From an uncultured Planctomycetales bacterium (GTDB lineage Bacteria > Omnitrophota > Gorgyraeia > Zapsychrales > JANLHA01): a stretch of DNA of 64,000 bases. The stretch spans positions 120,099-184,098 of the forward strand of contig CAZAXH010000002.1 of the NCBI GenBank assembly GCA_964489065.1, written 5' to 3'. The translations under genes were made by a program, and so were the position numbers. Shown here in pieces: positions 1 through 64,000 of the stretch; positions within the stretch are counted from its first letter, which is position 1, and every line of letters begins with the position of its first letter. The notes beneath the pieces are model-generated. The model saw only the letters and a list, made by a program, of their open reading frames with translations, did not search any database and was not told where the DNA came from.

Positions 1-1
1 G

Positions 2-244
<243 letters not shown>

Positions 245-257
245 GAGGGAGATTCCT

Positions 258-1451
258 ATGAATTATGAAAGTTGGATCAGTTACCGGTATTTATCGCGCC
301 GGAAAGGCGGGTTTCTTTCTTTCCTGACTTTTATTTCTATAGCCGGGGTCGCCCTGGGGGTCCTAGCCTTAATCGTCGTGACCGGGGTGATGACGGGATT
401 TGCCAACAATTTACGGGAAAAAATTATCGGTTCTTCCCCGCATATCGCGGTGGAAAAAGAAACCGGGATTCAGGATTATGCGGAGGTGGCGGGCCAGCTG
501 ACCCGGCTAGAGGGCGTGATGGGCGTTTCGCCGTATGTTCAGGGCAATGTGTTTCTGGACCTGGAAGGCAATGCGCTGGGATTGGTGATCCGGGGCGTTG
601 ATCCTGAAACCGAGGGCCGGGTGACGAAAGTGAAAGAGTTTCTTAAGGAAGGCGATCTTGCCCAACTGGATGAAGAAGGGATCCTGATCGGCCGGGAGTT
701 GGCCCGTTATGCCGGTTACTCTCTGGGGGATCAGGTGACGATCATCGCTCCGGGGTCGGGGATCGCCGGGAAAGGGTGGAAATATACTTTGACTATCCGC
801 GGCATCTTTGACACGGGCATGGTGGATTTTGATATGAACCTGGCCCTCCTTCATATCCAGAAAGCCCGGATCATTTTTAATCTCCCGGAGCAGAAAGTCA
901 GCGGTCTTGGCGTTAAGCTCGACGATCCTCAGCAGGCGAAGGACGTCCAGAAAAAGATTTATGATATTTTGGGGTACAGTTTCCTGGTGAGAACCTGGAT
1001 TGATGTTAACCGGAATCTTTTTGACGCGCTTTTCCTGGAAAAGTGGGGGCTGTTTATCGTGCTCACGATGATGGTGCTGGTCGCGTCTTTTAACATTATC
1101 AGCACGCTTATTGTTACAGTTATGAGCAAAATTCACGATATCGGCATTCTGCAGTCGATAGGCGTGCCGAAACAGTCTATCCGGAATATTTTTACAAAAA
1201 TGGGGATGTATATCGGCAGCACGGGAACCTTGTTGGGGTTGCTGGGCGGATTTGCGGTGAGCTATATTTTAAAGACTTATATTAAAGTCCCCGCGGATAT
1301 TTATTCGATTGATCATGTGCCGGTCGAGATTCAGTTGTTTGATATTTTTGCCATCGTTGTGGCCGCCCTAGTGATCACTTATTGCGCTTCTATTTATCCC
1401 GCGGCCAGGGCCGCACGACTGCAGCCGGTGGAAGCGTTGAGGTATGAGTAG
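258..1451 (+). CDS. lipoprotein-release ABC transporter permease, LolC/LolE (FtsX-like) family
   Basis: 397 aa with an N-terminal TM helix, a large periplasmic domain and a C-terminal 3-TM FtsX-like module. It lies immediately upstream of a LolD-like ATPase. Confidence 0.8.
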   Translation: MNYESWISYRYLSRRKGGFLSFLTFISIAGVALGVLALIVVTGVMTGFANNLREKIIGSSPHIAVEKETGIQDYAEVAGQLTRLEGVMGVSPYVQGNVFLDLEGNALGLVIRGVDPETEGRVTKVKEFLKEGDLAQLDEEGILIGRELARYAGYSLGDQVTIIAPGSGIAGKGWKYTLTIRGIFDTGMVDFDMNLALLHIQKARIIFNLPEQKVSGLGVKLDDPQQAKDVQKKIYDILGYSFLVRTWIDVNRNLFDALFLEKWGLFIVLTMMVLVASFNIISTLIVTVMSKIHDIGILQSIGVPKQSIRNIFTKMGMYIGSTGTLLGLLGGFAVSYILKTYIKVPADIYSIDHVPVEIQLFDIFAIVVAALVITYCASIYPAARAARLQPVEALRYE

Positions 1452-1502
1452 GAATTTTGAAGAATTCACGTAGCAGGGAAAAGGAAAGGCCGGTATAATG
1501 AC

Positions 1503-2243
1503 ATGGTGATTGACGCGCGTCAGCTGACAAAGACTTATATCCAGTCCGCCAGCCGCTTGGATGTCCTTAAAGGGGTGACGTTTCAGGTCCAGGAAGGGGA
1601 ATTCGTCGCCGTGGTCGGCCCTTCCGGGGCCGGGAAATCGACGTTGCTTCATATCATAGGCGGGCTGGATAAACCGAGTTCCGGAAATGTCTTTGTGGAC
1701 GGGGAAGACCTGTACCGTTTAGGGGATAAAGCGCGCGCGAAAGTCCGCAGCCAGAAGATCGGTTTTATTTTTCAGTTTTATCATCTTTTGCCGGAATTCT
1801 CCGCCCTGGAGAATGTTTTCCTACCGGCCATGGTGTGCGGGCAGGAAACGGATATGGCTTCTTTGAAAACCCGCGCCGGGGAGCTCCTTGGTAAGATGGG
1901 CCTCTCGCGCCGTCTGGAACACCGGCCCAGCGAACTTTCCGGGGGGGAACAGCAGCGGGTGGCGATCGCCCGGTCGCTTATGAACGCCCCTAAAATTCTT
2001 CTCTGTGATGAGCCGACGGGTAATCTTGATTCGGGAAGCGGTGCGGAAATTATCGATTTATTAGCGGAACTTAACCGGAACAGGAACCTAACGTTGATTA
2101 TCGTAACTCACGATGCCGGAATTGCCCGGCGGGCGCAGAAAGTCGTCATGATGAAGGACGGAAGGTTCATGGACGGACACAGCCGGGGTGACTATCATAA
2201 TAATAACAATGACGAATTTAAAAATGAGGTGAGCTGCGTATGA
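1503..2243 (+). CDS. lolD: lipoprotein-release ABC transporter ATP-binding protein
   Basis: Walker A GPSGAGKST, ABC signature LSGGEQQRVAIAR and Walker B ILLCDEPT. Sits directly downstream of the Lol permease. Confidence 0.85.
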   Translation: MVIDARQLTKTYIQSASRLDVLKGVTFQVQEGEFVAVVGPSGAGKSTLLHIIGGLDKPSSGNVFVDGEDLYRLGDKARAKVRSQKIGFIFQFYHLLPEFSALENVFLPAMVCGQETDMASLKTRAGELLGKMGLSRRLEHRPSELSGGEQQRVAIARSLMNAPKILLCDEPTGNLDSGSGAEIIDLLAELNRNRNLTLIIVTHDAGIARRAQKVVMMKDGRFMDGHSRGDYHNNNNDEFKNEVSCV

Positions 2244-3103
2244 AAGTTTATATTAACGGCAAGTATGTCAGCAAAGAGGATGCGAATATCTCCGTGTTTG
2301 ACCACGGTTTCCTGTATGGGGACGGCGCCTTTGAAGGGATCCGGTCTTATCGACGGCTGGTCTTCCGCCTGAAGGCCCACGTGGATCGCCTTTATGAAAC
2401 GATGCATACGCTCATGATTGATATCCCGTTGACGAAAGAACAAATGATTCAGGCTATTGTTGACACCCTGAACCAAAACAACCTGGATGATGCTTACATC
2501 CGGGTGATTGTAACCCGAGGCGTGGGCGATTTAGGGCTGGATCCCAAAAAATGTTATGGGACGCCGGGAGTGATTATTATTACGGATAAGATCACTTTAT
2601 ATCCGGATGAACTTTATCGCAACGGGATGGCGATTATGACCGTTTCGACGGTCCGGAATCATCCGGAGGCTTTGAATCCACAACTGAAATCCCTGAATTA
2701 TTTAAATAATATCCTCGCCAAGATCGAGGCCAGCAATGCCGGGTTTAACGAGGCGATTATGATGGATACGCAGGGGTATGTGGCGGAATGCACAGGCGAT
2801 AATATTTTTATTATGAAAAATGGGGTGTTAGTAACGCCTCTCACGGGCCGGTTGAGAGGGATTACCCGGGACGTTGTCCTGGAATTGGCCGAAAAGAACG
2901 GCGTTAAAACCTCCGAAGGGTTCCTGACGCGGCATGAGATTTATAACGCGGATGAATGTTTCCTGACCGGAACAGCGGCGGAGATTATCCCGGTCGTTAA
3001 AGTTGACGGGCGGTTGATCGCGGACGGCAAACCGGGTTGTTTTACGCAAAAATTTATTCAGCAGTTCAAAGAGGTTACCACCCGGGACGGGGTCAAGTAT
3101 TAA
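2240..3103 (+). CDS. ilvE: class IV aminotransferase, probably branched-chain-amino-acid aminotransferase
   Basis: 287 aa with N-terminal FLYGDGAFEGIRSY and a class IV (IlvE/Dat) fold signature. An ATGA overlap with lolD suggests an operon. Confidence 0.6.
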   Translation: MKVYINGKYVSKEDANISVFDHGFLYGDGAFEGIRSYRRLVFRLKAHVDRLYETMHTLMIDIPLTKEQMIQAIVDTLNQNNLDDAYIRVIVTRGVGDLGLDPKKCYGTPGVIIITDKITLYPDELYRNGMAIMTVSTVRNHPEALNPQLKSLNYLNNILAKIEASNAGFNEAIMMDTQGYVAECTGDNIFIMKNGVLVTPLTGRLRGITRDVVLELAEKNGVKTSEGFLTRHEIYNADECFLTGTAAEIIPVVKVDGRLIADGKPGCFTQKFIQQFKEVTTRDGVKY

Positions 3104-3171
3104 AACGGATAATCGGCTCGTCCGTAAAAGAGAGTCCTCCTTGGGGCGGGATTACCAGTTGAGGATAGTTT

Positions 3172-3681
3172 ATGATTTGTGACTTATGTGGAAAAAAGAA
3201 AGCAACGGTTCATTTAACAGAAATCGTCGATGATCAGCTGCTTGAGATGCATCTGTGTGAGGAATGCGCCCGGGAAAAAAGCGTGCAGATGGAACAGCAA
3301 TTCGGTCTTTCTGACCTGCTGGCGGGCCTGGCTGATTTTGGCAAGCAGGTCAAGGATTATGAAAAGGTTAAATCCGTCTGCCCTTCCTGCCAGCTGACGT
3401 ACGAAGATTTCAAGAAGATGGGGCGGCTGGGGTGCAGCGAATGTTACACCGCCTTCCAGGATCAATTAGGCGGGCTGCTCAAAAGGATTCATGGTTCCAA
3501 TCGGCATCACGGCAAAACGCCGGGGATTGTTTCGGCTCAGGCGTTGCCGAAGACCGATTCTTTGGTTGACCTGAAACAGCAGCTGCAGCAGGCTGTTGAG
3601 CAGGAACGGTTTGAACAGGCCGCCGAACTTCGGGACCGTATTCGCGAGCTGGAGAATAAAAAGAAGGAAGAAAAGGCATGA
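3172..3681 (+). CDS. mcsA: McsA-like activator of protein-arginine kinase (zinc-ribbon pairs plus UVR motif)
   Basis: N-terminal CDLCGKK...CEEC and CPSC...CSEC Cys pairs, and a C-terminal UvrB/UvrC-like motif ERFEQAAELRDRIRELE. Directly upstream of mcsB. Confidence 0.7.
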   Translation: MICDLCGKKKATVHLTEIVDDQLLEMHLCEECAREKSVQMEQQFGLSDLLAGLADFGKQVKDYEKVKSVCPSCQLTYEDFKKMGRLGCSECYTAFQDQLGGLLKRIHGSNRHHGKTPGIVSAQALPKTDSLVDLKQQLQQAVEQERFEQAAELRDRIRELENKKKEEKA

Positions 3682-4730
3682 AACTTGATGATTTGATTTA
3701 TCATACCGGTCAGTGGCTCAAAGGGACCGGACCGTATTCCAACATCGTGATGTCCTCCCGCATCCGGCTGGCGCGGAATCTTTTTTCTGTGCCGTTTCCG
3801 AACAAGGCTTCTAAAAAAGATTTGCTGCATGTTCTGGCGACTGTTCAGGAGGCCAAGGATAAAATCGATTATTTCAAGGATGCCACCCTGTTTCAGATGA
3901 GCGAACTGGACAGCATTGACCGCCAGTTTTTGATTGAGCGGCATTTGATGAGCCATGAGCATTCCTCCAATCCCGAAGGGAAAGCGTTGATCGTTTCCCA
4001 GGAGGAAATCCTGTCGGTTATGATTAACGAGGAGGATCATCTGCGGATTCAGGTGATGCAGTCGGGCTTTAATTTGCATGAAACCTGGAAAATTATCGAT
4101 ATGATGGATGATAAACTTTCCAGCATCTTGCAATACGCTTTTTTGAATACCTGGGGGTATTTGACGGCCTGCCCGACCAATACCGGGACCGCGATGCGCG
4201 GTTCGGTCATGCTGCATCTCCCGGCGCTGGTGATGACCAAGCAGATCAACAAGGTCCTGACGGCCATCGCCAAGCTGAGTTTCGCCTCCCGCGGGTTCTA
4301 CGGGGAGGGGACGCAGGCCCGGGGTAACTTTTATCAGATTTCCAACCAGGTTTCCCTCGGGCACAGCGAGGAAGATATTATTCAGAACATCAACGGCCTG
4401 ATCCGTCAGGTGATCGAGCAGGAGGAGCAGGCGCGGCAGGCTTTAATTCTGCAGAATAAACCGATGCTGGAAGACAAAATTTTCCGGTCTTTGGGGGTTA
4501 TCAAGAACGCGCATATTATTTCCAGCCAGGAGACCATTGAGTTGCTGTCGATGGTCCGCTTGGGGATTGACCTCGGGCTGGTTAAGAATATCGACCGCTG
4601 CACGATCAATGAACTGCTGATTCTGATTCAGCCGGCGCACCTTCAGAAGATCGAGGGCAAGAAACTCTCGGCCACGGCCCGGGATATCCGCAGAGCGAGT
4701 TTAATGAGAGAAAAGTTAGGAGGAATGTAG
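3678..4730 (+). CDS. mcsB: protein-arginine kinase (ATP:guanido phosphotransferase family)
   Basis: Phosphagen-kinase active-site motif CPTNTGTAMRGSV. 350 aa; gene order mcsA-mcsB-clpC. Confidence 0.85.
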   Translation: MKLDDLIYHTGQWLKGTGPYSNIVMSSRIRLARNLFSVPFPNKASKKDLLHVLATVQEAKDKIDYFKDATLFQMSELDSIDRQFLIERHLMSHEHSSNPEGKALIVSQEEILSVMINEEDHLRIQVMQSGFNLHETWKIIDMMDDKLSSILQYAFLNTWGYLTACPTNTGTAMRGSVMLHLPALVMTKQINKVLTAIAKLSFASRGFYGEGTQARGNFYQISNQVSLGHSEEDIIQNINGLIRQVIEQEEQARQALILQNKPMLEDKIFRSLGVIKNAHIISSQETIELLSMVRLGIDLGLVKNIDRCTINELLILIQPAHLQKIEGKKLSATARDIRRASLMREKLGGM

Positions 4731-7163
4731 ATGTTTAATAGATTTACTGAAAGAGCGAGGAAAGTGATCGTATATGCCAAGGAGGAGGCCAGGCGTTTTA
4801 ACCATGATTATATCGGCACGGAGCACCTGCTTTTGGGATTGATCCGGGAGGGCGAAGGGGTCGCGGCGGCGGTCCTGCAGAAGCTGGGCCTAGACTTGGA
4901 AACGATCCGTATTGAGGTCGAAAAGCTTGTCCAGCCCGGGCCGCAGACCCAGGTTTTGGGGGATATCCCGTTCACGCCCCGCTCCAAGAAGGCGTTGGAG
5001 CTTTCGGCGGAAGAAGCGCGGGCGCTAGGCCATAATTATATCGGCACGGAACATCTGCTGCTGGGGCTGGTGAAGGAAGGCGAAGGCATGGCTTACCGGG
5101 TTCTTTTGAACCTGGGGCTGGATTTGAGTAAACTGCGCAATGAAATTATGGAGTTGCTCGGCTCCGGGATCCCGGGGTTCAGCGTGCAGGAACAGCAGGG
5201 GAAAGGTGGAAAAACTCCGGCGATTGACGCCTACGGCCGGAATTTGAACCGGCTGGCCAAGGAAGGCAAGCTGGATCCGGTGATCGGACGTTCGGAGGAA
5301 ATTGAGCGGATTGTCCAGATCCTGAGCCGGAGGACTAAGAATAACCCGGTGCTCCTCGGGGAAGCGGGCGTCGGCAAGACCGCTATTGTGGAAGGACTCG
5401 CGCAGTTGATCGTTGCCGGAGATGTCCCGGAGGTGCTGCGGGACAAAAATATCGTGGTCTTGGACCTGGCGCTTATGATTGCGGGGACAAAATATCGCGG
5501 GCAGTTTGAAGAGCGGATCAAGGCGATCATGGATGAAATCAAACGTTCTGGGAAAATTATCCTTTTTGTCGATGAGTTGCATACGCTGGTTGGCGCTGGA
5601 GCGGCGGAGGGCGCTATTGACGCCGCCAATATTTTAAAACCGGCCTTAGCACGGGGAGAAATCCAGTGTATCGGGGCTACCACGCTGGATGAATACCGTA
5701 AACATATCGAGAAAGACGCGGCTCTGGAACGCCGTTTTCAGACGATCCTCGTCAACCCTCCTTCTGTGGATGAAGCGATTCAGATTTTAAAAGGCCTACG
5801 GGACAAGTATGAAGCCCATCACCGGGTCAAATTTTCCGATGAGGCCTTGGGCGCCGCGGTGCGGTTGTCTGACCGTTATATTTCCGGCCGGGCGTTGCCG
5901 GACAAGGCGGTGGATATTTTGGACGAGGCGGGGGCGCGGGCGCGGCTGCACGCCATGGAAGTTCCTCCGGAAATCAAGGATCTGGAGGCGCAGATTGAGC
6001 AGCTGCGCAAGGAAAAGGAAGCGTTTATCAAGAGTCAGGATTTTGAAAAAGCCGCTCATATGAGGGATCAGGAACGGAGCGTGCGCGAAAATCTGGATCG
6101 GGTCCGCGCGGAATGGTCACAGAAACGGGATAACGTAACGATTACCTTGGGAGAGGAAGAAATCGCAAAGGTTATTTCCCAGTGGACCAAGATCCCGCTG
6201 GTTCGGCTTGAGCAGAAGGAAACGGAAAAACTGCTTAGCATGGACAAGCAGCTCAAGAAGACCGTCGTGGGGCAGGAGGAGGCTATTAGCGTGATTTCCC
6301 GGGCGGTTCGACGTTCGCGGGCGGGAATCAAGAATCCCCGTCGGCCGATCGGGTCGTTTGTGTTTTTAGGACCGACCGGGGTGGGGAAGACGCACCTGGC
6401 CCGGGTTTTAACGGAATATATGTTCGGGGACGCCGACGCCCTGATTCAGATCGACATGTCGGAATACATGGACAAGTTCAACGTGTCCCGCCTGATCGGA
6501 GCTCCGCCGGGCTACGTGGGGTATGAAGAAGGGGGGCAGTTGACGGAGAAGGTCCGGCGCAAGCCGTATTCTGTTGTCCTTCTGGATGAGATTGAAAAAG
6601 CGCATCCGGATGTTTTTAACCTCCTTCTTCAGGTGTTTGAGGAGGGCCGGTTGACGGACAGCCTGGGCCGGAAAGTGGATTTTCGCAATACGATTATTAT
6701 TATGACGTCTAATGTCGGGGCGGACATCCTGAGGACCAAAGGCGCCTTAGGTTTCGGCGCCCAGACTGCGGATGCCTCTTATGAGGACATGAAGGCCCGG
6801 CTTCTGGAAGAAGTCAAAAGGGTTTTTAAACCGGAATTTTTGAACCGTATTGACGACATCGTTGTTTTTAGACAATTGACGAAAGAGAACCTAGAGGAAA
6901 TTGTTGATATAGAAATCCGGGAGGTTGCCAAACGATTGCGTGAACAGAATATTTCTCTTGAGTTAAACCGGGAGGCGAAAGATTTCCTCATTGAGAAAGG
7001 TTTTGATCCGGTCTTCGGGGCCCGGCCGTTGAAACGGACGATCCAGCGGTATTTGGAAGACCCCCTTGCGGAAGAAATTATCGCCGGGCAATTTAAAGAA
7101 GGCAGTAAAATTCAAGTTGTTCGTAACAACGATTATCTGCGCTTTGAGTCTTCTGCCTCATAA
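4731..7163 (+). CDS. clpC: ATP-dependent Clp protease ATP-binding subunit ClpC (AAA+ class I)
   Basis: Duplicated Clp N-domain repeats. Two AAA modules ([17 protein letters not shown]) and a UVR-like middle-domain motif. Confidence 0.9.
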
Positions 7164-7294
7164 CCGTGCGCGTTTAGCAGGCAGGAGATGGTGGCCGTCT
7201 GCGCCCCGGGATTATTTTAATATTCCCTCTTGGCTTGTGAGTTTCTGTGTTTTTGTCCTTTATACGGGTGTTGTCGCCGGGGAACAGGTTGTGA

Positions 7295-8187
7295 TGCAGG
7301 GTGAAATAGATTTCATCCAGAAGGCATTAAGGGTTCGATTTATTTCCGAAACAGAACATAAAGCCGTGTTTGAGATCAGTCCAGCTTCCGAAAGGTCTTT
7401 TCAGATTTTTGCGGAACTGGATAACTGGCCGAGCAGGTTTTTTTTTATTTCAGCCGTTCTTGAGGCGTCTTTGGATATCGTTTCAGACGGGGGGAATACG
7501 CCGGAGTATGCCGGGCAGCTGCGCAGCCGCTACGTGTTGCTTAATAATAAGCCGGTAGAGGATATCTCCGCGCGGTTTATATTAAAAGATCGTGCGGTTT
7601 TGCTGGAGCGGGTTTCTCTGGGGAATTGTGTTGCCAGCGGGAGTTGGACAGGGGAACCTCCCTATTCTTTACGGGCGACGGTTGAGTTTTCGGATGTCCC
7701 GTTATATGATATTGTTACTTTGTTCCTGGACGTGCCGCGGGGCGAAGTGGATGGGGCGGCGGCCGGAAAAATCCGTTTAAGCGGGAACGGCTTGGACGTT
7801 ATGTTGCAGGCGGAAGTGTTCCTGACAAACGGCTGTATCGGCGATCTGGAATACCGGCAGCTACGGCTGAAAGGAGAGGGACTTTTTCCGAAGTTCAGAA
7901 TAACAGATTCCTTTATTTCTAAGGAAGATGGATTAAGCTTTAAAGTGTCCGGCATGTTAAATTTGGCCAGGTTCGATAATTTCGCTCAACAGTTACGGGC
8001 TCTTCAGAGACAGCCAGTGGTAAAATCTACGGCGGCGGAAACCGAATGGACATTGAAGCGGCTTGAGGCGGCTGACAAATCCGGGACAACGGAATTAAAA
8101 TATCTTTACCGCCGAAAAGAGAACATTAACACCATGTCGGATGAGGATGTGGATTTGATTGGCGTCGAACAGAAATTGAAATTTTAG
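7295..8187 (+). CDS. hypothetical protein inserted between clpC and radA
   Basis: Long ORF with no recognisable motifs. The ORF-track start at 7066 overlaps the clpC 3' end, so the first ATG (7294) is used here. The true start is uncertain and could be an upstream GTG that would add a hydrophobic N-terminus. Confidence 0.4.
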
Positions 8188-8251
8188 CCGGTGCGGGGTG
8201 GATGGCAGCCCCAGGAAATGGCCCGGGTGTGGCGGCGGAAGCGAGGTGGTT

Positions 8252-9616
<1,365 letters not shown>

Positions 9617-9650
9617 CTGCGGAACTGGTATTTGCCCGGAGGAGGGGTTC

Positions 9651-10658
9651 ATGACACTGTTATTCATTCGGACATTTTTTCTGATTATCAGCACGCTGGT
9701 AGGTTTTTATGTGGGGTCCATATCCTTGTATCCTGTTTTTGGTGTCTGTTTCGGGTTCGGCACGGGGCTGGCGCTGATTTTGTTGGAAATTAGCCTCCGC
9801 CGGGTTTCGGTGCGGGGCTTGTCCAGCATGGTGTTCGGTCTGCTTCTGGGCGTATTTATGGCGAAACTCGTTTCCGACATCCTTTCCTTGCTTCCGCTGG
9901 GTGATTTTGTCCAGTCGGTTTCGCGGGTGGTTTTTACGCTCGTTTTTTCCTACTTGGGGGCGGTGATGGCCCTTCGGGGCAAGGATGAGTTTAACCTTAT
10001 TATTCCTTACGTCCGGTTTAAAAGACAGGATGTGGAGGAACGGCTCGTGCTTCTGGATACCAGCGCGATTATCGACGGTAGGATCCTGGATATTTGTAAG
10101 ACCAATTTTTTTATCGGCCGGATTGTGGTCCCGCGGTTTGTCCTGCAGGAACTTCAGCGGGTTGCGGACTCCCGTGATCCGTTGAAGCGGCAGAGAGGCC
10201 GCCGGGGCTTGGAATTCTTACGCACCCTTCAGAAAGATGCCACCTTCGATTTGCATATCCACGAGGAAGAGTTCCCGCAGGAAGGAGATGTGGACGCCAA
10301 GCTCGTGAGTTTAGCCAAGAGAATCGATGCCCGGATTTGTACGACTGACTTTAACCTGAGCCGCACCGCGGCTATCCAGGGCGTTCAGATCCTGAATTTA
10401 AATGAGCTGGTGAACGCGTTGAAGCCGATGTTTTTTGCCGGGGATGAATTATCGGTTCGCTTGGTCCGGGAAGGCAAAGAGCCGGATCAGGCGGTGGCTT
10501 ACACGGAAGAGGGCGTGATGATTGTCGTCAGTGACGCCAGGAATCTGATCGGGAAAACAGTTCCGGTGCAGGTGGCGTCTGTCCTGCAGACGCAGAGCGG
10601 CCGGATGGTTTTTGCGAAGCTTGTCAACGGAACGGAAGGGCAGCAGAAGCGCGCATGA
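9651..10658 (+). CDS. membrane-anchored PIN plus TRAM domain protein (YacL-like)
   Basis: Three N-terminal TM helices, a PIN-like core (LLDTSAIIDGRI...) and a C-terminal TRAM-like beta domain. Syntenic with radA and ispDF as in Firmicutes yacL. Confidence 0.7.
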   Translation: MTLLFIRTFFLIISTLVGFYVGSISLYPVFGVCFGFGTGLALILLEISLRRVSVRGLSSMVFGLLLGVFMAKLVSDILSLLPLGDFVQSVSRVVFTLVFSYLGAVMALRGKDEFNLIIPYVRFKRQDVEERLVLLDTSAIIDGRILDICKTNFFIGRIVVPRFVLQELQRVADSRDPLKRQRGRRGLEFLRTLQKDATFDLHIHEEEFPQEGDVDAKLVSLAKRIDARICTTDFNLSRTAAIQGVQILNLNELVNALKPMFFAGDELSVRLVREGKEPDQAVAYTEEGVMIVVSDARNLIGKTVPVQVASVLQTQSGRMVFAKLVNGTEGQQKRA

Positions 10659-11371
10659 AAACCCAGGTGATTCTCGCGGCCGCCGGAGACGGCGTACGTT
10701 TAAAAAGCGATGTCCTTAAACCTTTTGTCCGGATTCAGGATAAACCGATGTTGCTTTATTCCCTGGAGGTTTTTGCCCGTTCATCCCTGATCGACAGTGT
10801 TATTATCCTGACCCGGGCCGATTGGGTGGACCGATGCCGGGACATGGTCGAGAAAAGCGGCATTCAGAAGGTGTCGGATGTTTTGCCCGGAGGGAAAACC
10901 CGTTGTGAATCTGTCCGTCAGGGGTTGGCCGCTCTGGATACGGATACGAAATATGTGCTGATCCACGATGCCGCCCGTCCTTTGATCACGCAAAGGTTAG
11001 TTGAAGAATCTTTGAGGGTTTGCTATGATGAACATTCGGTGATTCTGGGGGTGCCGGTGAAACCGACGATCAAGAAAGTCCGGGTGAAAGATAATACCGT
11101 GGAGGCGACCCTGGACCGCAGTCAGTTATGGGAAGCCCAGACCCCGCAGGTTTTCCGCAAGGATATTATCCTGGCGGCTCACGCCAGGGCCGATGATTTA
11201 TGCGCGACGGACGATGCGTTCCTGGTGGAACGTTGCGGGCATAAAGTCAAAGTGCTCCGGGGGGATTATTTTAATATTAAAATCACGTCTCCGGAAGATC
11301 TGGTGTTGGCGGAATTGTTGCTCCAGGGCCAAGGGGATTCCGGTGCGGCACCAGCAGGGAAAAAGCGATGA
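10655..11371 (+). CDS. ispD: 2-C-methyl-D-erythritol 4-phosphate cytidylyltransferase
   Basis: N-terminal VILAAAGDGVRL nucleotide-binding motif and IspD-like length. ATGA overlap into ispF. Confidence 0.85.
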   Translation: MKTQVILAAAGDGVRLKSDVLKPFVRIQDKPMLLYSLEVFARSSLIDSVIILTRADWVDRCRDMVEKSGIQKVSDVLPGGKTRCESVRQGLAALDTDTKYVLIHDAARPLITQRLVEESLRVCYDEHSVILGVPVKPTIKKVRVKDNTVEATLDRSQLWEAQTPQVFRKDIILAAHARADDLCATDDAFLVERCGHKVKVLRGDYFNIKITSPEDLVLAELLLQGQGDSGAAPAGKKR

Positions 11372-11847
11372 AACAGAAGATCGGCTTGGGGTATGATGTT
11401 CACCGTTTTGCGGAAGGGAGAAAGCTGTTCTTGGGGGGGGTGGAAATCCCGTATTCCAGAGGCCTTGAAGGTCATTCTGACGCGGACGCCCTGCTGCACG
11501 CGGTTTGTGACGCCCTGTTGGGCGCGCTGGGGAAGGGGGACATCGGGGAACATTTCCCTAACACCGACAGCCGGTATAAGGATATTTCCAGCGTCCAGCT
11601 CCTGAAAACCGTTTACGCCCTGGTCCGGGAAGAGGGCTTCCGGGTCAATAATATCGATGCCGTGATCATTGCCGAGGAACCACATTTGAAATCCTACAAG
11701 GAGGCCATGCGGGCCAGGATTGCCGCGGTTCTGGACATGACGCCGGAGGATGTTAACATTAAAGCGACAACGCAAGAGGGGATGGGTTTTCTCGGCCGTA
11801 AAGAAGGGGTGGCGGCTTATGCCACCGCGCTTTTAATCCATTCTTAA
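11368..11847 (+). CDS. ispF: 2-C-methyl-D-erythritol 2,4-cyclodiphosphate synthase
   Basis: Conserved IGLGYDVHRF...GHSDADALLHA motif; 159 aa. Confidence 0.9.
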   Translation: MKQKIGLGYDVHRFAEGRKLFLGGVEIPYSRGLEGHSDADALLHAVCDALLGALGKGDIGEHFPNTDSRYKDISSVQLLKTVYALVREEGFRVNNIDAVIIAEEPHLKSYKEAMRARIAAVLDMTPEDVNIKATTQEGMGFLGRKEGVAAYATALLIHS

Positions 11848-11862
11848 AATGAGGGCAAGGCC

Positions 11863-12564
11863 ATGACGTTATTAGCTGTTTTGCTGTTTTTTTGCGTGAT
11901 CTTTCTTTTGATCTCCATATTTTTTTCCGACGAGATCAAAGCCAGTAAAGAACGGGACCCTGCGGCTAAAGGCACGCTGGAGATCCTGCTGCTGTATCCG
12001 GGGCTGCACGCAATTATCCTTTACCGTGTGTCGCGCTGGTTATGGACCAAAGGCATCCCGCTGCTGCCCAGGCTGTTGTCGCAGGTGGCGCGGAGCCTGA
12101 CGGGGATCGAGATCCATCCCGGTGCCAAAATCGGCAAAGGGCTTTTTATCGATCATGGGACAGGAGTGGTGATCGGAGAAACAGCGATCATAGGAAACAA
12201 TGTGACCCTGTATCAGGGCGTGACCCTGGGGGGGACAGGCAAGGAAACCGGCAAGCGCCATCCGACCCTGGGTGACGATATCGTGATCGGGGCGGGGGCC
12301 AAAGTACTGGGGAACATTGAGATCGGTTCCAACGCCTATATCGGCGCCAATGCCGTCGTGGTCAAAGATGTGCCCCCCAACACCACGATTGTCGGTGTCC
12401 CGGGCCGGATCACCAAACAGGACGGCAAAAGAATTGATCGGTCCCTTGATCATATCCATATCCTGGACCCTGTTATGCAGCAGATCAACGAGCTGGAGAA
12501 AAGGTTGGACGCGCTGGAAAAAGACCGCCCGGCACCAAAATCTAAAAAATTAACGGAAGAGTAA
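11863..12564 (+). CDS. cysE: serine O-acetyltransferase
   Basis: SATase N-terminal domain and left-handed beta-helix hexapeptide repeats ([25 protein letters not shown]...). Confidence 0.8.
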
Positions 12565-12593
12565 TATCCTGGGCCCCGGTCAGGCCGGGACGT

Positions 12594-14054
12594 TTGAGCC
12601 TGAGGACAGCGATGAGCTTATTTATTTACAATTCTTTAACTAAAAAGAAGGAGCCGTTTGTCCCTCTCGAGGGGAAGACGGTGACGATGTATTCCTGCGG
12701 GGTGACGGTTTATGATAAGTGCCACATCGGGCACGCGCGCAGCCTTTATATTTTTGACGTGATCCGCCGGTATCTGAAGTACCGAGGGTATGCTGTCACG
12801 TTTGTCCGCAATATCACGGACATTGACGACAAGATCATAAATAAAGCCAGAGAACTTGGTGTTGAAAGCCGGGAGGTTTCGGAGGAAAACAGCCGTTTAT
12901 ATTACCGGGACATGGATTCTTTGGGCGTGGGCAAAGCCGACATCGAGCCCAGGGCGACGGAGAATATCCCGGACATGATCCAGCACATCCAGGGACTTAT
13001 CAAGGCCGGCGTCGCTTATGAAGCCGAAGGCGATGTGTATTTTTCCGTGCGTAAATTTCCTGATTACGGGAAACTGTCCGGGCAAAGCATCGAGAAAATG
13101 CTGGAGGGCGTCCGGATCGAGAGCGGCGAGAAGAAACAGGACCCGCTGGATTTCGCGTTATGGAAGCAGTCCAAAGAAGGCGAGCCGTCGTGGCCCAGCC
13201 CCTGGGGGCCCGGCCGGCCGGGCTGGCATATTGAATGTTCCTGCATGAGTCTGAAACATCTACACTGCGAAACGCTCGATATTCACGCCGGGGGAAGGGA
13301 CCTGATTTTTCCTCATCATGAAAACGAGATTGCGCAGGCCGAAGCCCTGACCCGCAAGATGTTCGCGAAGTACTGGATCCATCACGGGCTGATCACGATC
13401 AACGGCCAGAAAATGTCGAAGTCGCTAGGAAATTTTATCACGGTTGAGGATGCGGTGAAGCGTTTCGGGCCCGACGACCTGAAGCTGTTTTTTCTCACCT
13501 CGCATTATTCCAGCCCGATCGATTTTTCCGAGGAAAAGATTCCGGAAGCGCATAAAGCGCGGCAGCGGTTCGCGGTTTTGGTTCAGGAGGCGGCCCGTCT
13601 GGAGGAAGGGGCGACGGACCGGATTGAGCCGCACGACGGCGCCCGGGCCGTTATTGACCGCGCGCAGGCCGCGTTTATCGAGGCCATGGACGATGATTTC
13701 AACACGCCGAAAGCCCTCGGAGTTTTGTTCGAGCTGGTGACGGATGCGCATAAATATAAGGGGCAGCCGGGTGCGGATTATCTGGTTTGCCAGGCGGCTG
13801 ATATGATTCAGCGGTTATGTGAGGATATTTTCGGGGTGAACGTCTGTTTCCGGCCTGTTTCCAAGGATATTAAGTTCGTGTACAACATCAACGGTCCGGT
13901 TGTCCGGAAAACCATCGATGAGCTCATTCAGGAACGCGAGGCCGCGCGGCGGAACAAGGATTTTAAGCGGTCTGATGAAATCCGCGCTTTATTAAAAGAG
14001 AAGGGGATCATTGTGGAGGACACGCCCCAGGGGCAGCAGTGGAGAAAAGAATGA
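12594..14054 (+). CDS. cysS: cysteinyl-tRNA synthetase
   Basis: Class I HIGH motif (CHIGHARS) and KMSKS motif; 486 aa. An alternative start lies at 12612. Confidence 0.9.
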   Translation: MSLRTAMSLFIYNSLTKKKEPFVPLEGKTVTMYSCGVTVYDKCHIGHARSLYIFDVIRRYLKYRGYAVTFVRNITDIDDKIINKARELGVESREVSEENSRLYYRDMDSLGVGKADIEPRATENIPDMIQHIQGLIKAGVAYEAEGDVYFSVRKFPDYGKLSGQSIEKMLEGVRIESGEKKQDPLDFALWKQSKEGEPSWPSPWGPGRPGWHIECSCMSLKHLHCETLDIHAGGRDLIFPHHENEIAQAEALTRKMFAKYWIHHGLITINGQKMSKSLGNFITVEDAVKRFGPDDLKLFFLTSHYSSPIDFSEEKIPEAHKARQRFAVLVQEAARLEEGATDRIEPHDGARAVIDRAQAAFIEAMDDDFNTPKALGVLFELVTDAHKYKGQPGADYLVCQAADMIQRLCEDIFGVNVCFRPVSKDIKFVYNINGPVVRKTIDELIQEREAARRNKDFKRSDEIRALLKEKGIIVEDTPQGQQWRKE

Positions 14055-14668
14055 AAGGCGTTTTTATCACTTTTGAGGGGTCCGAAGGATCCGGCAAGAG
14101 CACCCAGGCCGCCCTGATATGCAAGTATCTTAAAGACAAAGGCCGTCCGGTCCTTCACCTCCGGGAGCCCGGCGGGGTGAAGATCAGTGAGACCATCCGC
14201 AGGATTTTGCTGGACGTCCGCAACAGCGGGATGACGAAGGAGTGTGAAACATTGCTTTACATGGCCGCCCGCGCCCAGCTCGTTGAGGAGAAAGTCCTGC
14301 CTGCGCTGAAGCAGGGCCAGGTGGTTCTCTGCGACCGTTTTCTGGATTCCACTGTCGCTTATCAGGGGTATGGAAACGGCGTGGAACTTGATTTTATAAA
14401 AGAGATCGGACGGGCGGTCACGCAGGGGCTGGTCCCGGATATTACGTTTTTATTTGATATTGAAACAGAGAAAGGGCTGGAGCGGACCGGCCAGAATAAA
14501 GACCGTATCGAATTACGGTCTTTAAATTACCATAACCGGGTCCGTAAAGGGTATTTGAGATTGGCACAGGAAGAACCAGACCGGATTAAAATTATCAGGG
14601 TTAATAAATCAAAAGAAGACATTCACGCTTTGGTGAAGAAAGCCGTTGATGCCCTCCTGGGATGGTGA
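14039..14668 (+). CDS. tmk: thymidylate kinase
   Basis: P-loop FITFEGSEGSGKST and the DRF/LID region. May instead start at 14051. Confidence 0.85.
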   Translation: MEKRMKGVFITFEGSEGSGKSTQAALICKYLKDKGRPVLHLREPGGVKISETIRRILLDVRNSGMTKECETLLYMAARAQLVEEKVLPALKQGQVVLCDRFLDSTVAYQGYGNGVELDFIKEIGRAVTQGLVPDITFLFDIETEKGLERTGQNKDRIELRSLNYHNRVRKGYLRLAQEEPDRIKIIRVNKSKEDIHALVKKAVDALLGW

Positions 14669-14695
14669 TCCCAGCTTCCCTTAGTTAATTATATT

Positions 14696-15673
14696 ATGAC
14701 TCTTCAGTCGGCGTTTATAAATCAGGACGTGCTCCAGCGGTTCGCACAGCTTGTGGGCCGCGACCGCCTGGCCCATGCGTATCTTTTTGTCGGGCCGCAG
14801 TACGCGGGAAAGACCCAGACCGCTTTGGGCGTGGCCAAACTCCTGAATTGCGACCATCCGCTTCAGGGTGATGCCGGCTTTTGCGGCGTATGCCCGTCCT
14901 GCCGTAAAACCGACTCCGGGAACCATCCGGATGTGACCCTGATTCAAACTGAAAATTCCCGTGTGATCTCAATCGACCAGATCCGCGGTGTGATTACCTG
15001 CTGTCAGTTACGACCGTTTGAGGGAAAAAAGAAAGTGTATATTATTAAAGAAGCCGAGCGTCTCAGCCTGGAAGGCAGTAATGCTGTTTTGAAGACTTTG
15101 GAAGAGCCGGTGAAGGACAGCGTGTTTATTCTCACGACGGCCGTTCCGGAACGCGTTTTAAGCACCATCAAATCCCGATGTCATAGTGTTTGTTTTTTTC
15201 CGTTAGGACAGGATGCCCTGACGCGGGAATTGAAAGATTCCGTCTGCGGGGACGATGCGTCGGCGCATTTTTATTCGTTTTACAGCGAAGGATGCGCAGG
15301 AAAAGCCCAGTTTCTGCGTGAAGCCGGCTTCCTGTCCCGCAAGAATCAGGTCGTTGATCATATCGTGTTTCAAAGGGATAATGAGCCGTACCTTAAAACA
15401 TTGTTGTCGGACCAGGAAACGACGCAGGAAGCGTTGAATATCCTTCTCAGCTGGTTCCGGGATATTGTGCTCATGAAACAGGGGGTCGGCGCGGAACGGG
15501 TGGCCCATCGGGACAGGATTCCGGAGCTCGTCCGGGCTAAACAACAGTATACAACGGAGCAGTTATTTGCTATTATTGATGAAATTGTTCAAACCAAGCG
15601 GATGCTGTATGAGAACCTGAATGTAAAAATCGCCTTTAATATATTGAGGGATAAGATATGGATCAGATCATAG
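14696..15673 (+). CDS. holB: DNA polymerase III delta-prime subunit
   Basis: AAA+-like GPQYAGKT motif and a zinc-module Cys cluster CGVCPSC. Conserved position after tmk. Confidence 0.8.
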   Translation: MTLQSAFINQDVLQRFAQLVGRDRLAHAYLFVGPQYAGKTQTALGVAKLLNCDHPLQGDAGFCGVCPSCRKTDSGNHPDVTLIQTENSRVISIDQIRGVITCCQLRPFEGKKKVYIIKEAERLSLEGSNAVLKTLEEPVKDSVFILTTAVPERVLSTIKSRCHSVCFFPLGQDALTRELKDSVCGDDASAHFYSFYSEGCAGKAQFLREAGFLSRKNQVVDHIVFQRDNEPYLKTLLSDQETTQEALNILLSWFRDIVLMKQGVGAERVAHRDRIPELVRAKQQYTTEQLFAIIDEIVQTKRMLYENLNVKIAFNILRDKIWIRS

Positions 15674-16464
15674 AGGTGTTATTAGGGGATTTTCGTCCCG
15701 TGTTTTATTTTGACCAGAATAATGTTGAATGCCAGAGGGGCGATCTGATTATCGTGGAAGTGGAGCGAGGGACGGAATTTGGCAAAGTAGTCGGCCTGAT
15801 GGACCCGGAGCCGCCGGATAAGAAGGGCCATAAGAGCGAAACAATTTCCGGGAAAATTGTCCGGAAAGTCACGGAAGGGGACCTTAACCAGATCAAGAAT
15901 AACCGGATTAAAGTTAAGGACGCGATGAACGCGTGCCTGCGCAAGATTAACGAGCAGCATCTTGATATGCAATTGGTCAACGCCGAGTATACATTTGACT
16001 GCAGCAAGATTATTTTCTTTTTCACGGCGGAAGGCCGGGTAGATTTCCGCGGGTTGGTGAAGGACCTGGCGAAAATTTTCCGGGTCCGCATTGAGCTGAA
16101 ACAGATCGGAGTGCGGGATCGGGCTAAAATGGTGGCCGGCTACGGGGTGTGTGGCCGGCAGTTGTGCTGTTCGTCCTATATGCGCTGGTTCCATCCGCTG
16201 TCGATCAAGATGGCCAAGGAGCAGGCCCTGCCTTTAAACCCCTCCCGGATTTCCGGGGTGTGCGGCCGCATTAAATGCTGCATGGCGTACGAGTTTGTTG
16301 TCTACCGGGACCTGGTGAAAAGCCTTCCCCATATCGGCGAGAAGGTGAATACCCCTGAAGGTAAAGGAAAGGTGAAGGACATCAATATCCTGAAACGCAC
16401 GGTTTTTGTGGACCTGGGGGAAGGGAAAGTGACTAAACTCGTCTATTCGAATGACCATGAGTAA
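15658..16464 (+). CDS. PSP1 C-terminal domain protein (RicT/YaaT-like)
   Basis: PSP1 domain with a conserved Cys cluster (CGRQLCC...CGRIKCC). Conserved holB-ricT-metG neighbourhood as in Firmicutes. Confidence 0.7.
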   Translation: MDQIIEVLLGDFRPVFYFDQNNVECQRGDLIIVEVERGTEFGKVVGLMDPEPPDKKGHKSETISGKIVRKVTEGDLNQIKNNRIKVKDAMNACLRKINEQHLDMQLVNAEYTFDCSKIIFFFTAEGRVDFRGLVKDLAKIFRVRIELKQIGVRDRAKMVAGYGVCGRQLCCSSYMRWFHPLSIKMAKEQALPLNPSRISGVCGRIKCCMAYEFVVYRDLVKSLPHIGEKVNTPEGKGKVKDINILKRTVFVDLGEGKVTKLVYSNDHE

Positions 16465-17959
16465 ATACTATCTGACAACGCCTATTTATTATGTGAATGA
16501 TAAGCCGCACATCGGGCATGCCTACACAACCATCCTGGCGGATGTGTTGGCGCGTTTTCACCGGGCAGAGGGCCAGGACGTATTTTTTTTGACGGGACTA
16601 GATGAGCATGGTCAGAAAGTCCAGCAGGCGGCGGAAGCCCGCGGCCTGGCGCCGCAGGAGCATTGCGATGATCTGGCGCCGCGGTTTATTCAGTTATGGG
16701 ACAAACTGGAAATATGTTATGACGACTTTATCCGCACGACGGAGGCCAGGCATATCCGTGTTGTCCAGGGTGTGCTGCAAAAGGTTTACGACGCCGGCGA
16801 TATTTATATGGATGAATACGAAGGATGGTATTCCGTTTCCGAAGAGAGGTTTATCACCGAGACGGAAAAAGATTCCGGCGCTTTCCGGGACATCAGAACG
16901 CTGAAGGAACGCAATTGGTTTTTCCGGATGAGTAAGTACCAGTCGAGACTGGTGGATCACATTATGGCCCACCCGGATTTTATCCGGCCGGAATCCCGCC
17001 GGAACGAGATCCTGGGGTTCCTCCGGCAGCCTCTGGGGGACCTGTGCATTTCCCGGCCGAAAACCCGGTTAAGCTGGGGCATCGAACTGCCCTTTGACAA
17101 AGATTACGTGACGTATGTCTGGTTTGACGCGCTTTTGAATTATATCACCGCCCCCGGCTACGGGGAGGACGCATCCGGCCGGTTCCGGTCCTGGTGGCCG
17201 GCGGACCTGCATCTGCTCGGCAAAGATATTATTACCACGCACGCGGTGTACTGGACGACCATGCTGTTTGCCCTCGGCTTGGAGTTGCCCCGGACGATCC
17301 TGGCGCACGGGTGGTGGCTCACCGGCGAGGTCAAAATGAGCAAGTCCCTGGGGAACATCGTGAACCCGTTGGAGCTGGTGGAAACGTACGGGGTTGACGC
17401 GGTGCGGTATTATTTAATGCGGGAAATGGTCTTGGGCCAGGACTCGAATTTTACCGTGGAGTCCTTTATCAAGCGTTATAATAGCGATTTGGCGAATGAT
17501 TTCGGCAATCTCCTTAACCGGGTGAGCGGCCTTTTGGGGAAATATTTTAACCATTGCGTGCCGGCTCCGGGGGCTTTTTCTGCCGAGGACACCGCCGTGC
17601 AGCAGACAGGCGGTGCCCTGCCTGGACGAATCGCGGCTTATGTGGAACAGTTGAGGATTCATGACGCGATCGAAGAGGTCCTGCAACTGGTCCGGCAGGT
17701 TAATAAATATCTGGAATCCTCTGCCCCGTGGAAACTGGCCAAGACCGATTTGGAAAAGGCCGGGACCGTACTTTTCACTGCGACGGAAGCGTTGCGGATC
17801 TGCGCGGTGTTGCTCCAGCCGGTGATGCCGGGTAAATCCGGACAGGTTTTGGATATCCTGGGCGCGCAAGGAAGTGCTCCGGACTGGGGGGGGCTGAAGT
17901 CGGGGACCGAGTTGAAGGCGCATGATGCTTTATTCCCGAGGATAGAGATAAAATCCTAA
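16451..17959 (+). CDS. metG: methionyl-tRNA synthetase (short form, no C-terminal EMAP domain)
   Basis: HIGH motif (PHIGHAYT) and KMSKS; 502 aa. Confidence 0.9.
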   Translation: MTMSKYYLTTPIYYVNDKPHIGHAYTTILADVLARFHRAEGQDVFFLTGLDEHGQKVQQAAEARGLAPQEHCDDLAPRFIQLWDKLEICYDDFIRTTEARHIRVVQGVLQKVYDAGDIYMDEYEGWYSVSEERFITETEKDSGAFRDIRTLKERNWFFRMSKYQSRLVDHIMAHPDFIRPESRRNEILGFLRQPLGDLCISRPKTRLSWGIELPFDKDYVTYVWFDALLNYITAPGYGEDASGRFRSWWPADLHLLGKDIITTHAVYWTTMLFALGLELPRTILAHGWWLTGEVKMSKSLGNIVNPLELVETYGVDAVRYYLMREMVLGQDSNFTVESFIKRYNSDLANDFGNLLNRVSGLLGKYFNHCVPAPGAFSAEDTAVQQTGGALPGRIAAYVEQLRIHDAIEEVLQLVRQVNKYLESSAPWKLAKTDLEKAGTVLFTATEALRICAVLLQPVMPGKSGQVLDILGAQGSAPDWGGLKSGTELKAHDALFPRIEIKS

Positions 17960-17965
17960 TGGCCG

Positions 17966-18060
17966 GGCGGGTCAGGGCGAATAACGTGAATTAGAATCCG
18001 ATTCTTTAATTATTTTATGGAAAATCGGATTTGCTTGAACGGGATTCGCCCTGACCCGTC
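17966..18060. repeat. nested inverted repeat (extended hairpin) in the metG-mtnA intergenic region
   Basis: Outer 15-bp perfect inverted repeat cgggtcagggcgaat / attcgccctgacccg. Inner 9-bp inverted repeat gaatccgatt / aatcggatt around an AT-rich loop. No U-tract follows. Confidence 0.6.
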
Positions 18061-18094
18061 TGGTTGATGTCATATAAAATTAACAGGAATCATT

Positions 18095-19147
18095 ATGGCC
18101 GTCACGACAATCAAATGGATGAAAGACCACATCAAGCTGATCGACCAGACGCGGCTTCCGCAGGAGGTCGTTTATATTGACTGTTATGACCTTAAAACGT
18201 TATGGGACGCGATCCGGCGCTTGAGCGTGCGGGGCGCTCCGGCGCTGGGTGTGGCCGCCGGGTTCGGCGTGATGCTGGGCCTCAAGGGTTTTCAGGGGAC
18301 GCATAAAGATGAATTTGTCCGCCATTTGAAGAAAGTGTGTGATTATATCGCCACGTCACGGCCGACGGCCGTTAATTTGTTCAATGTCCTTGACCGTATG
18401 AAAGCGGTTGTAGAGCATAACCCGGATGCGGGTGTCCCGGAATGGAAGCGGCGGCTGCAGCAGGAAGCGTTCCGGGTCTACGAGGAAGACCGGCAGGTCT
18501 GCCGGTCCATGGGGCGCTGGGGCGCTTCTTTGATCCCGGACGGGCGGAATGTCATGACCATTTGCAACGCCGGGGCTCTGGCCACCGTGGATTACGGGAC
18601 TGCGCTGGGCGTTTTTTATTCGGGCCAGGAACAAGGTAAAAACTTTTCCGTGTACGCGTGCGAAACCCGGCCGCTTTTGCAGGGTGCCCGGTTGACCGCA
18701 TGGGAACTCACAAAGGCCAAAATCGACACCACGCTTATTTGCGATAGCATGGCGGCGACGGTGATGAGGGACAAGCATATCGCGGCGGTTTTTACCGGCG
18801 CGGACCGGATTGCGGCCAATGGGGACACGGCAAACAAGATCGGGACCTACGGCCTAGCGGTCCTGGCGCATCATCATAAAATTCCGTTTTATGTGGTGGC
18901 GCCGCAGTCGACTTTTGATTTGTCTTTGCCCGACGGCCGGCAGATCCCGATCGAAGAACGGGATGCCTCCGAAGTCCGCGGCTTTAACGGCCAGCTTTCG
19001 GCTCCCAGGCACGTGAAGGTTTTCAACCCAGCCTTTGATGTTACCGGGCACCGCTTAATTACCGCCATTATTACCGAGTACGGCATTATCCGGCCGCCTT
19101 TCACGCGCAACATCTCCCGGGTTCTTGGAAAAAAGCCGAAAGGCTGA
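18095..19147 (+). CDS. mtnA: S-methyl-5-thioribose-1-phosphate isomerase (eIF-2B alpha/beta/delta family)
   Basis: 350 aa with family motifs (GAPALGVAAGFG..., TRPLLQGARLTAWEL, GADRIAANGDTANKIGTY). Confidence 0.7.
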   Translation: MAVTTIKWMKDHIKLIDQTRLPQEVVYIDCYDLKTLWDAIRRLSVRGAPALGVAAGFGVMLGLKGFQGTHKDEFVRHLKKVCDYIATSRPTAVNLFNVLDRMKAVVEHNPDAGVPEWKRRLQQEAFRVYEEDRQVCRSMGRWGASLIPDGRNVMTICNAGALATVDYGTALGVFYSGQEQGKNFSVYACETRPLLQGARLTAWELTKAKIDTTLICDSMAATVMRDKHIAAVFTGADRIAANGDTANKIGTYGLAVLAHHHKIPFYVVAPQSTFDLSLPDGRQIPIEERDASEVRGFNGQLSAPRHVKVFNPAFDVTGHRLITAIITEYGIIRPPFTRNISRVLGKKPKG

Positions 19148-19190
19148 CAGGCGTAACCTGGACCGGTTATGAACGGGGAGTTCCTTCCTT

Positions 19191-20102
19191 ATGAAGACCT
19201 TATCAGATATTGGTGAATTTGGCTTTATTGAACGGATTAAACATCGACTGCCGGCGGACACGAGCGTCCTGACTCCGGCCGGGGATGACACGGCTGTCGT
19301 AAAACCCCCTCCCCGGGGACAGCAGCTTTTAATGACCGCGGATATGCTGGTGGAAGGCGTGCATTTTAAGCCCGGGACGTCTCCGGAGTTGATCGGCTGG
19401 AAGGCGTTGGCCTGCAATATCAGTGATATCGCCGCGATGGGGGGAGAGCCGCGCCACGCGCTTGTTTCCGTTGCCATGTCTCCCCGGACAGACGTAGAAG
19501 CGGCGGAACAGCTTTATAAGGGGCTGACCCGATGCGCCAGGGAATTCGGGGTGAATATCGTCGGGGGCGATACCGTCAAAAGCTGCGGGCTGGTCGTTCA
19601 TGTGGCGCTCACCGGAGAGGCCCGCCCGCGGGACGTGGTTCTGCGCAGCGGCGCCGCTGCCGGGGACGTGATTTTTGTGACCGGCCCTTTAGGGCGGGCG
19701 TGGAAGAGCGGCAAGGATTTCCGGTTCCGACCCCGTGTCAGGGAGGCGAGGGCCCTGATTTCAAACGGCCTGAAACCGTCGGCCATGATCGACATATCCG
19801 ACGGCCTGGCCGCGGACCTGGGGCACATCCTGGCCCAGAGCCGCTGCTCTGCCTGTCTGGACGAGTCCCGTATGCCGCTCGCGCGGGGAGCGTCCTTGAA
19901 AGAGGCGCTTTATGACGGGGAAGATTATGAATTGTTGTTTACTTTACCGCAACGGAAAGCGGCCGGGTTACTAAAAATCGACCCCTCCGGCCGGATATAT
20001 TTCCCGGTGGGAAATATCCAGGCCGGGAGACCGGCCGTGTATTTGCAGGACCGTCAAGGCCGGGTCCGCGAAATCGACCGGAAAGGATTTGTTCATTTCT
20101 GA
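19191..20102 (+). CDS. thiL: thiamine-monophosphate kinase
   Basis: AIR-synthase-related fold motifs (GDDTAVV, DMLVEGVHF, GGDT). Confidence 0.8.
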   Translation: MKTLSDIGEFGFIERIKHRLPADTSVLTPAGDDTAVVKPPPRGQQLLMTADMLVEGVHFKPGTSPELIGWKALACNISDIAAMGGEPRHALVSVAMSPRTDVEAAEQLYKGLTRCAREFGVNIVGGDTVKSCGLVVHVALTGEARPRDVVLRSGAAAGDVIFVTGPLGRAWKSGKDFRFRPRVREARALISNGLKPSAMIDISDGLAADLGHILAQSRCSACLDESRMPLARGASLKEALYDGEDYELLFTLPQRKAAGLLKIDPSGRIYFPVGNIQAGRPAVYLQDRQGRVREIDRKGFVHF

Positions 20103-20105
20103 CAT

Positions 20106-20579
20106 ATGGCGTCCTTGACTTTGACAACGCGAACGGCAGAGGAAACCATGGCTTTCGGACAAAAGCTCGGCCGGCGGCTTGTCCCGGGGAACATTGTCTG
20201 TATGTTCGGAGACCTGGGCAGCGGCAAGACCACCTTTGTCCGGGGTGTGGCCAAGGGCCTGGGGGTTAATCCGGATGAGATTCACAGTCCCACATTTGTT
20301 TTGCTCAATGTTTATCGCGGGCGGCTGGCGCTGTATCATTATGATTTTTACCGTCTGGAGAGCCCGGATGAAATCGCCGCGATCGGCTATGACGATTTTC
20401 TTTATGGGAAAGGCGTTTCGTTCATCGAATGGTCGGAACGCTTCGGCCCGCTGATCCCAAAAAATTTTTTGCGCGTCGAGTTTGTTTTTATCGATGAAAT
20501 CCGGCGGCGCATTACGCTTTCTGCGAAAGAGGAAGGGTATGCCCGGCTGATTGAGGATTTAAGGGCGCTGTGTCTATGA
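20106..20579 (+). CDS. tsaE: tRNA t6A37 biosynthesis ATPase TsaE (YjeE)
   Basis: P-loop GDLGSGKTTFVRG; 157 aa. Followed by tsaB. Confidence 0.8.
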   Translation: MASLTLTTRTAEETMAFGQKLGRRLVPGNIVCMFGDLGSGKTTFVRGVAKGLGVNPDEIHSPTFVLLNVYRGRLALYHYDFYRLESPDEIAAIGYDDFLYGKGVSFIEWSERFGPLIPKNFLRVEFVFIDEIRRRITLSAKEEGYARLIEDLRALCL

Positions 20580-21289
20580 ACCATGAATCTTACCTTTTGA
20601 TGGATACCTCGACCAGGAATTTCAGCCTGGCCGTCAGCCGGGCCGGCGCTGTGGTGCGTTTCAGGAATGTCAAGTTGGACAAGGTCTTGTCATCCTCGAT
20701 CATCCCCTGCATAGACCGGCTTCTGAAACAGGCCGGGCTCCGCATGGCGGATATCGGCGGGTTCGGGGTCGGGACAGGGCCGGGGTCGTTCACCAGCCTG
20801 CGGGTCGGGTTAGCCACGGTCAAAGCCTTTTGTTTGGCGTCCGGCAAGCCGGTGGTCGGGGTCCCCAGCCTGGACATTCTGGCGCAAAACGTTTCGGACA
20901 CGGCGGCCCCTTTCATCGCGACTCTGGTTGATGCCCGCCGGGATCTGGTTTACGCGTGCTTGTATCAGGTGCTTCCGGGCGGGCTTAAACGGGTTTGCCC
21001 GTATCTGTTAACAGGGCTGGATGATTTTTTGCCCCAGCTCAAAGGAGAAACCGTTTTTGTGGGCGACGCCCTGCCACTTTATCAGGACCGTATTGAAGCT
21101 TATGCCGGTAAGGGACGCGGCGGCTCGCCGGCGTTGATGTGCCATTGGGCTCCGGAGCGGATGTGGTTCCCCCGGGCCCATAAGATGCTGCCGCTGGTAT
21201 CGGACCGGCTGCTCCGGGGAGAACCGGATGACCCGGACACGCTTGTCCCGTTGTATTTATATCCGGAACATTGTCAAGTGAGGAGGTGA
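20570..21289 (+). CDS. tsaB: tRNA t6A37 biosynthesis protein TsaB (YeaZ, inactive Kae1 paralogue)
   Basis: YeaZ-like N-terminal ASKHA fold (LLMDTSTRNFSLAV, GPGSFTSLRVG). Confidence 0.75.
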   Translation: MSMNHESYLLMDTSTRNFSLAVSRAGAVVRFRNVKLDKVLSSSIIPCIDRLLKQAGLRMADIGGFGVGTGPGSFTSLRVGLATVKAFCLASGKPVVGVPSLDILAQNVSDTAAPFIATLVDARRDLVYACLYQVLPGGLKRVCPYLLTGLDDFLPQLKGETVFVGDALPLYQDRIEAYAGKGRGGSPALMCHWAPERMWFPRAHKMLPLVSDRLLRGEPDDPDTLVPLYLYPEHCQVRR

Positions 21290-21292
21290 GGC

Positions 21293-22474
21293 ATGAGCTC
21301 CCGTAAAATGCACAATTATTTGTCATGGGTGGAAGTGGACTTGAAAGCCATCCGGAATAATTTTAAGCAGATCAGGACGATGGTGCAGGAACGGCAGGTT
21401 GAGCTGCTCCCGTATCCCGTGAAAGGAAGGAAATCCACCCGTTTCCCGGACGTCCTGACGGTCATTAAGGCGGACGCCTACGGCCACGGGATGATTCAGG
21501 TGGCCCAGACGCTGGGCAGGATGAAGGTGAATTTTTTCGCGGTGTCGGATATCCCGGAAGGCGTCCTTTTAAGGAAAAACGGTATCAAGAAAAAGATCTT
21601 GCTTCTGGAAACGTCTCTCCCTTCGCAGGTCAAGGATATCGTGGATTATAATTTGACGCCAACGGTTTGTACGCTGTCTCTGGCGGCGGCTATCAATACT
21701 TACGCCAAGAAAATCGGCCGGACGGTGGATGTGCATATTAAGATCGACACCGGAATGGGCCGCCTCGGGGTCTGGCACCGGGGCGCGGAGGGTTTTATTA
21801 AGGATGTGATGCGGTCTAAGAACCTTGCCGTCAAAGGGCTTTACACTCATTTTCCCCTGGCGGACAGCAATCCGGATTACACAGTCGCGCAAGTGCAGCA
21901 GATGCATGAACTGGTCAAAACTCTTGATCAACAGGGGCTTGTGGTTCCGTATGTTCACGCGGCCAACAGCGCTGGTCTGATTGATTACCAGGCGGTGATT
22001 TTTAACCTTGTCCGTCCCGGGATCATGCTTTACGGGCTTTATTCCGACGCCCGCCTGGCGCGAAAAGTCAAACTGCAGCCGGCGATGAGCGTGAAATCCA
22101 GGATCATTTTCGTGAAAACGATTTTGAAAGGCCAGGGTATCAGTTACGGGCACACGTTTGTCGCTCCGCGCGACCTGGTGGCCGCGGTCCTGCCGATCGG
22201 ATACAGCGACGGGTATTTCCGCAGTTTATCCAATAAATCTTCGGTGCTGGTGGACGGCCTACGCTGCCCCATCCTGGGGAGGGTCACCATGGATCAGATT
22301 GTCGTGGATGTGTCCCAAGTCCCCGGAGTGAAGATCGGTCAGCCGGCGGTGATCCTCGGCAAACAGAAACAGGCGGAGATTACCGCGGATGAACTGGCCG
22401 GGCACGCGGGAACGATCAATTACGAAATTCTCTGCAGCTTAGGCAGCCGGCTCCCGAGGGTGTATAAGCATTAA
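21293..22474 (+). CDS. alr: alanine racemase
   Basis: PLP-lysine motif VIKADAYGHG and a C-terminal beta-domain; 393 aa. Confidence 0.85.
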   Translation: MSSRKMHNYLSWVEVDLKAIRNNFKQIRTMVQERQVELLPYPVKGRKSTRFPDVLTVIKADAYGHGMIQVAQTLGRMKVNFFAVSDIPEGVLLRKNGIKKKILLLETSLPSQVKDIVDYNLTPTVCTLSLAAAINTYAKKIGRTVDVHIKIDTGMGRLGVWHRGAEGFIKDVMRSKNLAVKGLYTHFPLADSNPDYTVAQVQQMHELVKTLDQQGLVVPYVHAANSAGLIDYQAVIFNLVRPGIMLYGLYSDARLARKVKLQPAMSVKSRIIFVKTILKGQGISYGHTFVAPRDLVAAVLPIGYSDGYFRSLSNKSSVLVDGLRCPILGRVTMDQIVVDVSQVPGVKIGQPAVILGKQKQAEITADELAGHAGTINYEILCSLGSRLPRVYKH

Positions 22475-22516
22475 AGGGAGAGGCATCCTGCCGGATCCGA
22501 AGTTATAAAGGATATT

Positions 22517-23629
22517 TTACCGGAATTTGTATTTGATGAGGTACAGGGCGGCGCCGGTAAAGAGTACCGGGGCCAACCAGGCCGCAAGCAGGGGCGGGAA
22601 GATGCCCCCTTTGCCCAAAGCCAGGCCCACCGCATTGGTCACGTAATAAAGGAACCCGATCGCGATGGCGATCCCGAGAGACGAAAAGGTTTGGGCGCGG
22701 CGCCGTCCGGTGCTGAGCGTGAGGGGGAGGCCGACCAGAACAATGATGATGTTGGTCAGCGGGAAAGAATATTTTTGATAAAGGTCCACCTTCAGATTGC
22801 TCAGAGCCCGTTTCGCGCCGCTGTTGGCAAAACGTGCGATATAATCTGTCAACTGCTGGATATTCATGGCGCTCACGGTGAGCCGCTGGTTGAGGAAGTC
22901 TTCCGGGGTTTCCCTGATATCAAGCAGTTTTTCTTCATACACCTTCACCTTGATCGTGCTCTGGGGGTCCTCCGGGAAAAGCGTCACGTGGCACTGAAAG
23001 CATTTCCACGCGATCCCGGTCCAGGCCCCTTTTAAAGCCACCAGTTTTTCCTTAATATTCTGTTGCTGGTCATATTCGATGACCGTCAGCCCCTCCAGGT
23101 TATAGGAGTCAGGATTGGGGTCAAACGTGTCGATAAAATAAAGCCGGTTTTTGAGCCCGTAAAAGGTGAGGTTTTTGATCGCCGCCAGCTTTTTTTTCTT
23201 GCGGTCCACTTCCAGGATGAGGTTCTCGTTTTTAATTTTTTTGGTCTTCTCCTCCGCTTGGGGGATGTACCGTTCGTTGATGAAGAACGTCAGGGCCGCC
23301 ATCACAACGACAAAACCCAGGGCCGGGCGGGTGATCTGCCAGAAATTCATACCGCTGGCCCGCAACACGACCACCTCATTATGGGCGTTCAGGGTTGAAT
23401 ACGTCAGGAGGACCGAAATCAGCAGGGCCATGGGGGTCGTTTGCACCAGCACGACCGGCAGGTAAGCCAGGTAATACTGGAATAAAATTTGGATGGACAC
23501 CTTCTGCCCGATAAATTCATCGAGGTTGCTGGCGGAATCAACAAGCACGAACAGCAGCCCGAACGTGAAGAACGTCACGATGAAGATGAAAATAACAGAT
23601 TTGATGATATAACGGTCAAGAATTTGCAT
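22517..23629 (-). CDS. LPS export permease, LptF/LptG (YjgP/YjgQ) family
   Basis: 370 aa with 6 TM helices and a periplasmic beta-jellyroll region. Paired with a paralogue directly upstream. Confidence 0.7.
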   Translation of the reverse strand: MQILDRYIIKSVIFIFIVTFFTFGLLFVLVDSASNLDEFIGQKVSIQILFQYYLAYLPVVLVQTTPMALLISVLLTYSTLNAHNEVVVLRASGMNFWQITRPALGFVVVMAALTFFINERYIPQAEEKTKKIKNENLILEVDRKKKKLAAIKNLTFYGLKNRLYFIDTFDPNPDSYNLEGLTVIEYDQQQNIKEKLVALKGAWTGIAWKCFQCHVTLFPEDPQSTIKVKVYEEKLLDIRETPEDFLNQRLTVSAMNIQQLTDYIARFANSGAKRALSNLKVDLYQKYSFPLTNIIIVLVGLPLTLSTGRRRAQTFSSLGIAIAIGFLYYVTNAVGLALGKGGIFPPLLAAWLAPVLFTGAALYLIKYKFR

Positions 23630-23680
23630 AATGAATATTTTTTATATTCCGTTTCCCCGTCCCGGGGCTCCGGACGGACG

Positions 23681-24772
23681 TTAAAATCGGGTCAGCCGGT
23701 AGTTTAAAAACAGCGTCGCCGCCCCGCCGATGATATTGGGGACCCACATGATCAGCGCGGCGGGGACGATTTGTTCGATGCTCAGCGCCTCACAGCCCAG
23801 GGTGATCAGATAATAAACCGCGGCGGCGATGATGGCGATAATGACATTGGCGGATTTTTCCCGTTTATTGGTGATAACCGCCAGAGGGAACCCCAGGGTG
23901 ACGAAGACCAGCGGGGAAAACGACCAGGTGATTTTTCGGTAATACTCGGTTTCCAGCCGGGAGGTGTCGACGAGAAGCTGCTGCAGGCGCCGGCCTTCCG
24001 CTTTGAGTTCTTTCAATGTCATGCTTTTGGGCTTTTTGTCGATCTTCTGCTCGGCCTGGGCGGTGTCCAGGGTGATAAACAGCGTGTTGAAGTTCAGTTT
24101 GTAAAAGTTGTTCGGGTTTTTCATGTCTGGCTCATCAGACGTGCCGTTGATTAATTTCAGGATAATCTGTTTCTTCTCGGGAACGCGGGAAAATTCCCCC
24201 CGGCTGGCGATGATCGTCCGGGTCGGTTTGCCGTCGGGTTGGGGCTGGTAGATGGTGATATTGTACATACGGTTGTCTTCAACCCGGTGGATAAAGAGGA
24301 TCTGCCCGTCAAAGGCATGAATAAAAACCCCGGGCTCCAGCAACGCGGTCGGATTCTTGGTGCCTAGGTCTTTCAGGAGTTTGCGCTGTTCGTGATGGGC
24401 GTAAGGAATAACTCGGTCGCTTAAGATGAACATCAGCAGGGAAAGGATGACCCCGACCATGAATAAGGGGGCGAACAGCCGCCGCAAAAGGATCCCGCTG
24501 GCCCGCATGGCCAGGATTTCATTGTCCGAGGATAAACGGCTGAACCCTAGGATCACCGCGACCAGGCAGGCGATCGGCAATGTGTATCCCAGAAGGACGG
24601 GGATATACAGCAGAAAGACCTGGCTGACCGTCACAAGGCTCACCCCTTTGTTGATGACCATGTGCGCCAGTTGAATCAGGTTCCCCAGGAGGAAGACGCA
24701 GGTCAATACCCCCAGTGCCAGGAAAAAGGGGACGACGCATTCTTGCAGGGCGTAATTTCTTAAAATTTTCAT
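23681..24772 (-). CDS. LPS export permease, LptF/LptG (YjgP/YjgQ) family, second paralogue
   Basis: 363 aa with the same architecture. A tandem pair is typical of lptF-lptG. Confidence 0.7.
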   Translation of the reverse strand: MKILRNYALQECVVPFFLALGVLTCVFLLGNLIQLAHMVINKGVSLVTVSQVFLLYIPVLLGYTLPIACLVAVILGFSRLSSDNEILAMRASGILLRRLFAPLFMVGVILSLLMFILSDRVIPYAHHEQRKLLKDLGTKNPTALLEPGVFIHAFDGQILFIHRVEDNRMYNITIYQPQPDGKPTRTIIASRGEFSRVPEKKQIILKLINGTSDEPDMKNPNNFYKLNFNTLFITLDTAQAEQKIDKKPKSMTLKELKAEGRRLQQLLVDTSRLETEYYRKITWSFSPLVFVTLGFPLAVITNKREKSANVIIAIIAAAVYYLITLGCEALSIEQIVPAALIMWVPNIIGGAATLFLNYRLTRF

Positions 24773-25533
24773 GCGGAGGAACTCGTGCTGGGTTGAACAG
24801 CGATGGCCAGCGTCAAGACAACCACCTGTTGTGCCCCGGCCTGTTTGATGACGCGCGCGGCTTCTGAGGTCGTGGCTCCGGTCGTAAACAGGTCGTCGAC
24901 GATTAGTATGTTTTTATGTTTAAAGACAAATGGATATTTTATTGTAAAGGCGCTCTGAATATTTGTCCAGCGTTCTTTTTGTCTTAACGTGGTTTGACTC
25001 TTGGTGTTACGGATGCGAAAGAGCGAGCGGCCCAGGACGGGGCGCCGGGCCGTCCTGCCGAGTTCCTGGGCGAGGAGCGCGGATTGATTGTACCCCCGCT
25101 CCCGTAGCCTGGCGGGGTGAAGCGGGACAGGGACAAGGAAGTCGAACGCTGACAGGGAGATTCCGTACATTTTCAGAAAGGCGGACATCCGGTCCGCGAA
25201 GAAAAGGCGTAACGCGGTTTTTTCCCGGTATTTAAATAAGTGCAGAAGATCTTTCATAACGTCCTGATAGGGGCAGCAGGCCCAGACCCAGTCAAAATGG
25301 TAGGGCGTTCTCTGGCATCGGGGACAGAACGGGCCGGTGTCCGCTGCCACCGGGCAGGAGCATCGCTGACAAAAAGGAGGCCGGTTCAGAATAACACGGC
25401 TTTGGCAGATGCCGCATAATTGAAATGGTCTGCCTGACAGGGAAAGAGGTTTTCGGCAGAGAATGCAAACAGGGGGGAAAAGGAGGTCAAGCAGGGCCGG
25501 GTAAAGGTCCCTGATCATGAAGGATTCTAGCAT
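24769..25533 (-). CDS. ComF family protein (double zinc ribbon plus phosphoribosyltransferase domain)
   Basis: N-terminal CxxC pairs (CILC...CGIC, CQRC...CPRC) and a C-terminal PRTase motif ILIVDDLFTTGATT. Start trimmed to MLESF..., because the track's upstream extension is low-complexity. Confidence 0.7.
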   Translation of the reverse strand: MLESFMIRDLYPALLDLLFPPVCILCRKPLSLSGRPFQLCGICQSRVILNRPPFCQRCSCPVAADTGPFCPRCQRTPYHFDWVWACCPYQDVMKDLLHLFKYREKTALRLFFADRMSAFLKMYGISLSAFDFLVPVPLHPARLRERGYNQSALLAQELGRTARRPVLGRSLFRIRNTKSQTTLRQKERWTNIQSAFTIKYPFVFKHKNILIVDDLFTTGATTSEAARVIKQAGAQQVVVLTLAIAVQPSTSSSA

Positions 25534-25757
25534 GGGGCAGAATGCAATGTCAATGGGGCGTGTTCCCGGGGAGCCCGGCTGAGTTTTGGGCTGTGTTTTT
25601 TTGCGTAGTCTTAGATAAAAATAATAAAAATTGTCTGTGTGTTTTATCTTTGAGGAGTATAAAATGAACTCATTACGATGGGTTTCCTTGGGCCGGCTGC
25701 GCAAGAAATATTTAACATAAGATTTATTTTTAGAACATGTCAAAAGAGGGAGTTCAA

Positions 25758-27680
25758 ATGAGAGTAAAGATTGTTGACAGCATTTTATGCGTTTTTATGC
25801 TGGCTTTGTTTACGATGCCGCCCATGGCACATTCTCAGGAAGATTTGTTGGATTTATCTTTGGAAGAACTCTTAAATGTCGTTGTCGGCACCTCAAAACG
25901 CGAGGAAGCCGTTAAAGATTCCCCGGCCGTCGTGACGGTCATCACTGCAAAAGAGATTAAAGACTTTGGCGCGAACACCTTGTTTGATATCCTGCAGCGG
26001 GCGCCGAGTATTCAAATGCTAAGTTCAAATTTCTGGATTCAAAATCTTACGTCCATGAGAGGAGACCTTGATCAGCATTTAGATACCCGTGTGCTGTTAT
26101 TGATTAACGGGAGGCCGGTACGGGACGGGATGATGGGGGGGATCAATTTCGCTGTTTACACGAATTTTCCGATTGATATTATCGAACGCATTGAGGTGAT
26201 CCGCGGTCCGGGCTCGGTGCTTTACGGGACCAACGCCTTCGACGGCGTTATTAATATTGTGACCAAAAAGGTCAAAGACGGTACCGAGTTTTCCGCCAGC
26301 ACCGGAGTCGGGTCATTTAGCGCGGCCAGAGAAACAGTCAATATGCTGTATGCCCAACATAACATGTCTTTGAATACCGCGCTCATGTATTTCGATGAAA
26401 AAGGCTGGAAGTTTGAAGCCAAAGATCAGACAGGGGCGAGCAATTCAAAAAATTATAGCGAAGAAAACTTCGGGATTTTCGGTAATTATTCCTATGGTTT
26501 TAATGAAGGGAAAACCGATATTATCCTTAACAGCTTTTATAGCGATTATAGTGTTTCACATTTCGGAATTGTGCCGAATTGGACGCACGCAGGGAAAACC
26601 ATCGGCAGAAAATATTTTAATGATCTAGAATTAGCCCACAAGATTTCCGACGACTGGGCCGTACACACAAACTTGACGATGAACGCGAACCCCTGGAGCA
26701 CGTATACCAATATTGAGAATAACGAAAATTTCCTGGACTGGATTTATGAAACGTACGCCCAGGGAACGTTATTTGAAAAAGTTAATTTGATCGCCGGGGG
26801 GTTAGTCGAAGACCGGACGTTACCAAAAGTGGAGAGCGGGTCAAGTTTTTCGGACACGTATTTTCAGCGGAATTATACCGGGTACACCCAGGTGGATTAT
26901 AAGCCTTTTGAAAAATTGAAATTAATTACCGGCACGCAATTTGTAAAACCTTACCGCATTGATGGTAAATTTATCGTCCGTCTTGGCGGGATATACAATT
27001 TTAATAAAAAATTTGGTACTAAACTTTTATATGGCGAAGCTTATCGCGCCCCGTACCCGGCTGAACAATATATGGCCATTTCTTCTTTGGTCGGGAATCC
27101 CAGTTTGAAACCGGAACAAATTGCCACTGTTGATTGGCAATTGTTTTATACCACCCAGAAAATGGACGCCAGCATCACTTTCTTTAGAAGCCGATACACG
27201 GATATCATAACCCGGACCACCGCGACTCCTGCCAGCTATTCCAATGGGGGAGGATATGAGATAGAAGGCGTCGAATTGGAAGGGAAGGTCAATATAGCCG
27301 ATAATTTATATGCTTTAGGCTCATGTATGTATAAGGATGAAAAAGACAATCTTATGTACTCCCCGGATTTGATGGTTAAATTCGGGTTGTCTTATATGAC
27401 AAATTTCGGTTTGAATGTCGGTTTATTTAATTCCATCTTTTCTGAGCCGAGGGCCACAAGCGCGGCGGTCCATAATCCGAGCGCCCATACGGTAGACCTT
27501 GTTGATTTCAATATGACCTATAAATTGCCGGTGAAGATGGACCTCGAATGGAATGTGTACGTTCAGAATTTGTTGGATCAGGAATATGATTTTGTCGAGT
27601 TTAACAAGAAGACCATGATAACGACACTTCCACAGCAGTCAGGCAGGGCCATATATACTAAACTGACCGTAAAATTTTAA
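25758..27680 (+). CDS. TonB-dependent outer-membrane receptor
   Basis: Signal peptide, plug domain (TonB-box-like VVTVITA, IERIEVIRGPGSVLYG) and a long beta-barrel ending in an aromatic C-terminus (...KLTVKF). Confidence 0.75.
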   Translation: MRVKIVDSILCVFMLALFTMPPMAHSQEDLLDLSLEELLNVVVGTSKREEAVKDSPAVVTVITAKEIKDFGANTLFDILQRAPSIQMLSSNFWIQNLTSMRGDLDQHLDTRVLLLINGRPVRDGMMGGINFAVYTNFPIDIIERIEVIRGPGSVLYGTNAFDGVINIVTKKVKDGTEFSASTGVGSFSAARETVNMLYAQHNMSLNTALMYFDEKGWKFEAKDQTGASNSKNYSEENFGIFGNYSYGFNEGKTDIILNSFYSDYSVSHFGIVPNWTHAGKTIGRKYFNDLELAHKISDDWAVHTNLTMNANPWSTYTNIENNENFLDWIYETYAQGTLFEKVNLIAGGLVEDRTLPKVESGSSFSDTYFQRNYTGYTQVDYKPFEKLKLITGTQFVKPYRIDGKFIVRLGGIYNFNKKFGTKLLYGEAYRAPYPAEQYMAISSLVGNPSLKPEQIATVDWQLFYTTQKMDASITFFRSRYTDIITRTTATPASYSNGGGYEIEGVELEGKVNIADNLYALGSCMYKDEKDNLMYSPDLMVKFGLSYMTNFGLNVGLFNSIFSEPRATSAAVHNPSAHTVDLVDFNMTYKLPVKMDLEWNVYVQNLLDQEYDFVEFNKKTMITTLPQQSGRAIYTKLTVKF

Positions 27681-27861
27681 AAAAGCCCGAAATCCGGTGA
27701 GTGAAGATCCGGCCATCAGGCCTCCCCGAGCATTCCTCTTAGGACAACCGTATCGATAGAACGACGTTGGGCTTTCAATTTGAAGGACACCGGGCTTTGG
27801 GCCGTCGGAGGCTTCTCTCCGAAGGGCGCTTTGCCGGTGACGGATATCCTTTAATAAACAC

Positions 27862-27890
27862 TTGACAAAAACGCATGCGTGGCATATTAT
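27862..27890 (+). promoter_or_regulatory. sigma70-like promoter TTGACA-N17-TATTAT immediately upstream of the DUF134 gene
   Basis: Exact -35 hexamer, 17-nt spacer and near-consensus -10. The -10 ends ~6 nt before the ATG at 27897, implying a leaderless or near-leaderless mRNA. Confidence 0.5.
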
Positions 27891-27896
27891 TGGCAT

Positions 27897-28250
27897 ATGC
27901 TAATAAATAAAACAGTCCGCGGCCGGCCTAAAAAATGCCGGTGCGTTCAAAACGAGCCTAAGGTGCGGTCCTTCAGGCCTTGCGGTGTTCCGTCCGGTGC
28001 CATGGGGGAAGCTATTTTAATCACGGTTGATGAATGCCAGGCGTTGTGTTTTGCCGACCGGCAGGGCCTTTATCAGGTTGAGGCGGCCAAGAAAATGAAC
28101 GTGTCCCGGCAGACGTTTGGCAATATTATCAAGTCCGCCCGCAGAAAAGTGGCAGAAGCGATCCTCTGCGGAAAGCCGCTTCGTATAGGCGGAGGGGCCT
28201 ACGCGGTTTCGGGAATGAAAGAAAAACGCACACCTGCGGGGAGAAAATGA
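27897..28250 (+). CDS. DUF134 (UPF0251) family predicted DNA-binding protein
   Basis: N-terminal RGRPKK...RSFRP and a C-terminal sigma70-region-4-like HTH (VDECQALCFADRQGLYQVEAAKKMNVSRQTFGNIIKSARRKVAEAI). The track's GTG start at 27879 overlaps the promoter -10, so the ATG at 27897 is preferred. Confidence 0.65.
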   Translation: MLINKTVRGRPKKCRCVQNEPKVRSFRPCGVPSGAMGEAILITVDECQALCFADRQGLYQVEAAKKMNVSRQTFGNIIKSARRKVAEAILCGKPLRIGGGAYAVSGMKEKRTPAGRK

Positions 28251-28277
28251 ATCTTTTAATTTTCTGCAAAGGAGGAG

Positions 28278-30788
28278 ATGGGGATGATTGATACACTTAT
28301 TGCCTTTGCCCTTAGAAAGCCCAAGATCATTTTTGCCGTAACCGTTTTGGCGGTCGTGGCGTCTTTGGCGGCGTTCTTCCGGGTTAAGGTGGACACAGAC
28401 CCGGAGAATATGCTCCCGGAGAATGAGTTTGTCCGTGTTTTTAACCACGAGGTAAAAAAAGAATTCACGATCTATGATTATGTCGTCCTGGGGGTCGTCA
28501 ATGAGAAGGATCCGGACGGGGTTTTTAACCCGGCTACTTTAGAGAAGATCTACCGGATTACGGAGGAGATCAAGACTATTGACGGGGTTATCGCCTATGA
28601 GCTGATGAGCCTGGCTAATAAGGATGATATCGAACAGGCCGGCCCGGGGACCCTCAGTTTCCGCTGGCTGATGGGGCCGCCTCCCTACACGGCGGCGGAG
28701 TCTCAACGCATTAAAACGCGCGCCTTGGAAAATCCGATGTTTTACGACACGCTCATTTCGCGCGACGGCAAGGCCCTGTGTATTTATGTCCCTATTCAAG
28801 AGAAGAACATGAGTTACCGCGTCGCCAAGGCCATCCAGAAAATTATTCAAGGGTATCCCGGAGTGGAGCAATATCACCTGACGGGACTACCGCTGGCGGA
28901 GGACGCGTTCGGCGTTGAAATGTTCTGGCAGATGGGGATCTCCGCGCCGCTGGCGGTTTTGGTTATTTTCCTGCTGATGTGGTGGTTTTTCAAACATGTC
29001 ATTCTGGTCCTGATGCCGCTTGTGATGGCCGTTGTCGTGGTCCTGATCACCATGGGGCTTTTGGTCGGTCTGGGTTTCCCGATCCATATTATGAGTTCGA
29101 TGATCCCTATTTTCCTTTTGCCGATTTCCGTGCTGGATTCCATTCACATTTTGAATGAATTCTTTGAGAAGTACCGCACCTTTAAAGACAAGAAAAAAAC
29201 GATTTCCTATGTGCTGCATGAGCTCTACCGCCCGAATCTCTTCACCTCGTTAACGACGGTAGCCGGTTTTTTTTCCCTGTCTTTTGCCCCTATCCCGCCG
29301 GTCCAGGTCTTCGGGATTGCGGTGGCTTTTGGAGTCGCTCTGGCCTGGGTTTTGACTGTTTTGTTGATACCGGCTTATATCGCTCTTCTTGATGAGAGCA
29401 AACTCGGGGATTTTGGCGTGCATGAGGATGATCTTAAGCAAGGCGCATTGAGCCGCGCCCTCGCCGCCTGGGGGAGATTTACAGTCAAACACTGGAAAGA
29501 GGTTTTATCCGGATCGGTGGCCGTTGTGGCCCTGTCCCTTTACGGGATAATGCATATTGAAATCAACGATAATCCGACCAAATGGTTTAATAAGAAGCAT
29601 CCTATCCGGGTCGCGGATAAAGTGCTTAACGACCATTTCGGCGGTGTTTACAGCGTGTACCTGGTCATGGAAGCCAAAGATAAAGAGGCCCAGGTTTTCC
29701 AGGAGCCGGCGATGTTGCGTTATATCGAAGGGCTGCAGCAGTCCCTGCAGGAGAAAGGGACGGTCGGGAAATCAACTTCGCTGGCGGATGTCACGAAAAA
29801 AGTCTATTATGAACTTCTGGGGGGCGATAAAAAGAACAATATAATCCCTCCGACAGCCCCGGCCGTGGCGCAGACGCTTATTTCATTCGAGAATTCGCAT
29901 AAACCCGATGACCTCTGGCATTTTGTCGTCCCCGACTATTCCAAGGCCAACGTGTGGCTTCAGCTGACGTCCGGCGACAATAAACAAATGGCGGCCGTGG
30001 TGAAGCAGGTGGGCGAATACGTCCAGGCGCATCCGGTCCCGTTTGAGGTGACGTACCACTGGGCCGGGCTGACGTATATCAATATGGTCTGGCAGGACAA
30101 AATGGTGGTGGGGATGCTGGTGAATTTCCTGGGAAGTTTTTTAATCGTCCTTTTTATGATGATTGTGCTTTTCAAGTCTCCGGTCACGGGGCTGGTGTCG
30201 ATGCTCCCTCTGACGATCACCATTCTTTTCATTTACAGTTTGCTCGGCTTCACGGGAAAGGAGTATGACATGCCGGTGGCCGTGCTGTCGGCGTTGACGT
30301 TGGGGTTGGCCGTTGATTTTGCCATTCATTTTATTGAGCGCGCCCGCGCCTTTTACGCGGAGAATAAAAACTGGCCCAAAACGGTTGAAGGCATGTTTGG
30401 CGCCCCGGCTAGGGCGTTGATTAAAAACGCGCTGGTGATCTCGATCGGCTTTTTGCCTCTTTTTGCTTCGCCGCTGGTTCCTTATAATACGGTAGGGTTT
30501 TTTATGTTTATGATCATGCTGGTTGCCAGCATCGTTACGCTGATGACCTTGCCGGCGCTTATAACCGGTTTCCCATGGCTTGTGTTTGAAGAAAAGAAGA
30601 CAAAGGCCATCTGTTCGTGCCGGAATTGTGTTTTGATGTCGGGCATTATCGCGGCTACAATAGCATACGTCCTGTTGGGCTACGATCTGGCCCGGCTCAA
30701 TGTCACGACGATTATTTGCGTGACTGTCGTCGTGGTTTTGTCCGGCGTGTGTTCCTTTGTGTCGCGGCAGAAGATGTGCCCAAAATGA
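28278..30788 (+). CDS. MMPL/RND-superfamily exporter (HpnN-like)
   Basis: 836 aa with two 6-TM bundles, each preceded by a large periplasmic loop. RND/MMPL-type TM motifs. Confidence 0.8.
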   Translation: MGMIDTLIAFALRKPKIIFAVTVLAVVASLAAFFRVKVDTDPENMLPENEFVRVFNHEVKKEFTIYDYVVLGVVNEKDPDGVFNPATLEKIYRITEEIKTIDGVIAYELMSLANKDDIEQAGPGTLSFRWLMGPPPYTAAESQRIKTRALENPMFYDTLISRDGKALCIYVPIQEKNMSYRVAKAIQKIIQGYPGVEQYHLTGLPLAEDAFGVEMFWQMGISAPLAVLVIFLLMWWFFKHVILVLMPLVMAVVVVLITMGLLVGLGFPIHIMSSMIPIFLLPISVLDSIHILNEFFEKYRTFKDKKKTISYVLHELYRPNLFTSLTTVAGFFSLSFAPIPPVQVFGIAVAFGVALAWVLTVLLIPAYIALLDESKLGDFGVHEDDLKQGALSRALAAWGRFTVKHWKEVLSGSVAVVALSLYGIMHIEINDNPTKWFNKKHPIRVADKVLNDHFGGVYSVYLVMEAKDKEAQVFQEPAMLRYIEGLQQSLQEKGTVGKSTSLADVTKKVYYELLGGDKKNNIIPPTAPAVAQTLISFENSHKPDDLWHFVVPDYSKANVWLQLTSGDNKQMAAVVKQVGEYVQAHPVPFEVTYHWAGLTYINMVWQDKMVVGMLVNFLGSFLIVLFMMIVLFKSPVTGLVSMLPLTITILFIYSLLGFTGKEYDMPVAVLSALTLGLAVDFAIHFIERARAFYAENKNWPKTVEGMFGAPARALIKNALVISIGFLPLFASPLVPYNTVGFFMFMIMLVASIVTLMTLPALITGFPWLVFEEKKTKAICSCRNCVLMSGIIAATIAYVLLGYDLARLNVTTIICVTVVVVLSGVCSFVSRQKMCPK

Positions 30789-30881
30789 TCCCCGGCCCAT
30801 GGGCCGGAAAGATTCTAGGCGAGGAGTCTGATAAAAATTTCACGAAAGATGTGTGTCGTTGAAAACGGGAAAGGAGGAGAT

Positions 30882-31667
30882 ATGAAAAAGTTTTTTGTCC
30901 TGTTGGTTCTGTGTTTGGTTGCGGGTACCGTGTGGGGCCAGGAACTGACCGTTGATGAGATCATCACCCGGGCGAATAACCGTTCGTATTATCAGGGAAA
31001 GGACGGCAAGTCCAAGGCCATGATGGTGGTCACGGATGCCCAGGGCCGCACCCGCCAGCGTCAGTTGACGATTTTGAAGCTGAATATCCAGGAGGGCGGC
31101 GACCAGAAGTATTTTGTTTATTTCCACAAGCCCAATGACGTTAAAGGCATGAGCTATATCGTCTGGAAACATGCCGGTCAGGATGACGACCGCTGGCTCT
31201 ATCTGCCGGCCATGGACCTGGTGCGCCGGATCGCCGCTTCCGACAAGCGTTCGAGTTTTGCCGGAACGACGTTTTTGTATGAGGACATTTCCGGTCGGGC
31301 CATTGATCTGGACACCCATGAACTGGCCGCCGGCGACACCGAGAATTATGTCATCAAGAATGTGCCCAAGGACGCCGCGGCTGTTGAGTTTTCATATTAT
31401 ATGCTGAAAGTGGACAAAAACACCTTTGTCCCCATGATGGCCGAGTATTACGACAAATCCGGCAAGCTCTACCGCACGATCGAGGCCCTGGAGGTCAAAG
31501 ACATTCAGGATTACCCGACGATCACAAAGATGAAAGCCACGGACTTGAATGCGAATTCCCACACGGTTACGGAATTCAGCGAGGTGACGTACGACGTGGG
31601 GTTAACGGACGATATCTTCACCGAACGGTTCCTGCGCAACCCGCCGCCGCAGTGGCTGAAGGAGTAG
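30882..31667 (+). CDS. LolA-like outer-membrane lipoprotein-sorting family protein
   Basis: Signal peptide, ~260 aa and a beta-rich sequence. Co-located with an MMPL transporter, as is typical for this family. RBS AGGAGG lies before the ATG at 30882. Confidence 0.55.
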   Translation: MKKFFVLLVLCLVAGTVWGQELTVDEIITRANNRSYYQGKDGKSKAMMVVTDAQGRTRQRQLTILKLNIQEGGDQKYFVYFHKPNDVKGMSYIVWKHAGQDDDRWLYLPAMDLVRRIAASDKRSSFAGTTFLYEDISGRAIDLDTHELAAGDTENYVIKNVPKDAAAVEFSYYMLKVDKNTFVPMMAEYYDKSGKLYRTIEALEVKDIQDYPTITKMKATDLNANSHTVTEFSEVTYDVGLTDDIFTERFLRNPPPQWLKE

Positions 31668-31671
31668 CGGG

Positions 31672-32949
31672 ATGCGGCGCGCGGTTTTTATCGGCTTATT
31701 TTTTTTAATTTCCGCCGCCTGCGCGCAGGCGGCGGATCTCCCCGAATGGCACGGGTTCGTCGAGCAGGCATACGGGGGCAGGCTGAGCGATGATTCGCTG
31801 ACCAAGCACGGGGGGTATAACATGCTTGAGCAGCGTCTGCAGTTGAAAACCCGTTACTATATTACCGGGGACAACGCGCTGTCCCGCTGGAACAGCGTGG
31901 TGACGTACAAAGGCGATTTCCTCGTGGATGAGTATTTCGGGGGCAGCGGTTCTTATGAGGTGCGCGAATGCCATTTCGCGTTCCGCCCGGCCAGCCTGAT
32001 CGACGTCAAGGCGGGCCGGCAGGTCTTGACGTGGGGCACGGGGGATTACCTTTTTATCAACGATTTGTTCCCCAAAGATTACGTTTCCTTTTATATCGGC
32101 AGGGATGACGAATATTTAAAGAAACCTTCCGACGCCCTGCGCATATCCGCGTATCCGGCCCTGGCCAATATTGATTTTGTGGTCATCCCCCATTTTACGC
32201 CCAACACCATGCCGGAGGGAGACCGGCTTTCTTTTTTCGACAGTTTTCAGGGAGGAATCGCGGGCCGGGCAAGCGACCGTAACGCCGTCAAACCGGCTTT
32301 TCAGGCGGAGAATACGCAATACGCGCTGCGTGTTTACCGGACCTTCGGCAGCCTGGAAGGCGCGTTGTATTATTACCGCGGCTTTGACCCTTCGCCGCGC
32401 AGTTACCTGGACGAGGCCAACCGGCAGCTTTTTTATGAGCGGCTGGACGCGTACGGTGCGAGCGTCCGGACGCCCTGGGCCGGGGGGATAGGCAGCATGG
32501 AGGTGGGGTATTACCGTTCGCGCCAGGACCCGGACGGGACGAACCGCCTTATCGAGAATTCCATGTTCAAGGGAATGGCCGGATATGAAAAAGATCTGGG
32601 GAATGATCTTAAAATCGGGGGGCAATATCTATATGAGCAAAAGCTCGATTACTCCGCGTATAAGGCCGCGCTTCTTCCCTACGACTATTTTTGGGATGAA
32701 CGCCGGCATCTCCTGACCCAGCGGGTGATCAAATTTTATAAGAACCAGACCGTGATGCTGGGGCTTTTTAATTTTTGGTCGCCGTCGGACAGAGACGGGT
32801 ATGTCCGGGTGTCATGCGCTTATGACATATCCGATCAATGGAAGCTGGTGGCCGGGGTCAATATCCCGTGGGGGGAGGATAGGATCACGGATTTCGGCAT
32901 GATGGAAAAAAATAAGAACGCGTTTGTGCGGGTGCGCTATAGTTTTTAA
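31672..32949 (+). CDS. putative outer-membrane beta-barrel protein (DUF1302-like)
   Basis: Signal peptide (AACAQA), alternating beta-strand pattern and a C-terminal aromatic residue (...VRYSF). Its gene neighbourhood is with the MMPL and LolA-like genes. Confidence 0.4.
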   Translation: MRRAVFIGLFFLISAACAQAADLPEWHGFVEQAYGGRLSDDSLTKHGGYNMLEQRLQLKTRYYITGDNALSRWNSVVTYKGDFLVDEYFGGSGSYEVRECHFAFRPASLIDVKAGRQVLTWGTGDYLFINDLFPKDYVSFYIGRDDEYLKKPSDALRISAYPALANIDFVVIPHFTPNTMPEGDRLSFFDSFQGGIAGRASDRNAVKPAFQAENTQYALRVYRTFGSLEGALYYYRGFDPSPRSYLDEANRQLFYERLDAYGASVRTPWAGGIGSMEVGYYRSRQDPDGTNRLIENSMFKGMAGYEKDLGNDLKIGGQYLYEQKLDYSAYKAALLPYDYFWDERRHLLTQRVIKFYKNQTVMLGLFNFWSPSDRDGYVRVSCAYDISDQWKLVAGVNIPWGEDRITDFGMMEKNKNAFVRVRYSF

Positions 32950-32953
32950 TCTC

Positions 32954-32980
32954 CGCGGGAATTTCCCGCCTTTATTTAAG
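32954..32980 (+). terminator. rho-independent terminator after the outer-membrane protein gene
   Basis: GC stem GCGGG/CCCGC with a short loop, followed by CTTTATTT. Confidence 0.5.
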
Positions 32981-33139
32981 GCGGGGATGAGAGCCGGATC
33001 CGGAAATGGAATTCTGGGACAACGATTAGCCCTGCAGGGCTTGAGACAGCAAGTTCCGCTCCTGTGAAGGCGTGGAAATCGGATGCCGTCGGATTGTTGA
33101 GTTCGGGCGGTGTTTTCTGTGAGGAGAGGAGATGATATT

Positions 33140-33322
33140 ATGGAAAGAGCATTGAGGGGGATCGCCGGTTTTGCTGTTATGTTAAGCGTGCTTCTCGCGC
33201 ATTATGTTGACGAACGCTGGCTGTGGTTCACCGTTTTTGTGGGACTTAATCTTTTTCAGTCGGCGTTTACGAACTGGTGCCCGATGATGGTGATTTTTAG
33301 GAAATGCGGTATGAAAAAATAA
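33140..33322 (+). CDS. DUF2892 (YgaP-like) small membrane protein
   Basis: Two TM helices and a conserved NWCP motif. Confidence 0.55.
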   Translation: MERALRGIAGFAVMLSVLLAHYVDERWLWFTVFVGLNLFQSAFTNWCPMMVIFRKCGMKK

Positions 33323-33481
33323 AGAAGGGCGCTCGCGGATAACCTTCTTCTGCCGCTATGTTTCATCCTTCGGCGTAGCTTCTTCCGTTTAAGATATCTT
33401 TAAAAAAGTTGTTTTATCAGGCAACCGGTGAGAAAATAGGAAAAAACGACGGGGCTGTTTTTGTGCGGGAGGGGAATATCC

Positions 33482-33829
33482 ATGAAAAAGATTGTATCGG
33501 GGTTAAAGATGTGGGCAGGGGCCGGGTTTTTGGCCACGATGCTGATCCTGGGAAATTCAAGCGCGGCCTTGGCGCAGGGGTTTTTATATTCTGTCCCGAT
33601 TCTTGACCAGGAGGCGGTTCAGTCTCTGTCGGATGAGAAGCTACTGGAAATTTACGTGGATGTCCTCGTTGATCTGGAGGCCAGCACGACCTTCAGCCGG
33701 ACGGCGGGGTTCAATAAGAATGAATATATAAAGTTTAAAGAGCTCATCTATTTCCGAGTCAGATTATTTAACGAAATCAAGCGGCGCCGGCTTGAAGTTC
33801 CCCAGACCGGTTCGCCCTGTTATTCTTAG
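33482..33829 (+). CDS. hypothetical secreted protein
   Basis: RBS GGGAGGGG upstream and a signal peptide (...SSAALAQG). Confidence 0.4.
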   Translation: MKKIVSGLKMWAGAGFLATMLILGNSSAALAQGFLYSVPILDQEAVQSLSDEKLLEIYVDVLVDLEASTTFSRTAGFNKNEYIKFKELIYFRVRLFNEIKRRRLEVPQTGSPCYS

Positions 33830-33856
33830 GCCATTGGAACGAAAGGATTTCTTACC

Positions 33857-34423
33857 GTGGGGTATTCCGCAGACAATCAGGACAAGGAGAAGCTTTTTTC
33901 TATTCTCAAACAGCAGGCTTTTTTCCGGGAGAAGATTATTTTATCATCCGGCAAAGAAAGCGATTATTATATCGACGCCAGAAGGGTCACGCTCCTTTCG
34001 GAAGGGGTTTACCATGCCGCGCGGGTCATATGGGATTTCGCCCGGCAGCAGCGTTTTGACGCCATCGGCGGCCCCACGTTAGGAGCCGATCCGCTGTTGG
34101 GGGCACTGAACGTTTTGGCTCACCAGGACAACCGTTCCTTAAAAACTTTTATTATCCGCAAAGCCCCCAAGGCGCACGGGAAGCAGCAGCAGATAGAAGG
34201 GCCGTTGCTCCCGCCAGGGGCGGACTGCCTGTTGGTGGATGACGTGGCAACGACCGGAAAAGCTTTCTTGCAGTCGCTGGATGTCCTCGGCCAGGCCGGA
34301 TTTAAATCCCGCGCGGCGATTTGCCTTGTCGACCGGCAGGAAGGGGCGAAAGAGGCGCTGGCGGCCCGGGGCTGTCAGCTGATTTCTCTTTTTACAGCCG
34401 CTGATTTCTTGCGGGACAGGTAA
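33857..34423 (+). CDS. pyrE: orotate phosphoribosyltransferase
   Basis: PRTase motif LLVDDVATTGKA; 188 aa. Confidence 0.8.
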   Translation: MGYSADNQDKEKLFSILKQQAFFREKIILSSGKESDYYIDARRVTLLSEGVYHAARVIWDFARQQRFDAIGGPTLGADPLLGALNVLAHQDNRSLKTFIIRKAPKAHGKQQQIEGPLLPPGADCLLVDDVATTGKAFLQSLDVLGQAGFKSRAAICLVDRQEGAKEALAARGCQLISLFTAADFLRDR

Positions 34424-34441
34424 TCCGCCGATATTGATCAC

Positions 34442-35029
34442 ATGAAAGCGCATCCTAAAATCATTTTAGCCTCCGCATCACAGCGGCGGGAAAAACTTCT
34501 GCGGGAAGCCGGATTGACGTTTGACGTTGTTCCCAGCCGGGCGGAGGAACAACATCACCTGACATCATCCTGCCCGGCCCTGGTCAAGCACAACGCCCTT
34601 TTAAAGGCGAACGATGTCGCCGTACGGTTGAAAGAGGGAATCGTGATCGCCGCCGATACCCTTGTGTTTGATGGAGAAAAAAACGTGGTGGGCAAGCCGC
34701 GTCACGCCAGGGAAGCGGCCGCGGTTCTTGAGCGGCTCTGCCGTTTACCGCACTGGGTTTACACCGGAGTCGCGGTGGCGGATATTTCCGGGGGGCGGCG
34801 GATCGTGGACTACGAAAAGACAAAAGTTTTCATGCAGCCTTTATCGGCGGAAGAAATTGGCCGGTATCATCAAAAGGTTTCGCCTCTGGATAAAGCCGGC
34901 GGTTATAACATTGAAGAATGGGGCGGTTTGTTTATTGACCGTATCGAAGGGTGTTACACAAATGTCATGGGGTTGCCCATGGCCAAACTTCGGATCATGC
35001 TCAAACAATGCGGGGTGTTTTTACTATGA
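34442..35029 (+). CDS. maf: Maf-like nucleoside triphosphate pyrophosphatase
   Basis: N-terminal ILASASQRR and conserved Maf motifs (IAADTLV, YTGVAV). Confidence 0.85.
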   Translation: MKAHPKIILASASQRREKLLREAGLTFDVVPSRAEEQHHLTSSCPALVKHNALLKANDVAVRLKEGIVIAADTLVFDGEKNVVGKPRHAREAAAVLERLCRLPHWVYTGVAVADISGGRRIVDYEKTKVFMQPLSAEEIGRYHQKVSPLDKAGGYNIEEWGGLFIDRIEGCYTNVMGLPMAKLRIMLKQCGVFLL

Positions 35030-35817
35030 ACCGGAAAATAGCCTGGATGATTTCCCTATGGGCCTGTGTTGGAGCGGTTGGAGGCTGCGCTTCGGAATAT
35101 AATCTCGCTACAGGCCGGGAAGAGCGTCTCTTGTACGGGACGGAGAAAGAAGTCAGCATCGGGGACGCTGTCGCCCGTCAGGTCGAACAGAATTATCCGA
35201 TCAGCCGGGATGTGGACCTGAACCAGCGGATGGAAACGATCCTGGACCGCCTGGTTCCGGTGGTTGACCGGAAAGACCTGGTTTACACGATCCGGGTGAT
35301 TGATGAGGACACGGTCAACGCCGTGAGCCTCCCCGGTGGATATGTTTATGTTTTCAGGGGCTTGATTGATAAGGCGCAAACAGATGACCAGCTCGCCGGT
35401 GTCGTGGCGCATGAACTGGGGCACATCACAGCCCGGCATGGAATCAAGCGGATGCAGACTCTATACGGATACGCGCTGCTGCAGGGGCTGGCCATCGCCT
35501 CCCAGGATGCGGACGCGGTTGTGGGAGTCAACGCGATTTATACCAGTGTTTTTCTGGCGTATTCCCGGCAGGATGAGTTTGAAGCCGACCGTTTGGCTGT
35601 GAAATATATGAAGAAGGCCGGGTATGATCCTGAAGAAATGATCAAAGTCCTGGAGATCCTGAAAAAAGAGGAAGAGCGGGCGCCCGCCCGCCCGGTCAGC
35701 TATTTCCGGACTCACCCTTATCTTGCTGAAAGAATGGGGGTCGTGCATCAGGCGATCACCGGAGAACTGCGGTTTAAGGATTATTTGAATTTAACGGGGA
35801 GTGAAGTTCGATTATGA
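35026..35817 (+). CDS. M48 family zinc metalloprotease lipoprotein (HtpX/BepA-like)
   Basis: Lipoprotein-type signal (GGCAS) and zinc motif HELGHITARH with a downstream E. ATGA overlap with maf. Confidence 0.8.
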   Translation: MNRKIAWMISLWACVGAVGGCASEYNLATGREERLLYGTEKEVSIGDAVARQVEQNYPISRDVDLNQRMETILDRLVPVVDRKDLVYTIRVIDEDTVNAVSLPGGYVYVFRGLIDKAQTDDQLAGVVAHELGHITARHGIKRMQTLYGYALLQGLAIASQDADAVVGVNAIYTSVFLAYSRQDEFEADRLAVKYMKKAGYDPEEMIKVLEILKKEEERAPARPVSYFRTHPYLAERMGVVHQAITGELRFKDYLNLTGSEVRL

Positions 35818-36302
35818 GGGGAGACCTGATTCCAAGACGGTGGGCGTTTGTTTGTGTGCTGACGCTTCCGCTGCTTTTTTCCTGCCGGATGGCGGAGCCC
35901 AGGGACCAGGTGTGCTTCCCCGGCGCCTGCTATGATGTGGAGTTGGCGTTAACGCCGGAAACCCGCCAGCGGGGGCTGCAGCGCCGGGTCCAGATGCCTA
36001 CGGACCACGGCATGCTCTTTGTTTTTCCGAAGAGTTCCGCATACGGGTTCTGGATGAAAGAAACCCTTATCCCCCTGGATATGATTTGGATGGACCACAA
36101 CCGCCGTATTGTCCACATTGAAGAGCATGTCCCTCCCTGTGAAACAACAGCTCAAGATTGTCCGGTTTATACCCCGCCGCAGCCGGCTTTGTACGTTTTG
36201 GAATTAAACGCGGGACAGGCGGCGGAAAAATGTTTAAAGGCCGGCCTGACAGCCGAGTTTCATCTGGCCCCTCAACCTCCGGCAGATAAAACGGCCCAAT
36301 AG
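35814..36302 (+). CDS. DUF192 domain protein
   Basis: DUF192 pattern (MLFVFP...GFWMKETLIPLDMIWMD) preceded by a signal-like N-terminus. Confidence 0.6.
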   Translation: MRGDLIPRRWAFVCVLTLPLLFSCRMAEPRDQVCFPGACYDVELALTPETRQRGLQRRVQMPTDHGMLFVFPKSSAYGFWMKETLIPLDMIWMDHNRRIVHIEEHVPPCETTAQDCPVYTPPQPALYVLELNAGQAAEKCLKAGLTAEFHLAPQPPADKTAQ

Positions 36303-36519
36303 AAAGCCGGGATTGAATTTCACGAATTATTTTTTACCCGCGTGTGTTCCTTTCCTTAAATCTTTGAAAGTAATAAAGTTAATTCTAATCCAAATCTTGC
36401 TCTTATTCATAAGGTATGATATATTTAATTTACCCTTTCAAATCACCCTGTCCCAAGATTTTTGACAAATCTTGTCTTATCTCATTCTATAATTTTTTAA
36501 AAGCGGGAGGAAAACCCAG

Positions 36520-39500
36520 ATGATGAGTTATTTCCGGAATTGCCGTAACCAGTGGTCTTACAAACTTCTTGTGTCATTTGTCAGTTATTCTTTTGTGGCG
36601 GGACTGATCCTGCCTCCTGTGACGCTTTTGGCCGCTGAACCTCAAAAAGGGATTCTCGGCCTGCCGATGCCCGGGTCAATGGTGCTGAAAAGCGACGTTT
36701 ACACCCCGGCATGCCTGAAAGGCATTAAGATTGACCCGCAGAATCCTTTGAAATTTGATTTTATTATTGATTCCGGCAAAGACGAGTTGACAGGGCAGGC
36801 CCTGGAAGAAGAGGCTAGCAAGCTGATTAAATATTTTTTGGCGACCCTGACGATTCCCGAAGAAGACCTGTGGGTGAACCTTTCCCCATATGAAAGCGAC
36901 CGGATCATCCCTGAAGGCTTTGGCCTTACGGAGATGGGCCGGGACCTTCTGTCCCAGGATTACATGCTCAAACAGCTTGTGGCGTCTTTGATTTATCCGG
37001 AACAGGATTTGGGGCAGGAATTCTGGCAAAGAGTGTATGACCGCGCGGCCAAGGAGTACGGCACAACCAATATCCCGATCAACACGTTCAATAAAGTGTG
37101 GATCATTCCGGAGGACGCTTTGGTCGTCGAGCATAACGGCAGCGCTTTTGTCGTGGACAGCCATTTGAAGGTGATGCTGGAAGAAGACTATCTCGCTTTG
37201 GAAAAGAATCTGGCCAATCAGAAACTCGGCACGACCAAGATCACCGAGGATTACGTGAAAACGTTAAGCAAGGTCTCTTCGGATGTGGTCCGGGAAATCC
37301 TTCTCCCGGAGATTGAAAAAGAAGTGAACGAGGGGAAAAATTTCGCCAAGCTCCGGCAGATCTATAATTCCATGATTTTGGCCACCTGGTATAAACAGAA
37401 CCTGCGGGCGACTCTCCTGGGCCAGGTGTATGTGAATAAAGGGAAAATCAAAGGGGTGGATGTTGATGACCGGGAGATAAAACAAAAGATTTATGAGCAG
37501 TATCTGGAAGCCTTCCGGAAAGGTGTTTATAACTATATCCGGGAAGATTATGACCTGGCGTCGAAACAGGTCATCCCCCGGAAATATTTTTCCGGCGGTT
37601 TTGACGCGTCTGCCATGTCCAGCGCGGTCCGGGCCGTGGATCTTCAGGATATCCCGCTGTCGTCTCCTTTGCGGGCGAGGGTGGATCAGGGCTTGAACAT
37701 TTCCAGCCCTGTGGTTCAGGTATCGGCGATTCTGGCGGAAAACCCTTCAGAAACCTTGGCGGCAAAGGGGGTTGTTACGGCAGAGGACATTACAACCCCG
37801 GTTGTGGTGGCTTCACCGGTCGTGGTTTCCCCGGAAATTTTGAAATTGTACCAGGGTGATATTGAGGAGTTGCAGCGTGTCGCTTTTGATTACGGCGACA
37901 GATCTTTTATCGCGGATGAGAACCGGGCGGTTGCCAAGAGTGAACTGGCCCGGGAGAGAAGAATTCAAGGACTGCTTCTTTTGGCTAGCCGGAACGCTTT
38001 GCCGTTTGAGATCGCGGAAAAGACCGGGACCCATTTGACGGATCTGGTGAATGTGGCGAATGAAATAGTCTCCGAGGGGTATAGTGAGCGGTTATCCCAG
38101 GCGTTGACCGAGGCCGAAAATGCACTTTTGCAAAATTTGAACGAAACGGAACTTACTGTTTTGTACCAGGCGGCTTTATCATCTCCGATCGCGGCAGGCA
38201 CAAGCCGGTTTCAGGATCTTAGTCCCTTCGGCCAGCAGTACGCGGAGTTGCGGGTTCGTCATTACCTCGGGTATGTGGTGGGGTCGCAGGGAAGAGGCGG
38301 GGTGACTGAGGCGCAGGCTGCGGCATTCCTGTCAAGGCTCAATGCGGATATATCACGCATGGTTCAGGCAGGTCGCACTTTAAAAGAAATCGGCGAGCAC
38401 TATTTCCCAGAATTGAGCGACGAAACCCGGGCCTTTGTTGAACATTCCCGGACCCAATATGAATTGAACAGAAAATCCAACGCCAGAGTCATGGCCGATG
38501 TCCTGATCGCGTCTTTGTCGGCTTCCGAAACGGACCGCTATGACAGGGCGACGATAAAAGCGGAACCGATAACTTTTCCTTCACGCTGGCCGCAACTGGA
38601 TGTTTTCAACGCTTTGGAAAGAATCGTGCGGGAGCGGGGCCAGGTGCTCGTCAGCCCTTCGTCGCCGGTTTCGCAGCAGTTTGCGCAGCTGTCGACTGAT
38701 GAAGTTGTGGGGGACCTAGCACGCAATTTCGGGCAATCATATGACACGATGATTTCTTTGGTGCCTTTTTTGGCAGAGACCACGGGGGTGTCGGAAGAGA
38801 GGATCCTGCGGGAGCTCAATGATGACACGTACAAGGTTTTTGCCAATCAGTTGTCCCAGATCTCGGAGATGGTCAAAGCCCGGGAGATTTTCCCGGAACA
38901 GGTGACTGTGCGGGTTTCTATGGAAGAGCCGGAGCAGGCGCCGATACAACTGGCGGGAGAGAGGACGGTCCCGAATGTCTTGTTCTGGCCCATGAAAGGC
39001 GACCCGTGGCAGTCCGGGCACATCTGGATGATCTTGGAAGCGATCATCAAGAACAAGATCGATAAGGTTGTGATCATGATCGACAACAGCGATCCGACCC
39101 GGAAACCGGATTTAAGTTCGTTGACGATCCGGGAGGCGTTTTCCCGGGTGATTTTTGACAAGTATTTAAAGCCGTTCGTCCAGTACACCACGCTCCCTAA
39201 AGAGATGCTGGAATTGTTTTCCGCGGATGGCGAAACGGTGATTTTTTATTTCGCGGAACTTAACGCGAACCAGCCCATGAACCTGTTTTACGGCGCGGGG
39301 TCGGACCACGCGAATTTGTATGCCCTGAAGAAGTCGGTAATTACGTCAGGCGATTTTACGAGCACGATCGCGGGGATCGAAAACGCGGCGGAGCGCCAGC
39401 GGATTCAGCAGATGTTTGCCAACGCGGGCTATATTGATGAACAAGGGCGGCCGATAACACAGGCGTTTGATTTCCTGGTCGAACGGTTGAAAGAACGGGG

Positions 39501-42500
39501 ATACCTGGATGAGAAAGGCAAACCGGTGAGCGGGAAGTTTACCGCCTATTATGAGGAAGGCAGGCCGGAAGAACTGTTGTTGAGCGATCTGCAAGATACA
39601 GGTTTGGAAACGGAAGACGCCCGGAGGATCGTGTATCAGGCGCTGTTCGCCCCGGATGTCCCGCGGAAGATTTATAACAAAATGACGGCCGGAGAACAGG
39701 GCTTAAGAGGGTTCCAGACCCGAAAAGATATCCAGAAGATGAACATTGTTTTCAGTCAGCGTCCGGGGGAAGGAATTGATGAGAAACTCCTTAAAGCGTA
39801 TGAGGAGAAGCTGGCGGTGGAGTTAAACGCGCGGGGATTGCCAAGGCTGGGCTTGTCAACCATTTTCCAGCCGATAGACGCGTCATCCACCGATGTGCGC
39901 AAGCGCGGGCAGTTCTGGAAGGTGCCATGGGTATCGCTGCAGGTGGCGAACGCGTTTAAGATGTGGGGGTATGAAATGGATGGGAACAGTTCCCAACAGG
40001 AAGGGCGGGCGGCGAATTTGAGGCAAATCGCGTCCCGAGTCCTGGCCGGTGACCTTAGCGAGGAAGCGCGGAGAGCCGCTTTGGATCAGATCCGGATGGC
40101 TGTGAGCGCGTTAAATGGGTTGGGTTTGGACGCTTTTGACAAATATGTCATGGGCGAGATTATAAAGGTAGAGGCTGCCTTAAGGACGCCGGCCGGCGAG
40201 CAGGAAATGGCGCGGTTGGAAGTTGTCGATGCCTGGCTGAAACAAGTACGGGGACTGATTTTCGCGCAGGCACAAACCCTGGCGGAGCAGGCCATGGATA
40301 ACCCTCTCCCCATCCGGCGGCAAGACCAGCAAAGGATGAGGGATTTACTGGTGGGCGGGCGGGTGGTGCCTCCTGCGGTGGTGAGGGAGTATTATCAGAC
40401 CCGTAGCCAGCGGGGCCTGTCGCTTGAGCCGGAGGCGATGGCCGTCGAGTTGGGGGTGACCCCGGCTCTCATCAGGGCCACTATGTCCTCTCCGGTCGTT
40501 AAAAAGATCCTTGTCGTGGATGACACGGAAGAAGTGAGGGATTTGAACAGGGATATTTTTAGTACCATCTTCTCCGGGGCGGAAGTTATCACGGCCGTGA
40601 ACGGCGAAGAAGGGTTGAGGACGTTCCGGGAGAATCCGGATATAGATCTCGTGGTTACCGATCTTGAAATGCCGGTGATGAACGGGGAGCAGATGGCCCG
40701 AACGATCCATTCCGAGCGTGGTGGTGTGCCGGTGGTCCTGGTTTCCGGGAATAACACAGAAGTGCAGCGGCTGTCCAAAGTGGATGAGGCCTCGGGATTG
40801 AAAAGCGGTCTTTTCACCGAAGTGATTCAGAAACCGTATCAGCTTAAGGCGATTATTGATTTAAAAGCCAGGTTGTCTTCTTCCCCTATTGTTAATAAGA
40901 TTTTGGTCGTGGATGATGTTGCCGGTATTAGAATGCTGTTGCAGGATGAATTGGGCGATATCTTTACCGAGGCTGAAATCATTACCGCTGCCAACGGGGA
41001 AGAAGGGTTGAAGATGTTCCGGGAGAACCCGGATATAGGCCTGGTTGTGACCGACCTGCAAATGCCGGTGATGAACGGGGAAGAGATGGCCAAAACGATC
41101 CGTTCTGAGCGTGATGTGCCGGTCGTTCTGATGACAGCCAACAGCCAGGAGATGACGCGGTTATCCGTCGTTGATGAGACATCGGGATTGAAGAGCGGGC
41201 TTTTTATGGATGTGATTGAAAAGCCTTACAGCTCTGACGCGATCACGGCTTTAAAAGATCAATTGTCCGTGTCGTCTCCGATTCAAAATAAAATTACCCT
41301 TACCGCGGAAGATATGGACGTCATCGGGAATATCCTGGATATTGACCGGGAAGTTTACGGGGATCAGGACGCCTGGGCTTATGCGGCGATCCGGGTTTTG
41401 CTGGCCAATCAGCTTCAGTATCCGGAGGCCATGCCGCCGTTAAGGCAGTCGGCCAGAATTTTAGGCATCAAATGGCAGGATGGAGCTTATCCGATAGAAG
41501 ACGCCATGTTCAGGCTGCTTCCGGCCAGTTTGGCGGTCGGTTATAATCTGCGGGATGTCAATGCGTACCGGACATTAAAAGAAGCCATTGATCTGGAACG
41601 GGCCGGTCAATTCGGCGATGCGGAGAATAAACTGGCCGAAATCGAAGGGGTTGATAATCAGAAGGCGGATCAGATATTGAAAATGGCGGCGGCGGTCTTT
41701 AATAATTCCGTCGCGTTATCCATTGACAATGACCTTGATCTGCAGATGACCATGCTGGGGGCCGGACGGGCGGAAAGAATGCCCCTCGTGGACTTCGTCG
41801 CCATTTCCCGCACGGCTCCGTTGCAGCTGACGGCGGAGAATAAAGAGAGGCTGAATGTCCTTCTCAACGAGGCCGAAACGGTTCTGCAGCGGGTGGAGAT
41901 TGAAACGGTTGAAGACCGTGTCGTCCTGGAGCAAATCCGTAAGGACGTGACGGGTATTTTAGAAGAAGCCGGCGCGATCTTTTCAACGTTCGCGCTTGAG
42001 GAGGAATTGAGAAAATCCACTCCGGCCGAGGAAGCGGTGCGGTTGCAGCAGGTCATAACTACGATGGCGGAGATTGAAGCCAAGCTGGGGCCTTCTCCGG
42101 CGGCGGATCTGGCCTCGGAGGAAGAGGTCTCTTCTCCGGTCCAGGTGGTGGAAAAAACAATGGATAAATTCCGGCTGCAGAACCGCGCCACCAGGGAGTT
42201 ATTAGACGGATTTGTCAACGGCTCGATTGAGAGAAACACCGCTGGCCGGGAGCTCAACCGGCTGCTTCGGACGGAAAGACAGGCTCGGGGCGTTTCCTCG
42301 GGAGGGGTGCTCAATTTCGCGCAGCGGTTGAATGGCCAATTAGAAGCGCAATCATCGCCCCTCGGCGGTATCAACCTGAACCCGGCTTTGTTAAACTTGC
42401 AGATCAAACGGGACAATAACGGCGTGCCGCTGCCTTTGCCGCAGCAGCCTGTCGGGGATATGAATATTGACGGATTTGTGCCGGTCATCATCAATATTAC

Positions 42501-42678
42501 GCCTATCCCGAATCTGCCGATGCTGCTGGGCAGAAACCTGGGGGACGCCCCGGCGCAGGGTGTTCCGGCTGCGGAGAAAGAAGGCCATAAGCAGGGACCG
42601 TCTCAACCATCGGAAAAAACAGGCGTCCAGTTTTTCTTTGATGATAAAGATCAGTTGAGCTTGTTGAATTACAATTAA
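36520..42678 (+). CDS. giant multidomain protein: signal/anchor, helical regions, divergent HxGH-type nucleotidyltransferase-like segment and tandem REC receiver domains
   Basis: Uninterrupted 2052-codon ORF with RBS GGGAGG 7 nt upstream. Hydrophobic N-terminus. Central FWPMKGDPWQSGH...TSTIAG resembles the cytidylyltransferase/NadD motifs (FDPxHxGH, ISSTxIR). Two REC domains carry canonical DD, D, S/T and K positions (ILVVDD...VVTDLEMPVMNG...VLVSG...QKPY). Confidence 0.85.
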   Translation: MMSYFRNCRNQWSYKLLVSFVSYSFVAGLILPPVTLLAAEPQKGILGLPMPGSMVLKSDVYTPACLKGIKIDPQNPLKFDFIIDSGKDELTGQALEEEASKLIKYFLATLTIPEEDLWVNLSPYESDRIIPEGFGLTEMGRDLLSQDYMLKQLVASLIYPEQDLGQEFWQRVYDRAAKEYGTTNIPINTFNKVWIIPEDALVVEHNGSAFVVDSHLKVMLEEDYLALEKNLANQKLGTTKITEDYVKTLSKVSSDVVREILLPEIEKEVNEGKNFAKLRQIYNSMILATWYKQNLRATLLGQVYVNKGKIKGVDVDDREIKQKIYEQYLEAFRKGVYNYIREDYDLASKQVIPRKYFSGGFDASAMSSAVRAVDLQDIPLSSPLRARVDQGLNISSPVVQVSAILAENPSETLAAKGVVTAEDITTPVVVASPVVVSPEILKLYQGDIEELQRVAFDYGDRSFIADENRAVAKSELARERRIQGLLLLASRNALPFEIAEKTGTHLTDLVNVANEIVSEGYSERLSQALTEAENALLQNLNETELTVLYQAALSSPIAAGTSRFQDLSPFGQQYAELRVRHYLGYVVGSQGRGGVTEAQAAAFLSRLNADISRMVQAGRTLKEIGEHYFPELSDETRAFVEHSRTQYELNRKSNARVMADVLIASLSASETDRYDRATIKAEPITFPSRWPQLDVFNALERIVRERGQVLVSPSSPVSQQFAQLSTDEVVGDLARNFGQSYDTMISLVPFLAETTGVSEERILRELNDDTYKVFANQLSQISEMVKAREIFPEQVTVRVSMEEPEQAPIQLAGERTVPNVLFWPMKGDPWQSGHIWMILEAIIKNKIDKVVIMIDNSDPTRKPDLSSLTIREAFSRVIFDKYLKPFVQYTTLPKEMLELFSADGETVIFYFAELNANQPMNLFYGAGSDHANLYALKKSVITSGDFTSTIAGIENAAERQRIQQMFANAGYIDEQGRPITQAFDFLVERLKERGYLDEKGKPVSGKFTAYYEEGRPEELLLSDLQDTGLETEDARRIVYQALFAPDVPRKIYNKMTAGEQGLRGFQTRKDIQKMNIVFSQRPGEGIDEKLLKAYEEKLAVELNARGLPRLGLSTIFQPIDASSTDVRKRGQFWKVPWVSLQVANAFKMWGYEMDGNSSQQEGRAANLRQIASRVLAGDLSEEARRAALDQIRMAVSALNGLGLDAFDKYVMGEIIKVEAALRTPAGEQEMARLEVVDAWLKQVRGLIFAQAQTLAEQAMDNPLPIRRQDQQRMRDLLVGGRVVPPAVVREYYQTRSQRGLSLEPEAMAVELGVTPALIRATMSSPVVKKILVVDDTEEVRDLNRDIFSTIFSGAEVITAVNGEEGLRTFRENPDIDLVVTDLEMPVMNGEQMARTIHSERGGVPVVLVSGNNTEVQRLSKVDEASGLKSGLFTEVIQKPYQLKAIIDLKARLSSSPIVNKILVVDDVAGIRMLLQDELGDIFTEAEIITAANGEEGLKMFRENPDIGLVVTDLQMPVMNGEEMAKTIRSERDVPVVLMTANSQEMTRLSVVDETSGLKSGLFMDVIEKPYSSDAITALKDQLSVSSPIQNKITLTAEDMDVIGNILDIDREVYGDQDAWAYAAIRVLLANQLQYPEAMPPLRQSARILGIKWQDGAYPIEDAMFRLLPASLAVGYNLRDVNAYRTLKEAIDLERAGQFGDAENKLAEIEGVDNQKADQILKMAAAVFNNSVALSIDNDLDLQMTMLGAGRAERMPLVDFVAISRTAPLQLTAENKERLNVLLNEAETVLQRVEIETVEDRVVLEQIRKDVTGILEEAGAIFSTFALEEELRKSTPAEEAVRLQQVITTMAEIEAKLGPSPAADLASEEEVSSPVQVVEKTMDKFRLQNRATRELLDGFVNGSIERNTAGRELNRLLRTERQARGVSSGGVLNFAQRLNGQLEAQSSPLGGINLNPALLNLQIKRDNNGVPLPLPQQPVGDMNIDGFVPVIINITPIPNLPMLLGRNLGDAPAQGVPAAEKEGHKQGPSQPSEKTGVQFFFDDKDQLSLLNYN
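40498..41280 (+). repeat. tandem in-frame duplication (~390 bp unit) encoding the two REC domains of the giant ORF
   Basis: Two consecutive units translate to near-identical receiver domains (KKILVVDDTEEV... vs NKILVVDDVAGI...). The mirrored spurious antisense ORFs at 40395..40817 and 40839..41141 reflect the DNA-level repeat. Confidence 0.7.
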
Positions 42679-42702
42679 GTTCATGGCTTTTTCATGAATT
42701 AG

Positions 42703-42775
42703 AGTATAAAAACCCCTTTGGGCGGTTAGGTATCGAAGATGATGCTGAAACCCCAAGGGGGTTTTCTTTGTATAA
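42703..42775 (+). terminator. putative terminator hairpin after the giant ORF
   Basis: CCCCTTTGGG ... CCCCAAGGGGG inverted repeat with a large loop, followed by TTTTCTTT. Confidence 0.35.
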
Positions 42776-42895
42776 ATTAAGAATGTCCTTCCCCATTGAT
42801 GGCGGGGCTTGTATAATTTTTGATTAAGAAAGAGCGCCGGCTTCAACTTTTAATATTTAACCCTACAATGAAACAACGCGCCTGACCTGACTTTT

Positions 42896-44335
42896 ATGCT
42901 TTTTAATTCTTTAGAATTCGTGGTTTTTTTTCCCGTTGTGGTCGCGGTTTATTTCCTCCTGCCGTTTCGTTTCCGCTGGGCGTGGCTGCTTTTGTGCAGT
43001 TACGCGTTTTATATGGTCTGGAATGTCCCGTATGTGCTGTTATTGCTGGCGTCGACGGCTGTTGATTATTGGGCCGGCCTTAATGTGGCCCCGTCCAAGG
43101 GGAGAGGAGCGTTCAGGCGTAAAATGTTTTTATTGTTAAGCCTGGTCGCTAATTTTGGGATTCTGGGGGTTTTTAAATATTTTAATTTTTTCTCCGCAAG
43201 CCTGAACCGCTTGTTGGAAACCGCAGGCGTGAATTATGTCATCCCGCATCTGGATGTTTTGCTCCCGTTGGGCATCTCCTTTTACACGTTTCAGACTTTG
43301 AGTTACACCCTTGATGTCTACCGGGGGAAGATGGCGCCGCAGAAACATCTGGGTGTGTTCGCCCTGTACGTGGCATTTTTCCCACAACTGGTCGCTGGGC
43401 CTATTGAGAGGGCCACGCATCTTCTGCCGCAGTTTTTTAAAAAACATGAGTTTGACTACGAACGGGCGTGTGACGGCTTCAAGCTGATGCTGTGGGGCTT
43501 TTTTCAAAAGATCGTGATTGCCGACCGGCTGGCGTATTTTGTGAATCTTGTTTACGGGGACCCGCAGGGCTGGAGGGGCTTGCCGGTTTACCTGGCTACC
43601 AATTTTTTTGCGTTTCAGATATATTGCGATTTCGCCGGTTACTCGGATATCGCCATCGGCGCGGCCAAAGTGATGGGCTTTGATATTATGGAAAATTTCC
43701 GGAGGCCTTACTTCGCGTCGTCTATCGCCGATTTTTGGCGGCGTTGGCATATTTCCCTCTCGACCTGGTTCCGGGACTATTTATACATTCCGCTGGGGGG
43801 GAACCGGGTTTCTGTCCGGCGGTGGCATTTCAACCTCATGGTGGTGTTCGTGGTCAGCGGGCTGTGGCACGGCGCGAACTGGACGTTTGTCGTCTGGGGG
43901 GCTTTGCACGGGCTGTATATGCTGGGGGCTATCTGGACGGAAGATATGCGGGGCCGGGTGAAGAGGATGCTCCGGCTGGACCTCCATCCCGGCGTCCTCC
44001 GCTTTCTGCAGGCCGCGGTGACCTATCATCTTGTTTTATTGGCCTGGGTGTGCTTCCGGGCCCGGACCCTGGGCGAGGCGGGTGTTCTGGTCAGGAACAT
44101 GCTGACGTTCGATATCGGCACGCGGTTTCCTTATAAAAATTTTGATTTTATCGTGTCATTGGGGTGCATCGGGCTCTTGTTGCTCGTTCATGGGCTGCAA
44201 ACCCGATGGCGGCTGCGGGATTTGATTGCGGGATGGCCCAAGGCTCTGCGCTGGAGTTTTTATTATTTTGTTTTTTTAGTGATTATATTCTTGGGTAAAT
44301 TTGAAGGGGTCGAATTTATTTATTTCCAATTTTAA
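42896..44335 (+). CDS. MBOAT family membrane-bound O-acyltransferase (AlgI/DltB-like)
   Basis: Multi-TM protein with the conserved MBOAT His region WRRWHISLSTWFRDYLYIPLGGNR. Confidence 0.85.
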   Translation: MLFNSLEFVVFFPVVVAVYFLLPFRFRWAWLLLCSYAFYMVWNVPYVLLLLASTAVDYWAGLNVAPSKGRGAFRRKMFLLLSLVANFGILGVFKYFNFFSASLNRLLETAGVNYVIPHLDVLLPLGISFYTFQTLSYTLDVYRGKMAPQKHLGVFALYVAFFPQLVAGPIERATHLLPQFFKKHEFDYERACDGFKLMLWGFFQKIVIADRLAYFVNLVYGDPQGWRGLPVYLATNFFAFQIYCDFAGYSDIAIGAAKVMGFDIMENFRRPYFASSIADFWRRWHISLSTWFRDYLYIPLGGNRVSVRRWHFNLMVVFVVSGLWHGANWTFVVWGALHGLYMLGAIWTEDMRGRVKRMLRLDLHPGVLRFLQAAVTYHLVLLAWVCFRARTLGEAGVLVRNMLTFDIGTRFPYKNFDFIVSLGCIGLLLLVHGLQTRWRLRDLIAGWPKALRWSFYYFVFLVIIFLGKFEGVEFIYFQF

Positions 44336-44338
44336 GCC

Positions 44339-45322
44339 ATGAGATACGCCCTTAAAGAGATGACCGCATTTGTGTTGATTTTTCTGGCTCTATCCGTGGC
44401 CGTGCATTCCTATCTTATGGAGGGGTTAAAGGCGCGGACAACCGGGGACTTCGGCGACTGGAACAGGATTGTCAACGGCCGGATCAACGCGGATATCCTG
44501 GTGACCGGAGCGTCCCGGGCGCAATGCGGAGTGGATGTCCTTACTCTCGAATACTATTTTAAAAAGAAATGTTTTAACCTGGCGATGAAAGGCAATTCTT
44601 TGACCCTGCAATTAGCCCGGCTTAAAGTGTATTTGAAACACAATAAGGCTCCGGAGGTCATTATCCAGGTGGTTGGCCGCAACGCTCTGCGAAAGCCCCG
44701 GGCGTATAATCCGGGGCAGTTTGTCCCTTATCTGAACGAAGAGGAGCTTTTCCGGCCCCTGACCGGGATTTCCCGGCATTTTATTTTTGCCCGGTATATC
44801 CCGCTGTACAGCTTTGCGTTGCAGAGCCCGTCTTTCACGGTGGACGCCTGGCAGGGGTTGACCGGGCAGGAAGACCCGCCGCAATGCAATAGCGGCTATT
44901 GTCCGGTTGATATGGTGTGGGATAGAAAGAGCGACCTCGCCACCGTAAAAAAACTTTATCCCAACGGGATCATTGACCAGATCACCCAGGAGGGGAAGGC
45001 TGCTTTTGTGGAGTTGGTCCGGCTCTGCCGGGAGAAACACATCCGGTTGATCCTGGTTTACGCGCCGGGGTATTATGAGTTTAATGACTTTGTCGTTAAT
45101 TATGAAGAGGGTAAAGCTTTGTATCATCAATACGCCGGGCAATACGGGTTGGACCTGCTGGATTATTCCTCTGCCGACATAAGCCGGCAGGAAGACATGT
45201 TCTTGAATTCCCAGCATTTGAATTATAAAGGCGCCACGCGTTTTTCAGAAGAGCTCGCGCGGGACCTCGGCCCTTTATTCAATGAGCATTTAATTTACAC
45301 GACCCAAGGGAGTGTAAATTAG
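44339..45322 (+). CDS. hypothetical MBOAT-partner protein (possibly DltD/AlgJ-like)
   Basis: N-terminal TM anchor; lies 4 nt after the MBOAT gene. MBOAT acyltransferases usually pair with an extracytoplasmic SGNH-like transferase, but no clear motif was seen. Confidence 0.4.
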   Translation: MRYALKEMTAFVLIFLALSVAVHSYLMEGLKARTTGDFGDWNRIVNGRINADILVTGASRAQCGVDVLTLEYYFKKKCFNLAMKGNSLTLQLARLKVYLKHNKAPEVIIQVVGRNALRKPRAYNPGQFVPYLNEEELFRPLTGISRHFIFARYIPLYSFALQSPSFTVDAWQGLTGQEDPPQCNSGYCPVDMVWDRKSDLATVKKLYPNGIIDQITQEGKAAFVELVRLCREKHIRLILVYAPGYYEFNDFVVNYEEGKALYHQYAGQYGLDLLDYSSADISRQEDMFLNSQHLNYKGATRFSEELARDLGPLFNEHLIYTTQGSVN

Positions 45323-45747
45323 AAATGCGAATTGATCCTGAGCGAGTGAGCCAAGCGAACGCGTCGAAGGATATGGTTTAATACCCCGGCACTTGCTGCG
45401 GTTAATTGCGTCCAGAGCTTTCATGTCTTTGATTAAGGCAGGAAGGGGCAGGGAAGTGAAATTTTAGAAGGGAAGTATTTTTCCTGCTTGACAAAAGCGG
45501 AAGATGAAAGGGACAGTCCCCGAAAAGTTATGCCCCGGGGACAGGGCACCTCCCGTGTGTTTCCCCTTTGTATTTTCGAGCCCTGCTGGCCTGCCGGCGT
45601 TCAAGCGAACCCGTTTCCCGGATCATAATTGAGGAATCGGGTACTAATTCACGCCGCCAGCCCAGCAGGGCTCTTTTGAGGTTGAAGGTGCAGATTCGAC
45701 TCGTCCCCGGAACTCCCAAAGTTTTTGGGTTTTCAGAAGGGAAAATA

Positions 45748-45776
45748 TTGACAGAATCGCCGTGAACCGCTATACT
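45748..45776 (+). promoter_or_regulatory. sigma70-like promoter TTGACA-N17-TATACT upstream of tRNA-Leu
   Basis: Exact -35 hexamer, 17-nt spacer and good -10, located ~60 nt upstream of the tRNA 5' end. Confidence 0.5.
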
Positions 45777-45836
45777 TTGAGCTACGATTCATCGGATTCT
45801 GCGCATAAAATTTTCAGATCAATATAGAAAATTTTT

Positions 45837-45919
45837 GCCGAAGTGGCGAAATTGGTAGACGCGCACGTTTCAGGGGCGTGTGGCCTTCGGCCATGTGGGT
45901 TCGAGTCCCACCTTCGGCA
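45837..45919 (+). tRNA. tRNA-Leu (anticodon CAG), class II with long variable arm
   Basis: 7-bp acceptor stem GCCGAAG/CTTCGGC, 3-bp D-stem with GG in the loop, anticodon stem CACGT/GCGTG with loop TTCAGGG and T-arm GTGGG-TTCGAGT-CCCAC. CCA is not encoded. Confidence 0.85.
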
Positions 45920-45982
45920 CTAATATAGTATTCAGGGGCTTGCCAAAGCCCCTTTTTGCTGAAAACAGGAAGGGGGCCAGGC

Positions 45983-47410
45983 ATGGAATCATTAAAAACC
46001 CAACTCCTCGTTATCGGCGCCGGGCCGGGAGGCTACGCGGCCGCCTTTCACGCCGCCGACTTGGGGCTTGAAGTCACCTGTGTTGACCTTGAAAAAAATC
46101 CTGGAGGCGTCTGCCTCTACCGGGGCTGTATCCCGTCTAAAACTCTCCTGCATGTGGCCCGTATTATTTCCGAAACAAAAGAAGCCAGGGAATTCGGCGT
46201 TGAATTCGGAGAACCCCGTATAGATGTCGCGGGTGTCCGGCAGTGGAAAGACAAAGTCGTTTCCAAGCTGACCGGCGGCCTGGGGCAATTGACCAGGCAA
46301 AGGAAGATCCGTTTTATCCAGGGACACGCTTCTTTTTTAAACTCGCAGTCCGTGACGGTGGCGGCCGCTGATAGCTCTGCCGTGACCATAGAATTTGAAC
46401 GCGCGATCATCGCGACCGGGTCCGTGCCCATCACCCTTCCTTTTGCCCCGGCATCCCCGCGCATCCTGGATTCCACCTCCGCGCTGGCTTTGCCGGACAT
46501 CCCGAAAAAATTTTTAGTGATCGGCGGAGGGTATATCGGGCTTGAACTGGGCACGGTTTACGCCCAGCTGGGAAGCGCCGTGTCCGTGGTGGAAATGACG
46601 GCCGGGCTTCTTCCGGGCGCGGACGAGGATTTAAGCGCTCTGCTTAAGAAAAAACTTACGTCCCAATTCGAAGCCATCAAACTGAACACCAGAGTCACCG
46701 GGATTAAAGACACGGGCGGGGCGGTTGAGGTGTCTTTTGAAGACAGGGAGGGCCGGGCGTCCTCTGAAGTTTATGACAAGGTCTTGATTGCCATCGGCCG
46801 CAAGCCGGACGCTTCCGGCCTGGGGCTGGAACGCACGCAGGTTCAGCTCACCGACAGAGGTTTTATCGCTGTTCAGGCCGCCGGGCAGACGCATGACCCG
46901 GCCATTTACGCGATCGGGGACATGGCCGGCAACCCTATGCTGGCCCATAAGGCCTCGCATGAAGGCCGGGCCGCGGCCGCGACGGTTGCCGGGCAGCCCA
47001 CGGCTTTGCCGCCCAAGGCCATTCCCGCCGTTGTTTTCACCGACCCGGAGATCGCCTGGTGCGGCATCACCGAAAGCCAGGCCGTTGAGCAGGGGGTGCC
47101 GATCAGGGTCCTGAAGTTCCCCTGGGCCGCTTCCGGGCGGGCGGTCACGCTTAACCGGACAGACGGTTTGACGAAACTGATCGCTGATGATAAAACCGGC
47201 CGCTTGCTGGGGATGGCTATCGCGGGCGTGGGCGCGGGGGAAATGATCGCGGAAGGGGTTTTAGCGATTGAAATGGGCGCGGCCGCCGCAGACCTGAAAG
47301 ATAGCATTCATCCTCATCCCACCCTGTCTGAAACCGTCATGGAAGCGGCGGAGACTTTTTTCGGGCCGGGCACGCATATTTACAAGCCGCCCCGCAGGCA
47401 TCCGGGCTGA
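45983..47410 (+). CDS. lpdA: dihydrolipoyl dehydrogenase (pyridine nucleotide-disulfide oxidoreductase)
   Basis: FAD motif VIGAGPGGYAAA, redox-active disulfide GGVCLYRGCIPSK, NAD site GGGYIGLE and a C-terminal dimerisation domain with HPHPTLSE. Confidence 0.8.
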   Translation: MESLKTQLLVIGAGPGGYAAAFHAADLGLEVTCVDLEKNPGGVCLYRGCIPSKTLLHVARIISETKEAREFGVEFGEPRIDVAGVRQWKDKVVSKLTGGLGQLTRQRKIRFIQGHASFLNSQSVTVAAADSSAVTIEFERAIIATGSVPITLPFAPASPRILDSTSALALPDIPKKFLVIGGGYIGLELGTVYAQLGSAVSVVEMTAGLLPGADEDLSALLKKKLTSQFEAIKLNTRVTGIKDTGGAVEVSFEDREGRASSEVYDKVLIAIGRKPDASGLGLERTQVQLTDRGFIAVQAAGQTHDPAIYAIGDMAGNPMLAHKASHEGRAAAATVAGQPTALPPKAIPAVVFTDPEIAWCGITESQAVEQGVPIRVLKFPWAASGRAVTLNRTDGLTKLIADDKTGRLLGMAIAGVGAGEMIAEGVLAIEMGAAAADLKDSIHPHPTLSETVMEAAETFFGPGTHIYKPPRRHPG

Positions 47411-47504
47411 CGCCCGGCTTTCTCCCTTTGGGCGTTTGAGGCCCGGGGAATCCGCCGCAATAATCTTTTGCTCATTAAGGCCGAACTTGTTATAATCCTT
47501 TACC

Positions 47505-48461
47505 ATGTTAATAGAAACATTTCAGGCGACGTTGATCGCGACGGTTCAAATCCTTTTGATGGCCGGGGTGGGGTTTGCCCTGGTCAAAACATCCCTCCTG
47601 GATGATCCCGGGCTGGATATGCTGTCCAATCTGCTGGTGAAGGTGTTCCTGCCGCAGATGATTTTTTATCACCTGACGCAGCATTTTCATTTCAGCGATT
47701 ACACGTACTGGTGGGGGTACCCGCTTTTGAGCGTCGGGATCGTGCTGGCAGGGGCCGGTGTGAGCCGGGTGCTCCTCATGTTTCACCGGGGGTGCCGGAA
47801 CCGGAGCCATTTCACCGCTTTGCTGGCGTTCGCGAATTACGGGTATATCCCGCTCATGCTGGTGGCGTCTTTGTTCGATGGAGAGCGGGCGGAGTCCCTG
47901 ACCGTCACGATTTTTTTGATGATCATGGGCTTTGACTTCGCGGTCTGGTCCCTGGGGGTGTGGCTTTTGACCAGCCATAAAGACAAAACCATTTACTGGG
48001 GGCGGGTGCTGAATCCGCCGTTTGTCACCACCGTGGCCAGCCTGCTGTTGATCATGCTGGGATGGCATCGCTGGGTGCCGCCGGCGGTGATCAAGCCCGT
48101 GAAGATGTTTTCCGACTGCGCCCTGCCGTTGTCCATGATCGTGACCGGCGGCAACCTGGCCAAGACCAACCTTCAGGCGGTCGATAAGACGGATATGCGG
48201 TATTTGATTTTCGGGAAGCTGATCCTGTTGCCGGCGCTGGCTTTGGCGGCGGTGAAGGCGTTGTCGCTCCCGTATGTCCCCGGGCTTATGGTGGTCATGC
48301 AGGCCGCGGTGCCCAGCGCGGTGTCCCTGTCGATGATGATCCGTTATTATAAAGTCGATTCGGAACTCATCAACCAGGGGATTTTCTGGGATTCCTTGAT
48401 CAGCGTTTTGACGATCCCCGTCGTGTTAACCATTTATAATTTTATCACGAATTCTTATTGA
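47505..48461 (+). CDS. AEC (auxin efflux carrier) family membrane transporter
   Basis: 318 aa arranged as 5+5 TM inverted halves, typical of AEC transporters. Confidence 0.75.
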   Translation: MLIETFQATLIATVQILLMAGVGFALVKTSLLDDPGLDMLSNLLVKVFLPQMIFYHLTQHFHFSDYTYWWGYPLLSVGIVLAGAGVSRVLLMFHRGCRNRSHFTALLAFANYGYIPLMLVASLFDGERAESLTVTIFLMIMGFDFAVWSLGVWLLTSHKDKTIYWGRVLNPPFVTTVASLLLIMLGWHRWVPPAVIKPVKMFSDCALPLSMIVTGGNLAKTNLQAVDKTDMRYLIFGKLILLPALALAAVKALSLPYVPGLMVVMQAAVPSAVSLSMMIRYYKVDSELINQGIFWDSLISVLTIPVVLTIYNFITNSY

Positions 48462-48922
48462 TCATGTCCAAACCGGTCGCCACGAATAAAAAAGCGTATC
48501 ACAATTATTTTTTAAGCCAGAACTGGGAGTGCGGGATTGAGCTTAAAGGCGGGGAAGTGAAGTCTGTGCGCGCGGGGCTAGTGAATTTCAAGGACAGCTT
48601 CGCGAAGATCGAAGACGGAGAGGTGTTTTTATACAACCTGCACATCAACCCTTATAAGGAAGCCAGTTACATGAATGAGGACCCGGACCGGGCGAGAAAA
48701 CTGCTCATGCACAAGAAGGAGATCCGCAAGATCGTTTCTGAAGTGGCGGAGCGGGGCAAGGTGCTGGTGCCGACAAAGATTTATTTGAACAATCGCGGTT
48801 TAGTTAAAATTGAACTCGCGCTGGGAACCGGGAAGAAGCTGTATGATAAAAGGGAGTCGATGAAGAAGCGCGATATCGAGCGGTCTTTAAGGCAGTCGTT
48901 GCGGGTGGGGAAACGCAGATAG
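48458..48922 (+). CDS. smpB: SsrA-binding protein
   Basis: Conserved SmpB sequence (NKKAYHNYFL...GIELKGGEVKS...LLMHKKEI) with a basic C-terminal tail. Confidence 0.9.
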   Translation: MIMSKPVATNKKAYHNYFLSQNWECGIELKGGEVKSVRAGLVNFKDSFAKIEDGEVFLYNLHINPYKEASYMNEDPDRARKLLMHKKEIRKIVSEVAERGKVLVPTKIYLNNRGLVKIELALGTGKKLYDKRESMKKRDIERSLRQSLRVGKRR

Positions 48923-48942
48923 CGGTTAGGGGCGGCGGGCAG

Positions 48943-48971
48943 TTGCAGTTGGGCGCGTTTGGGTATATAAT
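48943..48971 (+). promoter_or_regulatory. sigma70-like promoter TTGCAG-N17-TATAAT for ssrA
   Basis: Consensus -10 with a 17-nt spacer, ~30 nt upstream of the mature tmRNA 5' end. Confidence 0.5.
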
Positions 48972-49003
48972 TTGAATAGCTTTTTGCCGGAAAGATTTTA
49001 TAT

Positions 49004-49391
49004 GGGGGTGATTGGTCTCGACTTAAGTTGAGAGACCATAGGTGGCATGCCGAGGACGCCAGGTTGGCCTCGTTAATCATCCGGGCACAAAACAAATGGC
49101 ACTTACAGTGTTGTTGCCGAGGCCGAGGCTATTTTAGCCGAAGCCCAACCAGCCCTTGTTTAATTAAAAAACAAGGCCCTCTTATGAGCCAGGCCTGTGG
49201 GCTTATAAGAGGACATTCAGCAGGCTAGCCGCGGCCAGCGCCTTCGGGGCGGCGGCGAAACTTAAGGAGGATGGCCTGACACAGCCCTGTTTGCCGGGTG
49301 GTTGCAGGTGACACTTAAAGACAAACTACGCATGTAGAGGCTTATGGGAAGCAACTGAAGGACCGGGGTTCGATTCCCCGCACCTCCACCA
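49004..49391 (+). ncRNA. ssrA: tmRNA (ssrA, transfer-messenger RNA)
   Basis: 5' GGGGGUGAUUGG...GGUGGCAUGCCGAGG...GGCCUCG aligns with the E. coli tmRNA 5' region. 3' ...GGACCGGGGUUCGAUUCCCCGCACCUCCACCA forms the T-arm and acceptor with encoded CCA. Internal stop-containing hairpin CCCTTGTTT-AATTAA-AAACAAGGG. Sits directly 3' of smpB. Confidence 0.85.
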
Positions 49392-49399
49392 AAATTTTA

Positions 49400-49450
49400 A
49401 GGACTCGTTACTTATTGAGCTTCAATACGTGGCGAGTCCTTTGCTGTTTT
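49400..49450 (+). terminator. rho-independent terminator of ssrA
   Basis: 8-bp stem AGGACTCG/CGAGTCCT with a long loop, followed by TTTGCTGTTTT. Confidence 0.6.
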
Positions 49451-49703
49451 CAGGTGTGGCGGGGCCCGATCAGTGTCCATTTTTTATGACTTAATGCAGG
49501 AACTGAACAAAAAATCCTTGATATACGACGTTCCGGATAAGTGATATTACATGGCAAATGGATACCATTTTATAAAAAACAGGGCTATAATAATGAAAAA
49601 TCGGGGTAAAAATTGAATTATTCAAGAGGTAAAAAACAACGCCAACCAGCAAATGGATAAGTCGTATAATAATTGTTATGTGTAAAAATAAAAAAGGGGA
49701 AAT

Positions 49704-50228
49704 ATGGAAATAGCTATTGTTATCCTATTCATTGTAGGGGGGACAGCTTGTCCTTTATGGTTTTACCTTTTTAAGCATCTTTTTAATTTAAGACACAAAC
49801 TCAGCACTAATATTCGCGAAGAAGTTTATCCGGATATACATAAAACAGTGAATTTGTTGATTTCTCTATCTTCTGCCGCAATTGTATTGACATTTTCGAT
49901 CCTGCAATTTTTAAACCAGCATCCGATAAAATGTAAATATTTTATAATTACATCATGGCTTAGCTTTACATTAGTAGTTATATTTGGAATGGTAATATTA
50001 ACATTTTTATATATTTTTCGTGCACAGTATAAAGTTATGCTCCAGTGCATTAAGAAGGCGAAAGATGACCCTACTAGTGAAACTGCGGAAGATGCCATAA
50101 CAAGTATTAATAGTGTAATGGACAAGGATATTTCCCTTCATGTATTACTCTATATGCAATCTATATCTTTTGTCAGTGGAATTATTTTTTTGATGATTTT
50201 TGCAATTATAAACATAGGAAGCACATAA
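49704..50228 (+). CDS. small 4-TM membrane protein, unknown function (AT-rich islet)
   Basis: 174 aa with four predicted TM helices, a strongly AT-rich codon composition unlike the backbone, and RBS AGGGGA upstream. Confidence 0.5.
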   Translation: MEIAIVILFIVGGTACPLWFYLFKHLFNLRHKLSTNIREEVYPDIHKTVNLLISLSSAAIVLTFSILQFLNQHPIKCKYFIITSWLSFTLVVIFGMVILTFLYIFRAQYKVMLQCIKKAKDDPTSETAEDAITSINSVMDKDISLHVLLYMQSISFVSGIIFLMIFAIINIGST

Positions 50229-50333
50229 CAACCTACTGCAGCGGATGCCGCTCGGCACCTTCGGCAGCCTCGCGACACCGCTGAGTACGGTGCGTTAGCC
50301 GCTAGTCTGCAAATAGAAAGCAAAGGAAAATAT

Positions 50334-51560
50334 ATGCACCCATTCAGAGAAGGAGATACATTTGCTACTTTTAGAAATATGGTTGACACCATAGTTTCTG
50401 AAATCAATTCTCTTGAAAATAATTATGTATTGAAAGCCTCCCAATCTGAATTGGAAGAGCATTTTGTGGGCAAGGTTCTTATTGACCCGTTAGTTCTTTA
50501 TCCAGAGAAAAGATATATCAAAAATCAATCGGGAACTAAAATTGATGTAAGTCGAGACTTCAGAAGGGGACTTTTTCCTGATGAGAGAGCAATAGTACAA
50601 GGAACAAAAGTTGACATTGCCATTCCATTTGAGGGCGACCCAATGCTATGGAGAATCAGGGCTTCTACTTTTAGTTTAAGCGGTTATCCTGAAATTGAAG
50701 TTCGGAACAATGAAATTGTTTTTAGCGTAAGTTTCCCTGACGACTCTGCACAATCAAGCCAACTTCTAGCCGAGATTGACCGCAACACAAAATCACTTTC
50801 AGATGCAGTGGGCTACCTAAAAAGTGATGTCACCAATCACAACAACTCTGCACCAAATACCATCAAGCAGGCTTTGACGAGAAAACGGACGCTTGCTCAG
50901 TCAACAACTGGCGCTATTGCCGCTTTAGGTATTCCTGTAAAACGAGTTGGCGAAGAACCAACTTTTACTATTCCCACAAAAAGAAGAACCAGACCTGCCA
51001 CGCTACCTACTGTTGCAACGGGGAAATATGAACCTGAACCTGTTCTGGATGAGAAGGAATATCAACATATTTTGGAGATATTAAGAAGCATGTCTCTAGT
51101 AATAGAGCGAAACCCATCGTCTTTTGCATCTCTTGATGAAGAAGCAATAAGAGACCATTTTTTGTTACAACTCAATGGTCATTATGAAGGCGGAGCGACA
51201 GGCGAAACTTTCAACGCATCTGGCAAAACTGACATCCTAATCAGAGAAGGCAATAAAAATGTTTTCATAGCCGAATGTAAATTTTGGCGCGGGCAAAAGG
51301 TTTTTACGGAAGCGGTTAACCAATTACTTGGTTATCTTACTTGGAGAGATTCAAAGTGCGCTTTGCTTATTTTCAATAAAACTAAAGACTCAAGTGCTGT
51401 CCGACAAAAAATGCACGAAACTATGGAAGCATTGCCAGAATACAGGAAAACAGAATTTCATCAACCAAATGGAGATTCTCGTTACATTTTGGTCAAAGCG
51501 TCAGAGCCTGGAAAAGAAATTGTCGTTACAACTCAACTCTACGATATACCAGTTGTATAA
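50334..51560 (+). CDS. uncharacterised protein with C-terminal PD-(D/E)xK nuclease-like motif (AT-rich islet)
   Basis: 408 aa. C-terminal GKTDILIREGNKNVFIAECKFWRG gives a D-x14-E-C-K restriction-endonuclease-fold signature. The N-terminal ~290 aa have no recognisable motif. Composition is AT-rich and foreign. Confidence 0.5.
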   Translation: MHPFREGDTFATFRNMVDTIVSEINSLENNYVLKASQSELEEHFVGKVLIDPLVLYPEKRYIKNQSGTKIDVSRDFRRGLFPDERAIVQGTKVDIAIPFEGDPMLWRIRASTFSLSGYPEIEVRNNEIVFSVSFPDDSAQSSQLLAEIDRNTKSLSDAVGYLKSDVTNHNNSAPNTIKQALTRKRTLAQSTTGAIAALGIPVKRVGEEPTFTIPTKRRTRPATLPTVATGKYEPEPVLDEKEYQHILEILRSMSLVIERNPSSFASLDEEAIRDHFLLQLNGHYEGGATGETFNASGKTDILIREGNKNVFIAECKFWRGQKVFTEAVNQLLGYLTWRDSKCALLIFNKTKDSSAVRQKMHETMEALPEYRKTEFHQPNGDSRYILVKASEPGKEIVVTTQLYDIPVV

Positions 51561-51727
51561 TGGCAAAAAAGCGGCTAACAACCAAATGCACTTGACCGCC
51601 TTCGGCGCGGGTACGCGAGCTTCTATGAGCAAGCCATCTCTTGAATTTTTGAAAGAGACCGTGCTAGAATCGGCGGCAAGTGATTTGGAGCGTTGGGCGC
51701 ACTTAATAAGAGGAAGACGATAATTGC

Positions 51728-51811
51728 ATGAAAAAAAGGATTCTTGCCTCGATTAAAGCAACGATAGATAATGGGCGTCGCTTAATTGAAGATGCGGATA
51801 TGTGTGCATGA
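51728..51811 (+). pseudogene. 27-codon ORF (MKKRILASIKATIDNGRRLIEDADMCA), possibly the N-terminal remnant of a truncated gene
   Basis: Lies at an abrupt AT-rich to GC-rich composition junction. The helix-like N-terminus terminates after 27 codons. Confidence 0.25.
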
Positions 51812-51842
51812 GGCGTCTTTGCGTTGTTTTGGAGGTATTGGC

Positions 51843-53039
51843 ATGGGAAGAATCTGGACGTCAGAAACGGTCTGTCCGCTGACAGCGCATGTGGTCGGCG
51901 TCTTCCTTGTTTTCGTCATCTTGAGTTGCGTGCCTGTGAGCCAGGACGCGAGAGCAGAAGTACCCCAGCCCCAATTCAATGTCGGCTATCAGGTTCTTGA
52001 TCTCAAGTACCGGAAGGACGGGCAAGAGCAAGCCTTGACCGTGGCCGTCTGGTATCCGACTGCGGTGCAGCCAGAATCGTATAACTACGGGGGGCCCACA
52101 AGCGGCAATGTTGCCGTCGACGCCGCGCCCTGTGCCGACGGTGGTCCTTATCCTTTTTTGGCCTTTTCGCACGGGTACGGGGGTAGTGGACTCGGCGCAT
52201 TGTTCTTCACCGAAGCCCTCGCCGCTCGGGGTTGGATCGTGGCCTGCCCGGACCATCAAGACAAACATTCGGCCGTCCGCATACGGACCGGCCAAGAGCA
52301 GGGCTTCGACCGCCTTGGTTTGCTGCGGCACGCCAAAGAGATAGCCGCTTCCGGCCCCGGGAACCGGAGCAACTACCTGTACCGACTCGATGAGTTGAGA
52401 CTCGTGTTGGACGGCATGTTGACTTCCGATCCTTTTGGGAAACTCATTGACAGAGATCGCATCGCTGTCGGTGGGCACTCTTTTGGAGGATTCACTGCCT
52501 TGGGTCTTTGCGGGACCATCAAGGAACGCCATGATCCCCGCATTAAGGCCGTATTGTTATTTTCGACGGGGGCCGGTGGTTATCTGTTCACGGAGGACGA
52601 GCTTGCCGCCGTGCGGATTCCATCGATGCTGTTCATGGGAGAGCGGGAAGAAGACCAACGTCGCGGCTTCGAAACGATGTCGGGGCTTTCGGCCAAGATA
52701 TACCGAAACGTATCGTCGCCGAAGTACTTCCTTGAGGTTAAGGGCGCCAGCCATTTTTCGTTCAACAATCGCTTCGCGGACAACCGCAGGACAAAGCTGT
52801 TGAGCGGCACGGAGGAACAGTTCGAGGTTATCCGGCGGTACGCGATTGCTTTCTTGGAGAAGCACGTCGCAGGAAAGAGAGGCGATGGTCAGGTGCTGGA
52901 GCGGAGTAATCCACGGCTCACACGCTATGTCAGGGAACCAAACCCGGTCGCATCCAAACAAGACGTGGATGCGCCGGAGGAGAGGATGCGACGCGCCGGC
53001 CCACGCCCTCCAGCGGACGCGGATAAGCCGCGCCGCTGA
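51843..53039 (+). CDS. secreted alpha/beta hydrolase, PAF-acetylhydrolase/lipase-like
   Basis: Signal peptide, nucleophile elbow GHSFGG as in PAF-AH-like and chlorophyllase-like esterases, and a His near the C-terminus. GC-rich relative to its flanks. Start chosen at MGRIW; the track starts at 51786. Confidence 0.7.
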   Translation: MGRIWTSETVCPLTAHVVGVFLVFVILSCVPVSQDARAEVPQPQFNVGYQVLDLKYRKDGQEQALTVAVWYPTAVQPESYNYGGPTSGNVAVDAAPCADGGPYPFLAFSHGYGGSGLGALFFTEALAARGWIVACPDHQDKHSAVRIRTGQEQGFDRLGLLRHAKEIAASGPGNRSNYLYRLDELRLVLDGMLTSDPFGKLIDRDRIAVGGHSFGGFTALGLCGTIKERHDPRIKAVLLFSTGAGGYLFTEDELAAVRIPSMLFMGEREEDQRRGFETMSGLSAKIYRNVSSPKYFLEVKGASHFSFNNRFADNRRTKLLSGTEEQFEVIRRYAIAFLEKHVAGKRGDGQVLERSNPRLTRYVREPNPVASKQDVDAPEERMRRAGPRPPADADKPRR

Positions 53040-53070
53040 ACCCAAGCGTTATACTACAAGGAGGTTCGGA

Positions 53071-53385
53071 ATGACGTTCCCTTACAAAATAAACTTCGAT
53101 CAAATTGATTGGGATTCGCCAATGGCCGGATTAAGGCATAAATATATTGATCACGGCGGTCAGCGCATCCGGCTTGTGGAGTACTCACGGGACTTGCCCC
53201 CGCATTGGTGCGAAAAGGGGCATTGCGGTTATTTGATCAGCGGAAAAATGGAAATCGAATATCCTGACCGGACGATAATATATAATCAGGGCGATGGCAT
53301 ATTTATTCCAGATGGCCCGGCGCATAAGCACAAGGGCCGGGTGCTGTCAGAGCAGGCTTTGGTATTTTTCATCGAGAAAGCGTAA
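53071..53385 (+). CDS. small cupin-fold protein
   Basis: ~104 aa with a two-motif cupin-like His/Glu pattern (HWCEKGHCGYLISGKMEIEY...GDGIFIPDGPAHKH). Confidence 0.5.
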   Translation: MTFPYKINFDQIDWDSPMAGLRHKYIDHGGQRIRLVEYSRDLPPHWCEKGHCGYLISGKMEIEYPDRTIIYNQGDGIFIPDGPAHKHKGRVLSEQALVFFIEKA

Positions 53386-53534
53386 CCTTCGGCTGTAGCG
53401 GGCCGTGATAGAATAAAAAGGAGAAAGCGTGAAGGGGCCGGTCCCCAAAAGGGGACAGGTCATCCGCACCTAACGGTGCTACATCAGGCCCCAGTGATTT
53501 CAGCAGTTAGAGGAATAATTTCAAAGGTGTATAG

Positions 53535-54032
53535 ATGAACACAGAAAATATTATTTTTCATCCGATTGGCATAATCCGTTCTCCACACCAGAAACTTTCG
53601 GATATTCCAATACAGCCAGTTTTTTCTGACGACATTAAAGGCTCGGTCGTGGTTGATCCTGAATTTGCCGAAGGCTTAATGGACCTGTGTGAGTTTTCCC
53701 ATATCTACCTGTTTTATTATTTCCACCAGTGTCAGGAAACATGTCTGCATGTAAAGCCGTATCTTTCAGACCAAGAGCATGGTGTTTTCGCGACACGCGC
53801 CCCGCATCGGCCCAATAAGCTGGGGATGAGTTTAGTCCGGTTGACAGAAGTGGAAGGGAATATCCTTCATATAAAAGACATAGATATACTGGATGGGACA
53901 CCCTTGATTGATATAAAGCCGTATATACAACGGTTTGATTCAAGAGAAAAGGTCCGGTCAGGATGGCAGGATCTTGTGTCTGACAACACCGCGGCCATCC
54001 GGGGATTAAGGAATTATAAGAAACAAAAATAG
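53535..54032 (+). CDS. TsaA/TrmO-like SAM-dependent tRNA methyltransferase (YaeB/UPF0066 family)
   Basis: Family-typical N-terminus IGIIRSPHQ, ...VDPEFAEGL...SHIYLFYYFH and a C-terminal GTPLIDIKPY motif. Confidence 0.75.
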   Translation: MNTENIIFHPIGIIRSPHQKLSDIPIQPVFSDDIKGSVVVDPEFAEGLMDLCEFSHIYLFYYFHQCQETCLHVKPYLSDQEHGVFATRAPHRPNKLGMSLVRLTEVEGNILHIKDIDILDGTPLIDIKPYIQRFDSREKVRSGWQDLVSDNTAAIRGLRNYKKQK

Positions 54033-54104
54033 GCCCGCCAACACCGCTCTGGGCACAGCCTGTGACATAAAGAAATTACCAGATAATGGGATGGGGTTAT
54101 CGAT

Positions 54105-54803
54105 ATGAGCAAAAAATTTATATTATTGACTGTGATAATATGTGTTTCCTGGGCGGGGTTCCTGATAGCAGCCGCCGGCCGCTTAAAAGCTACATCGGCC
54201 AACGCCCCTTACCTTGAACCCCTCGCGGATACGGAATACGAAGCCATGATTGCCAAAACAGTGCATGAACAAATAAATGGCAAGCCTGTCCCGATTTATT
54301 ATCTCTGGTTTACGGAGGATAAACATCCGGGCCCTTTAAAATTATTGCGTTTTCTTGCCGCAAAACAAAAGGTGATCGTGCAGCCCCTCGCCGGGTCCAG
54401 CCGTTCTTCAAAACCAGGAATATATAAGGGGTGGATCGGAAGGGACGATATGGATGAATTGGTTAAATATGCGGAATCGAATCAGCCGGCCGCCGCCTTT
54501 GTGTCAGGCTTAACTCCCTTCGCCCCTAAATCCACGGTGGGGAAAGAAGCTGTCCTCATGATAGAGGCGTATCGCGCGAGGCCTTATCCTGTCGGTTCGG
54601 GGGACAGTTTTCCCCTCAATGTTCTCGGCAGGAACGCGTTTTTTAAAGAAACAAGCCAGGAAGACCGCGCTCGGGAAATTCTGGAATGGTGGGGCATAGA
54701 AAAGAACAAAGCCGGGGAAAAGGCCTTTTCTGTCGAATTGGAAACAACCCCTGATAGCCATCCCGGCGAGGATGATTCAAACGCGGCTATGGGGTGGGAT
54801 TGA
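54105..54803 (+). CDS. hypothetical secreted protein
   Basis: Signal peptide; 232 aa; no motifs recognised. Confidence 0.45.
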   Translation: MSKKFILLTVIICVSWAGFLIAAAGRLKATSANAPYLEPLADTEYEAMIAKTVHEQINGKPVPIYYLWFTEDKHPGPLKLLRFLAAKQKVIVQPLAGSSRSSKPGIYKGWIGRDDMDELVKYAESNQPAAAFVSGLTPFAPKSTVGKEAVLMIEAYRARPYPVGSGDSFPLNVLGRNAFFKETSQEDRAREILEWWGIEKNKAGEKAFSVELETTPDSHPGEDDSNAAMGWD

Positions 54804-54921
54804 TTGAGATTATTCAAGATTATATTCGTAAAATCAAACGATAATCGATTTTATTCCTGCCACTTTATTCCCGCCACCACTCAAAAGGACTGATAGATTC
54901 TTGTTTCTTGCCCAAAACACC

Positions 54922-54929
54922 TGTATAAT
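54922..54929 (+). promoter_or_regulatory. extended -10 element TGTATAAT just upstream of the transglutaminase-like gene
   Basis: TGnTATAAT lies 9 nt before the ATG at 54938 with no intervening RBS, suggesting a leaderless-type start. Confidence 0.35.
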
Positions 54930-54937
54930 TGACTATT

Positions 54938-56866
54938 ATGAAAAAATTCTCCCGCCTGTGTTCTGCCGCTTTCTTGGTCGGTCTTGTGTTCTGTACACTC
55001 TCTTCCGCGGAGAATGATTCCCCCTTCCGGGACTATACTCACCCGGAGAAAATGCCGATCCTTGTCTGGGCCGAGATTGTCGAAGACCTCCCGTATTATT
55101 TCCTGGAAGAGACCCGGGAGGCAGAGCTGAACGACGATTGGTCGATCGAGGAGCGGCTGCACTACCGTCTGAAAATCCAAAAAGAGTTGGCCAAGGAGCA
55201 GGGCGAACAAAGGCTTTATTATAATAACAGCCGGGAGGAGATCACGGATATCCAGGCGTTTGTGGAAACCCCGGATGGGAAGAAATACCCGTTTACCAGC
55301 ATCCAGGATCTGGATGTTGTTCAGGAAACGCCCATGTATTCAGACCTGAAGGTCAAGGTGATCACACTCCCGCAGGTGAATATCGGCAGTGTTATTGACG
55401 TGACGGTGACGTCCCGCATGAGCCGGGACGCGATCCCGGACCAGTTTTCCCGTATTGAAACATATCCGGAGATCCCGCATCAGGTATATAAAGCGACGTA
55501 CACCTGGTCTAAGGATAAAAATATCCTCGTCAAACCTTATCGGACTACGTTAAGCCCGGTAAATTCGGAAAAGGACGGAAAAATAAGCTATACATTTGAA
55601 TATAAACGGACGTTTCCTATTCAGGGGACAGAGCCGTTCCTGCCGCCGTACAATGAGGTTTTTGGTTTTTTCTCCATTTCCTCGCTTAAGGATTGGCAAT
55701 CCGTGGCGGATTGGTACCGGGACCTCATTCAGAAGAATATCCGGGACGACGAAAATATACGTCGGAAAGTTAATGAATTGTGTGCCGGGAAAGCCTCCCA
55801 GGCCCGGAAGGCCAGAGCGGTCCTGGAGTTCTTGCAGGACAACATGCGTTATGTGTCCATGTCTTTTGGGGAGCATACGGTTGAGCCGCACCCCACGGAC
55901 GAAATTTTTAACAACATGTATGGGGATTGTAAGGACTGGTCTCTTTTAGCCAAGCAGATGTTGAATATCGCCGGGATTAAGGCCGACCTCTGTTTGTTCA
56001 ATGATGAACTCGCCGGAGACCCCCAGTGGGGCTTGCCGTCGGTTTCTTTGTTTGACCATGTGATCCTGGAGGTGGAGCTGGACGGCAAGAAGTTTTTTGT
56101 GGACCCGCAGCTTAAGAATTTCGATTGGGGCCAGTACCCGCAGGAGTATAATAACGCCTATCTCTTGGTCATTCAGGACGAGGGGTATCGTTTTGCCAAC
56201 ATCCCGGTGGCCTCGGTGAAAGAGACAAAGAACCTTTATAAGATCCTGTGCCGCCTGAACGTCGCCGGGGCGGCTTCTTATGATGTGATTGCGCGGCTGA
56301 ACACGGAGGTGTCGAATTATATCCGGCTCCTGTGGCGCAATATCCCCCAAGAAAGCAAAGGCAGATTTTTTGAGGATATTGAAGCCCAATTCGCCAGGGG
56401 CGGGCAATTGACCAATCCCAAATTAGACGGCGTTGATGCCCGCTATGGTCCGGTGCTCTTGAAGTTTAACGTCCGCGCCCCGCACGCGTATCAGAAGACA
56501 AATGAGATGATCATCTTGAGCGAGCCGGTCGCGCAGTATTTCCCGAACCCCTTTTCCTCCCGGGACCGGATTTACCCGGTGTTTATCCCCGGTGAAGAAA
56601 TCCACCGTATCCTGGTTGTGTATTCCATCCCCGAGGGGTATGCTGTGGACTATGTCCCCAAGGATTTCAACCTGGAGAATGAGGTTTTTAGGTTAAGCCG
56701 TAAAACGGCCGTCAGTGGTTCACGCATCGATGTGAATTATCTCTTCCGGACGAAACGGGCCCGTGTCTCCCGGGAGCGTTATCCGGAAATGCTGAAAGTC
56801 TGGCGTGTTTATGGCAGGGAAATCCGCAACGCGATTATTTTAAAGGCCAAAAATAGGGGGCGGTGA
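54938..56866 (+). CDS. DUF3857-like plus transglutaminase-like cysteine-protease-fold protein, secreted
   Basis: Signal peptide. Transglutaminase core Cys motif MYGDCKDWSLLAKQMLNIAGIKADL with downstream H and D. The N-terminal beta-rich domain is typical of DUF3857-transglutaminase proteins. Start chosen at ATG 54938; the track used TTG 54929. Confidence 0.7.
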   Translation: MKKFSRLCSAAFLVGLVFCTLSSAENDSPFRDYTHPEKMPILVWAEIVEDLPYYFLEETREAELNDDWSIEERLHYRLKIQKELAKEQGEQRLYYNNSREEITDIQAFVETPDGKKYPFTSIQDLDVVQETPMYSDLKVKVITLPQVNIGSVIDVTVTSRMSRDAIPDQFSRIETYPEIPHQVYKATYTWSKDKNILVKPYRTTLSPVNSEKDGKISYTFEYKRTFPIQGTEPFLPPYNEVFGFFSISSLKDWQSVADWYRDLIQKNIRDDENIRRKVNELCAGKASQARKARAVLEFLQDNMRYVSMSFGEHTVEPHPTDEIFNNMYGDCKDWSLLAKQMLNIAGIKADLCLFNDELAGDPQWGLPSVSLFDHVILEVELDGKKFFVDPQLKNFDWGQYPQEYNNAYLLVIQDEGYRFANIPVASVKETKNLYKILCRLNVAGAASYDVIARLNTEVSNYIRLLWRNIPQESKGRFFEDIEAQFARGGQLTNPKLDGVDARYGPVLLKFNVRAPHAYQKTNEMIILSEPVAQYFPNPFSSRDRIYPVFIPGEEIHRILVVYSIPEGYAVDYVPKDFNLENEVFRLSRKTAVSGSRIDVNYLFRTKRARVSRERYPEMLKVWRVYGREIRNAIILKAKNRGR

Positions 56867-57633
56867 TGACGATAAAAAAATACTCCATTGGACTTGCCGG
56901 ACCGGGGTGGATGATAGCGTCTTTGATTTTAGCGGCCGTGGCCTATGCGGACAGAGTGACATTAAAAAGCGGGCGCGTTATCGAGGGAGATATTGTCGCG
57001 CGCGGCGCGGACTTTGTGACGCTCCAGAGCGACGATACCTTTTTCAAAGTCCGTTACAGCCAGATGAGCGAAGAATCTGAAGCGCTGCTTAAAGGAGAGG
57101 GCGTGTCCGTTAAGGAGGTGATTTCCGCGGAAGAGGTTTTGGAGAAGCTGGCGATGGAACTGGGGAAGGACGAGTGGGGGAAGCGGGTGACGGTTTATAA
57201 AGATTATTTTAGCCAGGTGAGAGAGATGCAGGTCCAGTTTGTTCTGATCATGCTGCAGTCAGCCGTGAGAATCAACCAATCCCTGAACAGAAAGAATGTC
57301 CGGATCGGGGAAAAGATCGCCCAGGAAACATATCAGCAAGTGCTTCATCTCAAGGGCCGGATGGAAGAATTGGCGCCCTTGGAGGAACTGCGCCCCTTTC
57401 ATGAAAAAGTGATTAACACGTTCGTGCTGACGCTCAAGTCGATTGACGCCTGGTCCCTGGGGGACAGCAATATTTATCATAGCTATAACAAGAAGGCCGT
57501 GGAGGCCATGATCGCGTCCATGGAGGAGTATTCGCTGTTTATTGAACTTCTGGGCAGTTCTCCGGAGGAAATCCAGGGCGCGCGTGCGGCCACCGCCCAG
57601 ATGAAGGCGCAGTTGGAGCAGATGTATTATTGA
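56863..57633 (+). CDS. hypothetical lipoprotein/secreted protein
   Basis: GTGA overlap with the upstream gene. N-terminal hydrophobic segment; the remainder is helical. Confidence 0.45.
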   Translation: MMTIKKYSIGLAGPGWMIASLILAAVAYADRVTLKSGRVIEGDIVARGADFVTLQSDDTFFKVRYSQMSEESEALLKGEGVSVKEVISAEEVLEKLAMELGKDEWGKRVTVYKDYFSQVREMQVQFVLIMLQSAVRINQSLNRKNVRIGEKIAQETYQQVLHLKGRMEELAPLEELRPFHEKVINTFVLTLKSIDAWSLGDSNIYHSYNKKAVEAMIASMEEYSLFIELLGSSPEEIQGARAATAQMKAQLEQMYY

Positions 57634-57738
57634 TGAGTTGTTTCTTAACATGCTGTGCCGTCGCGGACTATTAAATAATATGCGTTATAAAATTGCTAAA
57701 GAAGTTTAATATTATTTTTAGAAAGGAGAAGGAGAGGA

Positions 57739-58263
57739 ATGTTCAGATTAATTATTTTAGTTTTAGTGGCCGGGATCCTGGCCGGCGGCGCGGCTTTCGC
57801 GCAGGGGGGGGCCGGGGCGCCCGATGTCAACCTGGCCGCGGAGGCGTTTTATAATAAAATTGACACAACCACGGAATGGGGGAAATGGATGGTGGGCGTT
57901 TTTAAGCCGTATGCCGATAAGTTAACGGCAGAGGCCCTCGTCACGATTTTCCCGGTGACACAGATTGACCCGGCCGGGTTATCCCGGGAGGAACTCATGA
58001 GAAAGGTCACGGCCGGTTATGCGGATTATTATAATGCGCTGCAAAAGATCGCCCCGCCTGAAGAGCTGAAAGCCTATCACAGCAAAGTATCGGAAGTCTA
58101 TGCTGTGATATCAAAAAATATTCCCGCGACTCCCGAGCAGTCCCTTGATATGGAAATAACAATAAAGAAGTTATATGATGAAGCCATGCAGGAAATCGTG
58201 AACGTGTTAAAAAGCCGGGGAGTCCCTCCGGACGTTATCGAGGAATTTACAAAGACGCTGTAG
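57739..58263 (+). CDS. hypothetical secreted protein
   Basis: RBS AAGGAG and a signal peptide (...GGAAFAQG). Confidence 0.45.
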   Translation: MFRLIILVLVAGILAGGAAFAQGGAGAPDVNLAAEAFYNKIDTTTEWGKWMVGVFKPYADKLTAEALVTIFPVTQIDPAGLSREELMRKVTAGYADYYNALQKIAPPEELKAYHSKVSEVYAVISKNIPATPEQSLDMEITIKKLYDEAMQEIVNVLKSRGVPPDVIEEFTKTL

Positions 58264-58299
58264 GCCTGAAAGGATACGGGGCGCGGGATAAAGAGAGCC

Positions 58300-58345
58300 G
58301 CAAGTTATTTTAAAATGATAATTTGCGGCTTTTGTTTTTATGCTA
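58300..58345 (+). terminator. rho-independent terminator
   Basis: AGCCGCAAGTT...AATTTGCGGCT hairpin followed by TTTTGTTTTT. Confidence 0.55.
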
Positions 58346-58517
58346 AATTAATAAGGTGTTTCCTTTTTGGACGAAGATTTTTCAGGGGATACCCGTTGGC
58401 CGGGGAAAGCAGAATAAGAAGGGGATATTGGTCGAATACCCTGTAGCTTGGTGCTACGGTTCATTCAGTCCAGAGCTTGCTTTGGGGTTTATCCATTTGA
58501 TTTAAAAGGAGCGTGTC

Positions 58518-58940
58518 ATGGAAGTATCTAAAAAAGGTCTCCCGGGAGAGGGATGGGTGATCGCGAGCCATTTAAGCGTTCCCGCTTCGTTTTTTCTGCC
58601 AATCCCGTTTGCTTTCTTCCCCTTATTTATATGGGCGATCAAGAAAAAAGCCCCTTTTGTCCGGGAACAGGTAAAGCAAACGTTTAATTTCCAGATGACA
58701 CTTATCCTGTATCTCCTTGTATTTTTCGGCGTAGCTTTTTTGATCTGTTATTATTCCCGGGACCCTAACCTGTTCGCCGTAGGGTGGATTTTCCCTATGA
58801 TATTTTATTTTGTGGAGTTCTTGTTCTCCGGCATTGCCGTTCTTATGAAGATCGCAAATTTAGAGACCTTCGATTATCCCTGGACCATCGAGTTTATAAA
58901 AGAGAAAAACTGGCGGTTGTTGAAGGCGGATGGATTGTAG
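58518..58940 (+). CDS. DUF4870-like small membrane protein
   Basis: 140 aa with 3-4 TM helices and a conserved N-terminal region (ASHLS.P.S.F...P...IW...KK.PFV). Confidence 0.5.
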   Translation: MEVSKKGLPGEGWVIASHLSVPASFFLPIPFAFFPLFIWAIKKKAPFVREQVKQTFNFQMTLILYLLVFFGVAFLICYYSRDPNLFAVGWIFPMIFYFVEFLFSGIAVLMKIANLETFDYPWTIEFIKEKNWRLLKADGL

Positions 58941-58982
58941 GGATAAACAGCGGTTTGTCATAATTCAACCCAGGAGGTTTTT

Positions 58983-61900
58983 ATGGAGGCTGTCAGCGTC
59001 AATAAACCCATGAGGATGTTGGCCGTGACCGGGTTCTTTTTTGCCTGTCTTGTTTTTTACTTTGTCAATTCCATGTCCTCCGATGGTAATTATTTCGTCC
59101 AGCCCGATAACCGGGCCGGGCTGCTGGCCGTGGGAATAGTTTTTATGATTATAAACTCCACGGTGCATACCGGTTTCTGGAGAGGGGAAAGGTGGGGGTT
59201 TTATTTTTATAGCTTTTTTTGGGTGCTTTTGACTTCCATCCTGGGGGACACGGAAGACCTGGGTTCCCGGCCCGACGCGTATGTGCAATGGTTCCCCGTT
59301 TTATTCCTGATTGCCGGAGGCTTTATTGTTCTGCCCTGGCACCCCGCTTTCCGGCTTAAGTTTTTCCCTGACAGGTCGTGGCCCCAGTTCGTCGTTAGCT
59401 ATATGGTGTTATTCTGTTATTGGATGGTTGCGCTGCTGGGAGTCGTCGGCCTTTTCATGATGGGGATGTTAATTTTTTATAAGATTCTTGGAGCCCCTGT
59501 GCTTTCCTGGCAGATTCTTCTCGTGGGGGGAATGTTGGGGGGCATCTCTGTTCTGTTCTGGCTTCTGGCGAGAGGGCTCTCCCGGCGTAAACGTTGGGCG
59601 TATGTCGTTGTCGTTGTATACCTTGTGGGGTTGTTATTCTCTATATACTCCGACGATATGAAATGTTTTTCTTTCTCTTTCTGGCAATACTATTTCCCGT
59701 CGTTGCTGTTCATGGCTTTCGTGGGTGGATTCCTGGGCCTTTTCTTGGGCACTCCTGTCCGCGACCTGTTTTTTAAGCGGCTGCAACCGGACAGCCCGTC
59801 CGCCGGTACCGCTTCTCTCCCGAAGGAGGATGCCACCGGGACAAAGCCGAATATTAAAAGGATTTTTACGATCGCAGGCATGCTTTTCTTGGCGGCCGGC
59901 TTGGCCATCACGGCGATTTTTTTATGGAAAAAGGACGAAATAGCTGTCTTTTCCCAAGAGCTTTTTCCTTGGCTGGGCCTGGAACAAAAGTTCGAGAAAA
60001 CAGGAGTGCCTGAATTCCCGCGAGTCTTGTCGGTGGACAAGAAGAATGAAACCGTGAAAGTGAATATCGGCCAGGATTGGGGGCTTAAGCCCGGGGATGT
60101 GTTGAAAATTTACAGAGGGGAGGATTATAAGGGCGAGATGACGGTCAGCGAGGTCTTGCCGCAGGGTTCTTGGGCCAGGCCTGTTTTGCCGTTAACGGCT
60201 AAGGACATCCGGGCCAGGGATAATATTGTGTGTGAAACCCCGTTATTTTATTACAAACGCGGTGATATTTATTTGTCTTTGCGCCAGAACAGCGCGGCCC
60301 GGGAGGATTATGAAAAAGTGGCCCAACTGGAGGCCAGGTCGCCGTTGCACGCTTTAGGGTTGGGCAAACTCGCTTATGCCAGCCAGCAATATTCCCAGGC
60401 GCTCTCTTTTTTGGATAAAGCCATCGCCGCTGACTCCGGGCTCGCCGAAGCCTATTATCAGCGCGCTTTGGTTTTTTATGCCATGCAGGACCTGGCGCAG
60501 CCTTTGGCCGACCTTTCAAAGGCTATAGAGCTGAAGCCGGACTTTGTCGAGGCCTACAGGCTGCGGCTGGAGATCAATATCAAGGCGAGCCGGTTTGAGG
60601 AATGCAAGGCGGACATCAGTCGGTTGGAGGAACTGCGCGCTGCGGTCGATCCGTCCATCCTTCAGCAGCTAGAGACCGATTCCGGCAAATTGCGCGTGAC
60701 CCAAAGCCCAGCGGGCTCTCGAACGGCCAAACCTCAAACGATTATCTTGCCGGAAGGCCGTGCTTTTCCGTGGCAAGATCCGGCCGGCTGGCGGCGGGTT
60801 TCTTTTAGCGAGGCGACGACAGGGCAGCTCGTCCCCATCAATCTTGAGTTTATTGTTCCGGATAGCTATGTTTCCGCATCGGGGGACTCCTGGTCTTTGT
60901 GGGGGGATCCTAATGATATAAAAAGAATCTCGAAAGACATGCAAGACCCCAGTTCTTTGTTTTATGCTGACAAGCCGTTATTTGATTTTTTTTATTCCAT
61001 GACTGTCGCATATTTCGAGGATACTGGCAGGTTCAATATTGAGCAAAACAAAGGAAGCTCAAAAGCATCGGCGGGTTCAAAATGGCAAAGGACATCCATC
61101 GGCGGGTATCCGGCCTTGATTTCGATGGATGATTACAATGGCCGGACTTTGTATAGCTGCCATATCGCCACAATGATGGCGACCAATGTCGTGACGTTTT
61201 CCGTGGTTTCGGGGAAGTCTTCCTCCCCGGAAGACAATGAATCGACGTGGATGACTTTCCTGAAAGGGATCCGGAGGCCGCGGTTCAAGGCGCCGTCCCT
61301 GGAAGGGGAAGACGCCGCGGAAACCTTACAAAGAGTGAGGGCCGCATTAATTCCCGAAGGGCGGAAAGCAAAAATCGGGATTGCGTTAAAAATCATGGCC
61401 GGTCCGGAAAGCGCCGCTGAACGTCCGGTCTTTGCGCAGGATATCCTGTTGACCCAGGGGGAACAGGGATTCGAACAGATGGACATCCAAGGCAGGGTTT
61501 CCGGTGAGGCCATCGTTACCCGGGAAGGGAATATTTCTAATATTGAAGCTTGGGAATTCCCTGTCCCCAAGATTGACGAAGAGAAAATTATCCGTGAAGG
61601 GGATCGGGTTAAGGTAGAAGTTACCAATGACGGCCAGAGCTTTTCCAGTGAAGTCCCTTTCCAGGAATTCGGAAAATATTCTCCGGCCTTGGCCTTGCTG
61701 GGCGGCCAGCCTTTTGCCGCGACGCAGAAGGAACTCGTTGAGGATTTGCTGGATATGTATGATTTTAAACAAACGGAATCCGGTGATAAAATTATTTTAC
61801 ACGGTGTCGGTAATAAGGACCGTTTGAAAAGAAAGATGCCGGAAGGGACCTCCCGGGACCTCCCCGAATTTTATCATGACGTGGATTTGGCGGAGGAAGC

Positions 61901-62030
61901 TCTGCGGAATCACGGGAAGATCACGGTCACAATTAACCGGGAAACGTATGCCGTAGAGGAGTGCCTTATTGACGGCGAGCTGATCATGCAACCCATACAA
62001 ACCATAATTCGTTTTCAGACAGAAAAATAA
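58983..62030 (+). CDS. large polytopic membrane protein with extracytoplasmic TPR-repeat region
   Basis: 1015 aa with ~8 N-terminal TM helices, then TPR-like repeats (AYYQRALVFYAMQDLAQPLADLSKAIELKPDFVEAYRLRLEIN) and a long C-terminal soluble region. Confidence 0.6.
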   Translation: MEAVSVNKPMRMLAVTGFFFACLVFYFVNSMSSDGNYFVQPDNRAGLLAVGIVFMIINSTVHTGFWRGERWGFYFYSFFWVLLTSILGDTEDLGSRPDAYVQWFPVLFLIAGGFIVLPWHPAFRLKFFPDRSWPQFVVSYMVLFCYWMVALLGVVGLFMMGMLIFYKILGAPVLSWQILLVGGMLGGISVLFWLLARGLSRRKRWAYVVVVVYLVGLLFSIYSDDMKCFSFSFWQYYFPSLLFMAFVGGFLGLFLGTPVRDLFFKRLQPDSPSAGTASLPKEDATGTKPNIKRIFTIAGMLFLAAGLAITAIFLWKKDEIAVFSQELFPWLGLEQKFEKTGVPEFPRVLSVDKKNETVKVNIGQDWGLKPGDVLKIYRGEDYKGEMTVSEVLPQGSWARPVLPLTAKDIRARDNIVCETPLFYYKRGDIYLSLRQNSAAREDYEKVAQLEARSPLHALGLGKLAYASQQYSQALSFLDKAIAADSGLAEAYYQRALVFYAMQDLAQPLADLSKAIELKPDFVEAYRLRLEINIKASRFEECKADISRLEELRAAVDPSILQQLETDSGKLRVTQSPAGSRTAKPQTIILPEGRAFPWQDPAGWRRVSFSEATTGQLVPINLEFIVPDSYVSASGDSWSLWGDPNDIKRISKDMQDPSSLFYADKPLFDFFYSMTVAYFEDTGRFNIEQNKGSSKASAGSKWQRTSIGGYPALISMDDYNGRTLYSCHIATMMATNVVTFSVVSGKSSSPEDNESTWMTFLKGIRRPRFKAPSLEGEDAAETLQRVRAALIPEGRKAKIGIALKIMAGPESAAERPVFAQDILLTQGEQGFEQMDIQGRVSGEAIVTREGNISNIEAWEFPVPKIDEEKIIREGDRVKVEVTNDGQSFSSEVPFQEFGKYSPALALLGGQPFAATQKELVEDLLDMYDFKQTESGDKIILHGVGNKDRLKRKMPEGTSRDLPEFYHDVDLAEEALRNHGKITVTINRETYAVEECLIDGELIMQPIQTIIRFQTEK

Positions 62031-63679
62031 TGAAAAGAAAGATTCCGCCGGTGTTGACCTTGTCTTTGATTTTATCCGCGCTTGAGATAGTGGCCTATCC
62101 GTATCCGGGGATCCTGTCTTGGCTGGCCTCCCGGTGCTGGCTGGCGCATGGCGCGTTTTATTTCTTCAGCAGTATCGCGTTTATTTATAAAACCCTGCGG
62201 CAGGATGTCCGGGAAAAAAATTTCCGCGGGCTGGTAATTTTCTTCCTGTTTGGCTGGATGATTTTGAATATCGCGGGGTCCCGGGGGATCGTCATTAACC
62301 ATGAAAGCACGCAACAGGTGGCTGATGGATGCGCCTTTTTCAAGCTGCCTGATTTTAATTACACGCAGACAGGGTTTTTTGGGTATCCCGCGCGGCAGTA
62401 TCTTGTCGTCGCCCTGCCGTCTTTGCTTTTGGGAAGAAGTCTTCTGGCACTCCGGTTAGGGTACGCCGGGGTTTTCCTGCTTGGGATTATGTTGTTTTAT
62501 TGCGGCCTGAACCGGTGCTTTTCTGAAAGCAAAACCGGGAGAACCCTGATCGCTCCGGTTATAACGCTGTCGCTCCTGTGTTTCCCCGTCGTTGTCAACA
62601 TCATGGCGGCCTGTGAACAGACCGTTTTGCCTATATCATTCACGCTTCAGGCGGCGGGGTGGTTTTTGTTATGCCTTAAAGCCGCCACGCCCGGGCGGCT
62701 GATCAGTTTAGCTTATGTCGGAGGGTTGCTGGCGACATCATACACTCCGGGGCTCGCCCCGTGGCTTTTACTGATCGTTTTGATGGGCTTGCGCGTGAAA
62801 CAGGACTTGCGGTTGAAACAGTTCGATCGCATGGCCCTGTGGTTGAGCGGAGCGGTGTTTGTCGCCGCTATCGGCGGCGCGTCATTCTTTACCCGGATAG
62901 ATATGCTTGCCCGGCAAAGCGGAGTCTGGGTCCCCGCTTCCGTGCGGTGGCCATATCTGGTGGCCGCCCTAAGAGAGATTTTTATCCCTTTGTTTTATGC
63001 ATTTTTGCCTTTGCCTGTCGTAATTTATGTCCTGTTGTCCTTGCTGAAAATGTTTCGCCCCCGGGATTTCTGGATATCCCTTTGGGCGGTGGTGACGATT
63101 TTCTTGGCGACCCAACTCGGCGGACTCGCAAGCCCGGCCCCTCCGTACAGTTTACACAGGGCGTTGGTGATTATCCCGCCGCTTTTGATATCGTTGGCTT
63201 TAACCATTGAGCCGTGGCTGGCTGGGCAGGGGAAGATATCCCCTAAGATCCTGTTGTTGGCTTTGGTTTTCGGGCTATTGATCCCGGCGAAGAATTTACG
63301 TGAAGGACTGAACCTGTGCAGGAGCGGGATCCGGGATAAGGTCGTTTATGACACCTTGGATGTGGTGCATACGTATGGGATTGACCCCAACGGTCCGTTA
63401 CGGTTTATCGTCGTCCCGGAGAATGTTGAATATTCCGGTCTGCATGATTGTTTCAGGTATTTTTATCCTAAATTTGAATTTTTATGGCGACAGGATATTG
63501 TCCTCAGGATGGGAATAGCCGATGTTCCGACTTTGGTTTATCTTGATGCGGAGAGTCCGATTGTCAGCGTTATGGAAATGCTTTGGACGCGGCGCGCGGA
63601 CTTGGCGGTGGTTCAGTTTTCTTTCCAGGAACAGAAGGTGCGATTTCTCCGGGGGGTTTATATTCCGGCTAAGAAATAA
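62030..63679 (+). CDS. polytopic membrane protein, possibly GT-C-fold glycosyltransferase-like
   Basis: 549 aa with >10 TM helices. Start overlaps the stop of the upstream gene (TAATG). No catalytic motif confidently recognised. Confidence 0.45.
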   Translation: MKRKIPPVLTLSLILSALEIVAYPYPGILSWLASRCWLAHGAFYFFSSIAFIYKTLRQDVREKNFRGLVIFFLFGWMILNIAGSRGIVINHESTQQVADGCAFFKLPDFNYTQTGFFGYPARQYLVVALPSLLLGRSLLALRLGYAGVFLLGIMLFYCGLNRCFSESKTGRTLIAPVITLSLLCFPVVVNIMAACEQTVLPISFTLQAAGWFLLCLKAATPGRLISLAYVGGLLATSYTPGLAPWLLLIVLMGLRVKQDLRLKQFDRMALWLSGAVFVAAIGGASFFTRIDMLARQSGVWVPASVRWPYLVAALREIFIPLFYAFLPLPVVIYVLLSLLKMFRPRDFWISLWAVVTIFLATQLGGLASPAPPYSLHRALVIIPPLLISLALTIEPWLAGQGKISPKILLLALVFGLLIPAKNLREGLNLCRSGIRDKVVYDTLDVVHTYGIDPNGPLRFIVVPENVEYSGLHDCFRYFYPKFEFLWRQDIVLRMGIADVPTLVYLDAESPIVSVMEMLWTRRADLAVVQFSFQEQKVRFLRGVYIPAKK

Positions 63680-63717
63680 AAGTTGCCGGATTTAACTGAA
63701 TAAGCGACAATATTTTT

Positions 63718-64000
63718 ATGATTCGATTTTTCATCAGTTTTCAGATGTTCCAGGGCATTTTTCTCGGGGTGCTTTTATCTTTGTTGTGCTGCCTGAAGCA
63801 CACGTGTGCTGTCCGGACACATCGGATTAAGACGGTTCTTTGCGCCGGCCTGGCTTATTTTGCTCTCCCTTCGGTGTTGTTTTGTTTTTCCTTGCCTTTG
63901 CCCCTTTTGCAACGTGTCGCGCTCTGCGCGCTGGTGACGTATTGTTTTCTTAACGCGGTTAAAAGAGTGAAAAAGAGCGAAACCCTGATACGTTCGGACC
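63718..64000 (+). CDS. membrane protein, N-terminal fragment (continues beyond the window)
   Basis: ATG followed by 94 stop-free codons to the window edge. Hydrophobic TM-like segments. Confidence 0.35.
   Translation, partial: MIRFFISFQMFQGIFLGVLLSLLCCLKHTCAVRTHRIKTVLCAGLAYFALPSVLFCFSLPLPLLQRVALCALVTYCFLNAVKRVKKSETLIRSD

Follow-up and report, generated by a model that had tools for sequence, protein, structure and literature searches.

A palindrome over the -10 element and start codon as candidate operator of a DUF134 regulator heading an exporter operon in Omnitrophota

Introduction

Why does a regulator of the DUF134/UPF0251 family (COG1342) stand at the head of an envelope exporter operon, and why does its promoter run almost into its own start codon? 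Both questions are raised by a locus in a window of Omnitrophota DNA, by which we mean the whole stretch of 64,000 nucleotides analysed here. The family has a Pfam model and occurs on many metagenome contigs and in several phyla; a full-text literature search returned three passing mentions only, none of which gave a function. We suggest that the second feature of the locus can be understood through a palindrome that is the first candidate DNA-binding site for the whole family.

Results

The features of the locus, in positions of the window, are as follows.

27862..27867, + strand: -35 hexamer TTGACA (promoter scan, 11/12 site)
27885..27890, + strand: -10 hexamer TATTAT; overlaps the palindrome's left arm (promoter scan, orthologue comparison)
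27887..27906, no strand: 20-bp palindrome, left half TTATTGGCAT and right half ATGCTAATAA, 19/20 symmetric, putative DUF134 operator (motif searches)
27897..28250, + strand: DUF134/UPF0251 regulator, 117 aa, starting at the palindrome's central ATG, predicted leaderless (PF02001)
28284..30788, + strand: inner-membrane RND pump of the MMPL/HAE3 type, 834 aa (836 aa from ATG 28278) (PF03176, TIGR00921)
30882..31667, + strand: periplasmic LolA-like (TP_0789-like) protein with signal peptide, 261 aa (PF17131)
31672..32949, + strand: outer-membrane beta-barrel, 425 aa, with signal peptide and C-terminal Phe (distant, short DUF1302 relative)
32955..32979, + strand: terminator-like hairpin GCGGGAATTTCCCGC, then a T-rich tail (terminator scan and sequence)
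33140..33322, + strand: small YgaP-like membrane protein (PF11127, E 4e-14)

The ORF listing places the four operon ORFs, all on the + strand, where a preliminary description of this DNA had put them, and the family matches agree with its proposal of a tight same-strand module of RND pump, LolA-like protein and outer-membrane barrel. The pump matches PF03176 (MMPL) at 90 bits against a cutoff of 20.5, with Patched and sterol-sensing domain matches as well; its best NCBIfam match is TIGR00921 (HAE3), over residues 13-762, at 225 bits against a cutoff of 352. A hydropathy plot, which is a crude method, fits the RND topology, in which there are 12 transmembrane (TM) helices and TM1 and TM7 are each followed by a large periplasmic loop (TM1, loop 37-238, TM cluster 239-425, loop 426-611, TM cluster 612-825), and two additional C-terminal helices are possible. 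The LolA-like protein matches PF17131 at 188.6 bits (cutoff 30, E 1e-55) and DUF1329 more weakly; its N-terminus, MKKFFVLLVLCLVAGTVWG followed by QE, reads by eye as a signal peptide, and its relatives in the PDB are 9tp6, 4z48 and 3bk5. The 425-aa protein has the characteristics of a large outer-membrane beta-barrel, with 18 predicted strands. It had been linked in advance to the DUF1302/DUF1329 families, a link that the window protein leaves below threshold (DUF1302, PF06980: 15.5 bits, cutoff 23.2) but that its orthologues sustain, 26 of 40 matching DUF1302 at E<=0.01 (best 3e-7). By profile comparison, the predicted barrel is a distant, shorter relative of DUF1302.

The DUF134, HAE3/MMPL pump, LolA-like and barrel genes lie in tandem behind a single promoter, TTGACA-N17-TATTAT, and are predicted to form an operon (27897-32949) read as one transcript from this sigma-70-type promoter at 27862-27890. 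The gap between the DUF134 and pump genes is 33 nt (27 nt with the alternative ATG 28278) and contains no terminator, and the pump, carrier and barrel genes are spaced by at most ~90 nt in the window, with no space for an extra gene. A Shine-Dalgarno (SD) sequence, AGGAGG or GGAG, precedes each of the three genes downstream of DUF134; it is AGGAGG ahead of the pump gene and, at 5 nt from the ATG, ahead of the LolA-like gene. The hairpin at 32955..32979 is the probable end of the operon. The YgaP-like (PF11127) gene, found directly 3' of the barrel gene in most of 80 related loci, is probably a transcription unit of its own in the window. On the upstream side, a TonB-dependent receptor gene lies 216 nt away on the + strand, with no terminator found in between by the terminator scan; it was dropped as a module member, being syntenic in the closest relatives (L001-L003) only. 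An RNA element is likewise not supported, as an Rfam scan (24.5-34.5 kb, E<=1) gave two chance snoRNA-like matches and none at the promoter.

The pump/LolA-like/barrel trio occurs throughout Omnitrophota, in every related locus with enough sequence, and the barrels are 55-87% identical across these loci. Conservation of DUF134 beside the MMPL pump, which the preliminary description had singled out for neighbourhood analysis, stands in part: the order DUF134-(GCAxxG)-MMPL-LolA-like-barrel recurs in ~15 distinct loci with unrelated flanks, but this linkage belongs to one Omnitrophota sub-clade, the remaining clades carrying an ArsR-family regulator at the same position. In one locus of the window's clade (L007), a small membrane protein replaces DUF134. 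In the ArsR-type loci the promoter again has TTGACA, and its -10 is covered by an ArsR-type palindrome; the ArsR proteins of these loci match SqrR and BigR in the PDB, as well as Rv0081, PagR, NolR and HlyU, and fall by Cys pattern into at least three groups. Since all other clades carry an ArsR-family repressor where DUF134 stands, an ArsR-type regulator appears to have been displaced by DUF134 ahead of an otherwise unchanged exporter operon. Autoregulated ArsR/SmtB operons of the YgaV-YgaP, BigR and SqrR type share with these loci the ArsR gene at the DUF134 position in sister clades, a palindromic operator over the -10 and a YgaP-like membrane protein after the operon, and their regulatory logic is alike; the window differs in having a regulator of an unrelated fold family (DUF134), another operator and an mRNA that is predicted to be leaderless.

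Among the nearest characterised systems, AmeABCD of Castellaniella defragrans, which confers monoterpene tolerance (PMC6394551), has in common with the trio an HAE3-type RND pump, a LolA-superfamily periplasmic protein, a DUF1302-type outer-membrane protein and a proposed role as a trans-envelope path for hydrophobic compounds. A literature search on TP0789, or on HAE3 together with LolA, found only this paper to be relevant. The two systems differ in gene order (pump-carrier-barrel in the window; from barrel AmeA to pump AmeD in ame), in the size of the carrier (261 aa versus 451) and of the barrel (425 aa versus 605), and in the COG4447/BNR gene (Ycf48-like; AmeC), which is absent from the window and from 80 related loci; moreover, the window barrel does not reach the DUF1302 cutoff, a regulator gene is part of the operon, and the phylum is different. 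Price et al. (10.1101/072470) found that DUF1302, DUF1329, BNR and COG1033 genes are cofit. That cluster likewise keeps the three protein types together and is envelope-related, but it comprises four genes including a BNR propeller, occurs in Proteobacteria and is not headed by a DUF134 or ArsR gene. The Omnitrophota trio is a compact relative of AmeABCD and of the DUF1302/DUF1329/COG1033 cassettes.

The suggestion of hydrophobic, possibly hopanoid, cargo survives in its first half, in that these nearest systems handle hydrophobic cargo. The hopanoid half was rejected, since the pump scores far below the HpnN cutoffs (TIGR03480, 67 bits against 752; NF052374, 29 bits against 1100). HpnN, also of the HAE3 type, is a distant RND relative and handles a hydrophobic membrane lipid, but it has no co-encoded LolA-like protein or barrel, and the window has no hopanoid genes nearby. 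A preprint on hopanoid transport (PMC12324291) describes squalene-hopene cyclase as poorly conserved in Omnitrophota and draws no link to LolA-like proteins.

It could be argued that the trio serves constitutive envelope biogenesis or uptake, carrying lipid or lipoprotein to the outer membrane or importing host or prey lipid, rather than inducible efflux. Its presence in every sufficiently sequenced related locus and the unusual conservation of the barrel would fit such a role, as would the lipid or lipoprotein carriers among LolA-fold proteins, the Patched and sterol-sensing-like segments of the pump, and the 'export of a cell wall component' proposed for the related cassette (Price et al., 10.1101/072470). 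We nevertheless consider this rather unlikely, as the operon is headed in essentially all loci by a repressor-type gene, ArsR or DUF134, that is dedicated to it and apparently regulates itself, an arrangement typical of inducible detoxification systems, and as AmeABCD, the sole genetically tested relative, acts in solvent tolerance.

The regulator itself matches PF02001 at 76.4 bits (cutoff 27, E 2.7e-21, 93 of 98 profile positions), carries the RGRPKK motif at residues 9-14 and, in an AlphaFold2 (AF2) model, shows a sigma-70 region-4-like helix-turn-helix (HTH) at residues 44-91 with pLDDT >90, all of which bears out its first identification as a DUF134 protein with this motif and fold. It is a PF02001 family member outside the PRK04217 equivalog (NCBIfam, 62.5 bits; cutoff 115). 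The HTH is a short domain, which is why its Foldseek matches have weak E-values of ~0.1, and a sequence search against the PDB gave zero matches even at E<=1. Compared with canonical DUF134 proteins, those of the window's clade have gained Cys47, Cys51 and Cys90.

The promoter was likewise described correctly at the outset as near-perfect, with its -10 about 6 nt before the ATG. TTGACA-17-TATTAT matches at 11/12 positions and is the best + strand site within 9 kb in the promoter scan; ATG 27897 begins 6 nt after the -10, with no GGAGG upstream of it. The same -35/-10/ATG geometry is repeated in 15 distinct orthologous loci, of which nearly all have TTGACA as the -35 (TCGACA in one), and the layout is conserved in one more (L152). 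Because this geometry is kept in 15 loci whose spacers and upstream DNA diverge, the predicted promoter/ATG arrangement is not a chance one. A leaderless mRNA is predicted from the gap of 6 nt between -10 and ATG, the lack of an SD and the conserved layout.

The transcript might instead carry a leader, either because an upstream promoter drives it or because transcription runs on from the TonB-dependent receptor gene; or translation might start at GTG 27879, to which the ORF finder extends the frame. The receptor gene does lie close by on the same strand with no terminator found in between, but we hold these routes to be improbable, since both the GTG and the receptor gene are missing from most orthologous loci while the ATG and promoter geometry are invariant, and since the DUF134 ATG lacks the SD that the other three operon genes possess. 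The length of 117 aa is one on which gene callers and orthologue lengths (107-117 aa, alignment beginning at ATG 27897) concur; no in-frame start other than this ATG was found ahead of the conserved RGRP-KCRC motif, and GTG 27879, absent from orthologues, was rejected as the start.

The odd promoter/ATG geometry can be explained because the -10 and the ATG sit in the two halves of a palindrome, which takes in the first four codons as well as the -10 and the predicted transcription start and agrees with the consensus TTATnnnCATATGnnnATAA at 19 of 20 positions. (The preliminary description had missed this palindrome.) The 20-mer is the sole match with at most four mismatches within the window, and in 1.36 Mb of sequence (window and related loci) all matches lie at DUF134 starts, with the exception of a single four-mismatch match (L026). 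The exact palindrome occurs on at least 120 metagenome contigs, 101 with an adjoining DUF134 gene, where chance would yield only a few, on a rough estimate with an assumed collection size of ~10^12 bases. Since the scan covered the exact palindrome only, these counts give the association of motif with DUF134 and not the share of DUF134 genes that carry it. Its hosts include Omnitrophota, Chlorobium and one human gut metagenome contig. Of 94 distinct metagenome palindrome loci, 62 have TATTAT at the -10 position and 43 have a perfect TTGACA placed 16-18 nt ahead of that element. Mrp/NBP35, NifX-like and DsrE-like genes, all typical of DUF134 neighbourhoods, have the palindrome ahead of them as well. 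Each of the four DUF134 loci that were retrieved without use of the motif has a variant palindrome at the same place, and four of nine further DUF134 copies have none. Codon 2 is CTA or CCA in 16/16 loci, although here these account for 1.5% of Leu and 4.9% of Pro codons, respectively.

Among paralogues, the putative operator core and the DUF134 recognition helix co-vary: T(G/A)GCAT pairs with SRQTFGNII, GAGCAT with SRQTFGRIL, GCACAT with HRSTV(S/A)RI, and GAAC(A/G)T with SRPTFSRIL. Most likely, the palindrome is the operator through which DUF134 proteins regulate their own genes, and TTATnnnCATATGnnnATAA over a gene's own -10 is proposed here as a mark of the family, which is not an established criterion. 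We found no description of the palindrome in the literature, and searches with its core sequences gave unrelated matches only (EBNA1 sites, primers).

A real palindrome could also be bound by another protein, or by DUF134 in the role of activator or of sigma-like accessory factor, a view to which the resemblance of the HTH to the -35-binding sigma region 4 lends something and with which the sites ahead of other genes, as for any regulon-type factor, would be consistent; it seems doubtful to us, given that the palindrome overlaps the -10 and predicted start, the usual position for repression, that a full sigma-70 -35/-10 is already there, that DUF134 is the sole gene constantly beside the palindrome across phyla, and that the operator core co-varies with its recognition helix.

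Elsewhere in the family, the palindrome is followed by a ~25-nt leader with an SD, and the SD-preceded start codon lies at a modal 15 nt past the palindrome. Translation that starts at the palindrome's central ATG is peculiar to the window's clade and implies, as read from sequence, a leaderless mRNA. Leaderless repressor mRNAs that start at their own AUG, from promoters overlapped by operators, are made for lambda cI from PRM and for tetR of Tn1721. The window differs from these in that the operator palindrome is centred on the start codon itself, and in that the lack of a leader would have evolved from a leadered, family-wide arrangement. The canonical DUF134 neighbourhood, comprising DUF134, a Nitro_FeMo-Co (NifX-like) protein and an Mrp/MinD-Fer4 ATPase, presumably corresponds to the ORP-type ('orange protein') cluster that Desulfovibrio vulgaris has (DVU2107). 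It has the regulator family, palindrome and promoter layout in common with the window, and a C_GCAxxG_C_C gene occurs both there (L207) and in most MMPL-linked loci; in the window, by contrast, the targets are an envelope exporter and not metal-cluster proteins, and the leader has been lost.

Discussion

We suggest, at a probability of about 0.6, that DUF134 binds the palindrome and represses its own operon, that its mRNA is leaderless, and that the trio, encoded in the same single operon, is a trans-envelope conduit; DNA binding, repression versus activation, the transcription start, and the direction and substrate of transport are what we infer. DUF134 would be a small dimeric DNA-binding protein with an AT-hook-like RGRP arm and the sigma-region-4-like HTH. 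Bound to the 20-mer, it would sit across the -10 and the point where transcription begins, as well as on the start codon of its own gene, keeping the operon repressed until a signal arrives, which may be sensed by the Cys residues specific to the window's clade. Transcription would start at the A of the central ATG, leaving DUF134 leaderless, while the three downstream genes would be translated from their strong SDs. The HAE3/MMPL pump of the inner membrane would hand a hydrophobic or amphiphilic substrate to the periplasmic LolA-like carrier, and the carrier would pass it to the 18-stranded outer-membrane barrel.

A wider reading is speculative, and we offer it as a possibility that we do not regard as the probable one. 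DUF134/UPF0251 proteins may be widespread sigma-region-4-like repressors, mostly of anaerobes, that read TTATnnnCATATGnnnATAA and control metal-sulfur and redox-cofactor genes (NifX-like, Mrp/MinD-Fer4, DsrE-like, GCAxxG). A paralogue enriched in Cys might, along with GCAxxG, have displaced a thiol-type ArsR before a phylum-wide exporter in one lineage of Omnitrophota, the operator's central ATG becoming a leaderless start. If true, the exporter would respond to signals of the same kind, namely thiol-reactive, sulfide or metalloid stress, and its cargo would be a hydrophobic sulfur- or metal-related species, not bulk envelope lipid.

For the DUF134 family, the palindrome offers a concrete, testable DNA target, and the co-variation of operator and recognition helix may be an initial step to a specificity code; together with the neighbouring genes, it gives a predicted DUF134 regulon. 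As Chlorobium, one of the host genera of the palindrome, has cultured members, a laboratory test is feasible. The locus itself appears to record two events, the replacement of an ArsR-type regulator by DUF134, and the origin of a leaderless mRNA from a leadered ancestor, which would have arisen because the operator centre happens to be ATG. It also delineates a compact HAE3 system of three components that is conserved across Omnitrophota, bacteria that are very small and often depend on a host, and the substrate of the trio may be of importance to the biology of their envelope.

A four-gene operon with a putative regulator at its head

The preliminary description had proposed that a DUF134 (UPF0251, PF02001) gene heads an envelope lipid-export module, and all four open reading frames that it claimed were found on the plus strand of the window:

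27897-28250, plus strand: DUF134 gene (Pfam, 76 bits; cutoff, 27)
28278 or 28284-30788, plus strand: MMPL pump (Pfam), with extra Patched and sterol-sensing segments
30882-31667, plus strand: LolA_like gene (family at present named TP_0789-like; Pfam, 189 bits), with a weaker DUF1329 match too
31672-32949, plus strand: barrel gene (sole Pfam match DUF1302, sub-threshold)
32955-32979, directly 3' of the barrel gene: hairpin followed by a T-run (terminator scan and sequence)

The nearest NCBIfam family of the pump is HAE3 (TIGR00921, matched over its full length with 225 bits, under the 352-bit cutoff), and its scores with both HpnN models fall far under their cutoffs. In comparison with the PDB it is distant from all solved RND proteins, the nearest being MmpL4/MmpL5 (E ~1e-7), with HpnN at 5e-4; its hydropathy plot has the two large loops between transmembrane clusters that form the RND pattern. 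The only PDB matches of the LolA-like protein are the uncharacterised structural-genomics entries 9tp6, 4z48 and 3bk5. AGGAGG or GGAG precedes each of the pump, LolA-like and barrel genes. A GC-rich hairpin, CCCCGGCCCATGGGCCGG (30789-30810), directly follows the pump stop codon, in the 93 nt that separate the pump and LolA-like genes, and may be an mRNA-processing/stability element or an attenuating one.

The operon is flanked by housekeeping genes (LptF/G, ComF-like, Maf and M48 peptidase), with a TonB-dependent receptor upstream, and its nearest homologues carry database names of Candidatus Omnitrophota. About 190 nt downstream of the barrel gene, behind the terminator-like hairpin, lies a gene for a 60-aa YgaP-like (PF11127) membrane protein (33140-33322). 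Elsewhere in the window, an ORF of 2052 aa (36520-42678) contains, near residues 1460-1700, two response-regulator receiver domains, besides long stretches without a Pfam match and a short motif, SSP(V/I), repeated throughout the protein; GC skew is positive in all 2-kb bins of window 1-64000 (+0.05 to +0.20).

A palindrome over the promoter and start codon

The near-perfect promoter of the preliminary description was borne out: TTGACA-17-TATTAT at 27862-27890 (11/12 matches in a promoter scan) has its -10 ending 6 nt before the ATG at 27897, and there is no Shine-Dalgarno sequence at that position. Among 15 DUF134-linked loci, TTGACA-N16/17-TATTAT-T(G/A)GCAT-ATG-C(T/C)A is near-invariant in aligned upstream regions; the spacers, and everything further upstream, vary. 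A 20-bp palindrome, TTATTGGCAT|ATGCCAATAA (27887-27906), is formed with the -10 and the ATG as its two arms and is symmetric at 19 of 20 positions in the window. At codon 2, each of the 16 loci has CTA or CCA, which are rare in the window (1.5% of Leu and 4.9% of Pro codons, respectively); the conservation therefore lies at the DNA level. Matches with at most four mismatches in 1.36 Mb (the window and related loci) occur only at DUF134 starts, bar one four-mismatch match in locus L026; shuffled versions of the window give 0.02 matches. The copy in locus L073 is perfect; the DUF134 gene there stands apart from any pump and starts at a later ATG, with a Shine-Dalgarno sequence of its own.

An exact search for TTATTRGCATATGCYAATAA in a metagenome collection, which is conditioned on the motif, returned at least 120 contigs, where only a few would be expected by chance (a rough figure that assumes ~10^12 bases, the collection size being not known). 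A DUF134 ORF begins beside the palindrome in 101 of the 120 contigs listed, and most others have the site at the contig end. The matches listed come from hosts such as Omnitrophota and a Chlorobium species, and one is a human gut metagenome contig. TATTAT overlaps the left arm at 62 of 94 distinct sites, and a perfect TTGACA lies 16-18 nt upstream at 43 of them. Since a downstream start codon is found at 87 of the 94, with a modal distance of 15 nt and an SD-like sequence before 60 of the 87, the usual family layout is promoter, putative operator over the -10 and start site, a ~25-nt leader, and then M-P-R-P. Reading straight from the central ATG is found only in the Omnitrophota pump-linked type (15 loci and a further locus, L152). 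The cross-phylum palindrome explains the geometry that had been called near-leaderless.

The exact palindrome also precedes Mrp/NBP35 ATPase, NifX-like, DsrE-like and TrpB-like genes (L111:3749, L181:6398, L133:2964, L198:11699 and L128:526), which are candidate regulon members; the first three types are usual DUF134 neighbours, so that their sites fit a regulon. Four DUF134 loci chosen by protein identity, independent of the motif, all have a variant palindrome at the same position: TTGTTAGCATATGCCAATAA (L207), TTATGGGCAAATGCCTATAA (L208), TAATGAGCATATGCTTAAAA (L209) and TTATGAGCATATGCTTATAA (L210). Just upstream of its DUF134 and NifX-like genes, L210 encodes DUF364 and an ABC importer whose binding protein is SBP_bac_11 (L210:1725-4454); to judge from its domains, the importer may be a molybdate/tungstate one.

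Where the same contigs encode a second DUF134 paralogue, its palindrome is TTATGCACATATGTGCATAA or TTATGAAC(A/G)TA(C/T)GTTCATAA. One such family (MRPKKTRW..., GGCC end; L101:8156-8461, L125:5077-5382, L121:8604-8912, L134:8107-8412 and L161:9013-9258) differs in its recognition helix and has perfect palindromes of its own, TTATGCACATATGTGCATAA or TTATGAACATACGTTCATAA. Of nine further DUF134 copies, four had no recognisable palindrome. The triplet at the palindrome core and the recognition helix vary together, in four pairings:

Palindrome core and DUF134 recognition helix
T(G/A)GCAT: SRQTFGNII
GAGCAT: SRQTFGRIL
GCACAT: HRSTV(S/A)RI
GAAC(A/G)T: SRPTFSRIL

DUF134 and ArsR as alternative head genes

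One genome per species was scanned with the barrel alignment, and gene content was determined by tblastn and the DUF134 HMM in 80 loci, the best 80 of at least 579 confirmed matches. Nearly all of these are Omnitrophota MAGs, with the complete genome of Ca. Velamenicoccus archaeovorus among them. The trio of pump, LolA-like carrier and barrel was found in all of the 80 that have enough sequence, and a PF11127 YgaP-like gene lies 3' of it in most. Together with ArsR upstream, this gene recalls the E. coli ygaV-ygaP pair.

DUF134 is directly upstream only where the pump is at least 77% identical to that of the window (about 15 distinct loci), and the flanks of these loci are unrelated (Fur and ZnuABC in L005, other genes in L004). 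Most have a C_GCAxxG_C_C gene between DUF134 and the pump, which the window lineage is without. Within this clade, a small hydrophobic membrane protein replaces DUF134 before GCAxxG and the pump in L007 (6000-6350). The DUF134 gene of L022 (6079-6359) has an apparent internal deletion, with the region after RGR gone, which would make it a pseudogene unless the assembly is in error.

Elsewhere (37 loci of the other clades, with pump identity 35-76%), the pump is preceded on its own strand by an ArsR-family gene (PF01022), at 3-81 nt in nearly all of them. Because DUF134 is confined to the closest pumps and ArsR heads the other clades, the ArsR arrangement is probably ancestral, DUF134 having taken its place in one sub-clade. 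The proposed linkage of DUF134 to the transporter is thus conserved within one lineage rather than throughout the distribution of the transporter. Cys patterns divide the ArsR proteins into at least three groups. The ArsR loci share the same regulatory logic, TTGACA promoters with a palindrome over the -10 (L028, L032, L046 and L073, some 40-90 nt before the ArsR genes; also L059, L069 and L078), but the palindromes differ (ATCGTAATATTACGAT in one ArsR group, AGAATATGCTAATATTCT in another) and are followed by ordinary Shine-Dalgarno leaders.

Some loci also carry thioredoxin, DUF302 and a CoA-disulfide-reductase/rhodanese fusion; this set, with ArsR, lies directly upstream of the pump in L074 (3843-6673), L042, L050 and L057 and is reminiscent of a response to sulfide or persulfide stress. 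Locus L011 (JAUYCX010000041.1) is a mosaic with two ArsR genes upstream, its barrel being 79% identical to that of the window, its pump 37% and its LolA-like protein 44%, and may reflect recombination between module types.

Discussion

We consider the palindrome very likely to be the DUF134 operator. Binding is supported by the variants at motif-independent loci, the palindromes of paralogues, co-variation with the recognition helix, the regulon-like sites and the constraint on codon 2. The AF2 model of DUF134 is confident at residues 40-100, a three-helix HTH that superposes on ECF sigma-70 region 4 at 0.7-1.0 A over about 46 residues, with weak E-values, as expected for a short domain. The N-terminal RGRPKK arm, which resembles an AT-hook, might, we speculate, touch the AT-rich outer parts of the palindrome. 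Pump-linked DUF134 proteins have Cys14, Cys16, Cys47, Cys51 and Cys90, the last three of which are missing from the other DUF134 proteins aligned; this hints at thiol- or metal-based sensing, which would suit a protein replacing Cys-containing ArsR regulators. A search of the freely accessible literature found no description of DUF134 function or of the palindrome motif.

The scheme that follows is inferred as regards DNA binding by DUF134, whether it represses or activates, where transcription starts, which signal induces the operon, and what is transported in which direction. A sigma-70-type promoter would drive the operon from the A of the ATG at 27897 (-1 T, +1 A), 7 nt after the -10, and DUF134 would be translated from the leaderless 5' end, and strong Shine-Dalgarno sites would serve for the pump, carrier and barrel. 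Bound to the palindrome as a dimer, DUF134 would block RNA polymerase until a signal releases it. The products would be a pump in the inner membrane, a carrier of hydrophobic ligands in the periplasm and an outer-membrane channel of 18 strands.

Among studied systems, the nearest are AmeABCD of Castellaniella defragrans, in which a DUF1302 outer-membrane protein, a DUF1329 LolA-superfamily protein, a COG4447 protein and an HAE3 pump are required for monoterpene tolerance (PMC6394551), and the DUF1302/DUF1329/BNR/COG1033 cofit cluster of Price et al. (10.1101/072470). Unlike these, the Omnitrophota trio is without the BNR component, and its carrier and barrel are both much shorter. It is possible that the trio is a constitutive lipid-trafficking system, or that it serves for uptake. 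However, we favour inducible efflux, of a compound that is hydrophobic or thiol-reactive, because nearly every locus has a dedicated repressor-type gene at the head of the operon and because solvent tolerance is what the one relative with genetic data provides. The original interpretation of the module is partly supported: the observation stands, and the linkage to DUF134 is a lineage-specific displacement of ArsR.

The predicted Omnitrophota exporter is a new, compact version of an exporter type that is already known, and the finding of greatest value is the palindrome shared across phyla, as the likely DUF134 operator.

What the first reader, a model, noticed from the sequence alone, without database searches (positions are those of the whole stretch)
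36520..42678. Giant 2052-aa ORF combining a secretion/anchor signal, an HxGH-type nucleotidyltransferase-like segment and two orphan receiver domains
This is a single uninterrupted 6.2-kb reading frame with a strong RBS. It has a hydrophobic N-terminal signal or anchor and long helical regions. Around 38,970-39,400 a segment reads VLFWPMKGDPWQSGH...ITSGDFTSTIAG. That aligns position-by-position with the (F/G)DPxHxGH and ISSTxIR motifs of NadD/cytidylyltransferase-type nucleotidyltransferases, with the first His replaced by Gln. The segment is followed by two canonical CheY-like REC domains with the phospho-acceptor Asp, Ser/Thr and Lys all in place. No histidine kinase or output domain is in the window. 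REC domains embedded in a multi-kilodalton, possibly exported protein next to an NTase-like core is not an architecture I can assign to a described family. A recurring 'SSP(V/I)' linker motif precedes several modules. The gene sits between housekeeping-like genes and an MBOAT acyltransferase pair, and could be a giant effector or surface protein.
Basis: partly seen in the sequence, partly recalled or inferred. Interest (0 to 1): 0.8.

Follow-up and report, generated by a model that had tools for sequence, protein, structure and literature searches.

The report
Omnitrophota exported modular cargo protein
The 2052-residue gene is real and intact, and it is one member of a huge, unannotated Omnitrophota protein family that places swappable enzyme and signalling modules (here a NadD-like nucleotidyltransferase and two receiver domains) between a conserved signal peptide plus N-terminal domain and a conserved C-terminal motif.

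Summary
The ORF 36520..42678 (+) is real. It is intact in three independent assemblies and under purifying selection along its whole length (overall dN/dS 0.15-0.16).

Both REC domains are canonical.

The architecture is not an orphan. aa 1-39 is a Sec-type signal peptide. aa 40-375 is a domain with no Pfam, NCBIfam or PDB match that defines 8,058 protein clusters. It sits at residue ~40 in nearly all of the 150 listed hits. Genome hits are MAGs labelled Omnitrophota, uncultured Planctomycetales or just 'bacterium', with many paralogues per genome. aa 1945-2010 is a near-invariant C-terminal motif.

Between these frames, paralogues carry different cargo: PGM, UDPGP, PGK, PGI, GGDEF, REC, HEAT.

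The 'SSP(V/I)' motif marks module joints. It is 20-fold enriched, and another lineage uses D-x-A-M instead.

Export and a handling role for the two frames are inferred. The destination and the NTase substrate are unknown.

The parts
36506..36510 (+). Shine-Dalgarno GGAGG, 9 nt before the ATG
   Evidence: Read directly from the sequence.
36520..36636 (+). Signal peptide, aa 1-39: basic n-region, h-region, PP breaker, LLAA|E cleavage-type site
   Evidence: The same n/h/c layout, ending in xSYAQ or AxA, is seen in the 60 paralogue N-termini inspected. It is the strongest hydrophobic peak, and no other TM-grade segment exists. Cleavage is inferred, not shown.
36637..37644 (+). Family-defining N-terminal domain (N-dom), aa 40-375
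37645..38658 (+). Spacer modules aa 376-713, delimited by SSP marks at aa 381, 395, 554 and 714
   Evidence: Shared only with close relatives. Their order is swapped in P0005. No Pfam or PDB hit. dN/dS is 0.15-0.19.
38659..40485 (+). Nucleotidyltransferase cargo module, aa 714-1322: N-terminal lead-in, NadD/NMNAT-fold core (aa ~818-1160) and a helical bundle (aa ~1161-1322)
38998..39021 (+). GDPWQSGH, the (H/T)xGH nucleotide-binding signature with Q831 in place of the first His; H834 is invariant
   Evidence: Other module homologues read HEGH, HVGH or HWTH at the same columns.
39340..39700 (+). Helical insertion of roughly 100-120 residues within the NTase core (about aa 941-1060), including the internal repeat GY(I/L)DExG(R/K)P
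Evidence: It is gapped or variable in the module alignment A1 and helical in the model. The boundaries are approximate.
39874..39903 (+). IDASSTDVRK, the true counterpart of the ISSTxIR motif
   Evidence: S1122 and R1127 are invariant in A1. The stretch aligned to 'dISSTkIR' of PDB 8aih in the profile search. It sits at a strand-to-helix turn in the model.
40486..40878 (+). Receiver domain 1 (aa 1323-1453); D1334, D1335, D1381, S1409, K1438
   Evidence: Pfam PF00072; alignment to CheY; dN/dS 0.16-0.18.
40879..41271 (+). Receiver domain 2 (aa 1454-1584); D1465, D1466, D1512, T1539, K1568
   Evidence: Pfam PF00072; alignment to CheY. It appears to be a tandem duplicate of REC1: the window's REC1 region matches REC2 of L001/L002 at 72-77% nt identity.
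41272..42351 (+). C-proximal helical spacer modules, aa 1585-1944 (SSP marks at 1585 and 1871)
   Evidence: Shared only with close relatives. No Pfam or PDB hit. dN/dS is 0.06-0.16.
42352..42549 (+). Family-wide C-terminal motif, aa 1945-2010: SSPLGGINLNPALLNLQIKRDNNGVPLPLPQQPVGDMNIDGFVPVIINITPIPNLPMLLG
   Evidence: A targeted BLAST with the motif found it in all 120 homologues retrieved with the full protein; whole-protein HSPs covered it in ~117 of 120. It lies close to the C-terminus in all. dN/dS is 0.07-0.08. No Pfam or NCBIfam hit.
42550..42678 (+). Variable, net-acidic C-terminal tail (aa 2011-2052) and stop codon
   Evidence: Median tail length in the family is ~27-30 aa, with net negative charge.
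42747..42765 (+). Terminator-like hairpin followed by a T-run
   Evidence: consensus scan only.

Best explanation
The gene encodes one member of an Omnitrophota-wide family of modular proteins built on a fixed frame. The frame is a conserved Sec-type signal peptide, a conserved ~335-residue N-terminal domain, a string of exchangeable cargo modules, a ~60-residue near-invariant C-terminal motif, and a short acidic tail.

In this member the cargo is:
- helical spacer modules;
- a NadD/NMNAT-fold nucleotidyltransferase module, whose conserved catalytic-type residues suggest it is probably active;
- a tandem pair of canonical receiver domains;
- further helical modules.

The modules are joined at a short peptide mark, (A/S)SSP(V/I).

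Proposed mechanism (inferred):
1. The precursor is exported through Sec and the signal is cut after Ala39.
2. The N-domain and C-motif are the common handling, anchoring or assembly elements that every family member uses. They place the cargo at the envelope or cell surface, or in an attached prey or host cell.
3. The receiver domains make the activity or assembly of the neighbouring module depend on phosphorylation.

Shown: gene integrity, the fold and domain assignments, the family frame, module exchange, and the punctuation motif.

Inferred: export, cleavage, the role of the two frame elements, catalytic activity, and regulation.
For: Integrity:
- An identical protein is present in a separate assembly (P0001), and an 88%-identical protein is on 4 contigs (P0003).
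- The syntenic loci L001 and L002 carry intact ORFs of 2049 and 2042 aa.
- dN/dS is 0.03-0.41 in every segment.

Frame:
- The N-dom is in 120/120 homologues. The C-motif is in all 120 by a motif-targeted BLAST (~117 by whole-protein HSPs). The middles are unrelated.
- There are 8,058 clusters. The N-dom is at residue ~40 and in a single copy in nearly all of the 150 listed hits.
- Genome scanning gave 541 confirmed stretches, with many per MAG and tandem arrays.

Cargo diversity: REC, PGM, UDPGP, PGK, PGI, GT5, GGDEF, HEAT and others sit behind the same N-dom.

Signal peptide: the n/h/PP/AxA layout is conserved among paralogues, and there is no other TM segment.

NTase:
- PF01467 passes its cut-off in P0069, which aligns to aa 814-938.
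- Weak but consistent NadD/PPAT sequence hits.
- 17 invariant residues, including H834, R861-K862, D929-H930, S1122 and R1127.

REC.

Module exchange at the marks:
- The block from aa 714 is duplicated in P0002, and the spacer order is swapped in P0005.
- HSP ends fall at ~714 and ~1322-1328.
- SSP[VI] is enriched 20-fold, and a D-x-A-M mark takes the same junction positions in another lineage.
- Codons at the marks vary synonymously.
Against: - Export is predicted from sequence features only.
- Much of the family's cargo (PGK, hexokinase, UDPGP, GGDEF, radical SAM, REC, this NTase) needs nucleotides or a kinase partner. These are not expected in a periplasm or outside the cell.
- No secretion or anchoring partner gene recurs next to family genes. 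The best recurring neighbour appears in 6 of 79 loci and is tryptophan-synthesis synteny.
- The N-dom model is of low confidence (pLDDT 62) and has no fold relative, so its role is a guess.
- The first His of HxGH is Gln in this sub-lineage. From general knowledge, PPAT and human NMNAT carry Thr at that position, so activity is not excluded, but it is untested.
- No histidine kinase was found nearby.
Confidence: 0.55

Rival explanations
1. Membrane-tethered cytoplasmic scaffold. The N-terminal hydrophobic segment is an uncleaved anchor and the cargo (NTase, REC and, in paralogues, glycolytic enzymes) works on the cytoplasmic face. There ATP, NTPs and histidine kinases are available. The N-dom and C-motif organise the proteins into membrane-associated metabolons.
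For: The family's cargo is of a cytoplasmic, nucleotide-dependent type. REC domains need a phosphodonor. West-Roberts et al. themselves doubted the extracellular prediction for glycolytic domains in the giant relatives. Nielsen and Lui read many long relatives as membrane-anchored with cytoplasmic bulk.
Against: The basic residues precede the hydrophobic core, and none follow it. With a single span this places the bulk outside. A helix-breaking PP and a small-x-small site are conserved across paralogues, as expected for signal peptidase I substrates. No second TM segment could return the chain to the cytoplasm.
Confidence: 0.25
2. Polyprotein. The (A/S)SSP(V/I) marks (D-x-A-M in another lineage) are processing sites. 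After export the chain is cut into separate modules (NTase module, REC pair, spacers) by a lineage-specific protease, possibly the N-dom itself.
For: The marks sit at independently defined module borders: aa 714, 1323, 1454, 1585 and 1945. They are conserved at the peptide level, not the nucleotide level. Two mutually exclusive lineage-specific versions occupy the same junctions. Post-translational cleavage has been proposed for the giant relatives.
Against: There is no protease fold or motif in the N-dom. 52 of 178 long family members scanned have neither mark. A short Ser/Pro-rich joint may simply be a linker. No cleavage data exist.
Confidence: 0.15
3. One reading: a unique giant effector in which a degenerate (inactive) HxGH nucleotidyltransferase remnant and orphan receivers form a one-off architecture.
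For: The first His of the signature is Gln. The query itself does not reach any Pfam NTase threshold. No kinase lies nearby.
Against: The module recurs in many paralogues with 17 invariant residues and dN/dS of 0.14-0.19. The frame is shared by 8,058 clusters. REC is common cargo in this family and in the giant relatives.
Confidence: 0.04
4. Assembly chimera, fused genes or a decaying pseudogene.
For: None found.
Against: The ORF is intact and collinear in three or more independent assemblies at 84-100% identity, with purifying selection in every segment.
Confidence: 0.01

Closest known systems
Omnitrophota long 'multi-enzyme' proteins (Archaeovorins of West-Roberts et al. 2023, bioRxiv 10.1101/2023.11.21.568195; 'multi-enzyme metabolic cluster' class of Nielsen and Lui 2026, bioRxiv 10.64898/2026.06.07.730766)
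   Same: They come from the same phylum and have the same cargo vocabulary: PGM, PGI, TIM, aldolase, GT5/starch synthase, REC, GGDEF, HEAT, radical SAM. Most carry a signal peptide and/or TM segments.
   Different: Those studies treat proteins of >=10,000 aa (or genes >20 kb), usually with many TM helices. This protein is 2,052 aa with a signal peptide only. The papers, as far as I could read and search them, do not describe the N-dom, the C-motif or the punctuation marks.
NadD / NMNAT nicotinate (nicotinamide) mononucleotide adenylyltransferases (Pfam PF01467 CTP_transf_like; TIGR00482)
   Different: The first His is Gln. A helical insertion of roughly 100-120 residues splits the core. A ~160-residue helical bundle follows. 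The module is embedded in a signal-peptide-bearing multi-module protein. It falls below the Pfam and NCBIfam cut-offs. The substrate is unknown.
CheY-like receiver domains of two-component systems (PF00072)
   Same: Both copies have the full set of phospho-acceptor pocket residues, and the Pfam score is well above threshold.
   Different: They are tandem receivers inside an apparently exported protein. There is no recognisable output domain of the classical kinds and no kinase in the neighbourhood.
Two-partner-secretion exoproteins (TpsA: signal peptide + conserved ~250-300-aa TPS domain + very large variable passenger). This is an analogy from general knowledge.
   Same: The logic is the same: a signal peptide, then a conserved N-terminal domain common to all substrates, then long variable functional regions.
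   Different: There is no homology. The Pfam scan of aa 1-400 found nothing. The N-dom is predicted to be mixed alpha/beta rather than a beta-helix. No TpsB/Omp85-type partner recurs next to family genes. TpsA proteins lack a conserved C-terminal motif of this kind.
Type IX secretion cargo (signal peptide + variable body + conserved C-terminal sorting domain). This is an analogy from general knowledge.
   Same: There is a conserved C-terminal element on otherwise unrelated, signal-peptide-bearing proteins that are present in many copies per genome.
   Different: The C-motif gave no match to any Pfam or NCBIfam model, which would include known C-terminal sorting domains. It is followed by a variable acidic tail. 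From general knowledge, T9SS is a Bacteroidota system.

Membership tests
Omnitrophota N-dom / C-motif modular family (unnamed; defined here) | Sec-type signal peptide directly followed by the ~335-aa N-dom | tested here: met
   aa 1-39 plus aa 40-375. The N-dom is 57-65% identical to 22 paralogues. phmmer places it at residue ~40 in nearly all of the 150 listed family members.
Omnitrophota N-dom / C-motif modular family (unnamed; defined here) | [quoted passage not shown] | tested here: met
   aa 1949-2004, followed by a tail of 48 residues.
Omnitrophota N-dom / C-motif modular family (unnamed; defined here) | Variable cargo between the two frame elements, exchanged as modules | tested here: met
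   The cargo is shared only piecewise with other members. There is a duplication in P0002 and an order swap in P0005.
NadD/NMNAT (PF01467, TIGR00482) | Rossmann-like nucleotidyltransferase fold of the HIGH superfamily | tested here: met
NadD/NMNAT (PF01467, TIGR00482) | (H/T)xGH signature | tested here: inconclusive
   The signature reads Q831-S-G-H834. The second His is invariant. The first position is His in other module homologues but Gln in this sub-lineage.
NadD/NMNAT (PF01467, TIGR00482) | ISSTxIR motif | tested here: met
   A-S-S-T-D-V-R, aa 1121-1127. S1122 and R1127 are invariant. The stretch aligned to ISSTKIR of PDB 8aih.
NadD/NMNAT (PF01467, TIGR00482) | Score above the curated family threshold | tested here: not met
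   The query has no PF01467 hit. TIGR00482 scores 16.1 bits against a cut-off of 112. PDB profile hits have E 0.09-1.7. Only the homologue P0069 passes PF01467.
NadD/NMNAT (PF01467, TIGR00482) | NaMN/NMN adenylyltransferase activity | not testable with these tools
   This needs an enzyme assay.
Response-regulator receiver domain (PF00072) | Pfam score above the gathering threshold | tested here: met
   102.7 bits against 30.2, in two stretches.
Response-regulator receiver domain (PF00072) | Acidic pair, phospho-acceptor Asp, Ser/Thr and Lys | tested here: met
   Both copies have them (positions).
Classical two-component response regulator | Cognate histidine kinase encoded nearby and a recognised output domain | tested here: not met
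   There is no HK among the 20 ORFs scanned in the window. No DNA-binding or other classical output domain was found.
Archaeovorin / giant Omnitrophota proteins | Gene >20 kb or protein >=10,000 aa, usually with multiple TM helices | tested here: not met
   The protein is 2,052 aa and its only hydrophobic span is the signal peptide. The definitions come from the papers read.
Anti-phage defence systems (PADLOC) | Significant match to a defence-protein model | tested here: not met
   The best hit has E 0.006 and 13.6 bits.

The most novel reading that the evidence does not exclude
The frame (conserved signal peptide, N-dom, punctuation marks, C-motif) is the signature of an undescribed, phylum-wide cargo export and assembly system. 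Omnitrophota would use it to send dozens of cytoplasm-type enzymes and signalling domains per genome out of the cell body, into a surface coat or into attached prey. The N-dom and C-motif would mediate translocation or head-to-tail assembly, and the punctuation marks would act as processing sites. The giant 10-150 kaa proteins of the phylum would then be the covalently fused end of the same system.
Probability: 0.25. Interest if true: 0.85.

Novelty: new variant of a known kind. Interest (0 to 1): 0.6.

Why it matters
Omnitrophota are ubiquitous, uncultured ultra-small bacteria suspected of predatory or parasitic lifestyles. Their long multi-enzyme proteins are a recognised puzzle.

This locus shows the puzzle has a simple, searchable grammar at ordinary gene size. 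One signal peptide, one unannotated 335-residue domain (8,058 clusters) and one 60-residue C-terminal motif bracket interchangeable cargo joined at short peptide marks.

That gives concrete handles for experiments:
- Where do cytoplasm-type enzymes, receiver domains and a NadD-like transferase go behind a Sec signal?
- What reads the two frame elements?
- Are the marks cleavage sites?

It also gives annotation pipelines a missing domain model. At present these proteins are named only by whatever cargo they carry: 'response regulator', 'phosphoglycerate kinase', 'UTP--glucose-1-phosphate uridylyltransferase'.

Tried and rejected
- Direct sequence searches of the NTase segment gave nothing significant: Pfam on the whole protein and PDB phmmer (best hit a thioredoxin at E 1.7). 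The fold assignment came only from a module alignment plus structure prediction.
- The profile search of the big protein database with alignment A1 returned 2 hits and missed the alignment's own members. This is a word-prefilter artefact and was discarded.
- The spacer modules aa 396-713 and 1585-1944 gave no PDB or Pfam hit.
- Looked for a conserved partner gene next to 105 family genes in 79 loci. None recurs beyond orthologous synteny.
- No paralogue of any part of the protein occurs elsewhere in the window.
- Defence-system reading rejected.
- A Tat signal was considered and rejected. Most paralogues lack a twin-arginine motif, and the query has none.
- A DNA-level recombination-site reading of the SSP marks was rejected because the codons differ.
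- A conserved extreme C-terminal '...LN' ending was considered. It is seen in only 20 of 174 members, so it is not a family feature.
- The Kizina et al. 2022 paper (PMC9004380) could not be read.
- A full-text search for the motif strings found no paper.

Full report
**1. The observation**

The frame 36520..42678 (+) is a single ORF of 2052 codons. GGAGG lies 9 nt before the ATG. A terminator-like hairpin lies 70 nt after the stop codon.

An identical protein exists in another public assembly. An 88%-identical, 2049-aa protein is found on four contigs and is labelled 'response regulator [Candidatus Omnitrophota bacterium]'.

Two loci are syntenic with the window: L001 (JAGOJP010000032, about 90% nt identity) and L002 (JAKQKX010000045, about 84%). 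They carry the ORF intact at 2049 and 2042 aa.

A Nei-Gojobori comparison gives dN/dS of 0.15-0.16 overall, with no segment above 0.41. The gene is therefore real, uninterrupted and under selection as one reading frame. Chimerism and pseudogene readings are rejected.

**2. Domains that can be named**

Pfam finds only two receiver domains (102.7 bits against a threshold of 30.2).

- REC1: D1334/D1335, D1381, S1409, K1438.
- REC2: D1465/D1466, D1512, T1539, K1568.

The two copies appear to be tandem duplicates. The window's REC1 region matches REC2 of the orthologous loci at 72-77% nt identity.

**3. The nucleotidyltransferase claim**

Single-sequence searches were silent.

The stretch aa ~714-1322 recurs as a unit in other proteins and is duplicated in P0002. 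One such homologue, P0069, passes Pfam PF01467 (cytidylyltransferase-like) at 27.4 bits against a cut-off of 21. That hit lies exactly where P0069 aligns to query aa 814-938.

A 15-sequence module alignment (A1) shows 17 invariant residues. They include P829, H834, R861-K862, G904-E905, N915, Y924, G927, D929-H930, D1046, R1081, S1122 and R1127.

The AlphaFold2 model built on this alignment is confident (pLDDT 88, pTM 0.85):
- Foldseek agrees (TM 0.68-0.75 normalised to the NadD targets).
- Weak sequence-level hits point the same way (PDB profile E 0.09-1.7, six of eight being NadD or PPAT; TIGR00482 E 0.009).

GDPWQSGH (aa 827-834) is the (H/T)xGH signature with Gln for the first His. Other module homologues read HEGH, HVGH or HWTH in the same columns.

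'ITSGDFTSTIAG' (aa 941-952) is the first helix of an insertion of roughly 100-120 residues that is absent or different in other homologues. The real ISSTxIR counterpart is IDASSTDVRK (aa 1119-1128), which also aligned to 'dISSTkIR' of PDB 8aih.

Is the enzyme active? The conserved residue set and dN/dS of 0.14-0.19 argue for function. From general knowledge, PPAT and human NMNAT carry Thr at the first signature position, so Gln is not disqualifying. The substrate cannot be inferred.

**4. What the whole protein is**

A BLAST of the query against its 120 best database relatives shows a striking pattern:
- All 120 share aa 1-~365 at 50-64% identity.
- All 120 share the C-terminal motif at aa ~1945-2005 by a motif-targeted BLAST, and about 117 by whole-protein HSPs.
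- The middle is shared only piecewise.

Behind the same N-terminal domain the relatives carry very different cargo (precomputed Pfam, counted by eye):

| Cargo | Approximate number of the 120 |
|---|---|
| Receiver domains | 16 |
| Phosphoglucomutase | 15 |
| UDP-glucose pyrophosphorylase | 13 |
| PGK | 6 |
| PGI | 6 |
| HEAT repeats | 6 |
| Starch-synthase GT5 | 5 |
| GGDEF | 3 |

Also present are TIM, enolase, GAPDH, aldolase, hexokinase, PPDK, glutamate dehydrogenase, NUDIX, PP2C, radical SAM and others. Many members have nothing recognisable.

An exhaustive phmmer of aa 40-375 against 1.84 billion cluster representatives finds 8,058 clusters at E<=1e-3 and 6,312 at E<=1e-30. In nearly all of the 150 listed hits the domain is single and starts near residue 40. 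The listed proteins are 420-5,312 aa long.

The 79 loci kept come from MAGs labelled Omnitrophota, 'uncultured Planctomycetales' or simply 'bacterium'. I suspect the Planctomycetales labels are mislabels, but did not test this. One MAG (JAJDCA01) contributes at least 14 copies among the best 80 loci. In 21 of 79 loci there are two to five copies in tandem.

The C-motif consensus is GGI(D/N)LNPALLDLQIKRDGNGVPLPLPQQPIxxMxIEGFLPVIINITPVxNLPLLLG. It is followed by a variable, net-acidic tail of about 30 residues. The N-dom and C-motif are the most constrained parts of the gene (dN/dS 0.03-0.08).

**5. The N-terminus**

Across paralogues the first ~40 residues keep the same layout:
- a basic n-region ending in Y-R/K;
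- a ~16-residue hydrophobic core;
- a PP helix breaker;
- a small-x-small site (xSYA|Q in most, LLAA|E here).

No other segment reaches TM-like hydrophobicity. This is the layout of a cleavable Sec signal peptide. Cleavage and export are inferred.

**6. The 'SSP(V/I)' motif**

The motif occurs nine times in the query, against about 0.1 expected from the family's composition.

In the family's variable regions SSPV is the most frequent 4-mer. Overall the motif occurs 1.0 times per 1000 aa against 0.05 expected.

Seven of the nine sites lie within ten residues of borders defined independently:
- the end of the N-dom (381, 395);
- the start of the NTase module, which is also the P0002 duplication breakpoint (714);
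- the REC1 start (1323);
- the REC2 start (1454);
- the REC2 end (1585);
- the C-motif start (1945).

The codons at the nine sites differ, so the constraint acts on the peptide, not on a DNA recombination site.

Family members without SSP marks are enriched for a different mark, D-x-A-M-(L/M). It occupies the same junctions, including the one just before the C-motif. The two marks are almost mutually exclusive: 36 proteins have >=3 SSP and no DxAM, 24 have the reverse, and none have >=3 of both. A further 52 have neither.

Module order also changes at these joints. The spacers are swapped in P0005 and a block is duplicated in P0002.

Whether the marks are linkers, modification sites or cleavage sites is open.

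**7. Context**

The gene stands alone between PyrE, Maf, an M48 peptidase and DUF192 upstream, and an MBOAT protein, an unassigned ORF, dihydrolipoyl dehydrogenase and an AEC-type transporter downstream.

Further genes in the window are housekeeping: Clp ATPase, RadA, CysRS, MetRS and alanine racemase.

No histidine kinase was seen among the 20 ORFs scanned. No gene family recurs next to family members in 79 loci.

**8. Mechanism and rivals**

My preferred reading, at about 55%, is an exported modular cargo protein. Sec export and signal cleavage come first. The N-dom and C-motif are then the common handling, anchoring or assembly elements, and the cargo acts at the envelope, at the surface or in an attached cell. 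Here that cargo is a probably active NadD-like transferase with twin receivers that gate it.

The main difficulty is that the family's cargo is nucleotide-dependent and of a cytoplasmic type. That keeps a membrane-tethered cytoplasmic scaffold alive as a rival (about 25%). The charge distribution, the conserved cleavage-type site and the absence of a second TM segment argue against that rival.

A polyprotein reading (about 15%) is compatible with either location.

**9. Relation to the literature**

West-Roberts et al. (bioRxiv 10.1101/2023.11.21.568195) and Nielsen and Lui (bioRxiv 10.64898/2026.06.07.730766) describe Omnitrophota proteins of 10,000 to 147,000 aa with the same cargo vocabulary. 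In the latter study REC occurs in 105 long proteins. Most of these proteins have signal peptides and/or TM helices, and the authors note the same localisation paradox.

Seymour et al. (PMC10066038) note giant ORFs >20 kb with few annotated domains.

I found no description of the N-dom, the C-motif or the punctuation marks. A full-text search for the motif strings returned nothing. Kizina et al. 2022 could not be read.

I therefore rate the finding as a new variant of a known kind. The phenomenon of multi-enzyme, signal-bearing long proteins in Omnitrophota is known. The compact frame and its grammar, and a NadD-fold module as cargo, are to my knowledge not.

Noticed in passing
window 48458-51560: smpB (48458-48922) is followed by a tmRNA gene (49004-49391). 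Next comes a low-GC stretch (GC 0.418 at 50-52 kb). Its 408-aa ORF (50334-51560) matches the PADLOC candidate defence family PDC-S54 at E 1.6e-133. This is probably a small island integrated at ssrA.
   Followed up: partly
window 27785-33139: A ~5.3-kb block is missing from the otherwise collinear orthologous locus L001 but present in L002. It holds an MMPL/RND-like 836-aa ORF (annotation by eye, not scanned), a LolA_like ORF (PF17131) and a 425-aa ORF with no Pfam hit.
   Followed up: no
L069 (JBFMEN010000057), 454-15818; also L056 and L057: There are tandem arrays of up to five N-dom family genes within 16 kb. This suggests local duplication as one source of the many paralogues.
   Followed up: partly
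P0005 and P0002, relative to query aa 434-738 and 714-1482: The two spacer modules occur in swapped order in P0005. The NTase-plus-REC block is duplicated in P0002, with the breakpoint at the SSP mark at aa 714.
   Followed up: partly
window 39427-39528 (aa 970-1003): Inside the NTase insertion there is a short internal repeat, GY(I/L)DE(Q/K)G(R/K)P(I/V), separated by a helix. It is conserved in the closest module homologues as (E)RGYL..(E/D)GK. Its role is unknown.
   Followed up: no
window 45837-45920: A tRNA-Leu(CAG) gene lies between the MBOAT-partner ORF and the dihydrolipoyl dehydrogenase gene.
   Followed up: no
family-wide (P0001-P0225): Database names for family members follow whichever cargo is recognisable: 'response regulator', 'phosphoglycerate kinase', 'glucose-6-phosphate isomerase', 'HEAT repeat domain-containing protein'. 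These annotations hide the common frame. They could also mislead metabolic reconstructions that count such genes as ordinary cytoplasmic enzymes.
   Followed up: no

Follow-up and report, generated by a model that had tools for sequence, protein, structure and literature searches.

How did two receiver (REC) domains come to lie in tandem in an Omnitrophota genome, and what are they part of? The first-pass annotation of the stretch of DNA analyzed here (64,000 nt; the window) had placed two adjacent units of ~390 bp at 40498–41280 and viewed them as near-identical copies left by a recent in-frame tandem duplication. The units are adjacent and in frame, close to the positions proposed, and each is exactly 393 nt (131 codons) long when taken from SSP linker to SSP linker (Table 1). 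The Pfam receiver model (Response_reg, PF00072) scored 102.7 bits against a cut-off of 30.2, over two stretches that correspond to the two units. Both peptides quoted in the annotation are present in the sequence, and both units have the ...SGLKSGLF...KPY tail and the preceding SSP-V/I linker that it described.

Age and copy number of the twin receivers

The resemblance between the units is far beyond chance, since BLASTP aligns them with E = 1e-58. They are homologous, but less alike than near-identical implies: At the protein level the units are 66% identical (86/131), and at the nucleotide level 70% (274/389; 17 gap columns). The highest DNA identity, 81%, is confined to a 157-nt core, and the longest exact run common to both units is 22 nt. 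Tandem Repeats Finder, applied to 36000–43000, reported no array at the RECs. A comparison of REC1 with REC2 gave a pS of 0.63 and a dS of about 1.4, at which synonymous sites are saturated, with a dN/dS of about 0.19. Gene conversion was considered as a cause of the 81% core and not adopted; pS is still 0.43–0.49 there, and the stretch is the most constrained at the protein level.

REC1 is 85% identical to REC1 of the orthologs P0003 and P0004, and REC2 is 81%–82% identical to REC2 of the same two proteins, compared with 63%–66% between the RECs within one protein. Because REC1 groups with REC1 and REC2 with REC2 across the window protein, P0003, and P0004, the duplication is older than these species. 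Together with the 70% nucleotide identity and the dS of about 1.4, this grouping makes the duplication ancient, not recent as first supposed. Each REC is under purifying selection (dN/dS about 0.1–0.2) and has its own signature, which is conserved across species; the two differ by Ser versus Thr at the position of CheY T87, and so do the two RECs of P0005, a more distant ortholog.

The repeat had also been described as a recombination hotspot giving copy-number variation between strains, with an assembly artefact as the caveat. Exactly two RECs were found in 15 of 15 independent assemblies covering the region, which fall into three species-level clusters (90% identity). These assemblies exclude an artefact and, with a longest perfect match of only 22 nt, argue against a hotspot. 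Copy-number variation survives only at deeper divergence, where the more distantly related positional orthologs P0002 and P0006 each have a single REC. One cassette, consisting of an SSP linker and a receiver, was duplicated in tandem and in frame long ago, and the resulting pair is fixed.

When the REC pair alone was searched against the database, only generic receivers at ≤47% identity were returned and the known orthologs were not, which made the search little informative. No close stand-alone relatives of the RECs were found, the best matches outside giant proteins being ≤47% identical.

The host protein and its modules

The host of the twin RECs is a modular Omnitrophota protein, encoded by a single ORF of 2,052 residues in which both RECs are internal (Table 1). 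The pair had been taken for a REC-REC arrangement without an output domain, a description that does not hold here: The RECs are immediately preceded by the NadD-like module of 609 residues and followed by another 468 residues, in which Pfam and NCBIfam scans found no known domain.

Table 1. Parts of the ORF that carries the twin receivers, in window coordinates
Feature	Residues	Position	Strand	Basis
Whole ORF (encloses all other parts)	1–2052	36520..42678	+	ORF list
Signal-peptide-like segment	1–39	36520..36636	+	Heuristic count
Conserved N-domain	~40–380	36637..37659	+	Family signature
Two modules, each opening with SSP	395–553 and 554–713	37702..38658	+	SSP[VIL] segmentation
NadD-like nucleotidyltransferase module (609 residues; predicted)	714–1322	38659..40485	+	AF2 model, Foldseek
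REC1 unit (SSPV linker and receiver)	1323–1453	40486..40878	+	Pfam PF00072
REC2 unit (SSPI linker and receiver)	1454–1584	40879..41271	+	Pfam PF00072
Two modules, each opening with SSP	1585–1870 and 1871–1944	41272..42351	+	Segmentation
Conserved C-terminal motif SSPL-GGINLNPALLNLQIKRDNNGVPLPLPQQPVGDMNIDGFVPVIINITPIPNLPMLLG, variable tail, stop codon		42352..42678	+	Consensus of family

In six genomes the gene has the same position, flanked by a DUF192 gene on one side and an MBOAT gene on the other. The full-length orthologs P0003 (2,049 aa) and P0004 are 88% and 83% identical to the window protein, respectively. Module content varies between positional orthologs, with modules gained, lost, and duplicated at the fixed locus; P0002, for example, has one REC, and its NadD-like module is duplicated in tandem (1.83 kb, 98.85% identity). 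The modules at residues 395–553 and 554–713 are common to positional orthologs only, and the module at 1585–1870 directly follows the REC or RECs in the window protein, P0003, P0004, and P0002. Scanned separately, these three modules and the one at 1871–1944 had no Pfam or NCBIfam match.

The core of the 609-residue module is predicted to be a NadD-like nucleotidyltransferase. With the AF2 model of the module (pLDDT 89.4, pTM 0.87) as query, the top Foldseek matches in the PDB were NadD enzymes (probability 1.00, target-normalised TM 0.64–0.71, E about 1e-2); many NadD structures matched, but over part of the model only. The apparent likeness to NadD nicotinate-mononucleotide adenylyltransferases of the HxGH superfamily extends from the fold to two motifs, the HxGH-like GDPWQSGH (38998–39021) and QPIDASSTDVR with its ISSTxxR-like SSTDVR, and most residues of both are invariant in eight homologs. 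The module differs from NadD in a large core insertion and in extra helical subdomains, which flank the nucleotidyltransferase core; the alignments take up ~340 columns against targets of ~190 residues. Its sequence signal is sub-threshold: TIGR00482 matched faintly over the HxGH region (E 0.008, far below the cut-off), Pfam gave no match, and a PDB sequence-profile search found nothing significant, leaving the fold search to point to NadD.

Two conserved parts frame the modules of this protein and of a large family. The N-domain (~340 residues, right after the hydrophobic N-terminus) is 50%–100% identical to all 120 of the 120 top matches, and a C-terminal motif of about 55 residues, GGI(D/N)LNP...LQIKRD...PVIINITP...LLG, is present in the query and in 118 of the 120. 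Clustered at 50% identity, the N-domain family comprises at least 8,346 representatives, and profile matches always start at residue 1. Members range in size from 0.4 to 5.3 kaa, and at least 590 loci come from Omnitrophota-type MAGs, in which a genome has several paralogs. Their middle modules are enzymes and signaling domains, RECs recurrently form arrays of as many as four copies, and the N- and C-terminal parts are far more conserved than these cargo modules. No Pfam or NCBIfam model matches the N-domain or the C-terminal motif, and the N-domain could not be matched to any fold.

The twin-REC repeat is ordinary by itself, and its setting matters more. At 2 kaa instead of 100 kaa, the window protein is a compact representative of the Omnitrophota modular multi-enzyme proteins. 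Six positional orthologs with differing modules allow the parts of such proteins to be defined: the fixed N-domain/C-motif frame, the SSP junctions at the peptide level, and cassettes duplicated in frame. Very long "multi-enzyme metabolic" proteins have been described from the same phylum (West-Roberts et al. 2023, 10.1101/2023.11.21.568195; Nielsen & Lui 2026, 10.64898/2026.06.07.730766), the latter catalogue covering proteins of 10,000 residues and more. These proteins likewise string together metabolic and signaling Pfam domains, PF00072 included, with frequent within-protein repeats and a predicted signal peptide or membrane anchor. They differ in that the N-domain/C-motif frame, the SSP[V/I/L] boundaries, and a family of 0.4–5.3 kaa were not found described in the searched passages of either paper; literature searches likewise turned up no account of the N-domain/C-motif family or of the SSP junctions. 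A JBC paper that deals with SpeD fusions in Omnitrophota is unrelated.

Phospho-acceptor residues and a proposed regulatory role

Both RECs are most likely working phospho-switches, because the phospho-acceptor residues are kept. At the positions of CheY D12, D13, D57, T87, and K109, REC1 has D1334, D1335, D1381, S1409, and K1438, and REC2 has D1465, D1466, D1512, T1539, and K1568; the predicted phospho-acceptors are D1381 (codon 40660–40662) and D1512 (codon 41053–41055). This quintet (two Asp, acceptor Asp, Ser/Thr, and Lys) is complete in both copies, whose Asp pockets are both intact, and in every positional ortholog; among the 30 RECs found in family members, 26 have it intact. In these residues and in their Pfam scores above the cut-off, both units are CheY-like receivers; they differ in their setting, inside a protein of 2,052 residues whose N-terminus resembles a signal peptide, and in having no kinase nearby.

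Tandem receivers on one polypeptide are familiar from other bacteria. FrzZ of Myxococcus is a small stand-alone protein of two CheY-like domains, both of which keep the acceptor Asp, as here; unlike FrzZ, the pair studied here occupies residues 1323–1584 of 2,052, and the full length is conserved in orthologs. PleD of Caulobacter is a REC-REC-GGDEF protein whose second receiver lacks the catalytic residues. In contrast to PleD and its classical output domain, the window protein has no known output domain downstream, and its REC2 keeps all catalytic residues.

We consider it reasonably probable that the old, fixed duplication of SSP linker and receiver gave this modular protein two phosphorylation-competent RECs that regulate neighboring modules. 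Both RECs would act as phospho-switches. Divergence between REC1 and REC2 peaks in β1–α1 (pN 0.35 vs. 0.07–0.10 around the acceptor Asp). Because α1 is the main partner-specificity surface of receivers, the two probably take their input from different donors, or one hands the signal to the other. Phosphorylation would probably make the polypeptide change its conformation or its oligomeric state, and such a change would regulate the upstream NadD-like nucleotidyltransferase and/or the module directly downstream.

Three points count against this explanation. Pfam scans of the protein and the 64-kb window, including 30 other ORFs, found no histidine kinase or Hpt domain, and a regex scan of 218 family members found no combination of kinase H-box, N-box, and G2-box; the phosphorelay or phosphate-sink module suggested at first pass thus has no positive support. 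REC phosphorylation would be hard to envisage if the protein is exported. Finally, the RECs are linked to the NadD-like module by adjacency alone: The module occurs without RECs in paralogs P0007–P0010, and RECs are paired with other enzymes in P0006, P0016, and P0042.

Module junctions, export, and other readings

SSP[VIL] occurs nine times in the window protein (at residues 381, 395, 554, 714, 1323, 1454, 1585, 1871, and 1945), at every module boundary, and is absent from the interior of the 609-residue module, which is modeled with confidence. Among 4-mers in the middle regions of the 120 top matches, SSPV and SSPI rank highest in enrichment (58-fold and 39-fold, respectively). Because the nine motifs use varied codons, the constraint on SSP acts at the peptide level; a DNA-level recombination signal at the module junctions was rejected for the same reason. 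Such a distribution would suit a polyprotein, with SSP[V/I/L] as processing sites at which a precursor is cut into two different single-domain CheY-like receivers, a NadD-like enzyme, and other modules. All six syntenic loci do have an M48 metalloprotease gene two genes upstream, although this synteny may merely reflect the gene order of the lineage, and autoproteolytic processing has been proposed for larger Omnitrophota giant proteins (10.1101/2023.11.21.568195). We nevertheless think it unlikely that the protein is cut in this way. Pfam and NCBIfam scans found no protease domain in it, SSP is abundant in no more than roughly a quarter of the family members examined (31 of 120 have at least three copies), and Pro at the third position is just as typical of a plain or modified linker.

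The N-terminus raises a related question: Do receivers competent for phosphorylation, and enzymes that depend on nucleotides, really leave the cytoplasm by means of a signal peptide, or does processing release them from a polyprotein? Residues 1–39 consist of a basic n-region, a hydrophobic core, PP, and then ...LAA|EPQ. Among 181 family N-termini, a median of 4 K/R and 0 D/E precede the hydrophobic 15-mer (mean Kyte-Doolittle 2.28); an A-Q site is present in 161 of the 181, with A, V, S, or G at -3 in 131 of these 161. By this heuristic count of features, the N-terminus looks like a cleavable Sec signal.

The three-part Sec layout, and terminal parts far more conserved than the cargo, would fit an exported carrier or effector, in which signal peptide, N-domain, and C-motif form an export or delivery frame for RECs and enzymes that function beyond the cytoplasm of the producing cell. 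The twin receivers might then act in a host or prey cell, draining or hijacking host phosphorelays. The lifestyle of the phylum is compatible with this, since Omnitrophota have been reported to be host-dependent nanobacteria in which most very long proteins are predicted to have signal peptides or transmembrane helices (PMC10066038; 10.64898/2026.06.07.730766). Several points speak against this reading, which we regard as quite unlikely: The signal-peptide call is heuristic, no secretion-system genes were found adjoining the locus, the cargo consists of housekeeping-type enzymes with no recognizable toxins, and the N-domain has no assignable fold. We know of no receiver domain shown to function beyond the cytoplasm of the cell that makes it, such as in a host or prey cell. 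The fuller scheme, in which a carrier, one of thousands in Omnitrophota, with Sec signal, N-domain, and C-motif uses SSP[V/I/L] as processing or modification sites and its receivers act outside the producer's cytoplasm, is doubtful to the same degree. MARTX-type multi-effector toxins also have conserved terminal regions and a variable central effector array. This is an analogy of architecture only, in that conserved N- and C-terminal parts enclose mix-and-match central modules that differ between related genomes; unlike in MARTX, there is no protease domain and the cargo is housekeeping-type enzymes and receivers, and no sequence or fold relationship was found.

It is also improbable, to a slightly greater degree, that the RECs are structural pseudo-receivers, never phosphorylated and serving dimerization or as a scaffold only, like the second receiver of PleD. 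The failure to find a cognate kinase in the 64-kb window or among the 218 family members would agree with this, and the recurrent multi-REC arrays would suit a scaffold. Pseudo-receivers usually lose some catalytic residues, however, and all five are retained here by both copies, by every positional ortholog, and by 26 of 30 family RECs. The initial reading, of a recent tandem duplication forming a stand-alone REC-REC phosphorelay or sink whose DNA repeat drives copy-number variation between strains, is extremely improbable: The units are tandem, in frame, and homologous, and P0002 and P0006 do have a single REC, but the 70% nucleotide identity and dS of about 1.4 refute recency, the enclosing 2,052-residue ORF refutes a stand-alone module, and the REC1/REC1 and REC2/REC2 orthology across species, the two copies in 15 of 15 assemblies, the 22-nt longest exact repeat, and the lack of an Hpt domain or kinase nearby all count against it.

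Among solved structures, many PDB receivers match the units (E down to 4e-12), the closest to REC2 being the Thermotoga maritima TrrA-type receiver 3a0u (E 4e-12).

Age and fixation of the receiver repeat

The repeat consists of two adjoining units, REC1 and REC2, each precisely 393 nt (131 codons) long and in frame, both opening with Ser-Ser-Pro-Val/Ile and both encoding a receiver (REC) domain. It is real and far beyond chance, given the two Pfam Response_reg matches (102.7 bits vs. a cut-off of 30.2) and a BLASTP E-value of 1e-58 between the units, and the peptides quoted in the first-pass annotation were found in the sequence. The units are not the near-identical copies described there: identity is 66% for protein and 70% for nucleotides (274/389), reaching 81% only in a 157-nt core, with a longest exact common run of 22 nt. 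Tandem Repeats Finder reported no array at the units. Nei–Gojobori estimates between them were pS 0.63 (dS about 1.4, saturated), dN 0.25, and dN/dS 0.19.

Full-length orthologs of the host protein in two other species, P0003 and P0004 (88% and 83% identical overall), carry both RECs. REC1 is 85% identical to their REC1 and REC2 is 81%–82% identical to their REC2, while the two copies inside any one of the three proteins are only 63%–66% identical; because orthologous copies are closer than copies within a protein, the duplication is older than these species and cannot be recent, as had been proposed. Between the species, orthologous REC copies differ by a dS of 0.4–1.1, and the genes flanking the giant gene share 72%–98% protein identity. 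P0005, an ortholog at greater distance, likewise carries two RECs, the first with Ser and the second with Thr at the CheY T87 position, as in the window protein. P0002 and P0006, two further relatives, have a single REC of the REC1 type (76% vs. 63%–64% identity; Ser at that position), a pattern that hints that the group's ancestor had the pair and that the P0002/P0006 lineage lost its second copy.

Three 90%-identity clusters cover the region with 15 sequences, which stem from independent assemblies (NCBI, JGI, and Logan); every one of them has exactly two RECs, excluding both an assembly artefact, once named as a possibility, and the suggested copy-number variation between strains. The repeat is real, old, and fixed, and ordinary as a REC duplication. 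Nor do the RECs form a stand-alone protein, since they are internal to a single 2,052-residue ORF; the original reading is thus excluded in all three of its points: recency, a stand-alone protein, and variation between strains.

Features of the window, its giant protein, and compared loci (window coordinates unless a locus is named)
Feature	Residues	Position
Giant ORF		36520-42678
Conserved N-terminal region (includes the N-domain)	1-380	
SSP[V/I/L] motifs (residues; motif starts)	381, 395, 554, 714, 1323, 1454, 1585, 1871, 1945	37660, 37702, 38179, 38659, 40486, 40879, 41272, 42130, 42352
Two modules, ~160 residues each		between N-terminal region and 609-residue module
609-residue module		before REC1
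REC pair	1323-1584	40486-41271
REC1		40486-40878
REC2		40879-41271
Two further modules, then conserved C-terminal motif		3' of REC2
P0002 NadD-like copies (L005, ENA ERZ21869602 contig ctg94587l)		L005:10134-11960, L005:11970-13799
YD-shell gene and small ORF, P0003 genome		L001:16813-19384
Window interval compared with that P0003 stretch		45323-45955
McsB-like and ClpC-type genes		3678-7163
RadA-like gene		8198-9616
ORFs (327-549 residues) without Pfam match		31672-32949, 44339-45322, 50334-51560, 62030-63679
tRNA-Leu(CAG)		45837-45920
tmRNA		49004-49391

Modules and their turnover at a fixed locus

Module boundaries were set by cutting the protein at SSP[V/I/L]. Non-REC parts other than the 609-residue module matched no Pfam or NCBIfam model. 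That module is predicted as one confident fold (pLDDT 89.4, pTM 0.87), whose core resembles NadD nicotinate-mononucleotide adenylyltransferases (Foldseek probability 1.00, TM 0.64–0.71 on the target, E about 1e-2). Its GDPWQSGH (HxGH type) and SSTDVR (ISSTxxR type) motifs are largely invariant across eight homologs, and the TIGR00482 match is faint; by predicted fold and motifs we call it NadD-like, short of established NadD membership. It is found also without RECs, and RECs occur also beside other enzymes. As a setting for receiver domains, the architecture of the protein around the RECs is a new variant.

Six genomes share the gene position (PRTase, Maf, M48 peptidase, DUF192, giant gene, MBOAT), with conserved ends of the giant gene and different interiors. 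The interior is NadD-like, REC, REC in the window, P0003, and P0004; NadD-like, NadD-like, REC in P0002 (2,919 aa); a UDPGP domain plus one REC in P0006 (2,747 aa); and different again, with two RECs, in P0005 (2,906 aa). The P0002 copies (1.83 kb) lie in tandem and in frame with 98.85% DNA identity (1806/1827), the differences falling mostly in the first 220 nt. This repeat is either a truly recent SSP-bounded cassette duplication or an assembly artefact; artefact aside, recent in-frame duplication of a whole cassette therefore occurs in the giant gene, though not at the window RECs.

In the P0003 genome, a YD-shell (TEN_YD-shell) gene with weak RHS-repeat Pfam hits and a small ORF are placed after the gene that follows MBOAT. 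The window and another compared locus, L004, have a dihydrolipoamide-dehydrogenase-type gene there instead (in the window, after tRNA-Leu), making the site a local synteny break.

A large Omnitrophota family with a common frame

All 120 best database hits have the N-terminal region, which spans about 380 residues, and 118 of them also carry the C-terminal motif GGI(D/N)LNPALLxLQIKRDGNGVPLPLxQQPIxxMxIxGFxPVIINITPxxNLPxLLG. Their middles vary strongly in Pfam content, with domains for phosphoglucomutase, UDP-glucose pyrophosphorylase, phosphoglycerate kinase, glucose-6-phosphate isomerase, triose-phosphate isomerase, enolase, glycogen synthase, GGDEF, PP2C, methyltransferases, and RECs. An N-domain profile search recovered 8,346 representatives at 50% identity (6,669 at E ≤ 1e-30); among the best 150 of the 8,346, the domain starts at or near residue 1 of proteins 420 to 5,312 residues long. 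In a one-genome-per-species set, the profile matched at least 590 loci, with several paralogs per genome. Among the matches listed, loci were mostly in MAGs labelled Omnitrophota, with a good number labelled "uncultured Planctomycetales," a label that was probably misassigned automatically to Omnitrophota MAGs. When the 262-residue REC pair served as query, a word-indexed search missed giant orthologs, 75%–100% identical, known from another search; with very long targets, short queries can overlook genuine relatives.

Two preprints report on Omnitrophota proteins of great length that combine numerous metabolic and signalling domains, REC (PF00072) among the common ones, often repeat Pfam domains internally, and are predicted to have a signal peptide or membrane anchor (10.1101/2023.11.21.568195; 10.64898/2026.06.07.730766). 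Seymour et al. describe ORFs >20 kb and host-dependent traits in Omnitrophota (PMC10066038). The RECs' host protein belongs to a very large family; in the literature searched we found no description of it, and none of its size class, its SSP junctions, or the frame formed by N-domain and C-motif.

Probable phosphorylation, SSP junctions, and possible export

The Asp pockets, whose integrity the first-pass annotation had left to be modelled, are intact in both copies, with complete catalytic residues in REC1 (D1334, D1335, D1381, S1409, K1438) and REC2 (D1465, D1466, D1512, T1539, K1568). The positional orthologs likewise have the complete set in every REC, and so do 26/30 RECs from family members; each copy of the pair has a distinct signature conserved across species. 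Between the copies, pN peaks at 0.35 in beta1-alpha1 and falls to its minimum, 0.07–0.10, around the acceptor Asp. Two-component specificity work identifies alpha1 as the main docking surface of receivers for the phosphodonor, and we infer that both receivers are functional, with different partners or roles. The protein and the 64-kb window encode no histidine kinase or Hpt domain. Most likely, the pair would act as phospho-switches that control the polypeptide's conformation or assembly and, as adjacency suggests, would thereby regulate the adjoining NadD-like and uncharacterised modules.

No 4-mers are more enriched in the middle regions of the family than SSPV (58-fold) and SSPI (39-fold), mainly through about a quarter of members (at least three copies in only 31/120 proteins). 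Ser-Ser-Pro-(Val/Ile/Leu) marks every module boundary of the window protein; the varied codons of the nine motifs place the constraint on the peptide rather than on a DNA recombination signal. Cleavage, modification, or a linker are candidate roles, and a polyprotein cut at these junctions seems unlikely to us.

Across 181 intact family N-termini, a median of four K/R and no acidic residue precede a hydrophobic 15-mer (mean Kyte–Doolittle 2.28), followed by an A-Q site in 161, of which 131 have A, V, S, or G at −3. Read heuristically, these N-termini (including window 36520–36636) look like cleavable Sec signal peptides. A paradox follows: such an N-terminus precedes phosphorylation-competent receivers and nucleotide-dependent, cytoplasm-type enzymes, so either it is not an export signal or the modules act outside the producer's cytoplasm. 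That the protein is an exported carrier or effector we consider quite improbable. Purely structural RECs, set beside their complete catalytic residues, are very doubtful. We regard the protein as of moderate interest, higher if export or processing were confirmed.

The window is otherwise a housekeeping region. The ATP:guanido phosphotransferase (McsB-like protein arginine kinase) gene adjoins that of a ClpC-type AAA+ chaperone, and the RadA-like gene follows the pair. Two of the four ORFs without a Pfam match keep their neighbours in related genomes, that at 31672 beside LolA-like and MMPL genes and that at 44339 beside the MBOAT gene. The tmRNA has the tag peptide GTYSVVAEAEAILAEAQPALV.
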